Positions 1-64,000 of a DNA stretch of 64,000 nt are shown here, one piece after another (the stretch's first letter is position 1; every line of letters begins with the position of its first letter). The notes under the pieces are model-generated. The model was given only the letters and a program-made list of their open reading frames with translations, did no database searches and was not told the DNA's origin. The position numbers and the translations under genes are program-made. Source of the DNA: an uncultured Gemmatimonadota bacterium (GTDB lineage: Bacteria; Gemmatimonadota; Gemmatimonadetes; Palauibacterales; KS3-K002); assembly GCA_964345885.1 (NCBI GenBank), contig CAYFSW010000124.1, positions 4,042 through 68,041 on the forward strand. Reading direction: 5' to 3'.

Positions 1-327
1 GAAGGTAAGTGCGTATTCCTGAATGCCGAGGGGTTGTGCGTTCTCCAGGCGCTGGAGCCGCAACTCGGCCTAGCGGAGGGCGAGCGGCTGAAGCCGTTCT
101 ATTGCAGGCTGTTCCCGCTGGTGACGTCGTGTGATCTCCTGGAGTTCGACGATTTGTGTGACGGGGTTCGGCCCTGTTGTACGCTGGCGTCGGACGGGGC
201 GACGTCCGCGATCGACGCCTATGCGTATGAGTTCAAGGAGGTGCTGGGCGCGAGCGGCTACGAAGAGTTGCGTCGGCGGGCGGAGGAACTGGGGACGGAG
301 CAAGCCGCGACGCGGTCGGGCGGCTAG
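1..327 (+). CDS. YkgJ-family Fe-S/zinc cysteine-cluster protein; N-terminus lies outside the window
   Basis: The reading frame is open from nt 1 (EGKCVFLNAEGLCVLQ...) and shows the YkgJ-type signature: a cysteine-rich run then KPFYCRLFPL (the CxIYxxRPxxCRxYP-like motif). The ORF-track M at 34 is internal. Confidence 0.45.
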   Translation, partial: EGKCVFLNAEGLCVLQALEPQLGLAEGERLKPFYCRLFPLVTSCDLLEFDDLCDGVRPCCTLASDGATSAIDAYAYEFKEVLGASGYEELRRRAEELGTEQAATRSGG

Positions 328-725
328 CCGGCAGCGACGACCTGAAGGCCCACCTTTCTGACCCTGGGGCCATCGAACTCGGCTAGGAAGACGGCCTGCC
401 AGGTCCCCAGGACGATATCGCCGTCCGCCACGAGCAGCGTGGCCCCTGGGTTGATCAGGCTCGTCTTCACATGAGAGTCCGAGTTGCCTTCGGCGTGTCG
501 GTAGGCGGCCTCAGCGTGGGGTACGAGTTCGCCGAGTTTCCAGGCGATATCCCGAGCGACGTTTGGGTCGGCACCTTCGTTTACCGTCAGCCCGCAGGTC
601 GTGTGGAACGACCAGAGGTGTGCCACGCCCTCGTTGACGCCTGCGCGGCGCACCGCCTCGCGGACCTGTCCGGTGATCTCCACCAGTTCCTCGCGACTCG
701 AGGTCCGGATCTCAAGAGTCTCCAT
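324..725 (-). CDS. YjbQ/UPF0047 family protein (secondary thiamine-phosphate synthase-like)
   Basis: The C-terminal 133 aa of ORF 324..866 (METLEIRTSSREELVEITGQV...HVKTSLINPGATLLV...GTWQAVFLAEFDGPR) match the UPF0047 pattern. ATG was verified at 725 (cat at 723-725). The upstream 47 aa are low-complexity and overlap tatA. Confidence 0.7.
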   Translation of the reverse strand: METLEIRTSSREELVEITGQVREAVRRAGVNEGVAHLWSFHTTCGLTVNEGADPNVARDIAWKLGELVPHAEAAYRHAEGNSDSHVKTSLINPGATLLVADGDIVLGTWQAVFLAEFDGPRVRKVGLQVVAAG

Positions 726-1068
726 ACGGGGCGGTCTTCTCCTCTGAGCTCGTGTCCTGGCTCGCGCTGGCGTCGGCCCCCTCCGGGGTTTCCGGTTCGT
801 CGGAAGCGGGGGCGGATTCGGCGCTTTCGGGGTCCGGCGCGAAGAACTCGGTCGGGTGGGGTGCAATGCGCTTCAGTTCGGGTCCCGTGTCCGCCTCCTT
901 GCTCGCCTGGGCGATCTCCGACTTGACCTCGTTCAGCGCCTTCTGGAACTCGCGCAGGCTCTTGCCGATCGCCTGTGCGATCCCGGGCAACCGTCGTGGC
1001 CCGAAGAAGATCAGGGCGAAGGCGAGTATTAGGATGAACTCTGCCCAGCCGATATTGCCTATACCCAT
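712..1068 (-). CDS. tatA: Twin-arginine translocase subunit TatA/E
   Basis: MGIGNIGWAEFILILAFALIFFGPRRLPGIAQAIGKSLREFQKA is the canonical TatA N-terminal TM helix plus amphipathic helix, followed by an acidic tail. ATG verified at 1066-1068. Confidence 0.85.
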   Translation of the reverse strand: MGIGNIGWAEFILILAFALIFFGPRRLPGIAQAIGKSLREFQKALNEVKSEIAQASKEADTGPELKRIAPHPTEFFAPDPESAESAPASDEPETPEGADASASQDTSSEEKTAPYGDS

Positions 1069-1120
1069 GCGACCATGCTGCTGCTAAAGGTTCGCGTTGT
1101 GTGGGACCGAGTAAATATAG

Positions 1121-1280
1121 GGCGTCGGGTCGGAATTGGGGATTCAGGGGTTCAGGGAGTCAGGGATTCGGGGAGTAGGGAATGGGAACGCCGGCAATCC
1201 GTGGCATCCGTGGTATCGGGGACTTGGGGATTCCCGGAATCCCAGAATCTCCGAATCCCGAACTCTCAACCCCCCGGTTC
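1121..1280. repeat. Intergenic palindromic repeat, family R copy 1 (GGGATTC/GGAATCC-rich)
   Basis: gggaattggggattcaggggttcagggagtcagggattcgggga ... ccgtggcatccgtggtatcgggga ... gattcccggaatcccagaatctccgaatcccg. Shares the CCGTGG(N)ATCCGTGG(N)ATCGGGGA core with the copies at 52170 and 55147. Confidence 0.55.
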
Positions 1281-2366
1281 CCAAGCGCAGAAGGGGTCCG
1301 ACTCCATGACGTCGCCGGTCATGCCGTAGGCCCGGGCCCGCGAGCCGCCGCACATCCAGCGGAATTCACAGCGTCCGCACTTCCCTTTCAGCCGGTCCAT
1401 GTCGCGCAGCTCGGCCAGCTGTGGCGAGTTCCTGTAGATGGAGGAAAGCGGCTCGTCACGGACATTGCCGAGTGTGGGGTGAGGCAGGAAGCCTGCCGGG
1501 TAGACCTCGCCCTTGTGGGAGACGAAGATGACGCCGTTCCCGTCTCGCACGCCGAATCCCATGCGCATGGCCAGCTTCTCGATCTCGGCCCGGGGCATCC
1601 CCTCCTCGAGCTTTCGCTGCAGCCAGTATCGGCGGTAGTGCGGTGCCTCCACCGTACCGACGTGGAACGGCGCGTCGGCGGCGGTCTCGTACACCCAGGC
1701 GCAGAGCTCTTCCATGTCCTGCGCCGAGGGGATCCCCAGCTCTTGGCCGCGTCCCACCGGCACCAGCATGAAAAGGCTCCAGCGCCGGACCGGCGGGGCG
1801 TATTCGGAGCTCAGCAGTCCGAACATCTCCGGTAGGTGCGGCAAGGTCTCGGTTGTGACCGTCGTGTTCACCTGGACCGGGATACCGAATTCGCGCGCCC
1901 AGCCCAACGCGTTCATCGAGTTGGCGAACGTCCCGGTCACCCTGCGGAAAGAGTCGTGGACCTGCTCGGTCGGGCCGTCCAGGCTCGTCCCCATGGCGGA
2001 TACGCCCAGCTCTTTGAATTTCTCGACCACATCACGGGTCAGGGTGGGCGTCGTGCTGGGCGTTATGCTGACGGGTAAACCGATCTGGCGTCCGTAAGCG
2101 ATCAGATCGAAGAGATCGGGCCGCTTCATCGGGTCGCCACCGGTGAGGATGATCATGCTCCCCATCTCTTTGACGTCCCGCAGCAGCGCTTGGCCCTCCT
2201 CGGTGGAGAGCTCGAGCGGGTCCCGGTGTGGGATCGCCGAGGCGCGGCAATGGATGCAGTCCAGGTCGCAAGCGATGGTCATCTCCCAGTAGACGTTCCG
2301 CGGCGCGTGCTGGAAAACGTACCCCGGATAGTCGGTCTTTTTGACGAGTTCTGCTTTCAGGCCCAT
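1266..2366 (-). CDS. Radical SAM protein with C-terminal SPASM/twitch domain
   Basis: CDLDCIHC is the CxxxCxxC motif near the N-terminus, followed by IILTGGDP. The C-terminus has an extra Cys cluster (CGRCEFRWMCGG...FCAWEP). Length 366 aa. Confidence 0.8.
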   Translation of the reverse strand: MGLKAELVKKTDYPGYVFQHAPRNVYWEMTIACDLDCIHCRASAIPHRDPLELSTEEGQALLRDVKEMGSMIILTGGDPMKRPDLFDLIAYGRQIGLPVSITPSTTPTLTRDVVEKFKELGVSAMGTSLDGPTEQVHDSFRRVTGTFANSMNALGWAREFGIPVQVNTTVTTETLPHLPEMFGLLSSEYAPPVRRWSLFMLVPVGRGQELGIPSAQDMEELCAWVYETAADAPFHVGTVEAPHYRRYWLQRKLEEGMPRAEIEKLAMRMGFGVRDGNGVIFVSHKGEVYPAGFLPHPTLGNVRDEPLSSIYRNSPQLAELRDMDRLKGKCGRCEFRWMCGGSRARAYGMTGDVMESDPFCAWEPGG

Positions 2367-2507
2367 TGTTCGGTAGCCGGTGGCCGGTAGTCGGCAATCG
2401 GTGGTCGCTGAGCTGTGGTGGGATAGGCACCACTGATCACCGATTACTGATCACCGATCACTTTCCGCAACAGGGCACCAAAAATACAAGAAACCCCGGA
2501 TTTTGCC

Positions 2508-3038
2508 ATGCAACAGGAGACGCTCCCCTTGACCGTCGGGGAATCGCCGCTCGACGAGGCGCGGCCGGTGAGTGGCTCGCGGCAGACGATGACCCACTTG
2601 GCCTCGCCGATCGATGTCAATCTCCGCGGCTCGGTGTTCGGCGGTGTGATCCTGGCTCTAGTGGACAAGATCGCCTACGTGTGTGCCACGCGGCATGCCG
2701 ACTGCCCGACGGTGACGGCGTCGTTCGATCAGGTGGACTTCCGCGCACCGATCGACATCGGCGAGATCGTGACGCTCCAGGCGTCGGTCAACTACGTTGG
2801 GCGTACCTCGCTGGAGATCGGCGTGCGTGTCACGGCGGAATCGGTGACGGGCGGCGCCCCGCGCCACACCAACTCGTGCTACGTAACGATGGTGGCGCTG
2901 GACGAGGGGGGTAAGCCACAGCCGGTGCCGAAGTTGATAATCGAGGACGAGGTGCAATTGCGGCGCTATCAGGACGCGCTGGAGCGGCGGAAGGCACGGC
3001 TATCCTTGGCAGAGGAGAGACGAAAGCGGAGGCGCTGA
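2508..3038 (+). CDS. Acyl-CoA thioesterase (hotdog fold, YciA-like)
   Basis: ASPIDVNLRGSVFGGVILALVDKIAYVCATRH...VTASFDQVDFRAPIDIGEIV shows the typical hotdog thioesterase motifs. Confidence 0.75.
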   Translation: MQQETLPLTVGESPLDEARPVSGSRQTMTHLASPIDVNLRGSVFGGVILALVDKIAYVCATRHADCPTVTASFDQVDFRAPIDIGEIVTLQASVNYVGRTSLEIGVRVTAESVTGGAPRHTNSCYVTMVALDEGGKPQPVPKLIIEDEVQLRRYQDALERRKARLSLAEERRKRRR

Positions 3039-3039
3039 T

Positions 3040-3229
3040 TTCAATATCCATTATCCGACATCCATTGATCAGATGTTCAAGGTCTATTCAGCTGTCGGGT
3101 GCCGAGTCCCAATATCCAAAGGACAGTAGCGCATCCGACAGGTCGTACTTGTTCGCATGGGCGTCGGATATTGAGACCTGATACTCGAATAACCCTCGAG
3201 ATATGGTCGATGGATGTCCGATATTGAAT
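3040..3229. mobile_element. MITE-like element, copy A of the TIR family (no ORF)
   Basis: Left end ttcaatatccattatccgacatccattgatcagatgttcaagg, right end ggatgtccgatattgaa. Same ends and internal acctgaYactcga box as the copies at 11935, 12743, 21806 and 27528. It starts 1 bp after the thioesterase stop codon. Confidence 0.6.
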
Positions 3230-3270
3230 GTCGAGGATGGCGCGAGGCGAAGCCGAGCGTCCGCTCTTAC

Positions 3271-3828
3271 CTAGTGGACCCCGCCCTGCAGCGCCTTCAC
3301 TACATCGGAGCCGTAGAAGACCTCGATGTACTTCGCCTGGATGTCCGTGACCCTACGGACCGCCCAGACCAGCTCGACGTGGTTGGGCTCGGTGGCCGGA
3401 TGGAGAGGCCTCATCCTGGCTTCCTCGGGCGTGCGATTCCCCTTCCTGTGATTGCAGCGCGTGCAAGCCGTGAGCACGTTGTCCCAGGTGTTGTCACCGC
3501 CGCGGCACAACGGTAGCAGGTGATCCCGGGTGAGGAACTCGCGGTGCCCGAGTTCGCGGCGGTGCCGCCCGCAGTATTGGCAGGTGTAGTGGTCGCGGGC
3601 GAACAGGAAAGTATTGGTCACATGGCGCCGGAAACGCCGCGGGACGTGCACGTACCTGACCAGGCGGATGACGACGGGGGCCGGAAAGACCAGGCTTTCC
3701 GACCTGAAGAATCGCGACTCGTCGACCTCTAGGGCCTCGGCCTTTCGGTCGATGACCAGGCGTAAGGCTCGCCGCAAGGGGACGATCGTGAGCGGTTCGT
3801 AGGACGCGTTGAGCGTCAGACACCCCAT
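3271..3828 (-). CDS. HNH endonuclease (McrA-like)
   Basis: CQYCGRH...DHLLPLCRGGDNTWDNVLTACTRCNHRKGN is an HNH motif with two Cys pairs. Confidence 0.8.
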   Translation of the reverse strand: MGCLTLNASYEPLTIVPLRRALRLVIDRKAEALEVDESRFFRSESLVFPAPVVIRLVRYVHVPRRFRRHVTNTFLFARDHYTCQYCGRHRRELGHREFLTRDHLLPLCRGGDNTWDNVLTACTRCNHRKGNRTPEEARMRPLHPATEPNHVELVWAVRRVTDIQAKYIEVFYGSDVVKALQGGVH

Positions 3829-4024
3829 GACTTCACATTGCCCTTTCAGGACGCACGAGGAGAGTGCTGATACTTGTCGGGCGGGCCACGTTTGTCAAGG
3901 ACGGGACGGCCGCCCGCCCGCCGGGGAAGTCCCTGGTATCACAGGCATTGGCCATGCCCGTCTAATGTTAGACACCAGGTGGCTGCGAATGTGCCAATTC
4001 CGGGTCGGGAACGCCGCGCGCCGG

Positions 4025-4396
4025 CTAGCGGTCGCGCATCTCGATGGGCTGGACGGGGTACTCGACGTGGAAGTAATGCCGGGAGCTTTCGTGGTGCAGA
4101 TGGATGTGGACCACGATGACACCGTCGGTCGTCTCACGGTTGAAGCGGCTCACCACGACGCTCTTGGAGAGGCTGACCGTACCCAGGTCGGCGATATCCT
4201 CCGGGTACTCCATGTGGTCGGCAAAGTAAGCCTCACACATGGTGATCAGATTGTGCAGGTCCTCTACGGCGGCGGCGTCGTATGCCCGCTCTCTAGCCCG
4301 GCTGTACTTGGGCATGGCGATAACCGCGAGCAGCCCGATGATGAGGATGACGACGAGTAGTTCGATCAGCGTGAAGCCGCGTCGGCTGGTCAGCAT
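4025..4396 (-). CDS. Prepilin-type N-terminal cleavage/methylation domain protein (type IV pilin or pseudopilin-like)
   Basis: MLTSRRGFTLIELLVVILIIGLLAVIAMP is a class III signal. ATG verified at 4394-4396. The upstream 17 aa of the ORF-track call were dropped. Confidence 0.7.
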   Translation of the reverse strand: MLTSRRGFTLIELLVVILIIGLLAVIAMPKYSRARERAYDAAAVEDLHNLITMCEAYFADHMEYPEDIADLGTVSLSKSVVVSRFNRETTDGVIVVHIHLHHESSRHYFHVEYPVQPIEMRDR

Positions 4397-4608
4397 GGTC
4401 TTGACTCCGCTACATCTACGCTCGCACGCTCGGCCGGGCCGCAGCACGGCGCAGGCCGGCGGAGCGTGGAGGGTGAAACCCCGGCACCCGGCTACTCTTA
4501 ACTATCTGTCCTGCAGATAGTTACGGAAAAACGCGGGCGGGTGGCGGCAGGATGCAGTGCCGCCGACGCGTTGCATTGGGAACACCGGCAATCTAAGTGC
4601 CTCCGCCC

Positions 4609-7083
4609 CTAAAGCAAGTTTACGGGATCCCGGTCGATTTCGAGCCGCAGGTCGCCAGCGGGGCGGTCGAAGTGGGTGGCGAAGTAGGCGAGCACGCGGC
4701 CCAGCGCCCTGCTGTCGTTTGACTTGAGGACGAGGTGCCAACGCCAGCGACGGCGGATACGATCGATGGGGCAAGGGGCGGGGCCCAACAGGTCGACCGG
4801 CTCGATCCCGCGTGTTTCGAGGAGTCCCAGTAGCCAGCTCGCCGCTGTGTCTGCCGCCTCCTGGACCTTCACCTCGTCCCTGGCGGAGACGACGAGGTTG
4901 GCGAGGCGGTTGTGCGGCGGGTAGAGGGGCCCGGCACGCTCTTCGAGCTCCCGAACCGCGAAGCCGTCGTAGTCGTGAGTGACGGCGAAGCGGATGGCGT
5001 AGTGCTCCGGCAGCGAGGTCTGGATTATTACGTCGCCGCCGGCCGGTCCGCGGCCGGCGCGGCCCGCCACCTGGGTGAGGAGCTGGAAGGTCCGTTCGCT
5101 AGCACGGAAGTCTGGCAGGTTGAGGCCGACGTCAGCGTTGATGACTCCGACCAGGGTCACGTTGGGGAAATCGAGCCCCTTGGCAATCATCTGGGTGCCC
5201 AGCAGGATGTCCACCTCACGCCGTTCCACGCGCCCCAGTATCTCATGGTGGGACCACTTGGCGCTCGTCGTGTCCACGTCCATGCGGGCGATCCGGGCAC
5301 CGGCGAACGCCTCGCCGATCACCCGCTCGACCTGCTCGGTTCCGACGCCCCTATGGCTCAGGTTCGTAGAGCCGCAGTCGGGACACGCCTCCGGCACCGG
5401 TTCGTGGTGGTTACAGTAGTGGCACACGAGACGTGCTGGTCGCCGATGTTGGGTGAGCGACACGTTGCACCCGGGACAGCTACGCACAGCACCGCAGTCG
5501 CGGCATTGGGTGAAGTTCGCGTAGCCGCGCCGGTTCAGTAATAGGATCGCCTGCTCGCCGCGCCGCAGCCGCTCCTCGAGAGCGTCTTGCAGGGCAGGTG
5601 CCAGGACCAGCGGTCCGCTTGGTGTCTTACTGGGCTCTGCAGCGCGGGCTTGGCGCTCCGCCCGCAGGTCGATGATCTGCACGGCCGGCAACGGGCGCGC
5701 GCCGATCCGCTCCGGCAACTCGATGAGCTCCCACTTGCCCGACTTGATGTTGGACCAGCTCTCCAGCGATGGGGTCGCCGACCCTAGGAGGCAGAGGGCG
5801 CCCGCTCGGTGCGCCCGCATCGCCGCTAGTTCCCGGGCGTGGTAGCGGGGCGACGGGTCACTTTGCTTGTAGGAAGGCTCGTGTTCCTCATCGATGACTA
5901 TGGCGCCGAGGTCGCGGACAGGTGCGAAGACGGCAGAGCGGGCGCCGATCACTACCCGCTTGGCCCCGTCGCGCAGAGCGCGCCAGGCGGCGTAACGCTC
6001 GCCGTCGCTCAGCGCCGAGTGCAGCAGAGCGACGTCGTCGCCGAACGCGGCGCGGAACCGACTCAGGGTCTGTGGCGTCAGCGAGATCTCGGGCACCAGC
6101 AGGATGGCACCCCGTCCGCGGTTCGACACCAGCTCCCGAAGCAGCTCGATGTAGACCAGCGTTTTACCGGAACCGGTCACGCCTTTGAGAACGAAGACGC
6201 CCGGCTGAGGGCGCTGGCTGGCTTCGACGAGACGCCGGATCGCCGCCGCCTGAGCTTCGGTGGGTTCATGCGACGTGCCGTCGACGGGGAGGTCGGCAAA
6301 AGGATCGACCTCCGCTTCCTCGGCGCGCACCTCGGCAACGCTCTTGTCCACCAGGCCCTGGACCACCGAGCGGCTGATCCCCAGCCGCGCGCTCAGATGG
6401 GCCACTTCGGAACGGCCGCCCACGGTCTCCAAGTACTCGTACAGCTCCCGCTGGCGCCGCGCGCGCCCGAAGATCTCGTCTCGCTCCTGTAGGCTGAGTA
6501 GCTCGCGTGTCAGCGACACGACCTGCCGCGTTCGGGGTCGCTGCTCCACCGCCGGGGCTTCACGCTCCACCGCCACCAGGTCCTTGGCGGCCAGCCCCTC
6601 CGCCGTCCGCGCCCAGGGGCCGGGCCCGAGTGCCTTGCGGACGCCGCTCAGTCTGACGGGGCCCTTGCGCCGCTCGAGGTGTTCCAGGAGGGTCTGCTCG
6701 GTCCGGGTCAGGCCCTCGGCCTTCACCTCCCGCCGCCGTGCCAGCAGGTCCGCCGACTCGGCGGTGAGCCGTGACGGCAGAGCGGCCCTCAGGGTTAGCC
6801 CCAGCGGCGCCACGTAGTAGTCCGCGACCCACCGGCACAGGCTCATCAGCTCATCGTCGAGCACCGGCTGTGGATCGGGGGCGTCGAGGACGTCCCGCAC
6901 GGTGGCAGGAAGCTCGTGCAGGCCGCTCTCCAGCTGGTTCACCCAACCCGTGAGTTGCAGGCGCCCGAACGGCACGACCACTCGGCTGCCGGGCGCGATC
7001 TCTTCGGCCAGGCTCTCAGGTACCCGGTAGAGGAAGGTCCGATATAGCGGTCGGGGGACCGCGACGTGCGCGAATAGTGTCAC
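4609..7083 (-). CDS. priA: Primosomal protein N' (replication restart helicase PriA)
   Basis: 824 aa. Walker A GVTGSGKT, DEEH box (IVIDEEHE), and the PriA Cys-rich zinc-binding insert CRDCGAVRSCPGCNVSLTQH...CHYCNHHEPVPEACPDCGS. Confidence 0.95.
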   Translation of the reverse strand: MTLFAHVAVPRPLYRTFLYRVPESLAEEIAPGSRVVVPFGRLQLTGWVNQLESGLHELPATVRDVLDAPDPQPVLDDELMSLCRWVADYYVAPLGLTLRAALPSRLTAESADLLARRREVKAEGLTRTEQTLLEHLERRKGPVRLSGVRKALGPGPWARTAEGLAAKDLVAVEREAPAVEQRPRTRQVVSLTRELLSLQERDEIFGRARRQRELYEYLETVGGRSEVAHLSARLGISRSVVQGLVDKSVAEVRAEEAEVDPFADLPVDGTSHEPTEAQAAAIRRLVEASQRPQPGVFVLKGVTGSGKTLVYIELLRELVSNRGRGAILLVPEISLTPQTLSRFRAAFGDDVALLHSALSDGERYAAWRALRDGAKRVVIGARSAVFAPVRDLGAIVIDEEHEPSYKQSDPSPRYHARELAAMRAHRAGALCLLGSATPSLESWSNIKSGKWELIELPERIGARPLPAVQIIDLRAERQARAAEPSKTPSGPLVLAPALQDALEERLRRGEQAILLLNRRGYANFTQCRDCGAVRSCPGCNVSLTQHRRPARLVCHYCNHHEPVPEACPDCGSTNLSHRGVGTEQVERVIGEAFAGARIARMDVDTTSAKWSHHEILGRVERREVDILLGTQMIAKGLDFPNVTLVGVINADVGLNLPDFRASERTFQLLTQVAGRAGRGPAGGDVIIQTSLPEHYAIRFAVTHDYDGFAVRELEERAGPLYPPHNRLANLVVSARDEVKVQEAADTAASWLLGLLETRGIEPVDLLGPAPCPIDRIRRRWRWHLVLKSNDSRALGRVLAYFATHFDRPAGDLRLEIDRDPVNLL

Positions 7084-8108
7084 CGCCGAAAAACGCCCAG
7101 GCCGGGCTCAGCGCTCAGGTGCACCCGCCCCCGAGCTATACTGATCCCGGTGAAAGGATCGTTGGCCAGCAGGGCGGCGCCGTCCAGGTCGGCGAAGTCG
7201 ACCAGCGGTGCGAGCTGCGCCGCCGCGGCGATCCCCAGCGAAGTCTCGACCATACAGCCAAGCATAACGGAAAGACTATGAGAGCGCGCAGCGTGGATCA
7301 TGCGCAGCGCCTCCAAGATCCCTCCGCACTTCGCCAGCTTGATGTTGATCCCGTCCACGGCGCCGACGAGCCGCGGGATGTCCGTGGCCCGCACGCACGA
7401 CTCGTCGGCGATGATCGGAATGGGCGAGCGTTCGCGCACGAAGCGCAGCCCATCGATGTCGTGCGCCGCCACCGGCTGCTCGATGAGCTCGAGATCGAAG
7501 CTCTCCAGTGCCTCGATCCGCGACACCGCCTGCTTTGGGTCCCAGGCCGTATTCGCGTCGACGCGCAGGCGCACATCCGGCGCCTCCTCCCGAACGATCG
7601 ACAGGATCTCCTCGTCTTGGTCGGTGCCGACCTTCACCTTCAAGATCGGGAACTCGTCCACCACCGCCTCGCGCACCTTCTGGCGCACAACCTCGGGCTC
7701 GTCGATCCCTATGGTGAAGCTCGTCCATGGGGCACGACTCGCATCGAGCCCCAACAGCCGATGCACCGGTACACCGAGCCGCTTCCCCATCAGGTCATAG
7801 AGTGCCGAGACGATGGCAGCGCGGGCGGACGACGATCCACCCAGATCGTCAAGGCAGGCGGCTTCGATCTCCTGGAGGGCGAACGGATCGCGTGCCACCT
7901 CCAGCACGCGCCTGTAGCCTTCGAGAGCAGCGCAGACGGTATCCGCCGTCTCTCCGTAGTAGGGTGAGGGGTCGGCCTCACCCCAGCCGCTCGGCCCACC
8001 CTCCTCGGTCAGACGTAGCCAGACGGCGCAACGCTCGGTATGGCCGGCCCGCGCGATGGTGAAGCGATGTTTGGTGTGGAGAGGTACGACCTCGTATTCG
8101 AGCTTCAC
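7080..8108 (-). CDS. Dipeptide epimerase (L-Ala-D/L-Glu epimerase-like, enolase superfamily)
   Basis: KVKVGTDQDEEI...RVDANTAWD...ELIEQP...IIADES are the enolase-superfamily metal ligands and catalytic Lys. The start was taken as GTG at 8106-8108, just after the upstream stop. The stop overlaps the priA ATG (ATGA). Confidence 0.75.
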   Translation of the reverse strand: MKLEYEVVPLHTKHRFTIARAGHTERCAVWLRLTEEGGPSGWGEADPSPYYGETADTVCAALEGYRRVLEVARDPFALQEIEAACLDDLGGSSSARAAIVSALYDLMGKRLGVPVHRLLGLDASRAPWTSFTIGIDEPEVVRQKVREAVVDEFPILKVKVGTDQDEEILSIVREEAPDVRLRVDANTAWDPKQAVSRIEALESFDLELIEQPVAAHDIDGLRFVRERSPIPIIADESCVRATDIPRLVGAVDGINIKLAKCGGILEALRMIHAARSHSLSVMLGCMVETSLGIAAAAQLAPLVDFADLDGAALLANDPFTGISIARGRVHLSAEPGLGVFRR

Positions 8109-8109
8109 C

Positions 8110-8808
8110 CTATTCTCCGGGCTTCTCCCGGGGGAAGAAGGCGACCCTGACGAAGTCGTAGGGCGGCCAGGGGCCGGTGAGATCGAACTGGAACTCGGGA
8201 TGATCGGCATCGAGCTCGTCGGCGTACTCGACGAAGCTGACCCAATCGGCCCGGCTCACCAGGAAGGCCGCCGACAGAACGCGCCTGCCTTCGGCCGGGA
8301 GCGTGAAGGCGGCTCGCGATCGGCGGCGCAGAGCCGTATAGAAGCTTGCCGCCTGGTCCGCCAGGTCGCCTTCGCTGACGTCGGGCCGTCTTCCCGACGG
8401 CTGGATATGAAGTCGCATCTCGAACGCGCCGTCCAGAAAGGACAGCGCCTCATCGAAGGCGACGTGCTGGTCCTCGAGGAACTCGATGATGTGCTCTCTA
8501 TCCCGAAAGACGATCCCGTACGGGGCGGGAACGATCGTCGCCCGACGCATGGCGCGCTCGATAGTGGCGCTGTGCTGCTGGATGAGCTCCCTATTCCAAT
8601 CGGGGAGCCGGTAGGGGACCGTGCGGACGAGCGCCGCCATGCCGCGATGCTCGATCAGGTCGTCATCGCCCGCCGAACCGATGAGCTTGGCGAGTGCGCG
8701 CTCGTGGCCGCGGGCTCGCACGACCCCGTGGAGCAGTAGACCCTGTTGCTCGGCGGGCTGCGGCTCGTCTTGCTCGTCAGCCGTCACAGGTTGCTCGACC
8801 TCTCCCAT
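8110..8808 (-). CDS. GvpL/GvpF family protein (gas-vesicle-associated fold), orphan
   Basis: N-terminal LLLHGVVRA resembles the LYLYGIV start of GvpF/L. The C-terminus FQFDLTGPWPPYDFV matches the conserved GvpF/L end. Length 232 aa. Confidence 0.5.
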   Translation of the reverse strand: MGEVEQPVTADEQDEPQPAEQQGLLLHGVVRARGHERALAKLIGSAGDDDLIEHRGMAALVRTVPYRLPDWNRELIQQHSATIERAMRRATIVPAPYGIVFRDREHIIEFLEDQHVAFDEALSFLDGAFEMRLHIQPSGRRPDVSEGDLADQAASFYTALRRRSRAAFTLPAEGRRVLSAAFLVSRADWVSFVEYADELDADHPEFQFDLTGPWPPYDFVRVAFFPREKPGE

Positions 8809-10019
8809 CCTTCGCTCAGCAGCGGGTAAACGTCGTCTTGTGTCTTTGGCGTCGTCACCTCGGGGCCGTCGTGCCCGAGGTAGACGTTGATCTCGGAGCG
8901 GACCCCGAGGTCTTCCTCAGCCATATATACACCGGGCTCGATCGAGAAAGCTACGCCGGGGAGCAGTGTGCGTACGTCGTGGGTCTCGACGCCGTCGATG
9001 TTCGGCCCGAGGCCGTGGACCTCGTTGTCGATGGAGTGGCCGGTCCGGTGGTTGAAGCGGTCGATGAAGCCGGCTTTCTCGATGACCTCACGGCTCGCCG
9101 CGTCCACGTCGCAACCGCGTAACGGTGTCTCGGGATTGCCGAAGTGGTCCACCGCGTACTTGACCGCCGCCTCCCGGGCGCCGTGAACTGCCCGCCACAC
9201 CTCCTGCACGCGGCCAGGGATCTCGGTTCCCATGAAGCCCATCCACGTCTGGTCGGCGAACACCGAGCCGGGTTCCCGCGCCCACAGGTCGATGAGCAGG
9301 ACGCGGCCCTCGACGATTGGCGCGGCGCCCTGTGGGGTCGGTTCGTAGTGGCCGTCGGCGGCGTTGGCGCCGACGCCGACGATCGTGTCGCCTTCGACCA
9401 GCCCCGCATCGTCCATCATCTTCAAGATGGACTCCTTGAGGCCCCATTCGCTGAGGCTGACCCCGGAACGCACCGCCTCCGCCGCCTGCTTGTAGGCGCG
9501 GGCCGCAATGTTCGCTATGGCCTTCGATGTCCGCCGGTGGCTCTCCAGTTCGTCTGGCGTCCAGGTCGCCGCGAACATCGTCGCCAGGTCACCCGACTCC
9601 ACCGGGTGTACCCCCGATCGTCTGATCAGGTCGAGCACGCCGGCTGGCACGCGGTCGAGCTGCGGGACCTTGTCGTCTTCCGAGTACTCCACGGCGAGGC
9701 GTAGCCCCGGCGTCAGCAGCTCCGCCAGCGTCTTCTCCAGCTCCTGCCACTTGAAGTAGACGCGTATCGCGCCCGGCCATTCACTCCACGGTGGCACCTC
9801 CAGCGAGTGGGCGACGGCCACCGGCACCCCCTCGACCGGGATGAGCACGAAGTAGCGGCGGCTCAGCGGTTGCCCGAGTCCTAGCACTCGGCCGGCGACC
9901 GGGTTCGTCGCGTGGTAGTCGTAGAGCAGCCAGCCGTCCAACTCGCTCTCGCGTAACGCCGCCTGGATCGCCCGTAGCCGGTCCGGATCGATGTGTGCGC
10001 GTTGTGCCGTATGAGCCAT
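8784..10019 (-). CDS. M24 family metallopeptidase (Xaa-Pro aminopeptidase/prolidase-like)
   Basis: Pita-bread fold motifs: VLLIDLWA, HRTGHSIDNEVHGLGPNI, FSIEPGVY. Confidence 0.8.
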   Translation of the reverse strand: MAHTAQRAHIDPDRLRAIQAALRESELDGWLLYDYHATNPVAGRVLGLGQPLSRRYFVLIPVEGVPVAVAHSLEVPPWSEWPGAIRVYFKWQELEKTLAELLTPGLRLAVEYSEDDKVPQLDRVPAGVLDLIRRSGVHPVESGDLATMFAATWTPDELESHRRTSKAIANIAARAYKQAAEAVRSGVSLSEWGLKESILKMMDDAGLVEGDTIVGVGANAADGHYEPTPQGAAPIVEGRVLLIDLWAREPGSVFADQTWMGFMGTEIPGRVQEVWRAVHGAREAAVKYAVDHFGNPETPLRGCDVDAASREVIEKAGFIDRFNHRTGHSIDNEVHGLGPNIDGVETHDVRTLLPGVAFSIEPGVYMAEEDLGVRSEINVYLGHDGPEVTTPKTQDDVYPLLSEGWERSSNL

Positions 10020-10025
10020 TGCGAT

Positions 10026-10955
10026 TCAGTCCCCTTGGGTCCGCTCGTCGTCTTCCTCGTCGCGGGCGCCGTTCGCCTTAGTCCCGCGGATCAGCGTCAC
10101 ACCGATCGTACGCTCCTGGCCTAGCAGACTGCGTATCTCGTATTCGCGCGCCACAGCCCCCTTCAGTCCGCGCCAGCCCCATCGCCGCCAGGCGCGCCAC
10201 AGGATCGCCAGCTTGTCGGCCAGCGTGAACAGCTCGGCCAGTTTCGTGAATGTGCGGCCGCGGATCAGGAAGGGGAAGACCTGATCCGACCAGTCCTCGA
10301 CCTGCAGGTCGACCACGTCGGCGCCGCGCAGCGCCTGCTTCCATTCGACCAGCAGCAGCGGGGGGGCGCCGATATGCTGGATCAGGATGCGGCGCTGCTC
10401 CTGGTCGACATGGCCGGTCCAGACCAGGCCGATGAGCACGACTTTCCCGTCCGCCCGAGTTACGCGGCCCAACTCGGCCACCGCTTTGAGCGGGTCGGCC
10501 GAACTGGCCAGCCCCAGCTCGCCGATCGTCAGGTCGAACACGCCGTCTTGGTACGGCAGGTCGTCGACAGGCGCGTTTTGGTAGTGGACCTTCGAGTCGA
10601 CACCCTCGTCGCGGGCACGTTGCTCCGCTACCTCGATCGCCGCCGGGTCCGGGTCGACGCCGGCGACGTCCGCCGGGTAATGCTTGGCGAAGAAGTTGGC
10701 CACCGCCCCGCGTCCGCAGGGGACGTCGATCAGCGAGTTCGGCGCCTCGGTCTCGGACAGGCCAGTGAGCTTCGCGATCTGGCGGTAGAGCTTCTGGTCA
10801 CCGGAGGAGAACCCCCGGGAGCGGCTCAGACGCAGTAAATCAATCATCGAGGGCCCGCGTTCCGGGGCCGGCGGTGAGATTGGAGGTGAAGCCGCGTCTT
10901 GGTCCTCGCCTGGGAGCATGGGCGGAAGTATAGACTGGCCCCGAATAGGGGTCAA
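10026..10955 (-). CDS. Class I SAM-dependent methyltransferase
   Basis: LIDVPCGRGAVANFF is the glycine-rich SAM motif I, followed by VDPDP and VFDLTIGELGL. The start could instead be an internal M (MIDLLRL). Confidence 0.7.
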   Translation of the reverse strand: MTPIRGQSILPPMLPGEDQDAASPPISPPAPERGPSMIDLLRLSRSRGFSSGDQKLYRQIAKLTGLSETEAPNSLIDVPCGRGAVANFFAKHYPADVAGVDPDPAAIEVAEQRARDEGVDSKVHYQNAPVDDLPYQDGVFDLTIGELGLASSADPLKAVAELGRVTRADGKVVLIGLVWTGHVDQEQRRILIQHIGAPPLLLVEWKQALRGADVVDLQVEDWSDQVFPFLIRGRTFTKLAELFTLADKLAILWRAWRRWGWRGLKGAVAREYEIRSLLGQERTIGVTLIRGTKANGARDEEDDERTQGD

Positions 10956-11929
10956 CTCAGATCGAGGCCAGCCAGAGCCGTGATGTGGGCGAGCCCACAG
11001 TCGGCCAGCAGACGCAGGTCGTACCCCCCTTCCAAGACAGAGACGACCCTGCCCCCGCAGTACGAGTCGGCGACCTCGGTAACTCTCCGGGTCAGCTCGT
11101 GGTAGTCGGCCGGCTCGAGTGTGAGTCCGGCGAGTGGATCGCCGCCGGCGGCGTCGAAGCCGGCGGAGATGAAGATGATGTCAGGGCTGAGTCGGGAGGT
11201 CGCGGCCTCGATTCCATCCAGTAGCGCCTTGACGTAGCCCGCGGCAGGGAGGCCCGGTGGCACGGGGAGGTTCAGGGTCGCGCCTTCGCCGGGGCCATGA
11301 CCGCGGTGCATGCTCTGCCCCGTGCCCGGGTAGTGCGGCCACTGGTGCATCGACAGGTAGAATATGTTGGGATCCTCGTAGAAGATCGCCTCGGTCCCGT
11401 TTCCGTGGTGGACGTCCCAGTCGATGATCAGCGCACGCTCGAGACCCTTGCTCTGAGCGTAGCGGGCACCGATCGCCACGTTGTTGAACAGGCAGAAGCC
11501 CATCGCTCGGTCTTCGCTGGCGTGATGGCCCGGCGGCCTCGCGAGGCAGAAGGCGTTTGCGGCGCTGCCGTCAAGCAGCGCATCGACCGCGGTCAGCACG
11601 GTGCCGGCCGCCGCCAGCGCCGCGTTCCACGAGCCGGGCGACACAGCTGTGTCGGCGTCAAGGTGCACGATACCGCCGAGTGCGGCGGAACGGCGAACCG
11701 CCTGGCTTACTCGTTGGACGTGCGAGACAGGGTGCACCAGCGTGAGGTGCTCATCGGCGGCGTGTGCGCACTCGACGCGTTGGACGCGCGTCTCGAATCG
11801 CGTCAGCGAGTCGTCCAGCGCTGCGTGTAACGCCCGGAGTCTGTCCGCTCTCTCTGGATGTCCCGGCCCGGTGTCGTGCTGCTCGCAGTCGGGATGGTAG
11901 ACGACCAAAGTCGGTGCTCTAGGCATCAC
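10952..11929 (-). CDS. Histone deacetylase family protein (AcuC/HDAC-like amidohydrolase)
   Basis: CLARPPGHHA, IIDWDVHHGNGTEAIF and SAGFDAAGGDPL are hallmark HDAC motifs. Confidence 0.85.
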   Translation of the reverse strand: MMPRAPTLVVYHPDCEQHDTGPGHPERADRLRALHAALDDSLTRFETRVQRVECAHAADEHLTLVHPVSHVQRVSQAVRRSAALGGIVHLDADTAVSPGSWNAALAAAGTVLTAVDALLDGSAANAFCLARPPGHHASEDRAMGFCLFNNVAIGARYAQSKGLERALIIDWDVHHGNGTEAIFYEDPNIFYLSMHQWPHYPGTGQSMHRGHGPGEGATLNLPVPPGLPAAGYVKALLDGIEAATSRLSPDIIFISAGFDAAGGDPLAGLTLEPADYHELTRRVTEVADSYCGGRVVSVLEGGYDLRLLADCGLAHITALAGLDLS

Positions 11930-11934
11930 GATGA

Positions 11935-12131
11935 CTCAATATCCATTATCCGACACCCACTGACCAGATGTTCAAGGTGTTTTCAGGTGGCAAGAATCAA
12001 GTCGCAACATCCATCGAGACAAGAGTGCGGCCAGCCGGTCATCCTTGTGCCGGTGGACGTCCGATATTCATACCTGACACTCGAACAAACCTCGAGATTT
12101 GGGAAGTGGATGTTGATTACTGGATATTGAG
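11935..12131. mobile_element. MITE-like element, copy B of the TIR family
   Basis: Left end ctcaatatccattatccgacacccactgaccagatgttcaagg, right end ggatgttgattactggatattgag. The left end lies 6 bp upstream of the HDAC-family start codon. Confidence 0.6.
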
Positions 12132-12147
12132 ATAGACAGCCGCGCTC

Positions 12148-12657
12148 CTAGTCGCGCGCCAGTCGCCGGAGCAAGTCCGGATGGCGACGCCAGAAGTAGC
12201 CGATCATCGAGGCGCCGGCTAGGAAGTTGCCCACGAGCACGGCCGGCCAGTTGACCGCGCCGAGCACCGGCTCGACGAAGGCCAGGACGTACGTGTAATA
12301 GACGAACTCGAAGAAGACTACGAGGAAGAAGGTGCCCGGGATCATCAGCGGCGGCGTTCGCTCGAACAGCGCGACGGCCCACGCGACCATGAGGCCGGCA
12401 ACTATGAAGGCCAGCCCGTGAAACAGCGTGTAGCCGGCCACCAGGCCGACGATCGAGCCCGAGGCCGATGCGGGCCCGCCAAATAGGCGCGCGCCCAGCA
12501 AGGCCGGGGTGTGGAAGGGCTGGCCCGCCAGGGTGTCGGTGACGAAGAACCATAACGCCAGGGCGGCGGCGCTGAGCAGGCCGCCGACGGTACCCTCGAG
12601 AGCGAGCGCCGACATCGCCGGTTTGGCGCCGAAACGATCTGACCCCGAGATCTGCAT
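12148..12657 (-). CDS. Hypothetical integral membrane protein (about 4 TM helices)
   Basis: Hydrophobic segments throughout and no recognisable motif. The gene is flanked on both sides by same-orientation MITE copies B and C. Confidence 0.5.
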   Translation of the reverse strand: MQISGSDRFGAKPAMSALALEGTVGGLLSAAALALWFFVTDTLAGQPFHTPALLGARLFGGPASASGSIVGLVAGYTLFHGLAFIVAGLMVAWAVALFERTPPLMIPGTFFLVVFFEFVYYTYVLAFVEPVLGAVNWPAVLVGNFLAGASMIGYFWRRHPDLLRRLARD

Positions 12658-12742
12658 AAGCCCTTTAAGCTGTTCGTGGTTGGGCGGCGAGTCGTCTTTT
12701 TAGGAACGGGTGTGAAAAGGAGCGGGTTCCGCTGCGTGACAC

Positions 12743-12940
12743 TTCAATATCCAATATCCGACATCCAGTGGCCACATGTTCAAGGTGTAAGCAGGTGGCG
12801 GTTATCAAGCCCCAATGTCAATCCCGGCAAGGATACACGGCCAACGCTTCATCCTTACCCGCTGGGCATCGGACATTAAAACCTGACACTTGAACTGTCC
12901 TTGGGATTCGATGATCGGATATTCGTTACTGGATATTGAA
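12743..12940. mobile_element. MITE-like element, copy C of the TIR family
   Basis: Left end ttcaatatccaatatccgacatccagtggccacatgttcaagg, right end gatcggatattcgttactggatattgaa. Confidence 0.6.
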
Positions 12941-12955
12941 ATGACCCACCGCAGT

Positions 12956-13969
12956 TCAGCTGATCTCCAGTGTCGGCATGCGGGCGCGCAGATACTGCTC
13001 GCAATCGCGGATCGGGTAGAGTAGCACGTGCCAGCGCGGGTCCGGCAGGGCGAGGGGCGCCGTCTCGGCCAGGAGCCAGCGGCTCAAGTCGTCGGCGACG
13101 TCGATGGTCTCGGGATCGGCTCGGCCTTCGATGCGCGCCAGGGCCCAGTAGATGTCGTGACCGCCGGGCGGCCGCAGTCGCAGGTACCAGCTGTAGACCT
13201 CGCCCACCTCGGGTCGCAGAGGCTTGAAGATGGAGGAACGTTGGCCGGCGCTCATCCCCAGGGTCACCTCCATCGCCGTCGGAGACAGGAACTGGGTGCG
13301 GTGGCTCTTCACCAGGCCGGCGGCGCGCCCCGATTTCAACAGGCCCGGATCGATGGCCAGCCGGCCGTCCACAAGCAGCCAGCCCGTGCCCGGGCTCTCC
13401 GTCGACCACCGCCTGGCCAGGCGCCGCTCGATGATCGATCGATGCAGCTTGACGGCGGACCGCCCCAGCTCGGCGAGCCTGATCGGGTGGAGGTCGCTGG
13501 CCTCCGCCTGGCTGTCGATCAGCGCCGCTTCCGGTAGGCCGAGCTCGAGGAAGCGATCGGGAGGCAGCAGGGCGTGAGGGAAGGCGAGGATCTCCTCCTC
13601 GACCACCGCCCAGGTCGTGAACTCGCGCTCGCTGCGCCTCCGGATGACCGCCGCCACGTAGCCGTGGACGATGGGGACGACGCCGAGATATCCGCCGATG
13701 CGGGTGTGCTCTATCCCGTCGAGAAAGAACTCGAAGCCCGATTCGAGCGGCGAGCCGACGGGGTGAGTCGCGAAGCTTCCGTCACCCTCGACTATCTCTG
13801 CCTCACCGAAGGCGGTCGGCTCGGGCGGTGGCTCGAGTTGCGGGCCGCCGCCCCGGATCGGGCGCCAGCCGGAGCCAAGCCCGTCACCCAGGTCGAGCAG
13901 GCGCCGCCAGATGGCGGCCCCCCCGCTCGGTTGATCTGGGCGCTCGAGCCCTCTACTTTCGCCAGGCAT
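12956..13969 (-). CDS. Hypothetical protein (337 aa, no confidently recognised domain)
   Basis: Long ORF with coding-like composition. Start taken as ATG 13967-13969. The 119 aa N-terminal extension of ORF 12956..14326 was rejected because it overlaps the divergent lipoprotein gene. Confidence 0.45.
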   Translation of the reverse strand: MPGESRGLERPDQPSGGAAIWRRLLDLGDGLGSGWRPIRGGGPQLEPPPEPTAFGEAEIVEGDGSFATHPVGSPLESGFEFFLDGIEHTRIGGYLGVVPIVHGYVAAVIRRRSEREFTTWAVVEEEILAFPHALLPPDRFLELGLPEAALIDSQAEASDLHPIRLAELGRSAVKLHRSIIERRLARRWSTESPGTGWLLVDGRLAIDPGLLKSGRAAGLVKSHRTQFLSPTAMEVTLGMSAGQRSSIFKPLRPEVGEVYSWYLRLRPPGGHDIYWALARIEGRADPETIDVADDLSRWLLAETAPLALPDPRWHVLLYPIRDCEQYLRARMPTLEIS

Positions 13970-15029
13970 GGGTCTTATGAATAGGAGTTCCCGGCTCTGT
14001 CTACAACGGGTCCGCGAGGCTCGAACCCTGGCGGCGCTGGTCGCGTTGGCTCTGCTTTCCGGGTGCGACAATGTCGAGTGGGGCGGCATATCGGTCGAGC
14101 TGCGGGAGCCCGTGTATGAGATCGCCGATTCGAGTGCGGCGCTCGACAGCGTGGCCGAGCCGCCTCCCTTGGCGATGCCCACCGGGCCGCTGCTCTTCCA
14201 TGTGCGGCAAACCGATGAGAACGGCAGCGCGGTTATCGAGCCGGTGGTCGAGATATCGGCGGACGAGCTGAGGGCAGTAGGGCCGCTACGGGCCGGGCGC
14301 GCGCCCGAGTACGTTGACGAGTTCATCGCCCGCTACTACGGGACCGACCAGGCGTACACCCTGTTCCGCGGCGGCGCCCGTGTCGGGACCTTCTACGTAC
14401 GCGCGCCTGCCGTCGGCGGCTCGGGCCTCTGCCTGGAACTGAGGGCCGAAGGGCAAGTAGAGTACAGGCCGCGGGCCGACACGCTGAGCGAGTTCCTCGC
14501 CTGGTCACCCGGAGTGCGGGCCGGCCGAGATACCCTCGCCGTCCCGGCCTATCGCTCCGACATGCTGTCGCTGTCCCAAGTGCTGGCGCGCCTTGGCGTG
14601 CGGGAGCGCGAGGTCCCCGGCGTCTGGCGGTTCAGGGCGCCGGCGGATCTGCGGGCCCTGCGCGTCGGTACGGGGTCGAGGGGCTTCGCGGCGACCTTCG
14701 TCGTAGGCGACTCGTTGGGCACCGGCTCGCCGGCCGACTCGGCGGGCTCGGTATTCATCGTCGCCGACTACGACCCTTCGCGCGGGTACTTCCCGATCTA
14801 CTTCGACGCGGCCTGGTACGGTCCCGGCCAGAAGCGCGCCCTGCGCTGGCTGGACGCCGTCGAGCTGTCGGGCGACGCCGAGCTTGAGTGGTTGCTGCGC
14901 GCGTACGGGGATGCGGGGGCCTGGTATGAGCTCGTCGGTCGGGGTACCGTGCGCGATACCGTGAGGACGGTACTCTGGTCCAGTCGGCAACCGCTCTGCG
15001 AGGCGGAGAGTTCGGCCGGCGGACGCTGA
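13968..15029 (+). CDS. Hypothetical lipoprotein
   Basis: Signal peptide plus lipobox LALLSGCD. The start is either ATG 13968 or ATG 13977. Confidence 0.6.
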   Translation: MGLMNRSSRLCLQRVREARTLAALVALALLSGCDNVEWGGISVELREPVYEIADSSAALDSVAEPPPLAMPTGPLLFHVRQTDENGSAVIEPVVEISADELRAVGPLRAGRAPEYVDEFIARYYGTDQAYTLFRGGARVGTFYVRAPAVGGSGLCLELRAEGQVEYRPRADTLSEFLAWSPGVRAGRDTLAVPAYRSDMLSLSQVLARLGVREREVPGVWRFRAPADLRALRVGTGSRGFAATFVVGDSLGTGSPADSAGSVFIVADYDPSRGYFPIYFDAAWYGPGQKRALRWLDAVELSGDAELEWLLRAYGDAGAWYELVGRGTVRDTVRTVLWSSRQPLCEAESSAGGR

Positions 15030-15058
15030 CCGGTTCAGTTAGGGTGAACAGAACGATC

Positions 15059-15090
15059 GAGGGCTGACCGCCAGTCGGCGGTCAGCCCTC
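15059..15090. terminator. Perfect hairpin (14 bp stem, 4 nt loop) between convergent genes
   Basis: gagggctgaccgcc agtc ggcggtcagccctc lies between the lipoprotein stop (15029) and the TonB-receptor stop (15119). Confidence 0.6.
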
Positions 15091-15118
15091 GTGCGTTGGT
15101 ACCCGGCGCTGCCGTGGA

Positions 15119-17962
15119 TCAGAATGACTGTTGCACCCGCAGCAACCACACGCTCGCCAGCTCCGGCGCGCCAATCATCTGGATGTGCCTGTCATTCAGG
15201 ATGTTGGTGCCGGTCAGCGAGACGACGGTCGAGCGGGAGATGGGCAAAGCGTAGCTGATGTTGAGGTCAAGCAGCGCGTAATCTTCCACGCAGACGTTAT
15301 CGCCTAGGTCGCAACGCTGGCCGACCGCGTCGTTGCTCACATATACGCCAGTCTTGACAGGGAAGCCCTCCACGTAGCGTCCACGTGCCTCGACCGTGAG
15401 TCCCAACCGCTCGCTGCGATAGGTGGTACTTACCGAGCCCTTGTTCTTCGGCGAGTTGAGTGCCAGGTCGGCGGGTGCGTCGATCTCGGCTGCTGTGAAA
15501 AGGTTCTCGCTCACGTACGAGTAGCTGCCCGTGAAGCTCAGCCAGTTGGTGGCGATGAACGTGGCGCCGATGTCGGCTCCCCAGAGGTCGAAGTCACGGA
15601 TGTTCCGGTACGTGAGGATGATCGTCGACGGGTCGAGAAAACCCTGAATGCTGGGATCGACCCACTGCGCGCCTGGCGGCAGATCTGTCTGGATCGTCGG
15701 ATCGACCTCATTGGGCGTGACGATTCCCCACGGTACGTCGGAGGCGCCGTCGGCGAGAGCATCGAGTACCAGGTCTGGGAGCGGCAGGCCAAGCCGGTCG
15801 CGCTCCGACTTGAGGTAAGCAGCCAGGGTGGTCCCATCCACGAAGACATTGGGTGTCTCGACAAGCAGCGGACTGATGAAGTCTTCGACCTTCGAGTAGT
15901 AGACGTCGATGCCGATCAGCAGACGGTCACCAATCAGACCTTTGTAGCCGGCCTCGAACGTGTTGGTGATCATTGGCTTGGTTTGAGGTACAGGCTGGAC
16001 CCCACTGACCGGATCGAACGAGCCCGTTGTTGGGTTCAGTGCGGCCAACCCGACCAGCACGTCCGCGGCGGTGGGCGCGTTCATCAGACTAAGGGCTGCC
16101 CCCAAGTCCGGGTCAGTCTGGGTTGCCAGATTCACTACGAAAGGCCAAATAGCCATCGGGTCCACCGGCAGCGGGCCAGCTTCGGGCGGCAGGAACCCCG
16201 AGCGCATGCAAAGCCCTTCCTGACCCAACGAGTTCATGCAATTCTCGCTGAACGTGAAGCCGCCTTCCGGCGCGCCCCGCCCACGCACTGGGTACGGGAG
16301 CAGCACACCGGGCTGACCCGGGACCGGCAGACCCGGCGCCGACAGCTTGTCGAGGAACAGGTTGTTGCTGGACGGCTGGCTGAAGGCACGGTTGTAAGTA
16401 GCCCGCAGGCTGTGCCCCTCCGCCGGTTTGAAGACGACCGCGGCACGCGGCGACCACAGCAGGTCGTCGACCACGTCGTGGTAGTCGGCCCGCAGCGCCA
16501 GAACGAGGTCGAACATCGGCGACAGCTCGGTCTCGGACTGCAGGTACCCGCCGACCTCCCAGATGTTGTCCGCGTCCTCGTTACGGCCGTTGATTATGCC
16601 TTCGGTCCGAGGGGTCGTGCGGATTAGGTCGGCGCCGTAGGTGAAACGCTGGCGCTCGCCGAGCAGGGTGCCGTGCTGGAGCTGAGCAGCCCAGAGCATC
16701 GAGTTGTCGGTTACCAGCTGGTTGTCACGCAGCGTGAAGCTGTCGCCGGCATCGCTCATGTTGAGGTAGGCCTGGGCGAACAGATTACCGCGGTTGAATC
16801 GCGCCTGAGCGTAGGAGTATGTCCAGTCGAGCGCCTGGGCGGCGCCGATTCCGGTCATCTCGATGCTGCTGACCATACGCGATACGCCGCCGTTCACCGT
16901 CAGCGTGCTCTGATCGTCGAGCCGGAAGTCGAAGCGCAGGTCGCCGCTGAACCTCTCCTGACGGTAGTCGCGCTGCGCGTCTACGGCTTGCTCAGCTGGA
17001 TCCACGTACTTGAAGTCGGTGCCGTTGAAATACATGCCCGACAGCTTGTAACCAACGTTGTCGCCGACCAGGCCGGCGTGGCGGAAGGAGACCTGCCCGA
17101 GGGCCTCGGTGCCGCCGGTGTTGTTGCCGCTGCGCGCTCCGCCGTAAAGGCTGACGGTCGTGCCCTGGTGGTCGAGCGGCGAGCGCGTGATGAGGTGCAT
17201 CACGCCCTTGTCGACGTTCGGACCATAGAGGGCGGAGCCGGGTCCGAGCACGAACTCGATCCGGTCGATGTCCTCGTTCGTCGCCGGTATCAGGTTGTAG
17301 GCGTTGAAGCGCAGCGAAGGTACCGACGCCCAGCGGTTGTCCGTCAGCACGAATAGCGCGCCGGAAAAGACATTGTTGAAGCCGCGCGCTACAACGTTGT
17401 GCTGGGCCAGGCCAGTCGTCACCACGTCGGCGCCCGGCAGCGAGCGCATGTGATCGACGGCCGTCGTCGTTGTCCGCTCCTGGATCTCCTCCGACTCGAC
17501 GGTATAGACCGACGCCGGCGAATCGAGGGCCTTCTCCTGGGTCCGCGAGGCCGTGACCACAACCGGGTTCAGGCGGAACACGATTGAGGTGAGCTCCACC
17601 GTTCCGACGGAGGTGGCTCCGGTCGAAACGTCAACGCCATCCACACGCTTCGTCTCGTAGAAGTCCGAGGTGAAGACGAGCGAGTAGCTCCCCGACGCGA
17701 TGCCGGTGAATCGGAACCCTCCGTCGGCGTCGGTGCTCGTCGAGGCCACCGCGCTGCCCGCCAGACCCGTAGTCACCTCAACTCTGACGGCTTCGACCGG
17801 CGCGCCGGTCTCGACGTCGATTACCCGTCCCGTGACGGTCCCCTGCTGGGCTAGAGCGTGGCCCTGGACGCCGAAGACCAGCGCCAGAGCCGCGACGGCG
17901 CCCAAGAGCCGCTGGCTCGTGTAACGCCTTGGCGGGCTGATGGTTAGGGGATGTGTCTCCAT
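15119..17962 (-). CDS. TonB-dependent receptor with N-terminal carboxypeptidase-regulatory-like domain
   Basis: 947 aa with a signal peptide. VTGRVIDVETGAPVEAVRV is a CarbopepD_reg-like domain, followed by a plug and a beta-barrel, and the protein ends ...LLRVQQSF with a C-terminal aromatic residue. Confidence 0.9.
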   Translation of the reverse strand: METHPLTISPPRRYTSQRLLGAVAALALVFGVQGHALAQQGTVTGRVIDVETGAPVEAVRVEVTTGLAGSAVASTSTDADGGFRFTGIASGSYSLVFTSDFYETKRVDGVDVSTGATSVGTVELTSIVFRLNPVVVTASRTQEKALDSPASVYTVESEEIQERTTTTAVDHMRSLPGADVVTTGLAQHNVVARGFNNVFSGALFVLTDNRWASVPSLRFNAYNLIPATNEDIDRIEFVLGPGSALYGPNVDKGVMHLITRSPLDHQGTTVSLYGGARSGNNTGGTEALGQVSFRHAGLVGDNVGYKLSGMYFNGTDFKYVDPAEQAVDAQRDYRQERFSGDLRFDFRLDDQSTLTVNGGVSRMVSSIEMTGIGAAQALDWTYSYAQARFNRGNLFAQAYLNMSDAGDSFTLRDNQLVTDNSMLWAAQLQHGTLLGERQRFTYGADLIRTTPRTEGIINGRNEDADNIWEVGGYLQSETELSPMFDLVLALRADYHDVVDDLLWSPRAAVVFKPAEGHSLRATYNRAFSQPSSNNLFLDKLSAPGLPVPGQPGVLLPYPVRGRGAPEGGFTFSENCMNSLGQEGLCMRSGFLPPEAGPLPVDPMAIWPFVVNLATQTDPDLGAALSLMNAPTAADVLVGLAALNPTTGSFDPVSGVQPVPQTKPMITNTFEAGYKGLIGDRLLIGIDVYYSKVEDFISPLLVETPNVFVDGTTLAAYLKSERDRLGLPLPDLVLDALADGASDVPWGIVTPNEVDPTIQTDLPPGAQWVDPSIQGFLDPSTIILTYRNIRDFDLWGADIGATFIATNWLSFTGSYSYVSENLFTAAEIDAPADLALNSPKNKGSVSTTYRSERLGLTVEARGRYVEGFPVKTGVYVSNDAVGQRCDLGDNVCVEDYALLDLNISYALPISRSTVVSLTGTNILNDRHIQMIGAPELASVWLLRVQQSF

Positions 17963-18053
17963 TGTGTACCCCTCCGTGCAGGATTACGGACACGTTACAG
18001 TTCTGACTTTTTGACGGGTAGAGAGGACAAACTACACTTTTCGACCGTTTCCG

Positions 18054-19784
18054 CTACCCACCACGCCCTGGGAGCCTACGGGCCAGCGCCCGACCTACGA
18101 AGCGGAGCCTATCGGGCCAGGGCAGCCGGCCCAGGCTGGTGCGGACGACGCCGCGGGTGAAGAAGGTCGCCTGCGAGTAGTCGATCTCGACTTCGACCAC
18201 AACGGGCCGGCCGTCGGCGTGGAGCGACCGGGCCCGCCCCAGTGTCTCGCTCACCTCGGAGTCGGCGGCGAGCGACAGATACTGGACGGCCAGGCCCCGG
18301 CAAAGGGCCTCGAGATCGAAGTCGGGTAACCGGCTCGCCGTCTTGCGGGCCAGCGCGGTCTGCTGGAATTGTGCGATCTGGGCCAGCTCGCGGTCGCGTA
18401 ACATCAGGATCGTCACGGGAAGCTGCAGGTGTGCTGCGGTGAGCAGCTCGAGGCCGGTCATCAGAAAGGCGCCATCGCCGGCCAGGGCCACGGCCGGGCG
18501 ATCCGGGCAGGCGAGCGCCGCGCCGAGTGCCGCAGGCACCGAGTATCCCATGCACGAGTAGTCGACCGGTGCCAGGAAACAGCCGGCCCGGTTGAGACGC
18601 AGGTGCTCCATGGCCAGGAAGGTGCCGTTGCCGCTGTCGGTAGCGAAGACGGCGTCCGGGCCATAACGCTCTTGCAGCGCTCTCAGCAGGTGATGCGGGC
18701 TCACACGCTCATCGCTTCCCTCCGCCCAGGCGGCGCCGACTTGGTCGTGGCCCTTGCGGATCGCACCGCGCAGGCCGGGATCGGGGCTCCGCGGCTCGAG
18801 CTCCGCCAGCAGTGCGGCGACAAAGCTCCGGGCGTCGGCGGCGAGCGACAGCTCCGCCGGGTAGTTCTTTCCCAGCACCGAGTCGTCGACGTCGACGTGG
18901 ATCAACGGGCCGGGCGGCTCGAAGCCGTAGCTCCCCGTTCCCACCTCGGAGAAGCGGCAGCCGATCGCCAGCATGAGGTCGCAGTCGCCCGCCAGCTTCC
19001 GAACGAAGGGCGGTGCCACGGCCCCGAGCCCGCACCAAAGCCACAGCGGGTGGCTCTCCGGGAAGACGCCCTTCCCCTGGATCGTCGTGGCCACGGGCGC
19101 CTCGAGCCGTTCCGCCAGGGCGACCAGATCGGCACCGGCCCCCACCGCCCCGAGTCCCAGGTAGAGCAAGGGGCGCCGGCTGGCCGCCAGAAGATCCACC
19201 GCGCGTCGCAGGGCCTGGGGGTCCGGGCCGCTGGGCCCCGGCTCTTCATCGACCCACGAGTCGAGCCCGGGCTCGTGCTTGAACAGGTAGTGGTTAACCG
19301 GGATCTCCACGAAGACGGGACCCGCCGGTGCGGCGCGCGCGGTCCGGCAGGCACCGCGGACCACTGCGTAAAGATCGGAGCCGCGCTCAGGCCGTAGCTG
19401 TGCCTTGGTCACCGGGCGGACCATCGCCAGCTGATCGATGTCGTGTAGCTGGAAGGCCTTCCCGCTGTCGGTGCGGACGCCGCAGCCGAGAACCAGCATG
19501 GGGATCCCGTCCAGGTAGGCCTCGGCGATCCCGGAGAGGGCGTGGGTCAAACCGGCCCCGGGCACCACGTTCACACAGCCGAGCAGGCCGGACGCTCGGG
19601 AGACGCCGTCGGCCATGAACGACGCGCTCTGCTCGTCGGTCACCAGGATCGGGCGCACCGCGGCCGAGCGGCTCAGCGAATCGTAGAGCTCGATGTTGTG
19701 GGTGCCGGGGATGCCGAAGGTGAAGGGAACACCCTCGTCCTCGAGGGCCCGCACGACGATGTCGCCACCGGTCATCTTGCTCAT
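18054..19784 (-). CDS. Thiamine pyrophosphate-dependent enzyme (acetolactate synthase/benzoylformate decarboxylase-like)
   Basis: N-terminal TPP-pyrimidine domain (GIPGTHNIELYD), a central domain, and the C-terminal TPP motif GDGAFLMTGLEL. Confidence 0.85.
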   Translation of the reverse strand: MSKMTGGDIVVRALEDEGVPFTFGIPGTHNIELYDSLSRSAAVRPILVTDEQSASFMADGVSRASGLLGCVNVVPGAGLTHALSGIAEAYLDGIPMLVLGCGVRTDSGKAFQLHDIDQLAMVRPVTKAQLRPERGSDLYAVVRGACRTARAAPAGPVFVEIPVNHYLFKHEPGLDSWVDEEPGPSGPDPQALRRAVDLLAASRRPLLYLGLGAVGAGADLVALAERLEAPVATTIQGKGVFPESHPLWLWCGLGAVAPPFVRKLAGDCDLMLAIGCRFSEVGTGSYGFEPPGPLIHVDVDDSVLGKNYPAELSLAADARSFVAALLAELEPRSPDPGLRGAIRKGHDQVGAAWAEGSDERVSPHHLLRALQERYGPDAVFATDSGNGTFLAMEHLRLNRAGCFLAPVDYSCMGYSVPAALGAALACPDRPAVALAGDGAFLMTGLELLTAAHLQLPVTILMLRDRELAQIAQFQQTALARKTASRLPDFDLEALCRGLAVQYLSLAADSEVSETLGRARSLHADGRPVVVEVEIDYSQATFFTRGVVRTSLGRLPWPDRLRFVGRALARRLPGRGG

Positions 19785-19788
19785 CGGG

Positions 19789-21297
19789 TCAGCCCAGTAG
19801 GGTCCCGGCGTCCTGACGGATGCGCTGTGCGACCCGGTCAGCTAGCGCCATGATCGTCAGGTACGGGTTGATCTCGATCGCGTCGGGGAACAGGCTGGCG
19901 TCGGCCACGAATAGCCACGGCACGCCGTGCACGCGGCCGTAGGAGTCGGTGACCGAGTCGTCCGCGGTGAGCCCCATGCCGCAGCCGCCCTGTAGGTGGG
20001 CGGCGGAGACACTGACGCCGCCGGGCCGGAAATGGCGCTCGTCGATGATCTCCTCCAGCCGCTCGGCGTCTTCTTGCCCCGCCGTCGTGTGCGTCGCCGC
20101 CGGGACATGGACCCGGCGCGCGCCTGCAGCGAAGAAGATGCGGGCGGAGGTCAGCGTCCCTCGCGCCAGGGCCTTCCTCACCTCGGGCGTGAACTGATAG
20201 TGGACCACGGGCCGGCCGGCGCTATCGATAGTCACCCGGTTGCCCGGGTCGACGTGGTCGCAGGCGAGGACGAGAATCATCTGCAAGCGCGGGAAGGCGC
20301 GCATGAACTCGCTGTGCGGCGCGCCGAACCCGCGCAGGCTCTTCGCCGTCGTGAACGGGAAGTACATGCACGTTTCGAGGATGAATCCCTCCGATTCAAC
20401 GAACTCGTCCAGATAGTAGCTCTTCGGGTGGCCGACGAAATTGCTGATCGTGTGCTCGTGCTCGGCCACCAGGATTAGGGCTGGGTGACACGTAAAGCCA
20501 TGACCGAGACGCGGGAGTCTGGTGGGCAGGCGCGAGCGCATTAGCAGCGCTGGCGTGTTCACGGCACCCGCACACGCTACCACCACCTTCGCCCGGATTC
20601 GGTACGCGCCGGGCTCCCAGGTCGACGGCTCGCCTTTAGCGCCGTCCGGCTTCGGCGTCACATGCGCGATCAGCGTCCGGCCCGCCAGCCGGGTCACCTC
20701 GCAGCGCGTTACCACTTCGACGCCATCCCGCTCCGCCTGCGGCAACTGGACCCGGTTAGTGCCCTGCTTGGCCTGGTTTGGGCAACCCAGGTTGCAGAGG
20801 CTCGAGCCGCGGCACCCGCGCACGTTGATCGGGAACTGCTCCACGTCATAGCCCAGGCGACGGCACCCCTCGACGAAGAGCTGATTGTTCTCGTTGATTC
20901 GCTCTTCCTCGAGATAGTGGACGTTGTTCTGCTCGATGAACTTGCGCGTGCGGCGCATGACCTCCTCGTAACCGAGGCCGGGAACGTTCCAGGCCTCGAT
21001 CACACGCTCGGGCGCGGCGATCGAGGTGCCGGTGTACACGGTCGTCGAGCCACCGTAGCCGCAGCCCATCGCGAGGGTCATCGAGCCGTCCGCAGTGAGC
21101 AGGCCGCCGCCGTCCTCGTACAGCGCCTGCGCCATCTCCACCTCGCGGCCGCTGAACTCGTCGTCACGAAGGCGTGGCCCCTTCTCGAGCACTACGATCC
21201 GCGCTCCATCCCGGCAAAGCGGCGCCAGCTCCTGGGCCACGGTGCCGCCGCCGGCACCCGACCCGATGATGACGATATCGTACTCCCGCTCGTTCAT
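19789..21297 (-). CDS. GMC family FAD-dependent oxidoreductase
   Basis: MNEREYDIVIIGSGAGGG is an FAD-binding Rossmann motif. ATG verified at 21295-21297 and it overlaps the upstream stop (ATGA). The 178-aa N-terminal extension in the ORF track was rejected. Confidence 0.85.
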   Translation of the reverse strand: MNEREYDIVIIGSGAGGGTVAQELAPLCRDGARIVVLEKGPRLRDDEFSGREVEMAQALYEDGGGLLTADGSMTLAMGCGYGGSTTVYTGTSIAAPERVIEAWNVPGLGYEEVMRRTRKFIEQNNVHYLEEERINENNQLFVEGCRRLGYDVEQFPINVRGCRGSSLCNLGCPNQAKQGTNRVQLPQAERDGVEVVTRCEVTRLAGRTLIAHVTPKPDGAKGEPSTWEPGAYRIRAKVVVACAGAVNTPALLMRSRLPTRLPRLGHGFTCHPALILVAEHEHTISNFVGHPKSYYLDEFVESEGFILETCMYFPFTTAKSLRGFGAPHSEFMRAFPRLQMILVLACDHVDPGNRVTIDSAGRPVVHYQFTPEVRKALARGTLTSARIFFAAGARRVHVPAATHTTAGQEDAERLEEIIDERHFRPGGVSVSAAHLQGGCGMGLTADDSVTDSYGRVHGVPWLFVADASLFPDAIEINPYLTIMALADRVAQRIRQDAGTLLG

Positions 21298-21764
21298 CGT
21301 CCCGCCGCCTCCCAGCCGGCCGGGTCGGGATGGTAGCCGATGGCCGCCGCGGCAGCGCCACGGCCGTAATAGCCCAGCAGCGCCAGGGTCCTGAGACCCC
21401 AGAAGCCGACGCGTATCCGGTCGAGGCGGTGATTCTGAAGGCCGGCCAGGAAACGGGCCCGGCGGCCCGACTCCAGAGAGCTGAACCGGCGGCCGTAGCG
21501 GAACAGCGGCAGCCACTCGACCAGCCGCAGGAAGAGTCGTAGCTGTCGCCGCAGCTCGCTGGGTCGGCCGCGAAGCGATTCGTCGACCAACGCCATCAGC
21601 TCGCCCCATTCTGTGGCGTTCAGTTCGTCCGCTTCGGGCACCACGGTGCAAACTACCGCCCTGAACACCGGCAGCAGCCCGGTGAGGGTGGAGGATGTGT
21701 CCGTGGTGGGCCTCCTTTCGTGCGGGTGCGGGTTGGATGGTTCCGGGAATTTGGGCCGGAGCAT
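21294..21764 (-). CDS. Gluconate 2-dehydrogenase subunit 3 family protein (small partner subunit of the GMC oxidoreductase)
   Basis: A 156 aa protein immediately upstream of the GMC oxidoreductase and translationally coupled to it. LRLFLRLVEWLPLFRYGRRFSSLE resembles that family. Confidence 0.6.
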   Translation of the reverse strand: MLRPKFPEPSNPHPHERRPTTDTSSTLTGLLPVFRAVVCTVVPEADELNATEWGELMALVDESLRGRPSELRRQLRLFLRLVEWLPLFRYGRRFSSLESGRRARFLAGLQNHRLDRIRVGFWGLRTLALLGYYGRGAAAAAIGYHPDPAGWEAAGR

Positions 21765-21805
21765 GGGGTAGCCGCCAGACGATGAGGATCCGTTGAAATG
21801 TTGTC

Positions 21806-22370
21806 TTCAATATCCAGTATCCGACAGCCAATGATCAGGCTATCAAGTGGCTTTCAAGGATCAGGTGCCAAGGCTCAATGTCAAATGAACAAGGAGATAA
21901 GGGCTTCAGGTTTGACCTGCAGGATCGCCTTATCGAATACGCTGTGCTGATCACCCGAGTCGCCGACGGACTGCCGTCGACCCGGGCAGGGAAACACACC
22001 GCGGGTCAATTAGTACGCTGCGGTACCTCTCCGGCGCCGAACTACGGCGAGGCACAGGCCGCCGAGTCACGAAAAGACTTCATTCACAAACTGAAAGTCT
22101 GCCTTAAGGAACTCAGAGAGTCGATGGTGTGGCTGGAGTATGTGCAGCGCCTAGAGTTGGGCGACCGGATGCTTGTGGCCAGAGGGATCAGGGAGACCGA
22201 CGAGCTTACTGCTATTGTATTCAGCAGCATCCAAACCGCAGAGCGAAACGATCGGACCCACTCCTGAGCCTCTGATACAATGAAGGGTTAGGAGTTGGAC
22301 CTTGGGCCTTGTTCGCTGAGTAGACCTTGAGCACATGGTCACTGGATGTCGGATAATGGATATTCAGATC
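21806..22370. mobile_element. Full-length copy D of the TIR family: a 565 bp element carrying a four-helix-bundle protein gene
   Basis: Left TIR ttcaatatccagtatccgacagccaatgatcagg; right TIR cactggatgtcggataatggatattcagatc, which is the reverse complement of the left with about 25/30 identity. There are subterminal gaccttga / tcaagg boxes. A single ORF lies between the ends. Confidence 0.65.
21878..22267 (+). CDS. Four-helix-bundle protein (23S rRNA intervening-sequence protein / DGR Avd family, PF05635-like)
   Basis: LPSTRAGKHTAGQLVRCGTSPAPNYGEAQAAESRKDFIHKLKVCLKELRESMVWL matches the QxxRxxxSIxxNIAEG...FxxFLxIAxGSxxE pattern of that family. Length 129 aa. Confidence 0.75.
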   Translation: MSNEQGDKGFRFDLQDRLIEYAVLITRVADGLPSTRAGKHTAGQLVRCGTSPAPNYGEAQAAESRKDFIHKLKVCLKELRESMVWLEYVQRLELGDRMLVARGIRETDELTAIVFSSIQTAERNDRTHS

Positions 22371-23262
22371 TCCACCACCGCATCAGCACCGGCACCACCA
22401 GCACGTTGATCCAAAGGGCGAACAGTATCCCCGCCACCGAATCGATGGCGAAGTGATTCTGCGTATAAACGGTCGATACGGCTACGCCCGCGGCGGCTAC
22501 CACCAACAGGACCGCCACCGGCCTCGAGAACCAGCGCACCCCCAGGTACGCCATGGTCGTCGACGCGGCCACATGCGAGCTGGGGAACGCGCAGCCCAAA
22601 GAGTCGCCCTGGCCCTGCAGCACCCGCTCCAGTCGATAGAACAGCCCCTGCTGGTGTGGTCCCTGGTAGTGCTCGCTCAAGAAGTGGGGGCCATCCACCG
22701 GGAACGCGATGTACACGACGTAGCAGGCGAAGTAGACCAGCACGACTCGCAGCGTCATGTCGTGCCTCATCTCCCGGCTGCCCTTGAACAGCATATAGAG
22801 AAGCGGCAGGATCACCGTCAGGTAGTAGCCGAAGTACGCCAGGTGCATGATCTCGCTGAACCATACCCAGGGCATCGCCGGCATCCAGACCTCATCCAGG
22901 TGGACCCCGAACAGCGCAGCGTCGAGGCCCCCGATCACTCTGTCGTAAGCCGCGTCGTGCAGGAGGCGGCGGATGAAGTCCAGTTCCGTCCAGAACGCCA
23001 GGATCCAAAGTAGCGGGTAGATGTCCCGCAGCAGGCGGCCGACCGGAGTAAGCCCGTCGCCGGCACGCTCGATGAGCCTCGGCAGGAGGGCGGCGGCGCC
23101 GTGCGTCAGAAACAGGGCCCAGGCGTATGGCCATTGGGGGATGAGGGTGGCCCACACGACGGCCAACAGGACGTTGTAGGCTGCCGAGATCTGGTCGACC
23201 AGCTTCAGGTGCTCCGGCTTGCTGGGGCCCGGCTTGATCGCGTCGCTATCGCCCATGCCCAT
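22339..23262 (-). CDS. PAP2 superfamily phosphatase/phosphotransferase (membrane protein)
   Basis: PAP2 motifs: AFPSSHVA (PSGH-like) and YTQNHFAIDSVAG (SRxxxxxHxxxD-like), with several TM helices. The last 10 codons (RSEYPLSDIQ-stop) are encoded by the right TIR of element D. ATG overlaps the stop of the upstream radical SAM gene (TGATG). Confidence 0.8.
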   Translation of the reverse strand: MGMGDSDAIKPGPSKPEHLKLVDQISAAYNVLLAVVWATLIPQWPYAWALFLTHGAAALLPRLIERAGDGLTPVGRLLRDIYPLLWILAFWTELDFIRRLLHDAAYDRVIGGLDAALFGVHLDEVWMPAMPWVWFSEIMHLAYFGYYLTVILPLLYMLFKGSREMRHDMTLRVVLVYFACYVVYIAFPVDGPHFLSEHYQGPHQQGLFYRLERVLQGQGDSLGCAFPSSHVAASTTMAYLGVRWFSRPVAVLLVVAAAGVAVSTVYTQNHFAIDSVAGILFALWINVLVVPVLMRWWRSEYPLSDIQ

Positions 23263-24479
23263 CAGTGGCCCTCAGGGGTAGCCTTGGGAACCGTCTGAAC
23301 GAAGCCTCCGAGATTCATCGGTTCCTCCAATCGGCACGACCATGCCAGGCGCCCGTTCCATACCGTCATGTCGGGACAGCCGTCGCACATGTTCTGGCGT
23401 CCATCGGGTAGCAGATCGATCGGCTGAATAATCATGACGGACTGGTAGTGCAGGCGGCGAAAGATGCGCAGAGGGTTGCGAAGATAGGCACGTGCCGCTC
23501 GGGCCATACCGCGGTCGAGCGGAGAAAGCGCCAGCAAGGCTCGGCCGCGGCGGTGTACCTTGGGACTGCTGTATGCCAGGTATCGCCCGTGCCGCAGGTG
23601 GTGACTGACCTGTGCCAGCTCGATGAACTTGGGACCGACGTATCCGTGGACCTTACCCCGCGTCCCTAGCCGGCCGGCGGCCAGCCACTTGAACGAGTCC
23701 GGCATCTCGGTGCCGTTGAGGTAGGCGCACGGTTGGAAATCGGGGAATCGCTTCCGGATCACCGCCAGGATATCCGTCGATTTTATGTCGGTCCGCGGCT
23801 GCTGGTCGGTGGCGTAGCGGATGTCGCTGAGGTCGATGATTCGACCGTTCACGTAGTAGTCGAAGCATCCGTCGATCAGTGCTGCACGGAAGGCGATGAA
23901 GACCAGCACGTGCACGATGTCGATGTGCTTCTCGCCCCAGTCCACGACCTCGGGCACCGACTCCAGCGTGTCCTCGTAGACCGTAGAATTGAAGGCGCAG
24001 GACAGGCCTCCCACTTCGGCGATCAGCTGCGCGAACTTGAGCCGTAGCTCGTTCAGCTCGACCTCGCTCTTGCCGCGCCAGCCTGGCCGCCTCTGCTTGC
24101 TGTCGATGTGCAGCGTCAGCCCCCAAAGCCCCGCCCGCTTCATCTCGATGAGCAACTCGCGGCTGAGGGTCAAGCCGTTCGTGTTCAGGATCGGCTTGAG
24201 TCCACGCCCGGCGATCATCGCAACGATGTCTGTGACCTCGGGGTGGCAGAGCGGGTCACCGCCCGCTACCGAAATCCCGTCCGAAGTACGTAGCTGCGTG
24301 AAAAGGTCGAGGTCGTCGGCGATCTCGTCCAGCGGCTTGTGGGATTTCGGATCGTTCGTCCGGTAGCAGCCCTCGCAGTAGAGGTTGCAGGCGGCGGTCG
24401 GCTCCAACCACGAGATCGCATTGTCTGGGAGGCTCCACGGGAGCCTGTAGAGCGATCTGTGGTCTAGCTGCTCGCTCAT
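23262..24479 (-). CDS. Radical SAM protein, HpnH-like (B12-independent) clade
   Basis: WLEPTAACNLYCEGCYRT is the CxxxCxxC motif; ISVAGGDPLCHPEV and LKPILNTNGLTL resemble adenosylhopane-synthase-like rSAMs. There is a C-terminal Cys cluster MCDGCPDMTVWNGRLAWSC. ATG verified at 24477-24479; the 55-codon upstream extension is uncertain. Confidence 0.7.
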   Translation of the reverse strand: MSEQLDHRSLYRLPWSLPDNAISWLEPTAACNLYCEGCYRTNDPKSHKPLDEIADDLDLFTQLRTSDGISVAGGDPLCHPEVTDIVAMIAGRGLKPILNTNGLTLSRELLIEMKRAGLWGLTLHIDSKQRRPGWRGKSEVELNELRLKFAQLIAEVGGLSCAFNSTVYEDTLESVPEVVDWGEKHIDIVHVLVFIAFRAALIDGCFDYYVNGRIIDLSDIRYATDQQPRTDIKSTDILAVIRKRFPDFQPCAYLNGTEMPDSFKWLAAGRLGTRGKVHGYVGPKFIELAQVSHHLRHGRYLAYSSPKVHRRGRALLALSPLDRGMARAARAYLRNPLRIFRRLHYQSVMIIQPIDLLPDGRQNMCDGCPDMTVWNGRLAWSCRLEEPMNLGGFVQTVPKATPEGH

Positions 24480-24790
24480 CAGTGCGTTCTCCTGCACCGG
24501 TGCCGGGTTGCGCGGCCGGGCATCGTCCTGGTTGGGGGTCTCGCGTCGAGCATTGGGGTTGAACGATCCTGCGAAGGTAGTGCAGCCTACCTGGGCGGGC
24601 AACAAGTGAGGGTCGCCGAGCGTCGCTCCTAGAAGTTGTCGCATCAGATTGACCTAGGCCCGCCATCTCCCTCCCGTGCCAACCTTTGGGTTGCTCGGGG
24701 CGTCTAAGGCTTGTGAGGGACAAGAGCGCTGAGCCCAGAGCGCCTGGCACAGAGACAGACGAAATCCGGGAGTAGCTAGGAATATGCACC

Positions 24791-27472
24791 ATGGCGAAGA
24801 ATCCGCGTACGGCGTTGCTGGCGGCGCTGTTGCTGGCCCTCGTAGCGTCGCCTGCCCCGGCGAGTGAGGAAGGAGCTCCCAAGAAGAAGTCCGATCCCGA
24901 TCCCGAGCCCTACCGAGCCCTGGCGAGCCGTGCGACCCCGGGTACTCCGGAGATCGATGGGAAGCTGGCGGAGGCCGTCTGGGCGCTGGCGGAGCCGCTC
25001 ATCGGCTTCGTGCAGCGCGACCCAGCAGAGGGGGAGCCGGCGACGGAGCGTACCCAGGCCTGGGTGCTCTACGACGACGGCTCGCTCTACATAGGGGTCC
25101 GGGCCTACGACAGCGAGCCGGACAAGATCATCGGCGAGCTGACGCGTCGCGATAGCTATTCTGCCTCCGACTGGATCGTCATCTCGATCGACTCCTACTA
25201 CGACCGCCGCACGGCGTTCGAGTTCAGCGTGAACCCGGTGGGCGTGGAGCGAGATACTTACCGCTACGACGACATCAACTTGGACGACAGCTGGAACGCC
25301 GTCTGGGACGTGGCCACCACTATCGATGATGAGGGCTGGGTGGCGGAGTTTCGGATCCCGTTCTCGCAGCTTCGCTTCTCGCAAGCGCCGGAACAGACCT
25401 GGGGCTTCAACATTGAACGTGTCATCCAGCGCAAGGCTGAGACCGTGCAGTGGAAGCCGATCCCCAAGGACGCTTCGGGCTGGGTCTCCGAGTACGGTGA
25501 GCTGGTCGGCATCAGCGGGATTCAGCCGCCGCGTCGCCTCGAAGTCTTGCCCTACGCGGTGGCGACGCAGGGCTTCACGATCGCGGATCCCGACAACCCT
25601 TTCCAGACCGGTCGCGATTTTCAGGGGAGTGTCGGTGCGGACCTGAGGTATGGATTGACCAACAGCTTGACGCTGAACCTCACGCTCAACCCCGACTTCG
25701 GGCAGGTCGAGGCCGACCCGTCGGTGGTCAACCTGTCGGCCTTCGAGACGTTTTTCGCGGAGAAGCGCCCCTTCTTCCTGGAGAGCGCCAACATCTTTCA
25801 GTTTAGCCTGGGCGGCGGTGGCCATGGCATGGAGCAGCTTTTCTACTCGCGGCGTATTGGCCGCCGTCCGCAGGGCTCCGCCGATGCTCGCGGGGGCTAC
25901 GTGGACCACCCCGATAACACGACGATTGTCGCCGCCGCCAAGCTGTCGGGTAAGTCGGCGAGCGGCTGGTCGGTCGGTGTGCTCGACGCGGTCACGGCCC
26001 AGGAGAAAGCCGTGATCATCGATGGCGACGGAAACCGGCACGAGGACGTCGTCGAGCCGCTCACCAACTACGGCGTCGCTCGTCTGCAGAAGGACTTCAA
26101 CGACGGTGCCAGCGCCATCGGTGCGATCTTCACAGCCACCAACAGGCAGCTACCAGGAGCGATGCGTGACCTGCGAGGGAGCGCGTACGCCGGAGGGATC
26201 GACGCGCGCCACCGCCTGTGGGGCGGTAACTGGGAACTGCGTGGCCAGCTGCTCGCCTCGTACGTCAAAGGTTCGCAACTCGCGACCGATGAGACCCAGA
26301 CGAGCTCCGCCCGCTATTTCCAGCGTCCCGACGCCGATCATCTCGACTACGACCCCACGCGCACCAGCCTGCGGGGCACGAGTGGCTCGTTCAGCTTCGG
26401 CAAGATCGGCGGCCACCACTGGCGCGGCTCGCTCAGCAGCTCCTGGATCTCGCCGGGCTTCGAGGTGAACGACGTCGGCTTCCAGCGGCAGGCGGATGTC
26501 TGGCGAAACAGTGCATGGATTCAGTATCGAGAGAACGATCCCGGCAAGATCTTCAGACGCTACAGCATCAACTGGAACGCCTGGAACTGGCAGACGTTCG
26601 GCGGCGAGCGGACCGCGACCGGCACGAACATCAACGGCAGCTTCACCTTGCTCAACTACTGGGGCGGCTTCGGGGGCATCAACCGTCAGTTCGAAGCCAC
26701 CAGCACCAACGTACTGCGCGGCGGCCCTTCCATGTTGGCACCCGGCTCCTGGAACTGGTGGGCAGGCTTCTACAGCGACAACCGCAAGCCGATCACTATG
26801 GAGGTTGGAACCTTTCAGTGGATGGACGACGAGCGGTCGAGCTCCCGCGGCGGCTTCGCGTTCGTGTCCTGGCGCCCAAGGGCCAACCTGCGCCTCACTT
26901 TCGGCCCCGAGTACAACAAGACGCACGACGATTGGGCGTGGGTCACCTCGGCGGAGGCTTTGAGCTCGACTCGCTATGTTATGGGCGTGCTCGACCAGCA
27001 GACGATCTATCTGACCACGCGGCTCGACTGGACCTTCACGCCGAACCTCAGCCTGCAGCTGTACGCGCAGCCCTTCGTCTCCGCCGGCGACTACACGGCG
27101 CTCAGCGAGGTCGTCGATCCCCATGCAGGCTCGTACGACGACCGCTTCGAAGCCTACGGCGAGGACCGGCTGAGCTACGAACCGAGCACCGACCCGAACG
27201 CTCCTGGCACCTACTACGTCGACTTGAACCGCGATGGCGAATCCGATTTTTCGTTCGATGACCCGAACTTCAACTTCAAGCAGTTCCGCTCGACCGTAGT
27301 CCTGCGCTGGGAGTACGTCGCCGGCTCGACGCTATTCTTCGTCTGGTCGTCCAGCAAGACGAAGTACGACTACACCGGCGAGTTCAACCCGCTCGACGAC
27401 CTCGATGCATTGCGCAAGACGGAGGGCGAAAACTATTTCAGCATCAAGGTCAACTACTATCTGAATCCCTGA
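24791..27472 (+). CDS. Secreted DUF5916-type protein with N-terminal carbohydrate-binding (CBM9-like) domain
   Basis: Signal peptide MAKNPRTALLAALLLALVASPAPA. 893 aa, with an N-terminal beta-sandwich-like region (WALAEPLIGFVQRDP...) and a long Trp/Tyr/Gly-rich beta-rich body. The family call is from memory and not verified. Confidence 0.6.
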   Translation: MAKNPRTALLAALLLALVASPAPASEEGAPKKKSDPDPEPYRALASRATPGTPEIDGKLAEAVWALAEPLIGFVQRDPAEGEPATERTQAWVLYDDGSLYIGVRAYDSEPDKIIGELTRRDSYSASDWIVISIDSYYDRRTAFEFSVNPVGVERDTYRYDDINLDDSWNAVWDVATTIDDEGWVAEFRIPFSQLRFSQAPEQTWGFNIERVIQRKAETVQWKPIPKDASGWVSEYGELVGISGIQPPRRLEVLPYAVATQGFTIADPDNPFQTGRDFQGSVGADLRYGLTNSLTLNLTLNPDFGQVEADPSVVNLSAFETFFAEKRPFFLESANIFQFSLGGGGHGMEQLFYSRRIGRRPQGSADARGGYVDHPDNTTIVAAAKLSGKSASGWSVGVLDAVTAQEKAVIIDGDGNRHEDVVEPLTNYGVARLQKDFNDGASAIGAIFTATNRQLPGAMRDLRGSAYAGGIDARHRLWGGNWELRGQLLASYVKGSQLATDETQTSSARYFQRPDADHLDYDPTRTSLRGTSGSFSFGKIGGHHWRGSLSSSWISPGFEVNDVGFQRQADVWRNSAWIQYRENDPGKIFRRYSINWNAWNWQTFGGERTATGTNINGSFTLLNYWGGFGGINRQFEATSTNVLRGGPSMLAPGSWNWWAGFYSDNRKPITMEVGTFQWMDDERSSSRGGFAFVSWRPRANLRLTFGPEYNKTHDDWAWVTSAEALSSTRYVMGVLDQQTIYLTTRLDWTFTPNLSLQLYAQPFVSAGDYTALSEVVDPHAGSYDDRFEAYGEDRLSYEPSTDPNAPGTYYVDLNRDGESDFSFDDPNFNFKQFRSTVVLRWEYVAGSTLFFVWSSSKTKYDYTGEFNPLDDLDALRKTEGENYFSIKVNYYLNP

Positions 27473-27502
27473 AGAACGCGCCTATCTGCGCAGTAAGACG
27501 AG

Positions 27503-27527
27503 AGGGGGTCCGCTTGCCGGACCCTCT
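27503..27527. terminator. Hairpin downstream of the DUF5916 gene
   Basis: gagggggtccg cttgc cggaccctctt: a 9-10 bp GC stem, immediately followed by the T-rich start of MITE E. Confidence 0.45.
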
Positions 27528-27694
27528 TTCAATATCCGATAACCCATACCCACTGACCACGTAGTCAAGGACTGTTCAGCGGCCAGGGCCCGAGTTTCAA
27601 GGCCCGAGTCTCATCGGTGATTGAAACCTGACACTTGATCGCTGAAATCACTTGATACCCGCCCCCTGGATGTCGGATATTGGATATTCAGATC
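27528..27694. mobile_element. MITE-like element, copy E of the TIR family
   Basis: Left end ttcaatatccgataacccatacccactgaccacgtagtcaagg, right end ctggatgtcggatattggatattcagatc. It ends 32 bp upstream of the SDR start codon. Confidence 0.6.
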
Positions 27695-27725
27695 CACACT
27701 GTGGGACTGCTCTTCGGGAGGAATC

Positions 27726-28463
27726 ATGCGCTTTCGAGACAAGGTCGCATTCGTGACCGGCGCCTCGAGCGGGATCGGACGAGCCTGCGCCCTGCTGTTC
27801 AGCGAGGAGGGCGCGTCGGTCTTTGCCGTAGCACGCCGTGCGGAACGGTTGGAAGAAACGTTCGAGCACCATGCTGCCGCAGACGTGCGCTCGGATCAAC
27901 AGGTTCGCGCCGCGGTCGAGCGCTGCGTCGAGCGGCTGGGCCGCATCGACTACCTAATCAACGCGGCGGGTGTGATCGGGAAGGGTGGTGTCCTAGACAC
28001 GCCACCGGAAGAATGGGAACGGCTGTTCGCGTCGAACGTCGACTCCGTCTATTACGTCACCCGCTACGTGGCACCGTACCTGATCGAGAGCGGTGGTGCC
28101 ATCGTCAACGTCTCATCGGTCACCAGCATTCGGCCCTATGGCAACCTGCTGGCATACTGCGCATCGAAGGCGGCTGTCGACATGTTCACGCAGTGCGTGG
28201 CTCTCGAACTGGCGCCTCACCGTGTGCGTGTCAACGCGGTGAACCCCGGCGTCGTCGTCACCGAGTTGCACACGGTGGCGGAGATGGTGCCGGACTACGA
28301 TGCGTTCCTCGAGCACTCCAAGACCACGCACCCGCTGGGGCGAGTGGGTCGGCCGGAAGAGATCGCGGCAATGTGCGCCTTCTTGTGCTCGGATGACGCG
28401 AGCTGGATCACGGGAGGGATACACACGATCGATGGCGGGAGAGCACTGTTGAGCGCGCGCTAG
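27726..28463 (+). CDS. SDR family oxidoreductase (3-oxoacyl-ACP reductase-like)
   Basis: VAFVTGASSGIGRA is the TGxxxGxG motif, NAAG follows, and YCASKAAV carries the catalytic YxxxK. Confidence 0.9.
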   Translation: MRFRDKVAFVTGASSGIGRACALLFSEEGASVFAVARRAERLEETFEHHAAADVRSDQQVRAAVERCVERLGRIDYLINAAGVIGKGGVLDTPPEEWERLFASNVDSVYYVTRYVAPYLIESGGAIVNVSSVTSIRPYGNLLAYCASKAAVDMFTQCVALELAPHRVRVNAVNPGVVVTELHTVAEMVPDYDAFLEHSKTTHPLGRVGRPEEIAAMCAFLCSDDASWITGGIHTIDGGRALLSAR

Positions 28464-28547
28464 TCGCGTCTACGGCTTGGTGGTCTGAGGCGAACTAAGG
28501 CTATAAGTTGGCGATGTACGCTGGCCATCCACTCGGAGGATTCAGCG

Positions 28548-28925
28548 ATGACCGCGAGAGGTTCCCTGACCGTGATTGCCGCGCTGGTGCTGGCGGCTCA
28601 GCTTGGTGGGTGCGCCGGCCGCAGGGGTGCCGATGGCGAAGCCGGCCCACAATCCCAGGCCGACGTCACCATCGAGGTGGAGAACCAGAACTTCCACGAC
28701 GCCCGAATCTACCTTCTGGTCTTCGGCAGACGAACGCGATTGGGGCATATTGCCAAGCACAGCACCGAGATCTTCACGTTCGGGGCGGAGCCGGACGACA
28801 TCCGCATCGAGGTCGACTTCATTGGTGCTGGCGGCTTCGTCACGCGGCCGATGCGCGTGAGCGCCGGTGATCAGCTCAAGCTCCTGATCCAGATGCACGC
28901 CCACCGGCTGCGCGCCAAAGGGTGA
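28548..28925 (+). CDS. Small lipoprotein, paralog 1 of a 3-member family (TIEVENQNF-D-ARIY motif)
   Basis: Lipobox AAQLGGCAG. About 80 percent nt identity to 33043..33423 across the coding region and about 60 bp of flanking sequence on each side. Confidence 0.6.
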   Translation: MTARGSLTVIAALVLAAQLGGCAGRRGADGEAGPQSQADVTIEVENQNFHDARIYLLVFGRRTRLGHIAKHSTEIFTFGAEPDDIRIEVDFIGAGGFVTRPMRVSAGDQLKLLIQMHAHRLRAKG

Positions 28926-29027
28926 TCGGCCTTGAGTTGGTCGCTCCGCTCGGTGCGCACCCGGGGAGGGATACACACGATCGATGGCGGGAGAGCGCCG
29001 CTAAGCGCCCGGTAGACGCGTCCAGGA

Positions 29028-31634
29028 CTATCTTCGGGGCCAACCTTCACGCCATATTGGATGCAGCCAATTCTTCTCGTGGGGATCTATCTGTAGAGCC
29101 GTCCTGTATTCGGCCGTCGCCTCCTCTCGCATTCCCAGAAAGTTAAGGACGTCTCCTCTGATACTGTGCTGTGTCGCCTCAAACCGCTTCTGCACCCTGT
29201 CTGCCACCGCGGCCACTTCCTCTTCGGTCTCTCCCATGTTGACCAGGAGAGGCAATACGCTCTCTCTCAGCTCCCACGCGGTCAGCTTATTCTGCACCCG
29301 GTACGTGCCCGATACGAAGTAAGCCATCGCCGGGGTGAACTCTAGGTAAGGGTGATTGTCCGTATTCAAACTCGCCGCGGCGACATACTCCGCTAGAGCC
29401 TCTTCACCCATAACGAACCAGCCCAGTACATCGATGGGATCAGTTACGTGGAGCGGCTCGAGGTCGCGCTGGACATCTCGCATAGCGAGCTTGTCACTCA
29501 GCGACTTGAAGTCGATCTCCAGCTTCTTTTGTGTCCCGACCAAAATGAAGTATTGCCTTAGTGGTGTGAACCAGAGGGTCGTATGAGGGAACACCGTTAC
29601 AAACGTCTTCGCTATCATCCTCACTTCCTGATCCGATAGCAGGTGGAAGGGTACCCATTGAACGAGCAGCCCGTCATCGGACAGTCTCTCTTCCAGCAAT
29701 TGGTAGAACTCGAGGGCGTAGAGGCTACCGTTTCCTGCCATCTTCGGAGACGTGGCATCGATCGTAATCACGTCGTATACGTTGTCGGTCACCAGGGCGT
29801 AATTTCGCCCGTCTCCCAATATCAAATCGAAGCCGGGTTCGGTGAGCACACCGTGATTGATTTCCGGGAACCACCTCGCAGCGTCCAACACGGCCGGCAC
29901 TAGCTCGACACAATCCACTTCTTCGACGTTGTACTGCATCACCCCCCAGGATGTACCCCCCGCCCCAAAGCCGACGATGTTCACCCGTGGGGAGGACACG
30001 TTACTCAACAGCAGGGGCAGATGCGCCAGTGCTTTCTGTGCGTCCTGCGGTTCGAATCCCGTTCCCGCTACCGGGAATCCATTGATACTCAGGACCTTAT
30101 CGTCCCACTTGTCTGCGTATACTTTGACCGTGCCACCTATTCCTTCCCGATAAGAGAGAACCTCGGGACCTTCGATGCCTTCGTAGTAGGATGTTAGAGT
30201 GATCGGGCCACGTATCGCGTAGTAGGTCCCTGCAGCGACGCACAGTAGACCCAGCCCACCTGCCATCCGCATTCTGGTGGCATGTTTCATCGATGGCTCG
30301 GCTAGGATGAGTGCTCCACCAATGATCACATTGAGTCCGGCAATCACGATGATGCCGTTTTGCACACCCAGAGAAGGAATCAGCACGAAGCCGGCTGCCA
30401 CGGATCCGAAGACCCCTCCAATCGTGTTAACCGAATAAACATCACCCAACGCGCTACCAACGACGTTCACGTCTCTCGTGTATATCTTGGCGACGAGCGG
30501 GAAAGTCATTCCCATGAGGACAGTGGGCACAAGCATCACGGCGAGGCTCTTGACGAACCTGATCCCTGCCCACTTCCAGTGCAGCAGGGCGCCGAGAGAC
30601 GAGTCAGCCATGCTCTCGAACACGGGGGTCAGGTTACTCAGAATCGGAATCGCCAAGATGGCAGATAGCCCGATAAGCACCTCCATTACCCCCAACCAGG
30701 CGAACAGGCTCTTCTTGGTGTCAATGAACCTGGCTACGATGAAACTCCCCAGGGCTATACCCAAAAGGAAAGCCGTCAGAATCGTGGTGAAGGCATGGGT
30801 AGAGTTGTCCAGGAAGAAGACCAGAGCCCTTGTCCAAAACACCTCTAGAGCCAAAGCACAGAAGCCTGATACACCAACAGCCAAAAGTGCCAGCAGAGCC
30901 AACCTCGAAGGGTATGCTTCTCCTCCAGTCTCCCGTGGCTCCGTCTCGCGCTTCTCCGGGTCACCGCTGGCTGCCGGCTGAACCCCCAGACGCCAAGCCA
31001 GAGCCGACACGGTCCCCGCGATGAGAAGGTTTGCCACTCCGGCGAGGTAAGCGGCTTCTCTGACACCCAACAGCAGGATGAGAAAGAATCCTGCGGAGAG
31101 GGTACCCACGACCGCCCCGAACGTGTTCATCGAATAGAGATGCCCGACGTTCCACGCTATGCGCTCGGGTCTCCGAGCGAAGGATTTGACAATGACCGGC
31201 AGGGTTCCGCCCATTAGGGTGGCCGGAACAAGCATGACAGAGAAGGCCAGTGCGAATCTCAGCAGACTGACCTGGTAGTAGCTGATGGCGTAGCGCTGGG
31301 ATATACCGACATAGATCTCAGTTATGCCGGAGAAGAGTAGGGGCATCAGGAACGCGGATATGCCGATCCCTGCCTCTAGAAGTGCATAGACGAGGAGAGG
31401 GTCCCTTCCCTTATCGATGACTCTGCCGAAGTAGAAACTACCCAGAGCTAGTCCAGCAAAGAACGAAGCCAGAATCGTGCTTGTTGCAAAGGCAGTAGCA
31501 CCAAAGATCAGCGTGAGCATGCGCATCCAGACGACTTCGTAGACTAGCCCGCACGCTCCTGAGAGGAAGAACAACGCCAGGATGAGCAGTCGAACGCTGC
31601 CCTCTCGTGAGGGACTGGTGCTGATCTCCTTCAT
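29028..31634 (-). CDS. Fused MFS-type transporter / spermidine synthase (polyamine aminopropyltransferase) family protein
   Basis: 868 aa with about 12 TM helices at the N-terminus and a C-terminal SpeE-like domain (VNIVGFGAGGTS...ITIDATSP...). The gene sits in a region of clearly lower GC than its neighbours. Confidence 0.75.
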   Translation of the reverse strand: MKEISTSPSREGSVRLLILALFFLSGACGLVYEVVWMRMLTLIFGATAFATSTILASFFAGLALGSFYFGRVIDKGRDPLLVYALLEAGIGISAFLMPLLFSGITEIYVGISQRYAISYYQVSLLRFALAFSVMLVPATLMGGTLPVIVKSFARRPERIAWNVGHLYSMNTFGAVVGTLSAGFFLILLLGVREAAYLAGVANLLIAGTVSALAWRLGVQPAASGDPEKRETEPRETGGEAYPSRLALLALLAVGVSGFCALALEVFWTRALVFFLDNSTHAFTTILTAFLLGIALGSFIVARFIDTKKSLFAWLGVMEVLIGLSAILAIPILSNLTPVFESMADSSLGALLHWKWAGIRFVKSLAVMLVPTVLMGMTFPLVAKIYTRDVNVVGSALGDVYSVNTIGGVFGSVAAGFVLIPSLGVQNGIIVIAGLNVIIGGALILAEPSMKHATRMRMAGGLGLLCVAAGTYYAIRGPITLTSYYEGIEGPEVLSYREGIGGTVKVYADKWDDKVLSINGFPVAGTGFEPQDAQKALAHLPLLLSNVSSPRVNIVGFGAGGTSWGVMQYNVEEVDCVELVPAVLDAARWFPEINHGVLTEPGFDLILGDGRNYALVTDNVYDVITIDATSPKMAGNGSLYALEFYQLLEERLSDDGLLVQWVPFHLLSDQEVRMIAKTFVTVFPHTTLWFTPLRQYFILVGTQKKLEIDFKSLSDKLAMRDVQRDLEPLHVTDPIDVLGWFVMGEEALAEYVAAASLNTDNHPYLEFTPAMAYFVSGTYRVQNKLTAWELRESVLPLLVNMGETEEEVAAVADRVQKRFEATQHSIRGDVLNFLGMREEATAEYRTALQIDPHEKNWLHPIWREGWPRR

Positions 31635-31738
31635 GATCTGTCTCTCCGAGTATCCTACTGCGGCAAATACACCGTTACTTGCGTCTTATCTCAATTAGTC
31701 ACGGATTCCCGTACACACGTATTCCCAGTCAGAATACG

Positions 31739-32866
31739 TCAGTCGGTGGGTGATCCACTCAACAGGCCCTCCAACGGAAGCCTCTCGGCGCCGTTTTCCG
31801 TGCATACGGCGTATTCGCTTTCCCGCGCTCCGTACATGGCAACGCCTGCGAATTCACCCTTCGCGTTCAACGCGAAGAAGCGGATGTCGAAGGCGGGCTC
31901 CCCTCGACTGTTGAGCAGCCGTTCCTCCACGGTGTTGGCTTTGATGCGCTTGAGAGCCTCCATCCCCGCGTCCTTTGGGTGCATCCCACGACGCATGTGC
32001 TCAACGATCAGGTACGAGCTGAGGTTATAGAGATTCGCTTCTCCCCGACCCGTGGATCCGGCGGCACCGACGTCGCCGTCCACATAGAGGCCCGCACCTA
32101 GAATCGGCGAGTCGCCTACCCGTCCCGGAATCTTGAAGGCTCGACCGCTCGTTGTCGTCACGCCGCCTATTTCACCGTTTGGGCTGATTCCGTTGCAGTT
32201 TATGGTACCCCAGAACGCATGCTCTTCTATGAGACCCTGTCTCATCATCTCGAGACCCACGTCGTATCCGCGCTGAGACCGCCGTGCGGGGTCGAGGTAG
32301 TGCCCGGGGTCGACTCGTCGTTTCCACTCGAGCCACAGTTGCCGCGATCGCTCCGTGTTTAGATCGTCCTCGATCGTGAAACCCATGCCGCGGGCGAAAT
32401 CCTGGGCACCTTTGCCGGCCAGCAGGTGATTGTCCGTGTTGTCCATGACGGCTTTGGCCACGAGTGACGGCGTGCGCACCCCTTCCAGGGCAGCGACGCC
32501 GCCGGCCCACCCCTTCGGCCCGTGCATGCAGCAGGCGTCCAGCTGCACCACCCCGTCGGCGTTGGGCAGTCCACCGTAGCCGATTCCCGTCTCTTCGGGA
32601 TCGAGCTCGGGGATGTTCACACCTGCGATCAGTGCGTCGAGTACATCCGACCCGGCGACGATCATCTCGAACGCCTTCTCAACGGCGCTCACAGGGCCGC
32701 CGTTCTTGTAAAGGAACCCGCTCAGGTCGGAGATCACTACCGGCTTCAGGCTCGTCCGAGTTAGGACCGTAGGTGCTGCACCGTGGAGCAGCCGGGGAGC
32801 GGCGGCTGCGAGCCCGGCGGCCGTACATGTGTGTACAAACCTACGACGGTCGATCCGTTTGCACAT
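31739..32866 (-). CDS. Asparaginase-family Ntn hydrolase (glycosylasparaginase / isoaspartyl peptidase), probably Tat-secreted
   Basis: RRRFVHTCTAAGLAAAA is a Tat-like signal. ILGAGLYVDGDVGAAGSTGRGE contains the autoproteolytic Thr nucleophile motif (GSTG). Confidence 0.85.
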   Translation of the reverse strand: MCKRIDRRRFVHTCTAAGLAAAAPRLLHGAAPTVLTRTSLKPVVISDLSGFLYKNGGPVSAVEKAFEMIVAGSDVLDALIAGVNIPELDPEETGIGYGGLPNADGVVQLDACCMHGPKGWAGGVAALEGVRTPSLVAKAVMDNTDNHLLAGKGAQDFARGMGFTIEDDLNTERSRQLWLEWKRRVDPGHYLDPARRSQRGYDVGLEMMRQGLIEEHAFWGTINCNGISPNGEIGGVTTTSGRAFKIPGRVGDSPILGAGLYVDGDVGAAGSTGRGEANLYNLSSYLIVEHMRRGMHPKDAGMEALKRIKANTVEERLLNSRGEPAFDIRFFALNAKGEFAGVAMYGARESEYAVCTENGAERLPLEGLLSGSPTD

Positions 32867-33042
32867 AATGCTCCTCCCATACAGGACAACTACTTTCGCT
32901 GGGCGGTGCTGGCCAGCCGGTCAGCCGGCACGGCCACGGAATAGTGCGCCCGCGAGCCGTCACTCGCCAGCCTGGTGGTCTAAGACTCTCCGAGGCTGTA
33001 GTATGGCGATGTACGCTTACCATCCACCCGGAGGATCCAGCG

Positions 33043-33423
33043 ATGAGCGCGAGAGTTTGCCTGAAAGTGGCTGCCGCGCTGATGCTGACGGCCCAGCTAG
33101 GCGGATGTGCCGGCCGCAAGGGCACCGAAAGCGCAGCTGGGCCCCAGTCCCAGGCCGAGGTCACCATCGAGGTCGAGAATCAGAACTTCTACGATGCCAG
33201 GATTTACCTCTTGGTCTACGGCAATCGAACGCGATTGGGGCAGGTCACCGGTAACAGCACCCAAACCTTTTCGTTCGCGGTGCAGCCGGACGACATCCGA
33301 ATCGCGGTCGACTTCATTGGCGGAGCTGGTGGGTTCATCACGGAGTCCATGCCGGTGAGCGCCGGCGATCAGCTCGAGTTGCAGATCCTGCCGGACGCCC
33401 ACCGCCTGCGCTTCAAAGGGTGA
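33043..33423 (+). CDS. Small lipoprotein, paralog 2
   Basis: MSARVCLKVAAALMLTAQLGGCAG lipobox. ATG verified at 33043; the 33-codon upstream extension was rejected. Confidence 0.6.
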   Translation: MSARVCLKVAAALMLTAQLGGCAGRKGTESAAGPQSQAEVTIEVENQNFYDARIYLLVYGNRTRLGQVTGNSTQTFSFAVQPDDIRIAVDFIGGAGGFITESMPVSAGDQLELQILPDAHRLRFKG

Positions 33424-33578
33424 TCGGCTGTACGTCGGTCGCTCCGCTCCGTGCGCATCGGGGACCGTAGCTCTACGGGCAAGTGTGGGGCGCCCGGATA
33501 GCGCCTGGCGCCCCACGAGCTGAACCGCGATCTTGGAAGCAGTTCGTATTCACGCCTGTCGCCGGGGAGGATAGCCCC

Positions 33579-33956
33579 ATGAACGCAACAGTGAAGCTCT
33601 GCGCTGTAGGTGCGTTGACCCTGACGGTGGCAGCCTGCGCCGCTCGCCAGGCGGCCGACGAAGGCGCGGCGGTTGGCGGGACGGGCCGAGAGGTCACGAT
33701 CGAAGTAGAGAATCAGAATTTCTACGACGCCCGGATCTACGTGGTGGAGTATGGCCGCCGCAGGCGCCTGGGAAGCGTTCCGGGCCACGGTACGAGAGTT
33801 TTCCAATTCCGCGTGGATCCGACCGAAGTACGATTCGTCATCGATTTCATTGGAAGTGGCCAGCTTACCACAAATATCAGGAATGTGCGCCCCGGTGACG
33901 AGCTGTTGCTCACCGTGACCGCTACAACCCATCGATTGCGGTATCGCGGCGGCTGA
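33579..33956 (+). CDS. Small lipoprotein, paralog 3
   Basis: MNATVKLCAVGALTLTVAACAA lipobox-like signal, and VTIEVENQNFYDARIY as in paralogs 1 and 2. ATG verified at 33579. Confidence 0.55.
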   Translation: MNATVKLCAVGALTLTVAACAARQAADEGAAVGGTGREVTIEVENQNFYDARIYVVEYGRRRRLGSVPGHGTRVFQFRVDPTEVRFVIDFIGSGQLTTNIRNVRPGDELLLTVTATTHRLRYRGG

Positions 33957-33981
33957 CCGCCGGCGCTGCGGCATGTGGGGG

Positions 33982-35640
33982 TCAGCGGCGCGCTCCGCGA
34001 GCACTGCCGCTCCCGCGCGGGTCCGCGACGCCGATGTACGCCTCGGTCGGTGCATCGAACTCGATCCCGTGGATCCGCGCGAAGTAAGGTGCGGAGGCAC
34101 GAGCTTTGGGAGTGAGGCCGAAACTCGCCAGCTCAGCCATATCCGCCGCCGACCAGGTGGCCGCGCGCCGGCCCTCGATGTAAATCACCTCGGGCGTGGG
34201 GTGGAAGCGCGGTAGTGCCATGGCGTCCGCCAGGCAAAGTTCCTCGTCCACCACACGGCTCACGACCTCGACGATCGCCGAGATGATGCGCCGAGCCCCC
34301 GCAGCGCCCAGCACGTACGCCGGTTCCCCATCCTTCAGCACGATGAGCGGCGACTGCGACGAGAAGGGACGCGCACCCGGGGGCAGCGATCCCAGGTAAC
34401 CCATCGTCGCCGCGTAGACGAACCCCAGACCCCTGGCTGCCACCTTCGAGCCCATCGTCGGTCCCAACGACTGGGTGAGCGCGACCAGGCCGCCGTCCCC
34501 GTCGGCAACCGAGAGGTGCGTCGTATGCGCCGACTCCGCAGCACCGAGCGCGGCGAGCGCGCCGGGCGACATGGCGACCGACTGTGCGGCGCCCGGGTCC
34601 TCCACCTGCTCGGCGCGAGTCGCCGCCCACTCCTTGGAGGCCAGGGTGTACGCCTGCTCGATGACCGTCCCCAGATCCTTGGTGCGATCCTCGAAGCTCA
34701 GCAGTAGGGCCTGCGCGGTGAGCGCCAGCCACTCGGGCGTCCCTGCCCGATCGGTGAGGTTGAAACGCTCTAGGATATGTAGCGCCTCGATCGTCGTGGC
34801 TCCCGAAGCGGGGAGGTAAGTGCCGACCAGTTCGTGGCCCCGATAGCTGCCCCGCACGACCAGCGAGCGGCGTGCCTCGTAGTCCGCCAGGTCGTCCCTG
34901 CGTACGTAGCCGCCACCGCGCTCCATGTCGGCGGCGACGCTGTCGGCGATCCAGCCTTGGTAGAACGCGTCGGCGCCACCCTCGGCGATGGCGCGCAACG
35001 TACGGGCGAGTTCGGGCTGCACAAGTCGTTCGCCCCCGCCATAAATTGAGCCGTCCGGCTTGAGGAAGTATCGGGCGGAACTCTCGAACTCCCGCAGCTG
35101 GTCCGCGACGCCGGCGATTCGCTCGGCCGCCCCGGCAGGCAACGCAAAGCCCCCTTCGGCGAGTGCGATGGCGGGCGCGATGAGTTCCGCCCACGGCCGC
35201 GTGCCGTGGGCGGCGTGGGCCATGGCGAGGGCCGCCACCGTGCCAGGTACCCCGATCGTGGCAAAGCCGTAGAGATCCTCCTCCGCCGCCGGCTCAGCCG
35301 GCGCCCCGGCCGGGACCTCGGTGGTCCCATCGATCCCTGCGTACTCGCCGGCCGCGGTGCGCAGCAGTATCTGGGTGCGGCCGCCGAGCCCCGACATCGA
35401 TGGCTCGACCACGGAGAGTGCGAACGCTGTAGCGACGGCGGCGTCCACCGCATTTCCTCCCGACTCCAACACCTGCACGCCGACATCTGTGGCGAGTGGC
35501 GCGCCGCTGACCACCATGCCGTGGGTTGAGCGGGCGAGCTGGCCGGGTCCGTAGGCGGGATGCTCCGGCGCCTGGGGCTCGCACCCCAGGAACGCTAGGC
35601 CGGCTAGGAGCAGGACGCCGGAGACCACCGACGGTCTCAC
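33982..35640 (-). CDS. ggt: Gamma-glutamyltransferase
   Basis: Lipoprotein signal LLLAGLAFLGCE. TTHLSVADGDGG is the GGT autoprocessing Thr motif, and GSPGGARIIS-like residues appear as GAAGARRIIS. Confidence 0.9.
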   Translation of the reverse strand: MRPSVVSGVLLLAGLAFLGCEPQAPEHPAYGPGQLARSTHGMVVSGAPLATDVGVQVLESGGNAVDAAVATAFALSVVEPSMSGLGGRTQILLRTAAGEYAGIDGTTEVPAGAPAEPAAEEDLYGFATIGVPGTVAALAMAHAAHGTRPWAELIAPAIALAEGGFALPAGAAERIAGVADQLREFESSARYFLKPDGSIYGGGERLVQPELARTLRAIAEGGADAFYQGWIADSVAADMERGGGYVRRDDLADYEARRSLVVRGSYRGHELVGTYLPASGATTIEALHILERFNLTDRAGTPEWLALTAQALLLSFEDRTKDLGTVIEQAYTLASKEWAATRAEQVEDPGAAQSVAMSPGALAALGAAESAHTTHLSVADGDGGLVALTQSLGPTMGSKVAARGLGFVYAATMGYLGSLPPGARPFSSQSPLIVLKDGEPAYVLGAAGARRIISAIVEVVSRVVDEELCLADAMALPRFHPTPEVIYIEGRRAATWSAADMAELASFGLTPKARASAPYFARIHGIEFDAPTEAYIGVADPRGSGSARGARR

Positions 35641-37085
35641 GGCCGCCCTTCGCTGCTGGCGCGTCGAACCGCTTGGCCCGGTGCCACTCCTTGGACAAAC
35701 TCGCCGCGGTCGAGCACGACGGCCCCATTCACCAAGACGTAGTGCACGCCTTCGGAGTACTGCGCCGAATCGAGATAGGTGGCTCGATCGATGATCGTGT
35801 TCGGATCGAACACCGTGATGTCGGCGTAGGCCCCGACGCTCAGCCGGCCCCTGTATCGCATCGAGGGCACCGCCCGCTCCAGCCGCTGGGCGGGCATAAC
35901 CGTGATCTTTCGCAGTGCTTCCATGAGTGTGAGGTGGCCCTCCTCACGCGTCAGCTGGCCCAGCAGGTGGGCGAATGTACCGGCGCCGCGCGGGTGTCCC
36001 AGCCCGTCGACGATTACGCCATCGCTGGCGACCATCACGAAGGGATGCTTCAGCGCCATCAGCATCTCCTGCTTCGGGATGAAGAAGGTGATGATCGTAG
36101 CGCCCTGCTCGCGCCAGTAGTGGAAGGTTTCTTCGTTCAGCCGCTCGCCTGATTCGACAAGCATGATAGAGTCGTAGGTGACACCGCCGAAGCGCTCCTG
36201 CCAGCCTGGATCGTAGAGTGCCGACTCCAAGCGAGTGCTGTTCGCCAGGTACGGGTGGATATCGGCCATGACGTCGATCCCGTTCCGGCGCGCGCCCTCG
36301 ATCATCTCCAGCGAAACGTCCATCGAGCCGATGGCCGACGAGGCGAGGTGGACGACCTGGGCGCTGGCTCCGGTTATCGCCGCCGCGGCGATGACTTCCT
36401 GCACCGACTGGACGATGGTCTCGGGGAAGACCGAGCCTTTGTACCGCGAGTGGACGTGGGCAGGCACATCGTGTTGTGCGGCCACGTCGAACATGGCGAT
36501 GATCTCCTCGTAGGAAGCGCCGGGTGTGTAGTTGATGCCGAATCCGATCCCCACCGCGCCGGATTCGATGGCCTGAGCGGCGATCTCGCGCATCCGCGCG
36601 AGTTGGGGCCTGCTGGCCGGCGCATAGAGATCCGTAGCGGCCGCCGCCTCGCGGATGTCGGGGTGCCCCACCGTGGTTCCGTAGTTCACCAGCGAGCCTT
36701 CAGCCTGGAAGGCCGCGTACCAGCCCGGGATGTCGACTGGCCCGCCGTGCATGCTCACCACGGTGGTGGCGCCATCCTTGATCTTGTAGCGTTGGGGCTC
36801 CTGATCAGGCCGGATCCTCGCCAGGACGTCCACGAAGCCGGGCGCGACCACCAGGCCCGAGGCATCGATTACCCGATTGGCCGTGACCGGCTCGTTTGTG
36901 ATCGCAACGATCCGATCGCCGCGGATGAGCACGTTCTGCACGCGGTCGGTCCCGCTGGCCGGGTCCACCACCCGGCCGCCGACTACAGCGATGTCTCCTC
37001 TATCCTGGGCGGCTAAAGGGCTCACCCCGCAGATCGAGATCAGCCCTGCCAGGGGGAGGAGCTGACTAAGACGCGTCCTCAGCAT
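35637..37085 (-). CDS. Amidohydrolase (D-aminoacylase / N-acyl-D-amino-acid deacylase-like)
   Basis: Signal peptide. GFVDVLARI (metal-binding HxH position replaced, typical of D-aminoacylase). The C-terminal region ...GAYADITVFDP matches D-aminoacylases. Confidence 0.75.
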   Translation of the reverse strand: MLRTRLSQLLPLAGLISICGVSPLAAQDRGDIAVVGGRVVDPASGTDRVQNVLIRGDRIVAITNEPVTANRVIDASGLVVAPGFVDVLARIRPDQEPQRYKIKDGATTVVSMHGGPVDIPGWYAAFQAEGSLVNYGTTVGHPDIREAAAATDLYAPASRPQLARMREIAAQAIESGAVGIGFGINYTPGASYEEIIAMFDVAAQHDVPAHVHSRYKGSVFPETIVQSVQEVIAAAAITGASAQVVHLASSAIGSMDVSLEMIEGARRNGIDVMADIHPYLANSTRLESALYDPGWQERFGGVTYDSIMLVESGERLNEETFHYWREQGATIITFFIPKQEMLMALKHPFVMVASDGVIVDGLGHPRGAGTFAHLLGQLTREEGHLTLMEALRKITVMPAQRLERAVPSMRYRGRLSVGAYADITVFDPNTIIDRATYLDSAQYSEGVHYVLVNGAVVLDRGEFVQGVAPGQAVRRASSEGRP

Positions 37086-37261
37086 TGTTCTGCTCCTGTC
37101 TGTGTGCGGCTCTGCTCAGTCGATGGGTTGCGACGCAAGTTAGAGTCTGGGCCCGGCCCGTGACCAGGCCGGCCATGTAAAGCCGCGTTGAGCCTGACCA
37201 GGCCTAGCGGTTATCTTGGGAAAACTCGGTCACAATTGGCTCGCTTACCTGGAGCGGCGCT

Positions 37262-37702
37262 ATGCATTTGTGGGCCTGCGCGAGTTCGGTCGGGGCGAGG
37301 ATTCTCGCGGCGGCATTGGTATTCCTTTTCAGTTCGTGCTCTGACTCCACCGGGCCGGACTTGCTGCTGAGCTTCACCGCCGAGCGGTTTCTTAGCCCGG
37401 GGCCGTCGCCGCCGGTGACCGTGGAGGCAGGCGACGGGAGGATCACCGTCCAGGGTACTCTGAGTACGCCCTGCCTGGCCTCGGTGTCCGAGATAGTCGG
37501 CGAGGCGGACCGTAGCGGGTCGGAACTGGAGCTGCGGGTCGGCTGGGTCCCCGCCGGCGACTGCGTGCAGGGGGTCGACGTCTTCTTCTACGAGGCGGTG
37601 CTCGGCAGCTTGAGCGCTGGCGTCTACCGGCTCAGGGTTCTACACGTGCTCACCGGGCACGCGGCCTACGTGGCGCTCGACGAGGACGTACTGGTCGGTT
37701 AG
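37262..37702 (+). CDS. Hypothetical lipoprotein
   Basis: Signal peptide plus lipobox LFSSCSD. No recognised domain. Confidence 0.45.
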   Translation: MHLWACASSVGARILAAALVFLFSSCSDSTGPDLLLSFTAERFLSPGPSPPVTVEAGDGRITVQGTLSTPCLASVSEIVGEADRSGSELELRVGWVPAGDCVQGVDVFFYEAVLGSLSAGVYRLRVLHVLTGHAAYVALDEDVLVG

Positions 37703-37732
37703 GCGCTGCGGTTTCGGAAGGCACAGACGACT

Positions 37733-37761
37733 GTCCCCACCGGGCGAGGCCCGGTGGGGAC
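37733..37761. terminator. Perfect hairpin (12 bp stem, 5 nt loop) between convergent genes
   Basis: gtccccaccggg cgagg cccggtggggac. Confidence 0.6.
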
Positions 37762-37796
37762 AGCTTGTTCCATCCTCCGTCTCGGGTTGGGGGCGA

Positions 37797-39107
37797 CTAC
37801 GGACAGTACGCAGTGCCCCGGACGTTATCATTCACCAGACACTCGCTCTCAGAGATCGGGATGCAGATGGCCCGCGGGTTCTGTGCGGGACCCCAGACGA
37901 TCTCTCCGCCGTAGATGAACTGGACGGCCGGCAGGTAGGTGAGCCCTGCCTCATCCCAGCGCCGCATGTCGAAGAAGCGGCGACCCTCGAGCCAGAGCGT
38001 CAGGTGTCGCTCGCTGTCCAGGGTGATCCAGGCGTCCTGCAGGGTCATCCCCGTCGGATCGATGGGGGTCAGGTTCCAGAACGTCCGCACCTCGTTGATG
38101 CTGGCGATAGCTCCATCTATGCCCGCGGCGCCTGACTGTACCAGTTGCGCCTCCGCCTCGATCAGCCGCATCTCCGTCCCCTTCACCACCGGGATCTCGG
38201 CTCCCAGGTCCTGGTACTTCTCCTGTTGCCAATGCGGAGTCGACCCATCGGCGCCCTGGTCGTGAGCACAACCGGCTCCCGGCTGGGTGCAGTCGGTGTA
38301 TGGCGTCCGCGGATCCTGCGGGACCAAGCTACCCACGTACGTGAGGTACGCAGACATCTCCGGCCGCCGGTGGGTCTCGTCGTAGATCTCGTTGTACTCA
38401 CGCCCTGTGGGGCTGTCGTAGATCGCATTGTGGACGAAGTCGGTGGCCACCAGGCCGGCGTAGAGCACCGCGTTCGTCCAATCCTCCAGGCCGACGTACG
38501 CCTGGGCGAGACCTCCGTACGCCGCCGTCTCGATGTCCGTGTCACCCGCCTGCTGGGCGTGATCGGCGGCCTCGGTAAAGTGGCTGATGGCCCGCCGGAA
38601 CGCCGAGTCCGGTGCCTGGGCCGGGCCCCCGTCGAACACGGGCGTGCAGAACGCCTCGCCCAGGACCCGGTTGGCGAGGCCGGCGAAGAGGTACGCCCGG
38701 GCGGTCAGCTCGTTGCCCTCGAACTCGTAGCCCTCGATCGCCTGCATCCGCAGAAGCCCGTCCTCTGCCACCCAGCGGGCGCGCGAGACGGTCTCCCACT
38801 CGAAATCAACATAATCGGGGGGTATCAAGCCGACCCTAAACTCCCCCGTGCTGCTGTAACTTCCGCTGCCCGCCATCTCGTCGGACGCCCGGGCGACCAG
38901 GAACCCGATCTCGTCGTACCCCTGAGAGAAGTCCGACGACATACCGACGACCAGCGGCCTGACCGCGCGCTCGGCGTCGAGGTCTTCCTCGAGCACGCGG
39001 CCGGGGTTCTTGACGTCAAAATCACATGCCGCCAGGAGTAGCGCTCCCATGATGAGAGGCCCTACTGTCGCCCTGGCCGGCGCTGAAAAGGATGCTCTCG
39101 TAACCAT
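37797..39107 (-). CDS. RagB/SusD family nutrient-uptake outer membrane lipoprotein
   Basis: Lipoprotein signal LLLAACDF. TPR-like SusD architecture, and it lies directly downstream of a SusC gene. Confidence 0.85.
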   Translation of the reverse strand: MVTRASFSAPARATVGPLIMGALLLAACDFDVKNPGRVLEEDLDAERAVRPLVVGMSSDFSQGYDEIGFLVARASDEMAGSGSYSSTGEFRVGLIPPDYVDFEWETVSRARWVAEDGLLRMQAIEGYEFEGNELTARAYLFAGLANRVLGEAFCTPVFDGGPAQAPDSAFRRAISHFTEAADHAQQAGDTDIETAAYGGLAQAYVGLEDWTNAVLYAGLVATDFVHNAIYDSPTGREYNEIYDETHRRPEMSAYLTYVGSLVPQDPRTPYTDCTQPGAGCAHDQGADGSTPHWQQEKYQDLGAEIPVVKGTEMRLIEAEAQLVQSGAAGIDGAIASINEVRTFWNLTPIDPTGMTLQDAWITLDSERHLTLWLEGRRFFDMRRWDEAGLTYLPAVQFIYGGEIVWGPAQNPRAICIPISESECLVNDNVRGTAYCP

Positions 39108-39123
39108 TAGAGGTATCCCTCCC

Positions 39124-42100
39124 TCAGAAAGTCAACGTCAGGCTGACCAGGAACGACTTCGTCGGCCCCAGAGAGTAGTAGTCGATTCTCGAGAACTCAT
39201 CATTGCTGCCCTCTGTGGGGCCCTGCAAGCTCCCGTCCTCGATGCCCTCCGGGTCCATGGGATAGTCCGTGATCATTAACAGATTACGCGCTGCGAGTCG
39301 CAGCGTCGCCCCGCGGACACCTCCCAGCAAGAAGCGCTCTGGGACGCGGTAGCTGAGCGAGGCCTGACGGAGGCGGAAGAAGTCGGCCGCCAACGTCCAG
39401 GCATCGTAGCGCGGGTTGCTCCTGCAGCGGTACTGCATCAGCGCCGTGATGCCGTCGATCTCACCGTCAATTACTCTGTCACGGATCGACTTGGTGAAAC
39501 CCGGGTCGGTCGCGATGCGCCCCTCGAGATCGACCTCGCACTCCGGCCATTCGCCGCGCCGGACCTGCTGCCGCATCGTGCCGCCCGTCAGGACGTGACC
39601 GCCCTGTCCCTCGCCCAGAACGTCCAGGGTCAGGCGCCGCATCACGGTGATGGACGTGTTGATCCCGTAGCTGAAGGTCGGGTAGGCGGGCCCGAGGTAC
39701 CGCTCCTCAGTCTCCGGGGGTACGCCGACCTCGTTCGGGTTCGTCACCGCGTTGCCCCAGAAGCCGGGCATTGCGTAGCACCGCTTGGGCCGCGATGAAT
39801 CGATGAGGTCGTGCTCATAGTTGCAGCGGCGGATCTCCGGGTTGTAACCAACGCTGCCGCCGAAGGAGATGAGATCGAGCTCGCCGAGATCCGTGGCCTC
39901 GCTCTTGTGGGTCGAGTAGCGGAACCCGACCTCCCAGTCGAGGTTCTCCCAGCGGAGGACTCCGAGGTTCACGAACCACTCGGTGCCAAAGTTATCTACC
40001 TCACCGACGTTTATCAGCTGGGTGCCGATGAACCCGAGCGACGGTATCTGCTGGGTCGGAACCAGGGCATCGGTGGTCGTCTGCCAATAGCTGTTGAAGT
40101 CGAAGCTCACCCGGCCGTCGAAGGCCGAGCCCTCGAAGCCGATCTCCAACTCGTCGGTTTTCTCCGGGCCTAATTCTGCGTTACCAGGGTTGGCCGTCGT
40201 GACCCCAGGCTCGCCTTCGTCTCCGGCGATCTCCTGCCAGACTCGTTGGGAGTCGAACACGCCGGGCGCTTTGCCCGACTGGCCCCACGCCACGCGCAGC
40301 TTGGCCGTCTCCCACCAGTCGGGCCAGAACTCGTGCTCCGAGATCAGGTAGGAGGCGCCCAGCTTCGGGTAGGTCGCCCACCCGAAGTCGTCGCCGAAGG
40401 TGCTGAAGCCATCCCGGCGGACGCCGAGCGTCAGGAAGGCCCTGTCCCTCCAGCCGATCCGCTCCTGCAGGAAGTACCCGCCGCTGGTAACGTCGCGACG
40501 AAACTCGCTCACATCCCTCAGGGCGGCTGAGTCGAGGTCCTTGTCTCCGGGGCCGCCGAAATCGTCGCCGAACCCGTTGATCCTGCGGATCTTCTCGCTG
40601 TAGAGCTGGCCCCCGAACGAGAAGCTGGAAGTGAGCGACTCGCCGATCTCCGCCTGCCAGGTCCCGGCGTAGTCGAGGGTGAGAGTCCCCACCTGGTATG
40701 TGTCGTTCTCACGGTCGCCCAGCGCCACGCGGAAGAACCCGAATGGCCGCTCCTCGGTGTACTCCGTGCGGGAGAAATCGAGGCCGCCGGCGAGCCGATG
40801 AGTGAAGCCCGGCAAGGGCCGCCAGTTAGCGGTGAGTCCGGTGATGAAGTGGTCGGCGTAACTGTTGATCTTCATCTCCAGGGTCTTGCTGTCGTCGTGG
40901 CCGGGGGTGTAGTCGGACTCCCCGCGCCACACGTTCAGCAGGAACCCCTCGGCGTTGTCGCCGTCCGGGATCCACCTAACCTCGCGGCGGGCGTAGGAGT
41001 TGTTGAACTGGATATCCAGCAGATCGCTCGGTTGGAAGGTGAAGTTTCCCCGCACCGACCAGTCCCGGCTCCGCTGGGGCGCGATCACGCCCTCCTCGCG
41101 AGCCCACTTACCCGACACGAAGTAGCTCATATTCGTCGTGCCGCCGCGTACCGACACGTCATACTTCTGCAGGTGGCCGTTCTGCAGCCAGCTGCCGCCC
41201 TCCGGACAGCCCAGCACGTCGGCAGTGCAGTCGTTGGTGTGCAGGCCGGTCGGGTTGATGTCCTTGTCAGGCCCCACATGGCCCATCCAATTGACGCCCT
41301 GCTCAACGTTCAGGGTCCAGATCGGCCGGCCAGGAGTGCCTCGCTTGGTGAAGATCTGAATGACGCCGCCGCTCGCCTCCGTTCCGTACAGCGTGCTGGC
41401 CGCCGGCCCTTTGACGATCTCCACCCGCTCGATGTCCGCGGGGTTGATGTCGTTGAGCCCTGAGGTCGCCTGATTCGCCTCGTCGGCAGCCGACGGGGCC
41501 GAGCTGTAGATTCGGACCCCGTCGACGTAGACCAGCGGCTGGTTCCCCATCGCGAACGAGTTGATGCCGCGCAGGCGAATCTTGGAGCCAGCGCCCTCCA
41601 TCCCCGACGAGTTCATGACGACGGACCCGGTGGCGCGGCCCTGGAGCACGTCGTGGATGTCAGACACCGGCGCGTCCTCGAGGTCGGCCAGTGTAATCAG
41701 CGAGACGTCGTGCGGTAGCTCGCGCCGTCGGACCTCGGTCGCCATGCCGGTCACCACGATCCCTTCCATCTCGATCGGTCTTTCCCTGAGCTGGAAATCC
41801 AGCGTGGCAGTTGCACCGACCTGGACCGTGACGTCCTGGTTGACAGTGCCGTAGCCGATGAGCGTGGATCGGATTTCGTGCGTGCCGGCCGGCACGGCGT
41901 CCAGGACGTACTCTCCGTTCTCGCGCGTCAGCGTTCCGATTCTGGTGCCCACGACGCTAACGGCGACCGCTGCCAGCGGCGCGCCCGTGACCCTGTTAGT
42001 GACGCGACCCTGAATGCGCCCCGTCTGTGCCTCGACTGGAGCGGCCGCGGTCAGCAATGGGCCGAGGGCGATCGCCGCTCCGAACAGCGACGTCCGGAGC

Positions 42101-42135
42101 TGTCGCGCGAGCCTTAGTGAACCTTTCTTGTTCAT
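39124..42135 (-). CDS. SusC/RagA family TonB-linked outer membrane protein
   Basis: 1003 aa. N-terminal CarbopepD_reg-like domain (IQGRVTNRVTGAPLAAVAVSV) followed by plug and barrel, C-terminal ...LTLTF. Paired with SusD. Confidence 0.9.
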   Translation of the reverse strand: MNKKGSLRLARQLRTSLFGAAIALGPLLTAAAPVEAQTGRIQGRVTNRVTGAPLAAVAVSVVGTRIGTLTRENGEYVLDAVPAGTHEIRSTLIGYGTVNQDVTVQVGATATLDFQLRERPIEMEGIVVTGMATEVRRRELPHDVSLITLADLEDAPVSDIHDVLQGRATGSVVMNSSGMEGAGSKIRLRGINSFAMGNQPLVYVDGVRIYSSAPSAADEANQATSGLNDINPADIERVEIVKGPAASTLYGTEASGGVIQIFTKRGTPGRPIWTLNVEQGVNWMGHVGPDKDINPTGLHTNDCTADVLGCPEGGSWLQNGHLQKYDVSVRGGTTNMSYFVSGKWAREEGVIAPQRSRDWSVRGNFTFQPSDLLDIQFNNSYARREVRWIPDGDNAEGFLLNVWRGESDYTPGHDDSKTLEMKINSYADHFITGLTANWRPLPGFTHRLAGGLDFSRTEYTEERPFGFFRVALGDRENDTYQVGTLTLDYAGTWQAEIGESLTSSFSFGGQLYSEKIRRINGFGDDFGGPGDKDLDSAALRDVSEFRRDVTSGGYFLQERIGWRDRAFLTLGVRRDGFSTFGDDFGWATYPKLGASYLISEHEFWPDWWETAKLRVAWGQSGKAPGVFDSQRVWQEIAGDEGEPGVTTANPGNAELGPEKTDELEIGFEGSAFDGRVSFDFNSYWQTTTDALVPTQQIPSLGFIGTQLINVGEVDNFGTEWFVNLGVLRWENLDWEVGFRYSTHKSEATDLGELDLISFGGSVGYNPEIRRCNYEHDLIDSSRPKRCYAMPGFWGNAVTNPNEVGVPPETEERYLGPAYPTFSYGINTSITVMRRLTLDVLGEGQGGHVLTGGTMRQQVRRGEWPECEVDLEGRIATDPGFTKSIRDRVIDGEIDGITALMQYRCRSNPRYDAWTLAADFFRLRQASLSYRVPERFLLGGVRGATLRLAARNLLMITDYPMDPEGIEDGSLQGPTEGSNDEFSRIDYYSLGPTKSFLVSLTLTF

Positions 42136-42271
42136 AGGCTCCTCCTACGTTAGGACTCAGCCATGCGCGTTCCCGAGTCCGCTGCAGCGATTTCTACCTC
42201 GGGCGATGGAGCGCGCAAGTGAGCCTGTTGGTCCCTATCGGACCCCGCTGCGTGGCCAACGCGCCGGACAA

Positions 42272-42853
42272 CTAAAGGCCGCAACCGCGCCTTACGTCCC
42301 GGCTATCTGACGCGTTGCCCACTCCCCTCTTACTGTATATCAGAAGAACGCCGCCGCTGGCGCCCGTACCGTAAAGGGCGGTCGTCGCAGGGCCGCGTAG
42401 AATCTCGATTCGCGCAACGTCCAGCGGGTCGATGATGTCTAGGTACTCTATCCCGCTACGCAAAGGAAGTCGGATACCATCCACGAACACGAGCGGCTCG
42501 CTGGGACTTACGATGCTGTTGTTGCCGCGCAGCCCGAGGGACGAGGATCCTCGCGACTGCCAGTCGGCCGTGCTGACCAGTAACCCGGGAATTCGGGTCC
42601 GCAGGATATCGAGAAGGGATGCGCCTGAAGAGAATCTGATCAATGTGGCCTCGTCTACCGACTCGCACGTGGGGTCGGAAACGGACTGCTCCAGGGGGGG
42701 CGCTGCGTCGGCTGGGTCAGGTTGCGATTGAGATGGGGTGAGACAGCCGGTCGGGCCTAGGAGAAGGAGTAGAACGCACCCCACACCACTGCCTGTACGG
42801 CGGATCCTGCAGCGGCGGCGATCGTGCCATACGCCCTTGTGTAGCATGGCCAC
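42272..42853 (-). CDS. Stand-alone TonB-receptor plug-domain lipoprotein (or 5' remnant of a truncated receptor gene)
   Basis: Lipobox LLGPTGCL. LVFVDGIRL...IEILRGPATTALYGTGASGGVLLIYSKRG are plug-domain motifs. The ORF stops after 193 aa and no barrel follows. Confidence 0.5.
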   Translation of the reverse strand: MAMLHKGVWHDRRRCRIRRTGSGVGCVLLLLLGPTGCLTPSQSQPDPADAAPPLEQSVSDPTCESVDEATLIRFSSGASLLDILRTRIPGLLVSTADWQSRGSSSLGLRGNNSIVSPSEPLVFVDGIRLPLRSGIEYLDIIDPLDVARIEILRGPATTALYGTGASGGVLLIYSKRGVGNASDSRDVRRGCGL

Positions 42854-43118
42854 CTGCGTGTGTCATGACAGGTCGACTGCCCGACCACACCCGACACCAA
42901 ATGCCCGGGAGGCCCACTGCAGTTGGCTGAACTCCCGGTTTAGTGCCACAAACTCAGTCTATGGTAGGGACTTTCTCACCTTACCGCGTTGGCAGGGGGC
43001 TGTCAAGGAGATCGTGACACTGCGGGGTTTCTTCGGGGCCCAGTCACCACCGAGACATTGGAACTTGGGTCTTGGTCTCACCCAGCGTTGGATATTGGCT
43101 ATTCAGATCCTGTGGCCG

Positions 43119-45716
43119 TCAGAACTCCAGCTGGTCCGGCCCGTGCGATGCGCCTCTGTAGATCGTATTGAACAGGATCTTGAACGTCTCGTGCGATTGC
43201 CCCCGGTACTGCGGGCGGAATCCGAACAGGACTACGCGTCCCGATCCATAACGCGCCTCAACCAGCGCAGCCTTGCCGCTCAAGTACTCGGGGTGCAGCG
43301 CGTAGCCGCTCAGCAGCTGTCCCGCTTCCGGATGGCGGGCGACGACCGTCACGTTGCGGGCGTCTTCGTCGACCTCGAAGATCGGGCTGTGCGAGTAATA
43401 GGCGATAGTCTCTTCGGGCATCCCATAACCTAGCGGGTGGTCGCCGTCGATCTCGATGGCGAGGATCGAGCCGGGCGCGTAGAAAGTGTCCCCGCTGCGC
43501 TGCTCGCTGCCTGTGGGGCGCACGTCCTCGATCGGCAGCTTGAGCTGCTCTATCGCGAACTCGGAGGACGAATCGATACAGACGAGTGTGCCACCGGCTC
43601 GGACGAACGCGCGGATCGCTGCGGTTCCGGCATCGCCCAAACCGCCGGCGTACTCCGAGGGCACAGTACCCGGCCTGCGTCCTTCGATGATCGAGCTCGC
43701 CGACACGTCGGGCAGGACGATCACATCGTAGCGCGCCCCCAGGTCGCCGGCGCGGATCTCCGTGTCGTGCAATGTCCGGTAGGGAAGGTCCCAGCCGTCG
43801 AACACCCAGCGAGTCCAGCCCTCGTCCATCGATGCGGTCCACGGCTGATAGAGGCCGACCCGGAGCCCCTCGACCTGGTACCCGGTGGCGACCCCAGAGA
43901 AGGCCTGCGCCGAAAGCCCTTCTTCGCTCGCCAGAGCCTCCAGTATCCCGCGTGCGTTCGCCCCCTGAAACACGGCGCTCCCGACGGGCCAGAGCCGGTC
44001 TCCGGACTGCGCCGGCTGGGATAGAAACGCGACCTTGCCGCCCGCCGCCAGCAGGCGGTGGACCGCCAGGTTGGCCGCGTTGGTCGTGTTCGCCACGATG
44101 AATGCCTGGCCCGACCCGGTCACCCTGCCGGCCGGCGGTCGGATCCCGTCGACCAGCATCTGCAGGTCGGCCTCGAACGGCTTCAGAACCTCCACCGCCT
44201 CCACACCCATCTGTAGTGGCAGCGTCCAACCCGCGGCATCGTAGGGCGTGTCAGGCGGACCGCCGGGAAAGACGCGGAGGTCGGGATACACCTGGCGCTC
44301 CAGCAGATCTTTGGCGTGTGCCCGGTAGGGCTGCTCCATCAGCACGACCCAGCTGCCTGCGGGATACTCGAGCCCGTCGGCTTCGAAGGGCGTGTCGGCG
44401 CGGTGGATCTCGACCGCACCGCGGCGCAGCACTTCCAGCATGGCGGCGGCGCTCCCCACATCACGCTGGGCCGCCGGTATCACGTAGGCGAACGGCGGCT
44501 GGTCACTACCGGCCGCTATGGCGCGACGCCCCAGCTCAACGAAATTGCCGATGAGGACAGGGCGCTCGCGCGCCGCAAGCCCGATCACCGCCTGCGCCGC
44601 GATCAATTGGTAATCGATGATGTCGCGGATGTGCCACCAGCCTCCGGGCCACGGGTTTGGGAAGTTGATCCCGTGCTGCGGCTGTCGGACCTGACCCGGC
44701 TCGAGGAAGATCGGCGAGGCGAGCCGGGCGCTGGCCGACTCGGAGAGTATCCCGATCATGTTGTGACGGGCCGGCGCGGTCCTCAAGCCACCGTGCCACC
44801 AGAGGTCGAACCGCGAGGCGTTCACGACGCCGGACTTGCCCGCCGCCTCAAGGTCGGTGGAGATCTGCAGGCCGTACAGCGAAATCATCCGCACGAGTAG
44901 TGGGTCTATGTTAGGGTTCGCCGGGTTGTCGAACGGCGGCACGAAGAACCGCGCCCCGCTGCCACCCATCTGGTGTACGTCGTACACGACCTCGGGGAAC
45001 CACTCCTGGTAGAGCAGATCGGTTAGCAAGCGGCTCTCGACCTGGGTGAGCATGTAGAAGTCACGGTTGTTATCGTGACCCACGTAGTAGTGGTAGAGCC
45101 ACGGCATCCGCCCGCCCTCGTACGGGGTGCCCAGCGTCCGTTCGTACCACTCGGACACCATCTGCTGGCCGTCGGGATTCACCGACGGGATGAGCAGGAC
45201 AACGACATCCTCCAGCGTCGCCGCCAGCTCCGGATCCGTAGCCAGCGTGTAGGCTAGCTCCATCACACCCTGGCTCGAGGCGATCTCCGTGCCGTGGATG
45301 TTGTGGCTGATCAGGACAACGGCCGGCTGGCTCGCCAGCAGCGACTCCAGGTCGCCCTCACCCAGCCGCCGGGGATCGGCGAGCTTGGTCTGGTTGAGCC
45401 TGATCTCTTCCAGCCGCGCCATGTTCTCCGGCGCCGTTACGGTGGCGAGTATGAACGGTCGATCCTGCGTGGTGCGGCCGAGCGTGTCGACGCGAACGGC
45501 CGCCGAAGCGCTGCCCAGGAGCTCGAAGTAGCCGCTGATCTTCTCCCAGTCGGCCAGCTTGAAGTCGGCGCCGACACGATGGCCGAGGTAGGCTTCCGGT
45601 GCGACGAGCGCGGGCGGGGCAGTGGGCCCGGCTGTCTCCTGGCCGGCCAGCGGGCCGGCCGGAACCAGCGGTGTGACCGCGACAATCAGGGCGATGAAGC
45701 GACGCGAGTGCAACAT
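43119..45716 (-). CDS. M14 family zinc carboxypeptidase with additional C-terminal domain
   Basis: Signal peptide. HNIHGTEI...E (the HxxE zinc ligands) and HQMGG in a peptidase_M14 N-terminal module. 865 aa. Confidence 0.85.
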   Translation of the reverse strand: MLHSRRFIALIVAVTPLVPAGPLAGQETAGPTAPPALVAPEAYLGHRVGADFKLADWEKISGYFELLGSASAAVRVDTLGRTTQDRPFILATVTAPENMARLEEIRLNQTKLADPRRLGEGDLESLLASQPAVVLISHNIHGTEIASSQGVMELAYTLATDPELAATLEDVVVLLIPSVNPDGQQMVSEWYERTLGTPYEGGRMPWLYHYYVGHDNNRDFYMLTQVESRLLTDLLYQEWFPEVVYDVHQMGGSGARFFVPPFDNPANPNIDPLLVRMISLYGLQISTDLEAAGKSGVVNASRFDLWWHGGLRTAPARHNMIGILSESASARLASPIFLEPGQVRQPQHGINFPNPWPGGWWHIRDIIDYQLIAAQAVIGLAARERPVLIGNFVELGRRAIAAGSDQPPFAYVIPAAQRDVGSAAAMLEVLRRGAVEIHRADTPFEADGLEYPAGSWVVLMEQPYRAHAKDLLERQVYPDLRVFPGGPPDTPYDAAGWTLPLQMGVEAVEVLKPFEADLQMLVDGIRPPAGRVTGSGQAFIVANTTNAANLAVHRLLAAGGKVAFLSQPAQSGDRLWPVGSAVFQGANARGILEALASEEGLSAQAFSGVATGYQVEGLRVGLYQPWTASMDEGWTRWVFDGWDLPYRTLHDTEIRAGDLGARYDVIVLPDVSASSIIEGRRPGTVPSEYAGGLGDAGTAAIRAFVRAGGTLVCIDSSSEFAIEQLKLPIEDVRPTGSEQRSGDTFYAPGSILAIEIDGDHPLGYGMPEETIAYYSHSPIFEVDEDARNVTVVARHPEAGQLLSGYALHPEYLSGKAALVEARYGSGRVVLFGFRPQYRGQSHETFKILFNTIYRGASHGPDQLEF

Positions 45717-45810
45717 GGGCGGCTTCCAATGGTGTAGGTGATGGGCGCTATCGCGGAGCGAAAGCTACGGCGGCTGCGGTGCGGTGCAAGTATGCCGGAA
45801 GACGCGCAAA

Positions 45811-47655
45811 TCAGCGCTCGGCGTCCTGGGTCTGACGCCAGCGGCTGCGAACTGCGAGCTGAACGTCGGTCGGGTCCTCGACCTCCACCAGACTGTAGAC
45901 CGGAACGGACCGCGAGCCCAGCGTCAGAGTGATGGTTCGCTCCCGGCCCATCCGCAACACCAGCAGCTCGAGTTTCGTACCGGGGCTGGACCGAGCGAGC
46001 ACTTCCCTCAAGGCATCCAGGCCGGCGATCTCGCTCCCGTCCACCGCGATGATCTCGTCACCGTAGACGAGCCCGCTACGATAGGCCGGTCCCCCCTGCA
46101 CGACCCCGTCCAGCCGCACCCGGCCGTTCGACTCGCCGAGGTAGACACCCATGTATCCCGTCTGGTTGCTTCGTGCCGTGGCCGCCTCGTCAACTACGAG
46201 GTCGTAGCCGGCCAGTCGGAAGAACTCCTCGAACGGGATGTCGTCGGTCCCGAACACGTAGCGGTCGAAGAACTCCCTGAACGAGCTTCCGGCTACCTCC
46301 TCGCAGATAGCGCGTATCGCCTCGGCGTCGAACGCCGCGTCCTCGTCCACGGTTAGCTTCCACATCCGGCGCATCACGTCATCGACCCCCTTGGCGCCCT
46401 GGGTCCGGTGCCCGATCTCGAGCTCTAGCAGGTTGGCGATGACGCTGCCCTTGAAGTAGTAGTCGGTGTGGTAGTTGTTGAAGCTCTCGTCGCTGCGATA
46501 CAGGTGGATCCAGGCGTTGAAGCTCGCGTCGGCAGCACTCTGCGCCCTGTGGCCCGGGGTCGACCGGTATCGCGTGACCATCGCGATGGGGTCTTCGGGA
46601 CTTTCGAAGAGTCCGGCTCGGTGGAGAATCCTGTCGTCGTAGTATGAAGTGAATCCCTCGTAGAACCAGAGCGCGTCAGTGTAGTTCTCTTGCTCGTAGT
46701 TGTAGGGTCTGAAAGCGGGCGGCTGGATCCTCTTCACCACCCAGGCGTGGAAGAACTCGTGCGCTGTAACGCCGAGCACGGCGTTATGGCCGTCCTCGCT
46801 CTGGAAGTCGAGGCCACTCAGCCCTATCGTCGTGCCGTTGGCGTGCTCGATCCCGCCGCCGCCGGTCAGCGTCGTGAAGACGAACGCGTACCTGTCGTAC
46901 GGGAGGCCGCCGAACAGCTCCGAGCAAACCTCGATGATCCTGGTGAACTCATCCCGCAGCCGCGCCAGATCGGCGTTGTGCGGACCGAGGATGGCTATGA
47001 GGTGCGGGATGCCTCCCACCTCGAACGCGATCTCGTCGAAGTGACCGATCAGCATCGGCGCGTCGATCAGCTCGTGGTACGAGTCGGCCGAGATCGTGTA
47101 CGGGTCGCCGGCCGATGGGGCGATAGCTCCGTTTAGGCGCCAACCCGGCGGCAATTCGAATCTGGCGGTCGCGGGCGCGTCGGCGGCACCGACGACATGC
47201 ATGAACAGGCTCGGTCCGATGACGTGGCCCCCGTCATCGTAGATGAAGGACCAGCGAATACCCGGTTCGCGGGCGTAGACGTCGTAGTCGACCAGGACGC
47301 GCTCGGCGCCGTCCGTTTCAACGCGCCAGGTGTTCTTGTCCACCTTGTGCCAGGCCAGCGGCCTGCCGGCCCCATCCTGTGCGGCGAACCTCTTTACGTG
47401 ACGCTCGTATTCCCGCACCAGGTACGAGCCCGGGGTCCAGACGGGCATCGAGACGTCGAACTCACCGTCGCTGATTCCCGAGATTTCCATTCGGACCTGG
47501 AACATGCTCGTTTGGGGCTGCGCGACGGTCACGGTGTACAGAACTGGCGGTTCGACCGCGGCCGTCGCAACGGACGTCGCGACGAGCAACACGGCCGACG
47601 CTAGCGTGACTCGAAGTAGCTTCGCTGGGTTCATTACCGGCTCCCTGTGGGTCAC
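45811..47655 (-). CDS. M61 family glycyl aminopeptidase with C-terminal PDZ domain
   Basis: HEFFHAW is the zinc-binding HExxH. A C-terminal PDZ-like segment is present (GVYLGESNGRVRLDGVVQGGPAYRSGLVYGDEIIAVDG). Confidence 0.85.
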   Translation of the reverse strand: MTHREPVMNPAKLLRVTLASAVLLVATSVATAAVEPPVLYTVTVAQPQTSMFQVRMEISGISDGEFDVSMPVWTPGSYLVREYERHVKRFAAQDGAGRPLAWHKVDKNTWRVETDGAERVLVDYDVYAREPGIRWSFIYDDGGHVIGPSLFMHVVGAADAPATARFELPPGWRLNGAIAPSAGDPYTISADSYHELIDAPMLIGHFDEIAFEVGGIPHLIAILGPHNADLARLRDEFTRIIEVCSELFGGLPYDRYAFVFTTLTGGGGIEHANGTTIGLSGLDFQSEDGHNAVLGVTAHEFFHAWVVKRIQPPAFRPYNYEQENYTDALWFYEGFTSYYDDRILHRAGLFESPEDPIAMVTRYRSTPGHRAQSAADASFNAWIHLYRSDESFNNYHTDYYFKGSVIANLLELEIGHRTQGAKGVDDVMRRMWKLTVDEDAAFDAEAIRAICEEVAGSSFREFFDRYVFGTDDIPFEEFFRLAGYDLVVDEAATARSNQTGYMGVYLGESNGRVRLDGVVQGGPAYRSGLVYGDEIIAVDGSEIAGLDALREVLARSSPGTKLELLVLRMGRERTITLTLGSRSVPVYSLVEVEDPTDVQLAVRSRWRQTQDAER

Positions 47656-47740
47656 GTGCAGTTGGGGGATAGTATGAGTCGGCGCACCCGGTTAGACGGC
47701 CCGTCGGCTGACAAGGTTGCTAATCACGGGGTCAAGAAAA

Positions 47741-47775
47741 AGGGAGCACCGCTTGGGGTGCCCCCTTCTTAGTTG
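47741..47775 (-). terminator. Rho-independent terminator of the sigma factor gene
   Basis: On the minus strand a GC stem (gggagcacc / ggtgccccc, 1 mismatch) is followed by a TTTTT tract. Confidence 0.5.
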
Positions 47776-47792
47776 TCAGTGTTCAGTCCGGC

Positions 47793-48692
47793 TTAGACCG
47801 ATGAGAAGCTGGCCAGCGCCGCGCCGCGGTCACCTTCTCGCAGCTCCTTCAGCGCCCGGTCGCGCAGCTGTCGCACCCGCTCCCGCGTGATGCCCAGCTT
47901 CTGCCCGATCTCTTCCAGCGTGTGCTCGCGGCCGTCACCGAGACCGTAGTACAGCCTCAGGACCAAGGCGTCGCGCTCTCGGAGTGTGCTCAGCGCATCG
48001 TCGATCTGCTCGCGGAGCAAGCGCTCCTCGACCTCGGCGTGCGCATTGCTCGCCTCCTCGCTCACGAACCGCTCGACCAGGCTCGAGTCCTCGCTGTCGC
48101 CGATCGGCGCATCGAGACGGACCTCGCCGGCGTTCAACGCCTCGAGCATCTCCACCGTCGCCGGGTTCATGTCGAGGTGCCGGGCGATCTCCTCGCTGGT
48201 CGGCTCCCGATCCAGCGTCACCTTGAGCGCCTGCCGCGCCTTCAGGATCTTCGAGAGCTCCGCGGCACGGTTGAGCGGGACCCGCACGGAACGCCCATGG
48301 TGCGCCAGCGCCGACAGGATGGCCTGGCGGATCCACCAGACGGCGTAGCTGATGAACTTCACCCCCTGGTCCGGGTCGAACTTGATCGCCGCCGTCACCA
48401 GACCCAGGTTGCCCTGCTGGATCAGATCGCTGAGCGGCAGCCCGCGACCCTGGTACTTCTTGGCCACCGAGATCACGAAGCGTAGGTTGGCCTTGCAGAG
48501 AGCCTGGATCGCTCTCGAATCCCCCTTCTGAGCACGCCGCGCCAGCCTGATCTCTTCCTCGGGCGTGATCAGCCCGTGCTGGCTGACGTCCTGGAGGTAC
48601 TGATCCAGGGCAGAATCCTCCCCCGCAACCCGGCTCTTCAGAGCCTGGCTGGCACGACGCTTCGCCCTGGCAGAATCACGATCCATGATCAT
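47793..48692 (-). CDS. RNA polymerase sigma-70 family factor (RpoD/RpoS-like, regions 2-4)
   Basis: DLIQQGNLGLVTAAIKFD is region 2.2, YAVWWIRQAI is 2.3/2.4, and the region 4 HTH is TLEEIGQKLGITRERVRQL. Confidence 0.9.
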   Translation of the reverse strand: MIMDRDSARAKRRASQALKSRVAGEDSALDQYLQDVSQHGLITPEEEIRLARRAQKGDSRAIQALCKANLRFVISVAKKYQGRGLPLSDLIQQGNLGLVTAAIKFDPDQGVKFISYAVWWIRQAILSALAHHGRSVRVPLNRAAELSKILKARQALKVTLDREPTSEEIARHLDMNPATVEMLEALNAGEVRLDAPIGDSEDSSLVERFVSEEASNAHAEVEERLLREQIDDALSTLRERDALVLRLYYGLGDGREHTLEEIGQKLGITRERVRQLRDRALKELREGDRGAALASFSSV

Positions 48693-48928
48693 CGCTCTAT
48701 GATTTACCCCTACTCCGATCCTATCTCTAGGCTCTGCTCAATATTAAAGTCCCGGCTGGGAACGCCTGTTCCGCCGGGATCTTGCCATCTGGGCGGCTTT
48801 CCGCCCGAGTGCACCCGGGGTCCGGCAAATAAGACACCTCAGTGGCCATAAAGTTTCAAAGCGGACCCGGGGTGTGGCTAGCCGTGGCCAACCCTCAATT
48901 ATAGGGACCGCGGTCCCGTTGTCAAGGT

Positions 48929-49035
48929 GGGAGTTCGGGGTTCTGGGATTCCACGGATTCCTAATACACCTTCCCGTATTCCCTGATTGCGGATCCCGAA
49001 TTCCGAATCCCCGAATCCCCGCATCCCTCAATCCC
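48929..49035. repeat. Intergenic palindromic repeat, family R copy 2 (half-length)
   Basis: gggattccacggattcctaatacacc ... cccgaattccgaatccccgaatcccc. The ccacggattcctaataca block is shared with the copy at 52359-52388. Confidence 0.55.
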
Positions 49036-50073
49036 CTAGTTCCACCGGAAGATCTTCAGCGCCGCCCCGAAGCTCACTACCCCCCAGGCGGCGGCCAGCG
49101 CCAGCCGTCCCAGGTTGGCGGTCAGCGGGTCGCCGTCGATCATCACGGAGCGGAGGGCGTCGAGCAGCGGGGTCAGCGGCAGGGCCTGGATGAATGGTTG
49201 CAGCGGCTCTGGGAATCTGGCGTAAGAGAAGAAGACGCCGGAAAAGATCCACATGGGGAGCATGACGAAGTTCATGATCCCGGATACACCCTCGACGGTT
49301 TGGGCGCGGCTGGCGGTGAGCAGTCCTAGGCCGGCGAAGGTCGTGGCGCCGACCACGGCCACGCTAAAGAGGTCGAGGATCGAGCCGTGGACCCGGACGT
49401 CGAAGACGAGCCATCCGAAGCCGACCAGGGCGGCGACTTCGAGGATCATGAAAGCGAAGCGGGAGAGGCCGAAGGAGAGCAGGTAGTGGCTCTTGCGCAT
49501 CGGGGTGGCGAGCAGCCGTTTGAGCAACTTCTTGCGCCGGGCCTGCACGATGTTGAAACCGATCCCCCACATCCCGCTGCCCATCAGGTTGAGGCCCAGC
49601 AAACCGGGGATGAGGAAGTCGATGTAGCGGGAGCCCGGCTCGGTGAGGTGCCGTTCGCGCGCCTGGCGCGGGTCGGCGCGGCCGGCGGCTCGTTGCACCG
49701 CGTCATCCACTACGCGCCGGGCCAGCAGGCCCTCGCTGCGCGTGGGATCGAACACGTAGGTGACCGAGTCGCCCGGTACGACGACCAGGGTGAGCTTGCC
49801 GCTGCGCAGCTCGTTCTGCGCCTCTGCGGGCGGCATGAGTAGCGCGCGGAGTTCGGGGAAGCTATCGAGCGACACCGCCAGCTCGGCCGCGCCGGGACCG
49901 TCCTGTACCGCGATGCGCAGAGACTCTGCCGGGCGGTTGCGGAAGGCGATCCCGAGGCCGAGGGCAAGCAGGACGGGGAAGATGAAGACCCAGAAAATCG
50001 CCTCGGGTTCGCGGATGAACTCGAGGATCCGGGCCCGGGTCAATTCCCACAGCGGGTGCGAGGGGTCACTCAT
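49036..50073 (-). CDS. ABC-2 type transporter permease
   Basis: Six TM helices. ABC-2 fold. Overlaps the ATPase gene. Confidence 0.8.
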   Translation of the reverse strand: MSDPSHPLWELTRARILEFIREPEAIFWVFIFPVLLALGLGIAFRNRPAESLRIAVQDGPGAAELAVSLDSFPELRALLMPPAEAQNELRSGKLTLVVVPGDSVTYVFDPTRSEGLLARRVVDDAVQRAAGRADPRQARERHLTEPGSRYIDFLIPGLLGLNLMGSGMWGIGFNIVQARRKKLLKRLLATPMRKSHYLLSFGLSRFAFMILEVAALVGFGWLVFDVRVHGSILDLFSVAVVGATTFAGLGLLTASRAQTVEGVSGIMNFVMLPMWIFSGVFFSYARFPEPLQPFIQALPLTPLLDALRSVMIDGDPLTANLGRLALAAAWGVVSFGAALKIFRWN

Positions 50074-51040
50074 CTCTCAAGTGCCGCCCTGTGAGTGAGA
50101 CGAAGACGTCCTCGAGAGTAGCGTGGTGGGTGGTTAGCCGCGAAAGCTCGACCTCGCGACCGCGGAGCGCGGCGAGCAGTGCCGGCACTGTTCGATGCAC
50201 CTCACTCACCGTCAAGAAGATTCCGTGGCGCTCGCGCCGCACGTCCCGCACGCCGCCCACCTCGCGTAGCCACTCGTCGACAGTTGGGTCGTCCACCTCG
50301 AGTGCAATCTCTACCACATGTTCAGCGCCCAGTTGCGAGATGAGCTCACCGGGCGTGCCGAGGGCGATAACCTGGCCGTGGTCGACGACGGCGACCCGGT
50401 CGCAGAGCCGTTCCGCCTCTTCCATGTAGTGGGTGGTGAGCAGGACGGTGCCGCCGCAGGTCTTGAACTCGAGCACCAGGTCCCAGAGCTGGCGCCTCGA
50501 TTGCGGGTCCAGTCCGGTGGTCGGCTCGTCGAGGAAGAGAAGCTCCGGCTCGCTCACCAGCGCGCTGGCTACCGCCAGGCGCTGCTGTTGACCGCCCGAG
50601 AGGCGCGAGACCCAGGCGGAGCGTTTCTCCTCTAGTTCCACGATCTTCAGGACCTCGTCGATGCTGCGCCCACGCTCGAAGAAGCTGCGGAAGATGCGCA
50701 GCGTCTCCTCGACCGTCAGCTTCTCCGCCAGCTGGGTCTCCTGCAGCTGGACGCCCAGTCGCTGCCTGATGGCGCGATCGTCAGCGCCCCACCGCATCCC
50801 GAGAATCTCGACCTCCCCGGCATCAGGCTCAAGCAGCCCTTCGAGTATCTCGACGGTCGTCGTCTTGCCGGCGCCGTTAGGGCCGAGCAGCCCGAAACAC
50901 TCGCCGGCGTGGACCTCGAGGTCGAGCCCGTCGACCGCCACCACATCGCCGTAGCTCTTTTTCAGGCCTATGCAAGAGACCGCAACTTTTCCGCTCATGC
51001 TGTCTGCTTGGGGGTTCGGGAGCGCTCCTTGGCCCCCCAA
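50066..51040 (-). CDS. ABC transporter ATP-binding protein
   Basis: Walker A GPNGAGKTT, signature LSGGQQQR, Walker B LLFLDEPT. Confidence 0.9.
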   Translation of the reverse strand: MGGQGALPNPQADSMSGKVAVSCIGLKKSYGDVVAVDGLDLEVHAGECFGLLGPNGAGKTTTVEILEGLLEPDAGEVEILGMRWGADDRAIRQRLGVQLQETQLAEKLTVEETLRIFRSFFERGRSIDEVLKIVELEEKRSAWVSRLSGGQQQRLAVASALVSEPELLFLDEPTTGLDPQSRRQLWDLVLEFKTCGGTVLLTTHYMEEAERLCDRVAVVDHGQVIALGTPGELISQLGAEHVVEIALEVDDPTVDEWLREVGGVRDVRRERHGIFLTVSEVHRTVPALLAALRGREVELSRLTTHHATLEDVFVSLTGRHLRDE

Positions 51041-51044
51041 CTCT

Positions 51045-51455
51045 CTACCGCAGCCCCAGCAGCTCCACGTCGAAGAACAACGTGGCGCCCGGGGGGATGA
51101 CGCTGCCCACGCCGCGATCGCCGTAGCCCAGCTCGGGCGGGATGATCAGGCGTCGCTTGTCGCCCACGCGCATCAGAGCCAAAGCCTCGTCCCAGCCCCG
51201 TATGACCCGCCCCATGCCGAGTGGGAACTCGAACGGCTCGCCGCGATCCACCGAGCTGTCGAACTTGGTACCGTCGGTTAGGTAGCCCGTGTAGTGGACT
51301 TGGACCGTCTGGCCCTGCTGGGCCGTCGCGCCGCTGCCGTCCTCGATCGCAATCAGTTGGAGGCCGCTGGCTGTGGTCGTAGTGTCACCCGTCACCGTTG
51401 GTGGGCCGCTAGTTTCGCTCATGACGCCCTCCTCTGATTCACTCACCGTATCCAT
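51045..51455 (-). CDS. FKBP-type peptidyl-prolyl cis-trans isomerase
   Basis: [16 protein letters not shown]...VIRGWDEAL...[13 protein letters not shown]. Confidence 0.85.
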
Positions 51456-51584
51456 ACTCGCCGTATCGGTTTCTGCATCGCCGGTTCAGCTCGCGGCGAA
51501 GAACGCTGCAACGATGAACGTACTCAGTCTCTTGTACATCTCACGCTCCTGTGATTGTGGGCAAACGTTTACGATCATTGGACG

Positions 51585-52079
51585 CTATTTGACTGCGAGC
51601 AGCGCAATGTCGAAGATCAACGTCGCGTTAGACGGAATCACGTCCGGGTAGCCCCGGTCACCGTAGCCGAGCTCGGGTGGGATTATCAAGCGCCACATGT
51701 CACCGGCCCGCATCAGGTTGACGCCTTCGTCCCAGCCGCGAATGACTTGGCCAGCCCCGAGCTCGAACTCCGTCGGCTCACCGGCGAGTACGGAGCTGTC
51801 GAACAGGGTGCCGTCTTCCAGCCAGCCGCTGTACTGCACCCGCACCGTCCGATGACGTTCGGCGCGCCGACCGTCGCCGCGTATGATCACGATGTACTTG
51901 AGGCCGCTGTCGGTCGTGATCGTGTCGCCCTCCACGGGCGGTGGCCCGCCCGCCTGGCTAACGGGGAACTCGGCGCGGCGCGCGGAGCCCTCGTTCGGAG
52001 CCCGGTCGTTGAACGAACCGGCGGTGAACATCAAGGCGAGCCCCACAGCCGGGACAGCGAATCGAAGCGTTCTGGTCAT
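51585..52079 (-). CDS. FKBP-type peptidyl-prolyl cis-trans isomerase (secreted paralog)
   Basis: Signal peptide, then VQYSGWLEDGTLFDSS...VIRGWDEGV...[13 protein letters not shown]. Confidence 0.85.
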   Translation of the reverse strand: MTRTLRFAVPAVGLALMFTAGSFNDRAPNEGSARRAEFPVSQAGGPPPVEGDTITTDSGLKYIVIIRGDGRRAERHRTVRVQYSGWLEDGTLFDSSVLAGEPTEFELGAGQVIRGWDEGVNLMRAGDMWRLIIPPELGYGDRGYPDVIPSNATLIFDIALLAVK

Positions 52080-52169
52080 CTCGGGCTACCTCCCGTCTTG
52101 GGATCGCGCCGCGTACGTCTGTTCTCAAAAGTGCGGGGAGTATAGCGGACCGCTCCGACCCCGCAACAG

Positions 52170-52442
52170 TGGGAATTCAGGAATCGGGGAATCGGGAATT
52201 CGCGAATTCGGGAACCCGGTATTGGAACCGGGGAAGGGGAACGTAGAAACCGTGGAATCCGTGGAGTCCGTGGTATCCGGGATTCGGGGAAGTTGTATGG
52301 GAATCCGTTGAGTCCGGGAATCGATGCGGTAGGTAGTGTCCTTCCCATCCTCCCCTATCCCACGGACTCCACGGATTCCTAATACAACTCCCAAACTCCC
52401 TGAATCCGACTCCCGAATTGCGAATCCTTGAATCCCCGAAAC
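52170..52442. repeat. Intergenic palindromic repeat, family R copy 3 (longest)
   Basis: gggaattcaggaatcggggaatcgggaattcgcgaattcggg ... gaaaccgtggaatccgtggagtccgtggtatccgggattcgggga ... cccacggactccacggattcctaatacaac ... cccgaattgcgaatccttgaatccccgaa. Internal arms are reverse complements of each other. Confidence 0.6.
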
Positions 52443-52680
52443 CCAACGAGGATCTTATCCCCCGGCCGGGTGTAACCAATCTTACGCAGGGCCTTGGGGT
52501 GAACCCACAGGCCCTATCGTCCGAGTCCCCCCCGCGCATCGGGTCTGCGGCCCTGGAAATGGGCCGTCGCGGCCGACCCGGCAATCCAGGCAGTGCTGAA
52601 GGGAACGTAGTCCCATGGACAAGGCGGCGCCTAAGTGGCTAGTTTGTCAGCCCCTGGAGGGTTCACGGGGTGGAGGAGTG

Positions 52681-53421
52681 ATGCGCTGGGAATACGCGGG
52701 TAGAAGCGATATCGGCAAGGTCCGGCAGGGCAACGAGGACGCGCTCTTCGCCAGCGAGGAGCAGGGTGTGTTCATCGTGGCCGACGGGATGGGGGGGCAT
52801 GTCGCGGGCGAAGTTGCCAGCCAGATCGTGACCGAGACGGTCGGACCGGGGGTCAGCGAGGCGCTGGAAGTCGGCCTCGAGGGTGCCGAGCTGGAGAACC
52901 GCGTCCTCGAGCTCATCGAGGAGGCAAACCGGGCGATTCTCGAGCGCGCCGACAACGAGCCCGAGAAGCGGGGCATGGGGACGACGTTGACGCTGCTCAC
53001 CCTGGTGCCCGGCAAAGGGTATCTGATCGACCAGGTGGGTGACAGCCGCGGCTATCTGCTGCGCGATGAAACGCTGAGTCAGATCACTCGCGACCACACC
53101 GTCGTACAGCAGCAGGTGGATCGAGGTGCCCTGACGCCGGAACAGGCCCGCGATCACCCGCTATCCCACATCCTGACCCGAGCGTTGGGCACTGAGCTGA
53201 GCGTCGAGGTCGACACCTACGGCGACTCGGTGCAGGCGGGCGACGTTTTCCTCCTCTGCTCGGATGGGCTGAGCGGGATGTTGCCCGACGATGAGATCCG
53301 GAAGATCCTCTCTCAGGCTACCGACGATGTGCAGAAGGCCGCCGACGAGCTGATCGACGCCGCCAATGAGGCGGGCGGCATGGACAACATCACCGCCGTC
53401 GTCATCAAGATCACCGAGTAG
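52681..53421 (+). CDS. PP2C-family Ser/Thr protein phosphatase (Stp1-like)
   Basis: RSDIGKVRQGNEDA...FIVADGMGGH...DNITAVVI. ATG verified at 52681. Confidence 0.85.
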   Translation: MRWEYAGRSDIGKVRQGNEDALFASEEQGVFIVADGMGGHVAGEVASQIVTETVGPGVSEALEVGLEGAELENRVLELIEEANRAILERADNEPEKRGMGTTLTLLTLVPGKGYLIDQVGDSRGYLLRDETLSQITRDHTVVQQQVDRGALTPEQARDHPLSHILTRALGTELSVEVDTYGDSVQAGDVFLLCSDGLSGMLPDDEIRKILSQATDDVQKAADELIDAANEAGGMDNITAVVIKITE

Positions 53422-53437
53422 GACACGCGTAGGTCTC

Positions 53438-54757
53438 TCAACTCCCTACAAGCGACAAGACGGTCTCTTCGGGCGCCGTGACGAGCTCGAGGACGCGCTC
53501 GGGCTCCCTCAGCTCGGTGCGCGGCCAGGTGAATACGCGCATGACGCGGGCCGCGTGATACAGGTCGCGGCCCAGGCGCGGCAGGTCGATCAGCCCGGCC
53601 CGGCCCGCGGGCGTCAGGCGCTGGACACTGGCGTCGCGGCCCAGCATCAGAATGTCCAGCTCCAGCAGACGGGACTTGGAGGGGTAGTCGATGAAGAGGC
53701 TGCCGCGCTCGAGTCCCAACTCCTGCGCCAGATGGTCTTCCAGGGCTGCTCTCAGGTCGGGTCGTTCGTGGAACCAGGGCGCCACCTCGCGATCCAGCCG
53801 CGTGAGCGCGTCGGTGAGCGCGTCACCCCACCACTCGACGGCACGCTTCGGTAGACGGCGGTGCCTGATGGCCGGGATAAGGCGCTCCCGAGCGCGGCGG
53901 GCACTCTCGGTTTCGCTGGCGACGGCTAGGGTCTCCAATACGTTGAGCAGTTCCTCGTCGCCGGCCCCCACGATATGCTCGTGCTTCGCCCAGCCACCGG
54001 TCAGCGCCTCACGAATCAGCCGGTTGAATACCACGGAGGCTGCCCGGACCGCATGGTGCCAATAGACGTTCCGGAACATCTGGTACTTGGCGAAGAGCAG
54101 CGACTCGAGGGCGGATACGCCCTGCACGGCCACACCGATCTCGAGCCGCCCGCTCTCGGGATCGCGTAGCAGCCGCAACGAGTCGAGCAGGCGGTCGACG
54201 TCGATCGCGCCATAAGGGACACCGCAGTACTGGGCGTCGCGTGTCAGGTACTCGATCTTGTCCAGGTCCAGCGAGCCCGAGACCAGCCCCTGCAGCGGGT
54301 TCTCCGACCGGCCGAGGATCAGGGCGTGGATCGCCGCAGCCGCGCCGCTGCCCAGCGGCTCCAGCGCCGCTGCCACCTCCGGGTCGGCGAGGAACTGACC
54401 CGCCAGGTGCTCGTGGTCCTCCGGCACCAGGCCCGTCTCCAGCTCCTCGAGCGTGTGGCTGAATGGGTAGTGCCCTATGTCGTGCAGCAAGCCGGCAAGG
54501 CGGAGAATAGAACGATCGCGCTCCGGGAGGCCGTCAAGCTGGCCGGACTCCTCCAGCAACCCGAGCGCTCGCCCCGTCAGGTGGTAGACACCGAGGGCGT
54601 GGTCGAAGCGGGTGTGGATGGCGCCGGGATAGACCAGGTAAGCCAGCCCCAGCTGCTTCACCCGGCGCAGACGCTGGAAGGCGGCCGTGTCGATCAGGCG
54701 AAGCGCCGAGCTTTCAATCCAGATGTTCTGCCAGATGGGGTCGCGGATGACTGTCAT
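53438..54757 (-). CDS. HD domain phosphohydrolase (dGTP triphosphohydrolase-like)
   Basis: HTRFDHALGV...LLHDIGHYPFSH is an HD motif. Confidence 0.75.
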   Translation of the reverse strand: MTVIRDPIWQNIWIESSALRLIDTAAFQRLRRVKQLGLAYLVYPGAIHTRFDHALGVYHLTGRALGLLEESGQLDGLPERDRSILRLAGLLHDIGHYPFSHTLEELETGLVPEDHEHLAGQFLADPEVAAALEPLGSGAAAAIHALILGRSENPLQGLVSGSLDLDKIEYLTRDAQYCGVPYGAIDVDRLLDSLRLLRDPESGRLEIGVAVQGVSALESLLFAKYQMFRNVYWHHAVRAASVVFNRLIREALTGGWAKHEHIVGAGDEELLNVLETLAVASETESARRARERLIPAIRHRRLPKRAVEWWGDALTDALTRLDREVAPWFHERPDLRAALEDHLAQELGLERGSLFIDYPSKSRLLELDILMLGRDASVQRLTPAGRAGLIDLPRLGRDLYHAARVMRVFTWPRTELREPERVLELVTAPEETVLSLVGS

Positions 54758-54818
54758 GGGACGGGAATATCAGGTACCGGTCGGCATAACACCATGGCCC
54801 CGGCTACCGAGGCCGCGT

Positions 54819-55073
54819 TCAGTGGAGCTTCTTGTACTTCTCCAGTAGCTCCTCCTCTGTCTCCGGGTAGTCGGGGTTCGGCTCGATGCAATCCACGGGG
54901 CACACTTCAATGCATTGAGGGGCATCGTGCGCGCCCACGCATTCCGTGCACTTCTCCACGTCGATCCAGTACACTGGAACGTCAGTCGCCAGACCTTCGT
55001 TCACCGCGTCGTTCGGGCAGACGGGCAGGCAGGCCCCGCAATCGATGCACTCATCGGTGATCATCATGGCCAT
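54819..55073 (-). CDS. 4Fe-4S ferredoxin (YfhL-like)
   Basis: Two Cys clusters: CIDCGACLPVCP and CTECVGAHDAPQCIEVCP. Confidence 0.85.
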   Translation of the reverse strand: MAMMITDECIDCGACLPVCPNDAVNEGLATDVPVYWIDVEKCTECVGAHDAPQCIEVCPVDCIEPNPDYPETEEELLEKYKKLH

Positions 55074-55146
55074 GCCGATAACCTCCGGTCACAAACGAGC
55101 ACCCGTTAAGATACAGTACTCCGGGCAAAGCTGCCCGGGTGAGGAA

Positions 55147-55327
55147 AATTCGGGAATCGGGGACGCTGGGACTTTGGGAGGTTGGGAAGGTGAATAGGAA
55201 ACCGTGGCATCCGTGGAATCCGTGGAATCGGGGAATCGCGAATCCCCGATTCCACGGATGCCACGGTTTCTACAATCCCCTTCCCCCACTCCCAGACTCC
55301 CGGAGTCCCCGATTCCCGAACTCCCAT
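55147..55327. repeat. Intergenic palindromic repeat, family R copy 4
   Basis: gaaaccgtggcatccgtggaatccgtggaatcggggaatcgcgaatccccgattccacggatgccacggtttc is a near-perfect ~75 bp palindrome, flanked by cgggaatcgggga and ggagtccccgattcccg. Confidence 0.6.
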
Positions 55328-55333
55328 CTAACA

Positions 55334-57049
55334 TCACCAAACCGGCGGCTCGTAGCGGATCGGCCGGTACTCGGGGAACCACATCGCGTTGGCGATCCGC
55401 TCCTCGAGATTGTCCAGAACTTCTTCCTCTGTGTGACCTTCCTCGACGGCCCGTCGGACGACGGCGCAGGCCACGGCGTACGAGCATTCACGGATCCGCG
55501 GCAGTTGCGGGTACACGGCCTCCTCGGCTAGGTCTGCCTCGGTAACTACGTCGGCCAACGCCTTGGCGGCCGCCAGGAACATCCCGTCGGTCACTCGTCT
55601 CACCTTACCAACCCAGACACCGAGGCCAACGCCCGGGAAGATGAACGCGTTGTTGCCTTGCCCGATGCGGTAGCGCGCGCCGTTGAACTCCACCGGGTCG
55701 AATGGACTTCCCGTCGCCACGATCGCCCGTCCGGCGGACCACCGTATGGCCTGCTCGGCGGTGCATTCGCTCTTGCTGGTCGGATTGGAGAGCGGGAAGA
55801 TCATCGGCCGCTCGATGAACTCGGCCATCGCTCTTACCACCGGCTCGGTGAACATTCCCGGGGTGCCCGACGTCCCGATCAGGATGGTCGGCTTCGCCCC
55901 CAGGACCGTTTCCTCGAGCGTGACCCGGGACCGGTCCTCACACTCGTAGCCCGCGAGCTCCGCCACATCCCGGGCATAGGTCGCCTTAAAATCTTCCAGC
56001 CCCTCCCGGGCCTTGGTGACCAGACCCCGGCTGTCGACCGTCCAGATCCGTTTGCGCGCCTCCTCCAGGCTGAGCCCCTCTTCCTGCAGCGCCGAGACCA
56101 GGAGGTCGGAGATCCCCTGGGCCGACGCCCCTGCCCCGGCGAACAGGATCCGCTGGTCCTTCATCGCCTGACCGGTGATCCGCAGGCCGCTGAAGACGCC
56201 CGCCACGACGACACCGGCCGTCCCTTGGATATCGTCGTTGAAGGTGCAGAGCCTGTCGCGGAATCGCTTCAGCTGGAAGATCGCGTTGCCCTTGAGGAAG
56301 TCTTCCCACTGCAGCAGCGCCTCAGGGTAGACCTTCTGGACGGCCGCCACGAACTTGTCGACGAAATCCTGATAATCCTGGCCGCGGATGCGTTTCTGCC
56401 GCAGCCCTACGTAGAGAGGATCGTTCAGCCGGTCCTCGTTGTCCGTGCCGACGTCCAGCATGATCGGCAGCGTGAGATGCGGCGGAATGCCCGCGCACAG
56501 CGTATAGAGACACAGCTTGCCGATCGGGATCCCCATTCCGCCGGCGCCCTGGTCGCCCAGCCCCAAGATCCTTTCACCGTCTGTCACCACGATGACAGCC
56601 GGGGGGCGCGGGTGGTTCGCCAGCACTGCTTCGATCTCGTTTCGTTGCTCGTAGCTGATGTACAGCCCTCGGGCCCGCCGCCAGATATGCGAGAAGTTCT
56701 GGCAGGCCTCCCCGACCACCGGCGTGTACACGATGGGCATCATCTCGTCGATGTGCTCGTGGACCAGCCGGAAGAAGAGGGTCTCGTTCCGATCCTGCAG
56801 ACTGGCCAGATGAATAAAGCGCTCGAGGTTCGTGGTCTTCGCCTCGTAGTTCTCGTATACGCGGTTGAGCTGCTCCTCGATCGGGAAGACCGCAGGTGGT
56901 ACGAGCCCCGCGATTCCCAGTGCCTTCCGCTCCTCGGCGGTGAACGCCGTGCCCTTGTTGGTAAACGGATTGAGGAGGACCGGCCGGCCCGTATGGTGGA
57001 CCGCCAGGTACTCCTCACCCGTTCGCGGATCTGTTTTGACAGACCACAT
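55334..57049 (-). CDS. NAD(P)-dependent malic enzyme
   Basis: The N-terminal NPFTNKGTAFTAEER motif is diagnostic of malic enzymes. 571 aa from ATG 57047-57049. Confidence 0.9.
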   Translation of the reverse strand: MWSVKTDPRTGEEYLAVHHTGRPVLLNPFTNKGTAFTAEERKALGIAGLVPPAVFPIEEQLNRVYENYEAKTTNLERFIHLASLQDRNETLFFRLVHEHIDEMMPIVYTPVVGEACQNFSHIWRRARGLYISYEQRNEIEAVLANHPRPPAVIVVTDGERILGLGDQGAGGMGIPIGKLCLYTLCAGIPPHLTLPIMLDVGTDNEDRLNDPLYVGLRQKRIRGQDYQDFVDKFVAAVQKVYPEALLQWEDFLKGNAIFQLKRFRDRLCTFNDDIQGTAGVVVAGVFSGLRITGQAMKDQRILFAGAGASAQGISDLLVSALQEEGLSLEEARKRIWTVDSRGLVTKAREGLEDFKATYARDVAELAGYECEDRSRVTLEETVLGAKPTILIGTSGTPGMFTEPVVRAMAEFIERPMIFPLSNPTSKSECTAEQAIRWSAGRAIVATGSPFDPVEFNGARYRIGQGNNAFIFPGVGLGVWVGKVRRVTDGMFLAAAKALADVVTEADLAEEAVYPQLPRIRECSYAVACAVVRRAVEEGHTEEEVLDNLEERIANAMWFPEYRPIRYEPPVW

Positions 57050-57294
57050 GTCCTCCTCCTGTATGCTGGCCGCCTCGCCACACAGGCCGGCGGCCGCGAG
57101 AATCAAGTCTGCAATGGACGGCCGGTCCCGACCGGCGGCCCAGCTTGTCTTACTTTGTCCCAGGACGTCGTTATCGGCGTTTGGGAGGCAGAGTCAAAAA
57201 AACGTAGAGCGCAAGAAGCGTTCCCCGGCTGGGGCGGCCGCCAGCCGTCCTCGCGCTAGGGGAGTGATAGGAATATACGTCGGCTGAACATCGC

Positions 57295-57341
57295 ACATCG
57301 AACGTCGAACATTGAGTGGGTCAACGTTCGTTGTTCGATGT
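57295..57341. promoter_or_regulatory. Large imperfect palindrome (21 bp arms, 5 bp spacer) built from TCGAACG units
   Basis: acatcgaacgtcgaacattga gtggg tcaacgttcgttgttcgatgt, with arms 19/21 complementary and more CGTTCGA repeats to 57359. It lies 3' of oadB and 5' of the malic enzyme gene. Confidence 0.4.
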
Positions 57342-57365
57342 CCGACGTTCGACGTTCGGTCGCGC

Positions 57366-58487
57366 CTAACCGAGAAGCGTGAGGAAAACCCCGGCAGCCA
57401 CGGCCGACCCGATGACGCCGGCGACGTTCGGTCCCATGGCGGGCATCAGCGGATTGACTCGCCCGTCCGTCTGGTCTGACACGAACTGCTGAACGACGCG
57501 CGCCGACATGGGAACCGCCGAGACGCCCGCTGCCCCAATGCACGGATTAATCTTCGTGCGCAGCAACAGGTTCAGCCCCTTGGCGAAGAGGACGCCGCCC
57601 GCCGTGCTGAACGAGAAGGCGACCGCGCCCAGGATCAGGATCATGATCGTTCGGTAAGTCAGGAAATGCTCGGCGTCCATGGTGGCGCCGACCGCCACGG
57701 CGAGGAACAGCGTGACAATGTCGATCAGCGCGCCGCCGGCCGTCTTGCGGAGCCGGTCCGTGACGCCCGACTCGCGCAGCAGGTTACCGAGCATCAGCAT
57801 TCCGATGAGCGGGGCGCTGGACGGGATGGCCAGCGACGCGACGAGGCCGGTCACGATCGGGAAAAGGATCGCGGTCTTCTGCGAGACCGGAATCGCTTGC
57901 GGCATGTCGATCGCCCGCTCTTTCCTGGTCGTCAGCATGCGCATGATCGGTGGCTGGATGATCGGGACCAGAGACATGTAGCTGTAGGCCGCCACGGCGA
58001 TCGGCCCCAGCAGATGCGGCGCGAGCTGGCTGGCGAGAAAGATGGACGTCGGGCCGTCGGCGCCACCGATGATGCCGATCGAAGCGGCCTCCTGCGCGTT
58101 GAAGTCCATCAGATAGCCGGCCGACAGCGCGGCGACGACGATGCCGACCTGGGCGGCCGCTCCCAGCAAGAAGGTGAGCGGCCTGCCCAGCAGTGGCCGG
58201 AAGTCGGTGAGCGCACCGACGCCGAGGAAGATGAGCGGCGGCAGAAGCTCGGTCCTGATCCCGGCCTCGTAGATGAGCGCGATGATCCCGTCGCCGTAGG
58301 ACCCCAGGTTGGCCATCGGCAGGTTGGCGAGGATAGCTCCGAATCCTATGGGGATCAGGAGCAGCGGCTCGTAGTTCTTCGCTATGGCCAGGTAGATCAG
58401 AACACCGGCGATGACGAACATCCCGACGTTGCCGATACTCAGATTGGCGAGGCCCGACTGCCTGATCAGCTCCAGCGCTGTTTCCAT
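57366..58487 (-). CDS. oadB: Na+-translocating decarboxylase beta subunit (OadB-like)
   Basis: 373 aa polytopic membrane protein. The similarity to OadB/GcdB beta subunits was judged from the whole translation; no single motif is relied on. Confidence 0.85.
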   Translation of the reverse strand: METALELIRQSGLANLSIGNVGMFVIAGVLIYLAIAKNYEPLLLIPIGFGAILANLPMANLGSYGDGIIALIYEAGIRTELLPPLIFLGVGALTDFRPLLGRPLTFLLGAAAQVGIVVAALSAGYLMDFNAQEAASIGIIGGADGPTSIFLASQLAPHLLGPIAVAAYSYMSLVPIIQPPIMRMLTTRKERAIDMPQAIPVSQKTAILFPIVTGLVASLAIPSSAPLIGMLMLGNLLRESGVTDRLRKTAGGALIDIVTLFLAVAVGATMDAEHFLTYRTIMILILGAVAFSFSTAGGVLFAKGLNLLLRTKINPCIGAAGVSAVPMSARVVQQFVSDQTDGRVNPLMPAMGPNVAGVIGSAVAAGVFLTLLG

Positions 58488-58498
58488 CGGCAGCCCCT

Positions 58499-60364
58499 CT
58501 AGGCGATCGTCATGATCGGATTCGACGAGTCGATCTCGTCACCAATCTCAACATGAATCGCCGTCACCTTACCGGCGACCGGTGACTTGATGTCGTGCTT
58601 GGCCTTCATCGCCTCCACGGCGGCGACAACCGTTCCAACCGCTACCTGATCGCCCTCTTTGACCAGCAGGTCGACGACCTCTACGGAGCCGGCGAACGTG
58701 GAGTGCACCGTGGTTCCGGCCGCCGGCGCGGCGGTAGCAGCGGGCGCGGCGGACGCGGCGGGCGCGCTGGACGCAGCGGGCGCGCCTGCGGTCTGCCCGG
58801 CCGGCTCCAACGTCACGACGAACGTCCGCTTCGTACCGTTCTCTTCGACAGTGCAGCGCGTCGTGGTCGGGCCGGTCAGCGCTGGCGCCGCTGCCGCGGC
58901 GGGTGCCGCCTCCGCGGGAACTGCCTTCTCCGCCTTCTTCTTGAGCGGTACGTCGACCTTGGGTTTACCCGTCAAAAGCCGGATGCCCTCGTTTAGCTCC
59001 ATCTTCTTGCCCGGGACCATCGCGGCGACCACCAGGAAGATGTTCTCGTCCGTCGTCGGCAGCCCCCGCTCCTCGAGCGCCTGCTTCGCCGGTTCGATGT
59101 TCTTGGGCGCCGCCTCCAGCGGGTCACCCTCGAACACCGGCAGCTCCAGCTGCTCGGACGCGATCTTCACGACCTCGGGATCGGGGGGCAGTGGCGTCCT
59201 TCCGAAGTAGCCCAGTACCGCCCGGCCGTAGCCCGGATCGATCTTCTCCCAGCGGCCGTACATCACGTTGTTGAACGCCTGCAGCCAGTACTGCTGGCTG
59301 CCCGGAGTCACGCTCGTCCAGGCGCCACCCGCCTCCACGACGATCGGGAATTCCGACAGCACCTCACCGTATTTCTCCAGGATTCCCGCCTTCACCATCA
59401 TGTGCACGTTCGGCCCGATGGCGCCTCCCGGCATCGGGAAACCCAGGACGCGGGGGTCCGCTGTCGTCGTCGTCGGATTGAAGTCGTACTCCTCCATGAG
59501 CTCGTTCAGCATGGCCTCGATCTCGGGCAGCTTGGAGACGTCGATGTCCAACGAGTAACCGGTTCCCTTCAGCGCGTGCGCCAACGAGCGTGCGTCGGGC
59601 TGAACGGTTCCGCTGGCCATCGGCCGGCACGAGAGATCGGCACCGTCGGCGCCTCCGTGGATCGCCGCCATGTAGCAGGCGACCGCGGTGCTGGCCGTGT
59701 CGTGCGTGTGCATCCAAAGCGGCATCTCGGGCGGCATGATCTTCTTCAGCCCGACCGCCGTGTCGTATACCGTCTTCGGGTCCGTCGTACCGCTGGCGTC
59801 CTTGAGGCAGATGCTGTCGATATGCACATCGCCCTCCAGCAGCTTCTTGCCGATATTGATGTAGAACTCCGGCGTATGGACCGTCTCCGACTTGAACGGT
59901 AGCCCCATCAGCGCGATGCAGACCTGGTGGTGCATGCCGGCATCGACGATCGGCTGCCCGGTCTTCTCCAGGTTCTTGGTATCGTTCATGTAGTCGAAGT
60001 TCCGGTCCCAGGTCGTGCCGGCCGCCTTCATCAGCTTCGCCTGCAGCTGCAGTGCCTCGATCGACTGCGTGGTGAGCGTCACGCCCGAGACCGACCGTGT
60101 CAGGATCTGCAGGTCGACGTCGGGCCCGACCGCGGCACGCATCTTCCTCATGTCTTCGAAGGGATTCTCGCCCAAGTAGAAATACGGCGCCTGGTAACGT
60201 GCGCCGCCGCCGAACTCGAAGTGTCTGATCCCCGCCTCGGCAGAGGCCTGCATGGCCGGGAGGAAATCGGTCAGACGGACCTTGCCACCGAACGAGCTCT
60301 GCAGCCCGTCCCGGAACGGTGTGAACATTACCCGAATCTTCTTGGGATTCGTTGCGGAGATCAT
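58499..60364 (-). CDS. oadA: Oxaloacetate decarboxylase alpha subunit (carboxyltransferase plus biotinyl domain)
   Basis: N-terminal pyruvate-carboxyltransferase TIM barrel (FRDGLQS), a Pro/Ala linker, and a C-terminal biotinyl domain with the EAMK motif. Confidence 0.85.
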   Translation of the reverse strand: MISATNPKKIRVMFTPFRDGLQSSFGGKVRLTDFLPAMQASAEAGIRHFEFGGGARYQAPYFYLGENPFEDMRKMRAAVGPDVDLQILTRSVSGVTLTTQSIEALQLQAKLMKAAGTTWDRNFDYMNDTKNLEKTGQPIVDAGMHHQVCIALMGLPFKSETVHTPEFYINIGKKLLEGDVHIDSICLKDASGTTDPKTVYDTAVGLKKIMPPEMPLWMHTHDTASTAVACYMAAIHGGADGADLSCRPMASGTVQPDARSLAHALKGTGYSLDIDVSKLPEIEAMLNELMEEYDFNPTTTTADPRVLGFPMPGGAIGPNVHMMVKAGILEKYGEVLSEFPIVVEAGGAWTSVTPGSQQYWLQAFNNVMYGRWEKIDPGYGRAVLGYFGRTPLPPDPEVVKIASEQLELPVFEGDPLEAAPKNIEPAKQALEERGLPTTDENIFLVVAAMVPGKKMELNEGIRLLTGKPKVDVPLKKKAEKAVPAEAAPAAAAAPALTGPTTTRCTVEENGTKRTFVVTLEPAGQTAGAPAASSAPAASAAPAATAAPAAGTTVHSTFAGSVEVVDLLVKEGDQVAVGTVVAAVEAMKAKHDIKSPVAGKVTAIHVEIGDEIDSSNPIMTIA

Positions 60365-60573
60365 TTTTCCTCCTCGACTCTGGTGACTTTCATTCCCGGG
60401 TATATGCTTGCGACTGCCGTCGTGACCGCGGCGAGCAGCGCGGCGTCGCTCTTCGCCAGCTTCTCAGGAAAAACCGCGACGAGAAGCCGCATGGTGACCG
60501 CCAGGATGGTCAGCAGCACGAACACCGCCAGCAGCGCTGACAGGCAGACGAACAGAAGTTGGTACGAGTCCAT
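60361..60573 (-). CDS. oadG: Oxaloacetate decarboxylase gamma subunit (OadG-like)
   Basis: 70 aa with a single TM helix, overlapping oadA by 4 bp. Confidence 0.65.
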   Translation of the reverse strand: MDSYQLLFVCLSALLAVFVLLTILAVTMRLLVAVFPEKLAKSDAALLAAVTTAVASIYPGMKVTRVEEEK

Positions 60574-60575
60574 GC

Positions 60576-61550
60576 TCAGCTCTTCCTCGAGGTGAGTTCC
60601 TCGGCCGGTCCGATTATCAGCCTACCCTTCGTAAACGGCCGCTCGTAGCCCTCGATCATCAGCTCCAGGCCATCGCCGATCCCAATGGCTCGGCCGTGGG
60701 CGATCACATCCAACTGCGGCCCCGGCTCCTCGGAACAGAGCGTCACCTGGCGGCCGATCACGGAGGAACGCTCACGGTACCGCTCCAGCAACGCTCCGTA
60801 CTCACCGGCGAGCAGCCGACCGCAGTTCACCTCTAGGGCGGCGGCGAGAGCGGCGAAGAACCTTCCCTGCGTGCAGTCCGCCGGCTGCGCGGCCGCAGCT
60901 CTCAGCGTGCCGACCCGAGGCACGAATCGTGTCGGCTCGACCTCGGGCTCGGTCTCGACGTTGACCCCCATACCCAGGACCGCTCCGCTTATCGTCTCGC
61001 CCACGCTTTGTGTGTATGCCAGCACGCCGCCTACTTTTGCGTCCTCGATAATTATGTCATTCACCCACTTGGTAGTGGCTGAGTCCTCGAGGCCGGGGAT
61101 CGAGTCGATCGCGTCCACGACGGAGACCGCTGCCAGGACAGTGAAACTGGTCGCCGGACGCTCCACCGCGCTACCCGGTCTCAGGTAGACCGACAGGTAG
61201 ATGTTGCCCGGCGGCGCGGACCAGGTCCGCCCTTTGAAACCGTGGAAGCGCTCGCCCGCGCCGGCGAGGCAAAGAACGCGATCCGGCAGGCGCGTCCCCG
61301 CTCGGCTGAGCTCGATCAACAGATCATAATGAGAGCGTTCCGCCACCTCCACCAGTAACAGGTAGGGCCAACCGGAGCCGCCGTGCACGGTGGACTCGCG
61401 GGGCTGCTCGGCCCCGTAGGCGGCTTCTATGAGGCTTCGGAGGTTGTCCGGCGGCTCCGAAGCCGGCGTCGACCAGGGATCATCGGTTCGCCCGAGTACG
61501 GTCCGGGCGTAGTCGACGCTATCAGTGTAGACTAACATCGCTTTTGGCAC
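60576..61550 (-). CDS. birA: Biotin--protein ligase (BirA-like BPL domain)
   Basis: KWVNDIIIEDAKVGGVLAYT corresponds to the KWPNDLxxxGKKLGGIL biotin-binding loop. The start codon is GTG at 61548-61550 (or ATG at 61538). Confidence 0.7.
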   Translation of the reverse strand: MPKAMLVYTDSVDYARTVLGRTDDPWSTPASEPPDNLRSLIEAAYGAEQPRESTVHGGSGWPYLLLVEVAERSHYDLLIELSRAGTRLPDRVLCLAGAGERFHGFKGRTWSAPPGNIYLSVYLRPGSAVERPATSFTVLAAVSVVDAIDSIPGLEDSATTKWVNDIIIEDAKVGGVLAYTQSVGETISGAVLGMGVNVETEPEVEPTRFVPRVGTLRAAAAQPADCTQGRFFAALAAALEVNCGRLLAGEYGALLERYRERSSVIGRQVTLCSEEPGPQLDVIAHGRAIGIGDGLELMIEGYERPFTKGRLIIGPAEELTSRKS

Positions 61551-61674
61551 GAGCGAGTAGGGTGGGGCGTCGGAGAAACCTTATATAGGGTGAAAGGCCA
61601 GGCGTTGTCAAATCGGGCCGAACTTGTAGTCTAACATCCCAAACCGCGACTCGAGCGAAGGCAACAGGCCAATC

Positions 61675-63165
61675 GTGATCGATGCGATCATAGTCATAGC
61701 CTACCTGGGGGTGATGCTCTCTGTCGGCTGGCGCTCGCGCCGACAGTCCCCGGAATCTTACTGGGTGGCTGACCGACGCTACGGCGCGGGCAGCGTCGCC
61801 GTATCACTGGTCGCCACGGTTTTCGGGGCGTCTTCGACGATCGGTATCATCGGGCTCGGTTACTCGCGGGGCCTGACCGGTGCCTGGTGGTCGCTGATCG
61901 GAGCAGCCGCGCTGCTGCCGTTCGGGCTCATACTCGCCGGGCGGGTCAGGGCGCTAGCGGTCTACACGCTGCCGGACATTCTGCAGCGAGCGTACGGTAA
62001 CCGTGTGGCGGTGCCTGCCGCCGTCGTGATCGCCCTGGCCTGGTGCGGGGTCATCGCTGCCCAGATGACGGCGGGTGCCCTCTTACTGAGTGGAGTCCTG
62101 CGGCTGGACTACTCGTGGGTACTCGCGGTCGTCGCGGTCGTCTTTGTCCTCTACACCTACTGGGGCGGTCAGCTGTCGGTCATTCGGACGGATTCCTGGC
62201 AGTTCGCCCTGTTCGTCGCCGGGGTCCTGGTCTGCCTGATCTTGCTGTACCTCGCGTCGCCGGGCGTGGGGGTATCAGGCGGCGAAGCCATTCCGGCGGG
62301 ACACTTCCGTTTTCCGGTATCCGAGGGCTTCGGGTGGTATGAACTGTTGCTCTTCTATCCGTTGATCGTCGGTCTTCCGTACCTGGCGGGCCCGGATATC
62401 TACTCACGCGTGTTGTGCGCGCGAGACTCGGCGGCGGCGCGCAAGGCGGCGCTGACCGCGGCGGCGGCCGTCGTGCCGATCTCGTTTCTGTTGGCGGTCC
62501 TCGGCCTGCTGATCCGCGCCCGATTCCCGGAGATCGCGGCGGAAGCGGCGCTGCCCACCGCTGTGAGCGAGCTGGTGCCGGCCGGACTCGCCGGGTTGAT
62601 CCTGGCCGGGTTCCTCGCTGCGGTCATGTCTTCGGCGGACACCACACTGATATCGGCTTCCACGATCCTGTCGCTGAACGTGTTCGGTGCGGGCGGGGAC
62701 CTGTCAGGGGCGAAGCAGCTCCGACTCACACGGCTGGCTCTGATTGGCGTGGGAGGGGCCGCCTGGGCGATAGCCGGCCTCGAGCGAGGCATCATCTCGG
62801 CGTTGCTCCTGGGCTACACGATCTTCGTCGGAGGTGTGGTCTTTCCGACGCTCGCCAGCTTCTTGCGAGGCCGCCTGAGCGTCGCGCCGCCGGTCGCCAT
62901 GGCGGCGGTCATCGTCGGTGGAGCGACTGCTGCCTTGGGGGCGATAGGGGAGGGTTCGCCGTTGAAGGCGATGGTTGGATGGGGCGAGCCCACTCTGCTC
63001 CGGCTGCTGGGACCTCGCTATCCGGCGATCCTTCCCGTGCTTCTGAGCTTGGCGATCCTCGTGTTCGGGACTGCTTTGTCCAGGGGGTTCCCCCTAACTC
63101 GTTATCGTGATCGTTATCGAAGCGATTACGATCACGATAACGAGAACGACAACGAGCGGGAGTAG
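61675..63165 (+). CDS. Sodium:solute symporter family (SSS) transporter
   Basis: About 13 TM helices with N-terminal SSF pattern (GVMLSVGWRSRRQSPESYWVADRRYGAGSVAVSLVATVFGASSTIG). The C-terminal tail RYRDRYRSDYDHDNENDNERE is encoded by a palindromic stem-loop. Confidence 0.85.
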   Translation: MIDAIIVIAYLGVMLSVGWRSRRQSPESYWVADRRYGAGSVAVSLVATVFGASSTIGIIGLGYSRGLTGAWWSLIGAAALLPFGLILAGRVRALAVYTLPDILQRAYGNRVAVPAAVVIALAWCGVIAAQMTAGALLLSGVLRLDYSWVLAVVAVVFVLYTYWGGQLSVIRTDSWQFALFVAGVLVCLILLYLASPGVGVSGGEAIPAGHFRFPVSEGFGWYELLLFYPLIVGLPYLAGPDIYSRVLCARDSAAARKAALTAAAAVVPISFLLAVLGLLIRARFPEIAAEAALPTAVSELVPAGLAGLILAGFLAAVMSSADTTLISASTILSLNVFGAGGDLSGAKQLRLTRLALIGVGGAAWAIAGLERGIISALLLGYTIFVGGVVFPTLASFLRGRLSVAPPVAMAAVIVGGATAALGAIGEGSPLKAMVGWGEPTLLRLLGPRYPAILPVLLSLAILVFGTALSRGFPLTRYRDRYRSDYDHDNENDNERE

Positions 63166-63186
63166 GAAGGGGCTCTCGTGTTATCG

Positions 63187-63408
63187 CTAACCAGTGGGCG
63201 CGGTGGTGTCCCGGTGAATTCCCGTCCAGCGCAGGATGTCCTCCATCAAGCACCACCTGGTGATCGCGGACTGCATCAGATTCAGCCCCACGAAGGCGGT
63301 GAACAGGTACCAATAGGGGCTGACCCACCAGCCGAGGGCTAGGCTGGCCAGGACGAAGGAACCGGCGATCAGACGGATCTTGCGTTCGATTGTCATAGTG
63401 CCTCGCAC
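63187..63408 (-). CDS. DUF2892 (YgaP C-terminal-like) small membrane protein
   Basis: 73 aa, two TM helices, NLMQSAITRWC motif. Confidence 0.6.
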   Translation of the reverse strand: MRGTMTIERKIRLIAGSFVLASLALGWWVSPYWYLFTAFVGLNLMQSAITRWCLMEDILRWTGIHRDTTAPTG

Positions 63409-63410
63409 GA

Positions 63411-63725
63411 TTAGGGTTTAGTTCCCAGCTGACAGCAGCTGTATTGTTCTACGGCCATTTGCACCGCCCTGATCGGGTGCCGCGGGTCTTCGACGCCGGT
63501 GCATGACTCGACGGCTTCCATGAGGGCGGCCGCCTTGTCGTCGGGCAGCACGGTCATGACCACCTGCGACTGGTAAGGCTGGATCTCGCCGGTCCAACCG
63601 ACGGCACTCCCGGGCGCGTGTCCTTCCACGGGTAGACGACTGAAAGCTGTAACCGCCTGTTCGCTGAGTAGCCGGTTCACACAGCTTTCGTCATCGGCCA
63701 GGTACATGAGGTATACGAGCTTCAT
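63411..63725 (-). CDS. Small PII-like/DUF3240-type protein encoded downstream of an RND pump gene
   Basis: 104 aa. The family was assigned from position and length; support is weak. Confidence 0.4.
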   Translation of the reverse strand: MKLVYLMYLADDESCVNRLLSEQAVTAFSRLPVEGHAPGSAVGWTGEIQPYQSQVVMTVLPDDKAAALMEAVESCTGVEDPRHPIRAVQMAVEQYSCCQLGTKP

Positions 63726-63728
63726 TTT

Positions 63729-64000
63729 TCACTCTGTCTCCGCTACGGGGTTCGCGTCGGGTTCGGGGGCCGCCGGGGTCTTGCTCTCGGCCCTGCGGCT
63801 GCGGGCCCGGTGCACGAGGTAGTAGACGCTGGGCACGACGATCAAGGTGAGCACGGTGGAAGCCAGCGCTCCGGTGATTAGCGAGACGGCCAAGCCCTCG
63901 AAGATCGGGTCGAAGAGGATAACGATCGCACCGATGACCACCGTGCCGGCGGTCAGGGCGATGGGTCGGGTTCGGACGGCACCCGCCTCGATGACCGCTT
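63729..64000 (-). CDS. CusA/CzcA family RND efflux pump, C-terminal end only (the gene continues past the window edge)
   Basis: LTGALASTVLTLIVVPSVYYLV is a typical final TM helix of RND transporters. The ORF is open to the window edge. Confidence 0.7.
   Translation of the reverse strand, partial: AVIEAGAVRTRPIALTAGTVVIGAIVILFDPIFEGLAVSLITGALASTVLTLIVVPSVYYLVHRARSRRAESKTPAAPEPDANPVAETE

What the first reader, a model, noticed from the sequence alone, without database searches (positions are those of the whole stretch)
22339..24479. Translationally coupled radical SAM (HpnH-like) and PAP2-family membrane enzyme: a candidate lipid-modifying two-gene module
The radical SAM ORF (CNLYCEGC cluster; similar in its SAM-binding core to the B12-independent adenosylhopane-synthase HpnH clade, with an extra C-terminal Cys cluster) ends TGATG-overlapping the start of a PAP2 protein (PSGH and SRxxxxxHxxxD-type motifs, several TM helices). 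PAP2 enzymes act on lipid phosphates and include head-group transferases. Pairing one with an HpnH-like radical SAM suggests an uncharacterised membrane-lipid or polyprenoid modification pathway rather than either gene's textbook role. No other hopanoid genes are in the window.
Basis: partly seen in the sequence, partly recalled or inferred. Interest (0 to 1): 0.55.

Follow-up and report, generated by a model that had tools for sequence, protein, structure and literature searches.

The report
Tes-like radical SAM plus lipid phosphotransferase operon
Two overlapping genes in a Gemmatimonadota genome encode an uncharacterised radical SAM enzyme, closest to the archaeal tetraether-lipid synthase rather than to HpnH, and an inositol-phosphorylceramide-synthase-like membrane enzyme; the pairing is real but confined to one bacterial lineage, so a shared lipid pathway is plausible but unproven.

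Summary
On the minus strand, a 405-aa radical SAM gene (23262-24479) ends in TGATG, overlapping by one base the start of a 307-aa PAP2 gene (22339-23262).

"HpnH-like" is not supported. HpnH scores 39 bits against a cut-off of 225, no better than about 20 other families matched through the shared SAM core.

The radical SAM belongs to a large, unnamed, strongly conserved family (at least 564 species genomes, many phyla). Its closest solved relative by profile (E 1e-23) and by fold (the only full-length match, TM 0.56) is the archaeal tetraether synthase Tes/GDGT-MAS. It lacks two of Tes's four metal domains.

The PAP2 protein has a His/His/Asp triad but no phosphatase C1 or "SR" motifs. It folds like IPC synthases (TM 0.59), not like lipid phosphatases (0.38 or less).

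The pair arose once:
- All 15 members of one PAP2 clade follow the radical SAM gene.
- Most of these loci share a whole ~12-kb synteny block.
- One relative has the block without PAP2.
- Sister PAP2 clades sit in SDR operons.
- About 90% of radical SAM loci have no PAP2 nearby.

A lipid role is plausible for both genes. A shared pathway is unproven.

The parts
23262..24479 (-). Radical SAM gene, 405 aa plus stop. It belongs to an unnamed, widely distributed family whose nearest characterised relative is Tes/GDGT-MAS.
   Evidence: ORF and start; Pfam PF04055; below every NCBIfam cut-off; family size; AF2 model pLDDT 90.9; Foldseek top hits 7TOM/7TOL, TMq 0.56-0.57; family profile against PDB, 7TOL E 1.1e-23.
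24366..24389 (-). CxxxCxxC motif (C31, C35, C38) that binds the radical SAM [4Fe-4S] cluster.
   Evidence: Invariant in alignments A1 and A2.
23334..23387 (-). C-terminal M-C365-D-G-C368-P-D...C382 motif, the presumed ligands of a single auxiliary Fe-S cluster.
   Evidence: C382 is invariant and C365/C368 are at least 90% conserved down to 25% identity. There is no sequence-detectable PDB relative for this half of the protein.
22339..23262 (-). PAP2_3 family integral membrane protein, 307 aa plus stop; an IPC-synthase-like putative lipid phosphotransferase.
   Evidence: Pfam PF14378 60.9 bits; 100% identical to a protein of an NCBI Gemmatimonadetes MAG; AF2 model pLDDT 84.9, all-helical; Foldseek top hits 9VJ4 and 9IVC, TMq 0.58-0.59.
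22570..22587 (-). F-P-S-S-H-V motif (C2-like; catalytic His230).
   Evidence: P227, S228, S229, H230 and V231 are invariant in alignment A4.
22441..22467 (-). Y-T-Q-N-H-F-A-I-D motif (C3-like; His270 and Asp274, no 'SR').
   Evidence: Y266, Q268, H270 and D274 are invariant in A4.
23260..23264 (-). TGATG stop/start overlap. A GAGGG Shine-Dalgarno-like sequence lies at 23269-23273 inside the end of the radical SAM gene.
   Evidence: Read directly from the sequence. In relatives the gap is 3 to about 70 nt, always in the order radical SAM then PAP2 on the same strand.
24480..24790 (.). Divergent intergenic region between the radical SAM gene and the DUF5916 gene; presumed promoter region of the two-gene operon. 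GGAGAA lies at 24487-24492 on the minus strand.
   Evidence: No sigma-70 consensus match was found.
22339..22368 (+). One copy of a genome-specific ~30-nt repeated element. It encodes (in reverse complement) the last 9 residues and the stop of the PAP2 ORF.
   Evidence: The 30-nt pattern matches 3 sites and its 21-nt core matches 6 sites in the window, with 0 expected by chance. It is absent from all 177 related loci.

Best explanation
This is a bicistronic operon that arose once in a sub-lineage of Gemmatimonadota.

Gene 1 is a soluble radical SAM enzyme from an uncharacterised, widespread and strongly conserved family. It has the SAM-cleaving [4Fe-4S] cluster (shown: motif, fold) and, inferred, one auxiliary Fe-S cluster held by three conserved C-terminal cysteines. 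Its closest characterised relative is the archaeal tetraether synthase Tes/GDGT-MAS. Tes abstracts hydrogen from the unactivated end of a lipid tail and parks the radical on a C-terminal cluster before forming a C-C bond. I infer that the window enzyme likewise activates a C-H bond of a hydrophobic, lipid-like substrate. It does so with a reduced architecture: no N-terminal cluster and no rubredoxin domain.

Gene 2 is a polytopic PAP2_3 membrane protein with a His/His/Asp triad and an IPC-synthase-like fold. I infer that it transfers a phospho-head group from a phosphoglycerolipid donor to a lipid alcohol (ceramide-, diacylglycerol- or diol-like), rather than hydrolysing a lipid phosphate.

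The two genes are co-transcribed and probably translationally coupled (shown: overlap, order, strand). That they act in one membrane-lipid remodelling pathway is an inference, and a weak one.
For: Operon:
- One-base TGATG overlap with an internal SD-like sequence.
- Same order and strand in all 15 loci of the linked PAP2 clade, including L011/L100 where the flanks differ.

Radical SAM:
- Family profile against PDB sequences gives Tes (7TOL) E 1.1e-23, 87 bits; the next hit is PqqE at 1.2e-11, 47 bits.
- Foldseek: Tes is the only full-length match (TMq 0.56-0.57 over about 455 columns); all others match the core only (TMq 0.41 or less).
- Three C-terminal Cys are conserved down to 25% identity, analogous to the 3-Cys(+Met) C-terminal cluster of Tes that captures the substrate radical (PMC13459092).
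- In Calditrichaceae the gene sits among acyl-CoA-type genes: AMP-ligase, thiolase, enoyl-CoA hydratase, MDR reductase, 2-hydroxyacyl-CoA dehydratase.
- In a Parcubacteria MAG it abuts (stop/start overlap) a gene with weak/faint GDSL-lipase Pfam hits and lies near a 3beta-HSD/NAD_binding_4 reductase.

PAP2:
- PAP2_3 scores 60.9 bits.
- Invariant GD...FPSSHV and YTQxHxxD motifs, with no C1 and no SR.
- Foldseek top hits are the IPC synthases 9VJ4 and 9IVC, TMq 0.58-0.59, against 0.38 or less for LpxE, PgpB and SMSr.
- The best NCBIfam hit is phosphoinositol-dihydroceramide synthase, though far below its cut-off.
- Sister clades sit in operons with HpnA/SdmB/OleD-like lipid SDRs.
Against: - The radical SAM family has no conserved neighbour across about 80 genomes. 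About 90% of its loci lack PAP2 within 6 kb.
- Within the linked radical SAM subclade, L014 keeps the same synteny block without PAP2, and L016 also lacks it.
- 12 of the 13 linked relative loci with informative flanks share the whole DUF5916 / aldolase / GMC / TPP block (L098 has none). Adjacency is therefore mostly inherited, not independently re-selected.
- Sequence homology to Tes is limited to the core region (query 23-230). The C-terminal half has no detectable PDB homologue.
- The Foldseek rmsd to Tes is about 10 A.
- NCBIfam Tes scores 41.7 bits against a cut-off of 450, and other core families score similarly.
- Other recurrent neighbours (Mo-oxidoreductase-cysteine desulfurase fusion, Cys/Met PLP enzyme, FeoB) point away from lipids.
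- No cultured organism carrying the family was identified, so there are no lipid data.
Confidence: 0.42

Rival explanations
1. The genes are neighbours by descent only. They share a transcript in this lineage but work in unrelated processes. The PAP2 protein does the same lipid head-group job as its sister clades, which manage without the radical SAM. The radical SAM does the same, possibly non-lipid, job as in the hundreds of genomes that lack the PAP2 protein.
For: - Single origin of the pair on both trees.
- Whole-block synteny in nearly all linked loci.
- L014 has the block without PAP2.
- Radical SAM contexts are otherwise heterogeneous.
- Sister PAP2 clades lie in SDR-PAP2-SDR-CPBP operons with no radical SAM.
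Against: - The two genes are the only tightly coupled, co-directional pair in the block, and they overlap in the window.
- The pair survives a change of flanks in L011/L100.
- Both proteins independently resemble lipid enzymes.
Confidence: 0.38
2. The radical SAM is a maturase of a metallo-cofactor, protein or peptide (a SPASM/twitch-type enzyme with one auxiliary cluster), and its resemblance to Tes only reflects common ancestry of that subgroup.
For: - Across 20 members the best NCBIfam E-value is to the tungsten-cofactor oxidoreductase maturase TIGR04317 (3.1e-24). NirJ/Ahb, PqqE and peptide maturases also match.
- In L045, L052 and L056 the gene lies directly upstream of a molybdopterin-oxidoreductase-cysteine-desulfurase fusion, and in L037, L041 and L046 it lies within two genes of one.
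- Solved twitch/SPASM enzymes are among the structural hits.
Against: - All those matches cover only the SAM core and are far below the cut-offs.
- There is no Pfam SPASM hit.
- No precursor-peptide-like or target gene is conserved next to it.
- Tes is 12 orders of magnitude better than any maturase in the profile search, and it is the only full-length fold match.
Confidence: 0.15
3. One reading: an HpnH-type adenosyl-transferring radical SAM acting on a hopanoid or polyprenoid, with the PAP2 protein processing the product.
For: - The HpnH HMM matches the SAM core (39 bits).
- SDRs next to sister PAP2 genes score best against HpnA, though at 197 bits against a cut-off of 367.
Against: - HpnH scores 39 bits against a cut-off of 225 and ranks about 18th among families.
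- Only PF04055 and Fer4_12 are found; there is no HpnH-type C-terminal domain.
- No shc or hpn genes occur in the window.
- The family occurs in phyla and contexts without hopanoid genes.
Confidence: 0.03

Closest known systems
Tes / GDGT-MAS (archaeal tetraether lipid synthase; PDB 7TOL/7TOM; NCBIfam NF045702)
   Same: - Radical SAM core with CxxxCxxC.
- Best profile-to-sequence match in the PDB (E 1.1e-23).
- The only full-length fold match (TMq 0.56-0.57).
- A C-terminal domain carrying three conserved Cys, as in the Tes [Fe4S4]C cluster (3 Cys + Met) that traps the substrate radical. In the window protein and its close relatives a Met directly precedes the first Cys.
   Different: - About 120 residues shorter.
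- No N-terminal [Fe4S4] domain and no rubredoxin-like domain (no N-terminal Cys).
- NCBIfam Tes scores 41.7 bits against a cut-off of 450.
- No sequence-detectable homology in the C-terminal half.
- It would not pass the criterion used for 'bacterial Tes homologs' (E < 1e-50; PMC8941075).
- It has its own N-terminal Y-R-L-P-W...D-N..W-L-E motif.
HpnH (adenosyl-hopene transferase; TIGR03470)
   Same: A B12-independent radical SAM enzyme; the SAM-binding core aligns (query 24-180 to model 31-185).
   Different: - Scores 39 bits against a cut-off of 225, no better than about 20 unrelated radical SAM families.
- Different C-terminal region.
- No hopanoid genes nearby.
Mss (bacterial membrane-spanning lipid synthase of Thermotoga/Thermoanaerobacter; PMC13159169)
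   Same: A bacterial radical SAM enzyme described as remotely related to Tes. It is reported in Calditrichaeota, the FCB group and Actinobacteria, phyla that also carry the present family.
   Different: - Identity with Mss could not be tested because no Mss sequence was available.
- Mss has been found only in anaerobes, whereas, from general knowledge, cultured Gemmatimonadota are mostly aerobes.
Inositol phosphorylceramide synthases (Aur1, PDB 9IVC; 9VJ4) and the sphingomyelin-synthase / PAP2_3 phosphotransferase branch
   Same: - Pfam PAP2_3.
- Only full-length fold matches (TMq 0.58-0.59).
- His/His/Asp catalytic triad in C2/C3-like motifs, with no phosphatase C1 motif.
   Different: - About 14% sequence identity; the Foldseek E-value is only 1e-3.
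- Bacterial, with no Kei1-like partner.
- The NCBIfam bacterial PI-dihydroceramide synthase model scores 22.9 bits against a cut-off of 480.
- Donor and acceptor are unknown.
- No ceramide-synthesis genes in the window.
PAP2 lipid phosphate phosphatases (PgpB, LpxE, the UppP-type PAP2 enzymes BcrC/SepP)
   Same: PAP2 superfamily (PF01569, 30.8 bits). The C-terminal ~70 residues match the PgpB, undecaprenyl-diphosphatase and SepP models weakly.
   Different: - No C1 KxxxxxxRP motif, and no Ser-Arg in C3.
- Fold matches are partial (TMq 0.38 or less).
- All models score far below their cut-offs.

Membership tests
Radical SAM superfamily (PF04055) | CxxxCxxC cluster motif and partial TIM-barrel core; Pfam score above 29.5 bits. 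| tested here: met
   51.5 bits. C31, C35 and C38 are invariant. Core fold matches many radical SAM structures.
HpnH (TIGR03470) | Whole-protein score of at least 225.05 bits on the equivalog model. | tested here: not met
   39 bits, core only. Best family-wide E-value 9.8e-13, ranking about 18th.
HpnH (TIGR03470) | Genomic association with hopanoid genes (shc, hpnG and others). | tested here: not met
   None among the 29 main ORFs of the 64-kb window. The rest of the genome was not seen.
Tes / GDGT-MAS (NF045702) | Whole-protein score of at least 450 bits; or, in the literature, E < 1e-50 against MA_1486. | tested here: not met
   41.7 bits, model positions 91-265 of 486 only. Best among 20 members is 8e-20.
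Tes / GDGT-MAS (NF045702) | Four metallo-domains: rubredoxin-like Fe, N-terminal [Fe4S4], radical SAM [Fe4S4], C-terminal [Fe4S4] (PMC13459092). | tested here: not met
   The protein is 405 aa against 526 aa for Tes. There are no Cys before C31. Only the radical SAM motif and one C-terminal 3-Cys group are conserved.
Tes / GDGT-MAS (NF045702) | C-terminal auxiliary cluster (3 Cys + Met) adjacent to the SAM site. | tested here: inconclusive
   Three conserved Cys are present, preceded by Met in close relatives. There is no sequence homology of this half to Tes. Model coordinates could not be inspected.
Tes / GDGT-MAS (NF045702) | Overall fold similarity beyond the radical SAM core. | tested here: met
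   TMq 0.56-0.57 over 451-457 columns, against 0.41 or less for all other radical SAM structures; rmsd about 10 A.
Mss (bacterial MSL synthase) | Homology (E <= 1e-50) to WP_129545148.1 / Tmari_0825. | not testable with these tools
   No Mss sequence could be obtained; the paper's supplements are not held.
SPASM/twitch radical SAM enzymes | Pfam SPASM (PF13186) or the 7-Cys CX9-15GX4C...CX2CX5CX3C...C motif. | tested here: not met
   There is no SPASM hit. Only CX2CX13C is conserved. A twitch-like half-domain cannot be excluded.
PAP2_3 (PF14378) / PAP2 superfamily | Pfam gathering scores of 27 and 27.2 bits. | tested here: met
   60.9 and 30.8 bits.
IPC-synthase / SMS-type lipid phosphotransferases | Catalytic His (C2), and His and Asp (C3), in a polytopic helical fold, without the phosphatase C1 motif. 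| tested here: met
   H230, H270 and D274 are invariant, and no KxxxxxxRP is present. The fold matches 9VJ4 and 9IVC with TMq 0.58-0.59.
IPC-synthase / SMS-type lipid phosphotransferases | Transfer of a phospho-head group to ceramide (activity). | not testable with these tools
   This needs biochemistry. The NCBIfam PI-DHC synthase model scores only 22.9 bits against a cut-off of 480.
PAP2 lipid phosphate phosphatases (PgpB/LpxE type) | C1 KxxxxxxRP, C2 PSGH, C3 SRxxxxxHxxxD. | tested here: not met
   C1 is absent, C2 is PSSH, and C3 lacks SR. All models score below their cut-offs. Fold matches are partial only.
Conserved functional gene pair (radical SAM + PAP2) | Adjacency retained across lineages and across different flanking contexts. 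| tested here: inconclusive
   15 of 15 within one PAP2 clade, but a single origin. Only two flank contexts are seen. One loss occurs within the same synteny block, in L014. The pair is absent from 74 of the 80 species-genome radical SAM loci.

The most novel reading that the evidence does not exclude
The radical SAM family is a previously unrecognised, minimal (two-cluster) bacterial relative of Tes that couples or otherwise functionalises unactivated fatty-acyl or alkyl tails in largely uncultured soil and sediment bacteria (Gemmatimonadota, Bryobacterales, Ignavibacteriota, Calditrichota, Solirubrobacterales). That would make it a third route, besides Tes homologues and Mss, to bacterial membrane-spanning or otherwise cross-linked lipids. 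In this Gemmatimonadota clade it would be wired to an IPC-synthase-like transferase that installs the polar head on the product.
Probability: 0.1. Interest if true: 0.85.

Novelty: new variant of a known kind. Interest (0 to 1): 0.45.

Why it matters
The enzymes that make bacterial membrane-spanning lipids (iso-diabolic acid, brGDGTs) are still unknown for many producers. Mss is absent from Acidobacteria, and Tes homologues are present in only some of them (PMC13159169). A widespread, strongly conserved radical SAM family whose nearest relative is Tes is therefore a reasonable candidate to test.

The PAP2 protein adds a bacterial, IPC-synthase-like phosphotransferase family in Gemmatimonadota, whose membrane lipids are little studied.

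If the two genes turn out to be unrelated in function, the finding is an ordinary lineage-specific operon.

Tried and rejected
- **Model coordinates.** They are not exposed to the scripting tool, so cluster geometry and the active-site pocket could not be checked.
- **C-terminal profile.** A profile of the C-terminal half alone found no PDB relative.
- **Mss.** The paper's supplements are not held, and its text gives no motif usable for a test.
- **Organism names.** Look-ups of distant members returned only MAGs. A third homology search seeded with the Bryobacterales member also returned only metagenomic or MAG proteins, with no Solibacter or Bryobacter isolate.
- **Literature.** Searches for radical SAM + PAP2 clusters, and for Gemmatimonadota + membrane-spanning lipids, found nothing relevant.
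- **Promoter/terminator scan.** It found nothing above chance.
- **Neighbour clustering.** No family-wide partner was found. Recurrent minority neighbours give no single theme: Zn-ADH/MDR, Mo-oxidoreductase-NifS fusion, Cys/Met PLP enzyme, FeoB, CorA, M20 peptidase.
- **Alternative start.** The longer 460-aa start at 24644 was considered and rejected because homologues start at the 24479 equivalent.


Full report
**1. Observation**

Both genes lie on the minus strand.

- The radical SAM ORF runs from ATG 24479 to TGA 23264-23262 (405 aa). GGAGAA lies seven nt upstream of its start.
- A longer 460-aa reading from 24644 exists, but every homologue begins at the equivalent of 24479 (M..LDHR.LYRLPW).
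- The PAP2 ORF runs from ATG 23262-23260 to the stop at 22341-22339 (307 aa).
- The stop and start share one base (TGATG), and GAGGG lies six nt upstream of the PAP2 ATG, inside the radical SAM gene.
- Pfam gives Radical_SAM plus Fer4_12 for the first gene, and PAP2_3 (60.9 bits) plus PAP2 (30.8 bits) for the second.

The PAP2 motifs were read slightly wrong. C2 is PSSH. The C3-like motif is YTQNHFAID, without Ser-Arg. No C1 motif exists.

**2. The radical SAM is not specifically HpnH-like**

Against NCBIfam, HpnH scores 39 bits (cut-off 225) over the SAM core only. NirJ2 (53.9), TrsS (41.7), Tes (41.7) and viperin (38.1) score similarly, as do about 20 further families. Scanning 20 family members spanning 25-57% identity gave the same picture, with HpnH about 18th by best E-value. 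Pfam sees no domain beyond the core. None of the window's 29 main ORFs is a hopanoid gene.

**3. What family it belongs to**

The protein belongs to a large unnamed family.

- 3952 proteins at E <= 1e-5 in the word-indexed search, with the best 120 all at least 63% identical.
- 161 representatives of 50%-identity clusters at E <= 1e-30.
- At least 564 species genomes. The best 80 loci include Gemmatimonadota, Calditrichaceae, Ignavibacteriota, Bacteroidota/Chitinophagales, Bryobacterales, other Acidobacteriota, Solirubrobacterales and KSB1, all at 58% identity or more.
- More distant full-length members occur in Deltaproteobacteria and Parcubacteria MAGs.

Down to 25% identity the family keeps three features:

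- the CxxxCxxC motif;
- an N-terminal Y-R-L-P-W...D-N..W-L-E motif;
- a C-terminal C-D-G-C-P-D-x13-C motif (C365, C368, C382).

No listed member carries the name of a cultured organism.

**4. Closest characterised relative**

An AlphaFold2 model built from the diverse alignment is confident (pLDDT 90.9, pTM 0.92).

- Foldseek against the PDB puts GDGT-MAS/Tes (7TOM, 7TOL) first: E 1.7e-11, TMq 0.56-0.57 over about 455 columns. Every other radical SAM structure aligns only the core (about 190-280 columns, TMq 0.41 or less).
- Independently, an HMM of the family against PDB sequences gives 7TOL E 1.1e-23 (87 bits). The next hit is PqqE at 1.2e-11 (47 bits).

Tes has four metallo-domains. Its C-terminal [Fe4S4], held by 3 Cys + Met, is proposed to capture the first lipid radical (PMC13459092). 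The window protein has no N-terminal cluster and no rubredoxin domain. It keeps three C-terminal Cys, preceded by Met in the close relatives.

The limits of this resemblance:

- Sequence homology stops at about residue 230.
- A profile of the C-terminal half finds nothing in the PDB.
- The rmsd to Tes is about 10 A.
- The protein fails the Tes family cut-off (41.7 against 450 bits) and the literature criterion for 'bacterial Tes homologs' (PMC8941075).

It works most like Tes, but it is not a Tes.

Whether it equals Mss, the bacterial membrane-spanning lipid synthase described as 'remotely related' to Tes (PMC13159169), could not be tested because no Mss sequence was available.

**5. The PAP2 protein**

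Homologues carrying an organism name are all from Gemmatimonadota, and one NCBI MAG protein is 100% identical.

- Invariant residues are G219-D220, F-P-S-S-H230-V, and Y-T-Q-x-H270-x-x-x-D274.
- This is the His/His/Asp triad without the phosphate-clamping Lys/Arg of C1 and the Arg of C3.
- From general knowledge, this pattern is typical of the sphingomyelin/IPC-synthase transferase branch.
- The AF2 model (pLDDT 84.9) matches full-length only the IPC synthases 9VJ4 and Aur1 9IVC (TMq 0.58-0.59). LpxE, B. subtilis PgpB and SMSr reach 0.36-0.38.
- The best NCBIfam hit is phosphoinositol-dihydroceramide synthase, though far below its cut-off.

I therefore read it as a lipid phospho-head-group transferase. 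Donor and acceptor are unknown.

**6. Is the pair conserved?**

*From the radical SAM side.* Among 87 loci (80 species genomes plus 7 others), a PAP2 homologue lies within the flank in only 7. All 7 are Gemmatimonadota with a radical SAM at least 74% identical to the window's (L007-L009, L011-L013, L015). Clustering all flanking ORFs found no neighbour present in more than about 10% of loci. The minority neighbours are heterogeneous.

*From the PAP2 side.* Among 80 metagenomic PAP2 loci:

- Eight PAP2 loci at 54% identity or more (L094-L100, L102) all have the radical SAM immediately upstream. The one exception at that identity, L144 (58% over a partial match), has an SDR gene upstream instead.
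- No PAP2 at 36-52% identity has the radical SAM nearby.
- About 30 of the 80 loci sit instead in a recurrent SDR-PAP2-SDR-CPBP operon. Its SDRs score best against HpnA, SdmB and OleD, below their cut-offs.

*Trees.* Neighbour-joining trees show the linked PAP2s as one clade (15 of 15). The linked radical SAMs fall in one subclade that also contains L014, L016 and L010, which lack PAP2.

*Flanks.* 12 of the 13 linked relative loci with informative flanks share the whole block: DUF5916 | radical SAM-PAP2 | aldolase | GMC-small-GMC-TPP | TonB receptor. L098 has no flanks. Only L011 and L100 carry the pair in other surroundings. L014 has the block minus PAP2.

*Conclusion.* The pairing has one evolutionary origin and has been stably inherited, with at least one loss. 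That is consistent with a functional link but does not demonstrate one.

**7. Mechanism**

*Shown:*
- two co-directional, overlapping genes;
- a radical SAM core;
- three conserved C-terminal Cys;
- a PAP2 His/His/Asp triad;
- fold resemblances to Tes and to IPC synthase.

*Inferred:*
- The radical SAM reductively cleaves SAM, abstracts H from an unactivated carbon of a hydrophobic substrate, and uses a single auxiliary cluster for radical capture or electron transfer.
- The PAP2 protein forms a phospho-histidine-type intermediate and passes a phospho-head group to a lipid alcohol.

*Speculative:* the two act on the same lipid.

Weak support for a hydrophobic substrate comes from two contexts. 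In Calditrichaceae the gene lies among acyl-CoA-type genes. In a Parcubacteria MAG it lies next to a gene with weak GDSL-lipase hits and near a reductase.

Counter-indications are the Mo-oxidoreductase-cysteine-desulfurase, Cys/Met PLP and FeoB neighbours elsewhere, and the solitary context in a Deltaproteobacteria MAG.

**8. Verdict**

The feature is a lineage-specific operon joining a reduced Tes-like radical SAM of an uncharacterised family to an IPC-synthase-like PAP2 protein. Interest is moderate, because the radical SAM family itself, more than the pair, is a testable candidate for unexplained bacterial lipid chemistry.

Noticed in passing
window 3043-3063(-), 11938-11958(-), 12746-12766(-), 21809-21829(-), 22344-22364(+), 27668-27688(+): A ~21-30-nt element, GGATGTCGGATA(A/T)TGGATATT, occurs six times in the window (0 expected by chance). 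At least three copies lie about 10-60 nt upstream of start codons on the same strand: the deacetylase-like gene at 11929, the small GMC-associated ORF at 21764, and the SDR at 27726. This suggests a promoter or operator motif. One copy overlaps the 3' end of the PAP2 gene in antisense and encodes its last 9 residues. The element is absent from all 177 related loci.
   Followed up: partly
L088-L092 and about 30 of L094-L173 (e.g. L092:5030-8611): Sister clades of the PAP2 protein (36-52% identity) sit in a recurrent overlapping operon: HpnA/OleD-like SDR, PAP2_3, HpnA/SdmB-like SDR (NAD_binding_4), CPBP/Rce1-like protease. L092 also has a fatty-acid-desaturase-like gene and a second PAP2_3 + SDR + unknown + class I/II aminotransferase set. 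This may be an undescribed lipid pathway in Gemmatimonadota.
   Followed up: partly
L045, L052, L056 (directly downstream of the radical SAM); also L037, L041, L046, L083: In several genomes the radical SAM family gene neighbours a large fusion protein of about 780-1160 aa combining a molybdopterin oxidoreductase with a class-V aminotransferase (cysteine-desulfurase-like) domain.
   Followed up: partly
L001/L025 (Calditrichaceae) 477-12373: Here the radical SAM family gene is embedded in an acyl-CoA-type cluster: AMP-ligase, 2-hydroxyacyl-CoA dehydratase plus activator, thiolase, MDR-type reductase, a second 320-aa radical SAM, and enoyl-CoA hydratase.
   Followed up: partly
window 1266-2366 (-): A second, unrelated radical SAM gene with a SPASM domain (366 aa).
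   Followed up: no
window 28548-28925 (+) and 32944-33423 (+): Two paralogous small putative lipoproteins (LGGCAG lipobox-like; shared ...EVTIEVENQNF.DARIYLLV... core) lie about 4.4 kb apart. The out-of-frame ORFs upstream of them are also similar, which suggests a duplicated segment.
   Followed up: no
window 29028-31634 (-): An 868-aa fusion of an MFS-like polytopic domain, a spermidine/spermine-synthase-like domain and a TPR-like C-terminus.
   Followed up: no
window 21878-22267 (+): A four-helix-bundle '23S rRNA intervening-sequence protein' gene lies downstream of PAP2 in the window and in L008. Most relatives carry a class II aldolase gene at that position (L007, L009, L012, L013 and others).
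   Followed up: partly
(e.g. L042 Bryobacterales against P0078 from a hot-spring metagenome): Radical SAM family members from different phyla are 58-81% identical. That is unusually high and suggests strong constraint, horizontal transfer or MAG mis-binning.
   Followed up: no

Follow-up and report, generated by a model that had tools for sequence, protein, structure and literature searches.

Four intergenic copies of one G-rich repeat family (family 2) were found in the window, which is the whole 64-kb stretch of DNA that was analysed. We read them, with a probability of about one half, as lineage-specific, non-coding, dispersed and SSR-like quasi-palindromes of a Gemmatimonadales genome, of the same kind as the GGGAATC/GGGANTN repeats of Xanthomonas, driven by slippage and forming putative 3'-UTR or intercistronic hairpins. 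Three of their properties are observed: the copies have hairpin potential, they change in number of units by slippage, and they occupy the DNA from a stop codon to the next promoter. The closest known thing is the Xanthomonas GGGAATC repeat, including its inverted pairs beside stop codons (Rehm et al. 2015, PMC4692102).

Each copy follows the plan of a concentric quasi-palindrome, in which the outer arms, the inner arms and a short centre are followed by their mirror image. The positions of all parts are collected in Table 1. The outer arms are arrays of G-tract units of about 8 nt (GGGAWTCN), among them GGGAATC, GGGATTC and GGGAGTC, and the inner arms are built from 9-nt units (CCGTGGNAT). 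On either strand, the 5' arm consists of G3-4 tracts about 8 nt apart (GGGAATCG, GGGGATTC, GGGAGTCA and similar), followed by two to three 9-nt units CCGTGG-A/C-AT, the centre, and then the complementary CCACGG and C-tract units. The G tracts are the conserved positions of the units, and the bases in between are variable. TRF reported a period of 8 nt in the outer arms and of 9 nt in the inner arms; measured from tract to tract, the spacing is most often 8 nt (15 cases), and less often 7 nt (9 cases) or 9 nt (5 cases). The G-rich and C-rich arms are convergent in copies 3 and 4, and also in two copies outside the window that are described below (c5 and the copy in L072).

Table 1. Positions of the family-2 copies and their parts, and of other features of the window referred to in the text.
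Feature	Position	Strand	Description
Copy 1	1121-1265	.	degenerate copy
Copy 1, left array	1120-1186		G-tract 8-mers, about 9 tracts
Copy 1, 9-mers	starts 1199, 1208		two units
Copy 1, centre			short central palindrome GGGGATTCCCGGAATCCC
Copy 1, right array	1228-1265		C-tract array
Sigma-factor promoter	48898-48925	-	perfect sigma-70 consensus TTGACA-16-TATAAT (12/12); serves the sigma-factor gene at 47793-48692
Copy 2	48929-49036	.	right-half copy without forward core; three left G-tract units, CCACGG at 48951
Copy 2, shared segment			GGATTCCACGGATTCCTAATACA
Copy 2, right array	48995-49036		C-tract 8-mers, following the shared segment
Copy 3	52170-52444	.	longest element
Copy 3, left outer array	52171-52240		
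Copy 3, left 9-mers	starts 52250, 52259, 52268		three units
Copy 3, centre	52280-52358		about 80 nt with its own pairing
Copy 3, right 9-mers	starts 52360, 52369		two units
Copy 3, right outer array	52380-52444		
Copy 4	55147-55327	.	complete element; 87-nt arms, zero spacer, 71% complementary
Copy 4, left outer array	~55149-55198		G-tract 8-mers
Copy 4, left 9-mers	55202-55229		CCGTGG(C/A)AT, three units
Copy 4, polymorphic unit	55202-55210	.	9-nt unit CCGTGGCAT, missing in the 99.4%-identical strain L001
Copy 4, centre	55230-55247		mini-palindrome GGGGAATCGCGAATCCCC
Copy 4, right 9-mers	55248-55269		CCACGG at 55252 and 55261
Copy 4, right outer array	55270-55327		C-tract array
Family 1	3039-3240, 11935-12135, 12744-12945, 27529-27695		CAATATC/GGATATT-type 7-mers
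Unit-built hairpin	2367-2466		CGGTAGC/GATCACC
Unit-built hairpin	57280-57365		GAACGTC/GACGTTC

From Table 1, the copies lie where an earlier note on this DNA had placed them. The end of copy 1 has to be moved: it was given as 1280, but a stop codon lies at 1266-1268 and we therefore set it at about 1265; the stretch 1266-1280 (this stop codon and the C-terminus of a radical-SAM gene) lies outside the copy. The earlier note had also described a core and its inverse as common to all copies, which is correct in part. The window has 6 occurrences of the two-unit core CCGTGGNNTCCGTGGNNTC, compared with an expectation of 0.00 from 100 dinucleotide shuffles, and all of them lie in copies 1, 3 and 4; copy 2 has no forward core. 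The inverse ccacggattcctaataca is common to copies 2 and 3 only (90% over 29 nt), and copy 1 has no right-hand CCACGG units. The unit pattern GGG[AG][AT]TC was counted 71 times in the window compared with 43.2 +/- 6.9 in the shuffles, and 20 of the 71 units fall inside the four copies, which make up 751 nt or 1.2% of the window. No further unit clusters were seen in the window, and therefore four is the correct copy number for it.

All four copies are intergenic in the GC3-based gene map, and no genes are called over them in the independent annotations of L001 and L259, in agreement with the earlier observation that they always lie between genes. The ORFs running through the repeats have GC3 values of 0.51-0.67, compared with 0.82-0.84 for the real flanking genes, and the translation of the spurious ORF in copy 4 gave zero matches in a set of 5.8 billion proteins. 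Because of this low GC3, the lack of homologues and an 8-nt period that is unable to encode a repeated peptide, these ORFs are artefacts, as had been supposed from the start; a coding reading of the copies was rejected on the GC3 of the internal ORFs. A CRISPR array was also rejected, since the units here are 8-9 nt long, contiguous and arranged in inverted arms, whereas such an array has repeats of 24-40 nt and unique spacers.

The window matches contig WWAP01000157.1 of GCA_011771825.1 at 99.4% and the Logan assembly of run ERR2564001 at 99.98%, and the named homologues of its ferredoxin and four-helix-bundle proteins belong to Gemmatimonadales and Gemmatimonadetes MAGs. Since the copies are identical in independent assemblies except for one 9-nt unit, they are not assembly artefacts, and that reading was dropped with the same copies present in the NCBI MAG and in the independent Logan assembly. 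In a third assembly (L003), copy 4 is interrupted by a run of N.

Outside the window, the search for additional copies that the earlier note had proposed was productive. In L259, which extends the window by 9.3 kb on its left side, two more copies were identified, so that there are six in about 73 kb. One of them (c5) is an 80-nt hairpin made of 8-mers throughout, which fills the entire spacer between the Ku and LigD genes, and the other (c6), which contains units of both types, is half a copy and extends to the stop codon of the next gene. A full composite copy was found at 1279-1516 of a contig from another Gemmatimonadota MAG (L072), between an apparent plus-strand stop codon and an adjoining GC-rich terminator hairpin. 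In a scan of genome contigs with a 15-base pattern, this was the sole true relative among the matches listed, which were mostly chance matches. A sister species (L245) carries a shorter hairpin of 8-mer units that overlaps a radical-SAM stop codon.

Several other candidates were rejected as relatives. L041, L046 and L083 contain inverted 9-mer arrays only, and many metagenome arrays with three 9-mer units were compared by BLAST, none of them being a composite relative. The inverted pairs in the metagenomes have the opposite polarity (CCACGG...CCGTGG) and represent a different arrangement; the (CCACGGNNN)n...(NNNCCGTGG)n pairs are polarity-fixed structures. A BLAST search of copy 4 against plasmids gave no match, and a search of the literature on repeats in Gemmatimonadetes returned nothing relevant. 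With Rfam 15, the whole window had 0 hits at the gathering threshold; under permissive settings only the plant MIR2118 family appeared, with 27.6-34 bits compared with a gathering score of 85, and these sub-threshold matches are a generic long-hairpin signal.

Copies 1, 2 and 4 start 0, 0 and 7 nt, respectively, past the stop codon of an upstream minus-strand gene, and the next start codon is farther away. The upstream genes encode a radical SAM/SPASM protein (copy 1), an ABC-2 permease (copy 2) and a malic enzyme (copy 4). Copy 1 abuts the radical-SAM/SPASM stop codon (TGA, 1266-1268), its far end being 53 nt upstream of the start of TatA (1068), while copy 4 is separated by 7 nt from the malic-enzyme stop codon (TGA, 55334-55336) and by 74 nt from the Fer4 start (55073) at its other end. 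Copy 2 exactly fills its gap: its last base overlaps the permease stop codon (TAG, 49036-49038), and on the opposite side it directly adjoins the -35 box of the sigma-factor promoter. The TTGACA box is also present in the orthologous spacers of three related genomes (L247, L249 and L251), 21-148 nt past the stop codon and without the repeat. By a rough estimate, the probability that the co-directional copies are placed on the stop side by chance is less than 0.001. Copy 3, on the other hand, cannot be a 3' UTR because it lies between divergent genes, FKBP (start 52079, minus strand) and PP2C (start 52615, plus strand).

One of the roles suggested earlier for the repeats was that of a terminator, which in its canonical form did not stand. 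Intrinsic (Rho-independent) terminators consist of a short GC-rich stem-loop with a U tract behind it on the transcribed strand. The consensus terminator scan found no terminator-like site within copies 2, 3 and 4, a short U run (UUUU) follows copy 4 only, and copy 3 is flanked by divergent genes; an intrinsic terminator was rejected on these grounds. No other terminator-like hairpin is visible in the spacers that bear a hairpin, for example those of copies 1 and 2.

We then consider the folding of the copies. The RNA of copy 4 has an MFE of -133.1 kcal/mol (z = -12.7; 0 of 200 shuffles as good), and copy 3 folds with z = -5.7 to -6.3. The strong hairpins predicted in the earlier note are therefore found in these two copies, but the other two are weak on the transcribed (minus) strand, where copy 1 (z = -0.2) and copy 2 (z = -1.9) fold no better than shuffled sequences; the plus strand of copy 1 gives z = -3.8. 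In copies 3 and 4 the two strands fold equally well and have comparable G-U counts, and the strand-asymmetry test for an RNA-level signal revealed no G-U bias in them. The symmetry is therefore at the DNA level, with no sign of selection on a single RNA strand. RNAalifold was also applied to six copies and gave a consensus of only -3.9 kcal/mol with no conserved consensus fold; this consensus is meaningless, because the copies differ by whole units and their arms cannot be registered.

From the proximity to stop codons, the intercistronic copy between Ku and LigD, and the association of the Xanthomonas repeats with transcript ends, we infer that the copies are probably co-transcribed 3' structures. 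They occupy 'free' DNA, which extends from a stop codon to the next promoter or lies between divergent promoters. A copy transcribed together with its upstream gene would give an RNA in which a long double-stranded hairpin immediately follows the stop codon, and this hairpin may block 3'-to-5' exonucleases and/or serve as an RNase III-type processing site. In this way it could determine where the upstream message ends and how stable it is, and separate this message from the next transcription unit. An effect of this kind would be modulatory and dispensable, because related genomes have no element at the same sites.

The comparison of strains and relatives bears on how the copies arise. Between strains, the indel of the unit CCGTGGCAT is the sole difference inside any family-2 copy, and it is a single clean event; copy 1 and the neighbouring hairpins are invariant, and no insertion polymorphism was seen among three near-identical assemblies. 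It is partly shown that the copies gain and lose whole units by replication slippage and decay into half copies. The gene order from the malic enzyme to the sigma factor is kept in a graded series of relatives, in which the identity of the Fer4 protein falls from 94% to 77%. A family-2 element is absent from the three orthologous spacers in L247, L249 and L251, and the malic-to-Fer4 spacer has none in L243 and L252 either. In the closest relative, L243, this spacer is 112 nt long and contains only a 12-nt palindrome, CGGGAATTCCCG, which equals one outermost unit pair of copy 4 and is therefore either a seed or a collapsed stump. In L246, the malic-to-Fer4 site has a different hairpin with units of about 41 nt, and the OAD-to-malic site has a family-1 element. 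About 60 kb of three more distant relatives contain 0 long local inverted repeats, compared with about 11 unit-built hairpins in the 64-kb window. Since the orthologous sites in five related genomes are empty, the copies are recent, lineage-specific and dispensable at a given site. These empty sites fit neutrality and a modulatory role equally well.

The main rival explanation takes the copies as a functionless by-product of slippage of 7-9-nt units and of template switching between the arms (quasi-palindrome correction), which accumulates where selection is weakest, i.e. from a stop codon to the next promoter, and for which the hairpin is a side effect. We rather doubt this explanation but take it seriously, as it agrees with the elements being missing at the orthologous sites, with different unit-built hairpins at the same site across lineages (the ~41-nt units and family 1 in L246), with the half and degenerate copies and the unit indel between strains, with the lack of strand bias, with several unrelated unit sequences sharing one architecture in one genome, and with the exact fit of copy 2 between stop codon and -35 box. 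However, purely local generation fails to explain why the same units and shared non-unit segments are found at 6 or more loci and in L072, and the bias to the stop-codon side of the spacer is strong. The Xanthomonas equivalents, which are 83% retained between species and associated with transcript ends, also speak against it (PMC4692102).

When compared in detail, the Xanthomonas repeats show both close similarities and clear differences. The GGGAATC/GGGANTN G-rich SSRs, tandem arrays of at least 2 units, number 183-186 arrays per genome, 89-93% of them intergenic, at a mean distance of 28 nt from the 5' ORF, often overlapping a stop codon and rarely placed in the gaps between divergent genes (Rehm et al. 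2015, PMC4692102). Per genome, 70-75 arrays (also worded as 70-75 convergent inverted pairs) belong to convergent inverted pairs able to form stem-loops; the unit number varies, and the arrays are not associated with IS elements (PMC4692102). G4 formation in vitro was observed for oligonucleotides derived from the repeats, starts or ends of transcripts are more frequent at the G4-capable repeats than at control repeats, and 83% of the repeat sites are retained between two species (PMC4692102). The G-rich repeat unit of Nostoc is GGGGA(C/T)T (PMC4692102).

The copies in our window have in common with the Xanthomonas arrays the unit cores GGGAATC, GGGATTC and GGGAGTC in tandem, the intergenic and stop-codon-proximal position with convergent inverted arms (here copies 1, 2 and 4 at 0-7 nt), the G4 potential and the variable unit number, represented here by one event of one 9-nt unit. 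The rarity between divergent genes and the lack of a link to IS elements are further common traits. They differ in their main period of 8 nt instead of 7 nt and in their nearly contiguous arms, which give hairpins of 80-280 nt, whereas the Xanthomonas pairs are two arrays of about 28 nt that are 40-50 nt apart. The nested 9-nt CCGTGGNAT module is a further difference, CCGTGG being absent from the Xanthomonas repeat tables, as is the in-phase 8-mer GGGAATCGGGGAATC, and the host belongs to another phylum. The 8-nt period and the nested 9-mer module are new relative to the Xanthomonas repeats. Site retention is apparently lower here, with 0 of 3 sites occupied in three to five relatives compared with 83% in Xanthomonas.

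Another explanation takes the copies as a different kind of element, namely a G-quadruplex/i-motif or a DNA element recognised by a protein or a methylase. G4 would form from the G3-4 tracts, either on the displaced strand or in the RNA, or the GANTC sites would be a dense cluster for methylation or binding that affects neighbouring transcription. The G tracts are indeed the most conserved positions of the units, 4 of the 8 G4-type motifs in the window lie in copies 1, 2 and 4 although the window as a whole is depleted of them (8 compared with 14.5 +/- 3.4), and the Xanthomonas-derived oligonucleotides form G4 in vitro (PMC4692102). There are 4-14 GANTC sites per copy, or 45 per kb inside the copies compared with 3.5 per kb outside, but this enrichment is a consequence of the unit sequence and does not count as independent evidence. 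With both arms present, however, the hairpin is the MFE structure, and folding with G4 allowed never placed a G4 in it; a canonical G4 motif is lacking in copy 3, and the remaining hairpin families of this genome, found at equivalent positions, are free of G tracts as well as of GANTC sites. We consider this explanation very unlikely.

The resemblance to REP/BIME repeats noted earlier is limited to the general features. REP/BIME elements and REPINs, which occur with RAYT transposases in Enterobacteria and Pseudomonas, are also abundant intergenic or intercistronic imperfect palindromes, often in operons and just past stop codons, and a transcribed REP hairpin can stabilise the upstream mRNA in E. 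coli. A REP is, however, a single palindrome of 20-40 nt with a conserved head motif, whereas the copies here are arrays of 8-9-nt units without unique ends. The label was rejected because of these arrays and because no unique terminal sequence such as a head motif is shared. The earlier note had proposed to look for a RAYT or IS200-like (IS200/IS605 Y1) gene; a scan of 20 ORFs of the window and the gene calls of L001 and L259 revealed none. The STRR repeats of cyanobacteria are 7-nt tandem units dispersed in the intergenic DNA of one lineage, sometimes as inverted arrays or hairpins. They differ from the present copies in unit sequences, period and phylum, and the concentric architecture of two modules is not described for them.

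MITEs such as Correia, ERIC and RUP are similar in being intergenic elements of 100-300 nt that are largely palindromic, lineage-specific and capable of forming RNA hairpins. The copies could accordingly be old MITEs, whose arms are terminal inverted repeats made of reiterated transposase-binding units (GGGAWTC or CCGTGGAAT) and which were moved in trans by a transposase encoded elsewhere. Such an origin fits the dispersal of copies that share non-unit segments (90% over 29 nt), the palindromic nature of the whole element, and its lineage-specific presence or absence at orthologous sites. We nevertheless hold it to be unlikely. MITEs have defined terminal inverted repeats, target-site duplications and a consensus, whereas what distinguishes the copies here is mainly their unit number and not point divergence from a master copy. 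The four window copies have no visible target-site duplication, and their ends fade into degenerate units; the empty site of L243 has diverged too far for an alignment. Among the tested ORFs of the window and its flank there was no transposase or RAYT, the three near-identical assemblies have no insertion polymorphism, and the Xanthomonas analogues are not associated with IS elements (PMC4692102). For the SSR-like reading, too, the presence of the same unit types at different loci is a weak point, as no transposase, target-site duplication or defined termini were seen.

The MITE explanation can also draw on the parallel family 1 (Table 1). The termini of family 1 are sharp (TTCAATATCC...GGATATTGAA), and two ORF-less copies of it are missing at the orthologous sites of a sister species, so that family 1 looks like a discrete insertion element. 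In another copy, a gene for a PF05635 '23S rRNA intervening-sequence protein' lies between the arms, and this ORF-bearing arrangement is orthologous in the sister species, with arms that are 92% complementary and 499 nt apart. The layout of family 1 matches the 23S rRNA intervening sequences with PF05635 genes, in which a long hairpin stem closes a loop that may or may not contain an ORF. Family 2, in contrast, has no ORF-bearing copy, is not located in rRNA and shares no sequence with family 1; it has no unique termini and no recognisable target-site duplication.

Nearly half of the window spacers of 80 nt or more carry a long unit-built hairpin, and the unit sequences of these hairpins are unrelated. 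The GAACGTC/GACGTTC hairpin is kept at the orthologous site of L243 with different units and a different unit number, while the long stem is preserved. One may speculate that this Gemmatimonadales lineage actively makes and spreads unit-built hairpins independently of their sequence, with at least four unrelated families, one of which has the PF05635 (23S-IVS / Avd-like four-helix-bundle) gene in its loop and ORF-less derivatives at new sites; family 2 would then be the G-rich branch, with GANTC-dense arms as markers of transcript boundaries, and Xanthomonas and Nostoc would have evolved the same GGGANTC logic independently. We regard this as decidedly unlikely; if true, it would mean that there is a cross-phylum class of structured intergenic elements with a dedicated mechanism, which are not junk microsatellites.

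The repeats also have practical consequences, as they break assemblies (see the N run of L003 in copy 4) and generate spurious ORFs, and their recognition improves the annotation of Gemmatimonadota MAGs. The GGGANTC unit is now found beside stop codons in three phyla (Gammaproteobacteria, Cyanobacteria and Gemmatimonadota), and therefore pure coincidence is less likely. The Gemmatimonadota repeats provide a second system for testing the question left from the Xanthomonas work, and their composite 8-mer/9-mer architecture separates the explanations based on the hairpin from those based on the G tracts. If the copies are functional, they would be elements built by microsatellite dynamics and not by transposition. 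If they are more than tolerated junk, they would represent a widespread and barely studied way to shape the ends of messages and to insulate neighbouring genes.

The family-2 copies, the intergenic quasi-palindromes under study, are rich in GANTC, the CcrM/HinfI-type motif. Each holds 4-14 sites, whether in the window (copies 1-4), on L259, the contig extending the window to the left (c5 and c6), or on L072, another Gemmatimonadota MAG, and the density is 45 per kb in the copies compared with 3.5 per kb elsewhere. GANTC is also contained in GGGANTC, the unit of the Xanthomonas repeats. GATC is also over-represented across the window, about 2.5-fold (524 against 209 in shuffles). On L259, immediately left of the window, lies a Ku-LigD (NHEJ) gene pair (12644-16098), and a family-2 hairpin fills its 80-nt intercistronic spacer. 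In an independent assembly (L003), a run of N falls within copy 4 (~672-917, equal to window ~55075-55213), and therefore the family-2 palindromes break or gap short-read assemblies.

The promoter, hairpins and enclosed gene are collected in the table. For the sigma-70 consensus promoter beside copy 2, relatives also have a TTGACA in their orthologous spacers. Elsewhere in the window, a GvpL/GvpF gas-vesicle gene occupies 8110-8808.

Positions of the promoter, hairpins and enclosed gene
Feature	Sequence	Position	Strand	Detail
Sigma-70 consensus promoter	window	48898-48925	minus	TTGACA-16-TATAAT, 12/12 perfect; upstream of sigma-factor gene 47793-48692
Hairpin of 7-nt units	window	2367-2466		CGGTAGC/GATCACC
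Hairpin of 7-nt units	window	57280-57365		GAACGTC/GACGTTC
Family-1 hairpin enclosing gene	window	21807-22376		arms 21807-21894 and 22288-22376
PF05635 ORF	window	21878-22267	plus	'23S rRNA intervening-sequence / four-helix-bundle'
Two hairpin elements	L246	3375-3869 and 1273-1658		

Many contigs that are unrelated to one another, from genomes and from metagenomes, contain inverted arrays of about three 9-mers around a spacer of 25-267 nt (L041, L046, L083, L132, L150, L168, L197, L232, L236 and L240; also L169 and L124). Ten pairs were scored, and every one runs 5'-(CCACGGNNN)n...(NNNCCGTGG)n-3', a polarity opposite to that of family 2 in the window. The extended flanks aaaaacaaaaacg/cgtttttgtttt are common to L169, L240 and L124, and no Rfam families were found within the spacers of these arrays.

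Family 1, the separate hairpin family built from CAATATC/GGATATT-type 7-mer units, includes one hairpin whose arms flank the PF05635 gene exactly, one on each side. This layout is orthologous in the sister species (L253, L256 and L257), where the arms are 92% complementary with 499 nt between them. Four other family-1 hairpins in the window are without the ORF, and two of these (12744-12945 and 27529-27695) are missing at the orthologous spacers of that sister species (L256 1039-1137 and 15574-15704). With their sharp termini, TTCAATATCC...GGATATTGAA, these two copies look like discrete insertions; a target-site duplication is not callable at them because the flanks have diverged. In the same sister species (L253, L256 and L257) the SDR and M14 peptidase genes are adjacent, and therefore the ~14.6-kb segment that these genes bound in the window (~28464-43118) is absent there. 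The segment includes an MFS/spermidine-synthase fusion gene of lower GC (29028-31634) and a duplicated pair of stretches, 28475-28965 and 32970-33463, that are 79% identical.

The sites themselves can be compared among relatives. At the orthologous OAD-to-malic site of L243, the closest relative, the GAACGTC/GACGTTC hairpin is kept (1901-1987), with its long stem preserved and its units and unit number changed. The 'empty' malic-to-Fer4 spacer of L243 holds a 12-nt palindrome, CGGGAATTCCCG (~3968-3979), identical to a single pair of outermost units in copy 4. This short sequence is either the stump remaining from a collapse or a seed from which a palindrome grows. In L246, from a sister species, the malic-to-Fer4 spacer contains a different hairpin of 495 nt (3375-3869), in which units of ~41 nt recur in both direct and inverted orientation, and the OAD-to-malic spacer is occupied by a family-1-like element (1273-1658). 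Different hairpin families therefore sit at the same sites in different lineages.
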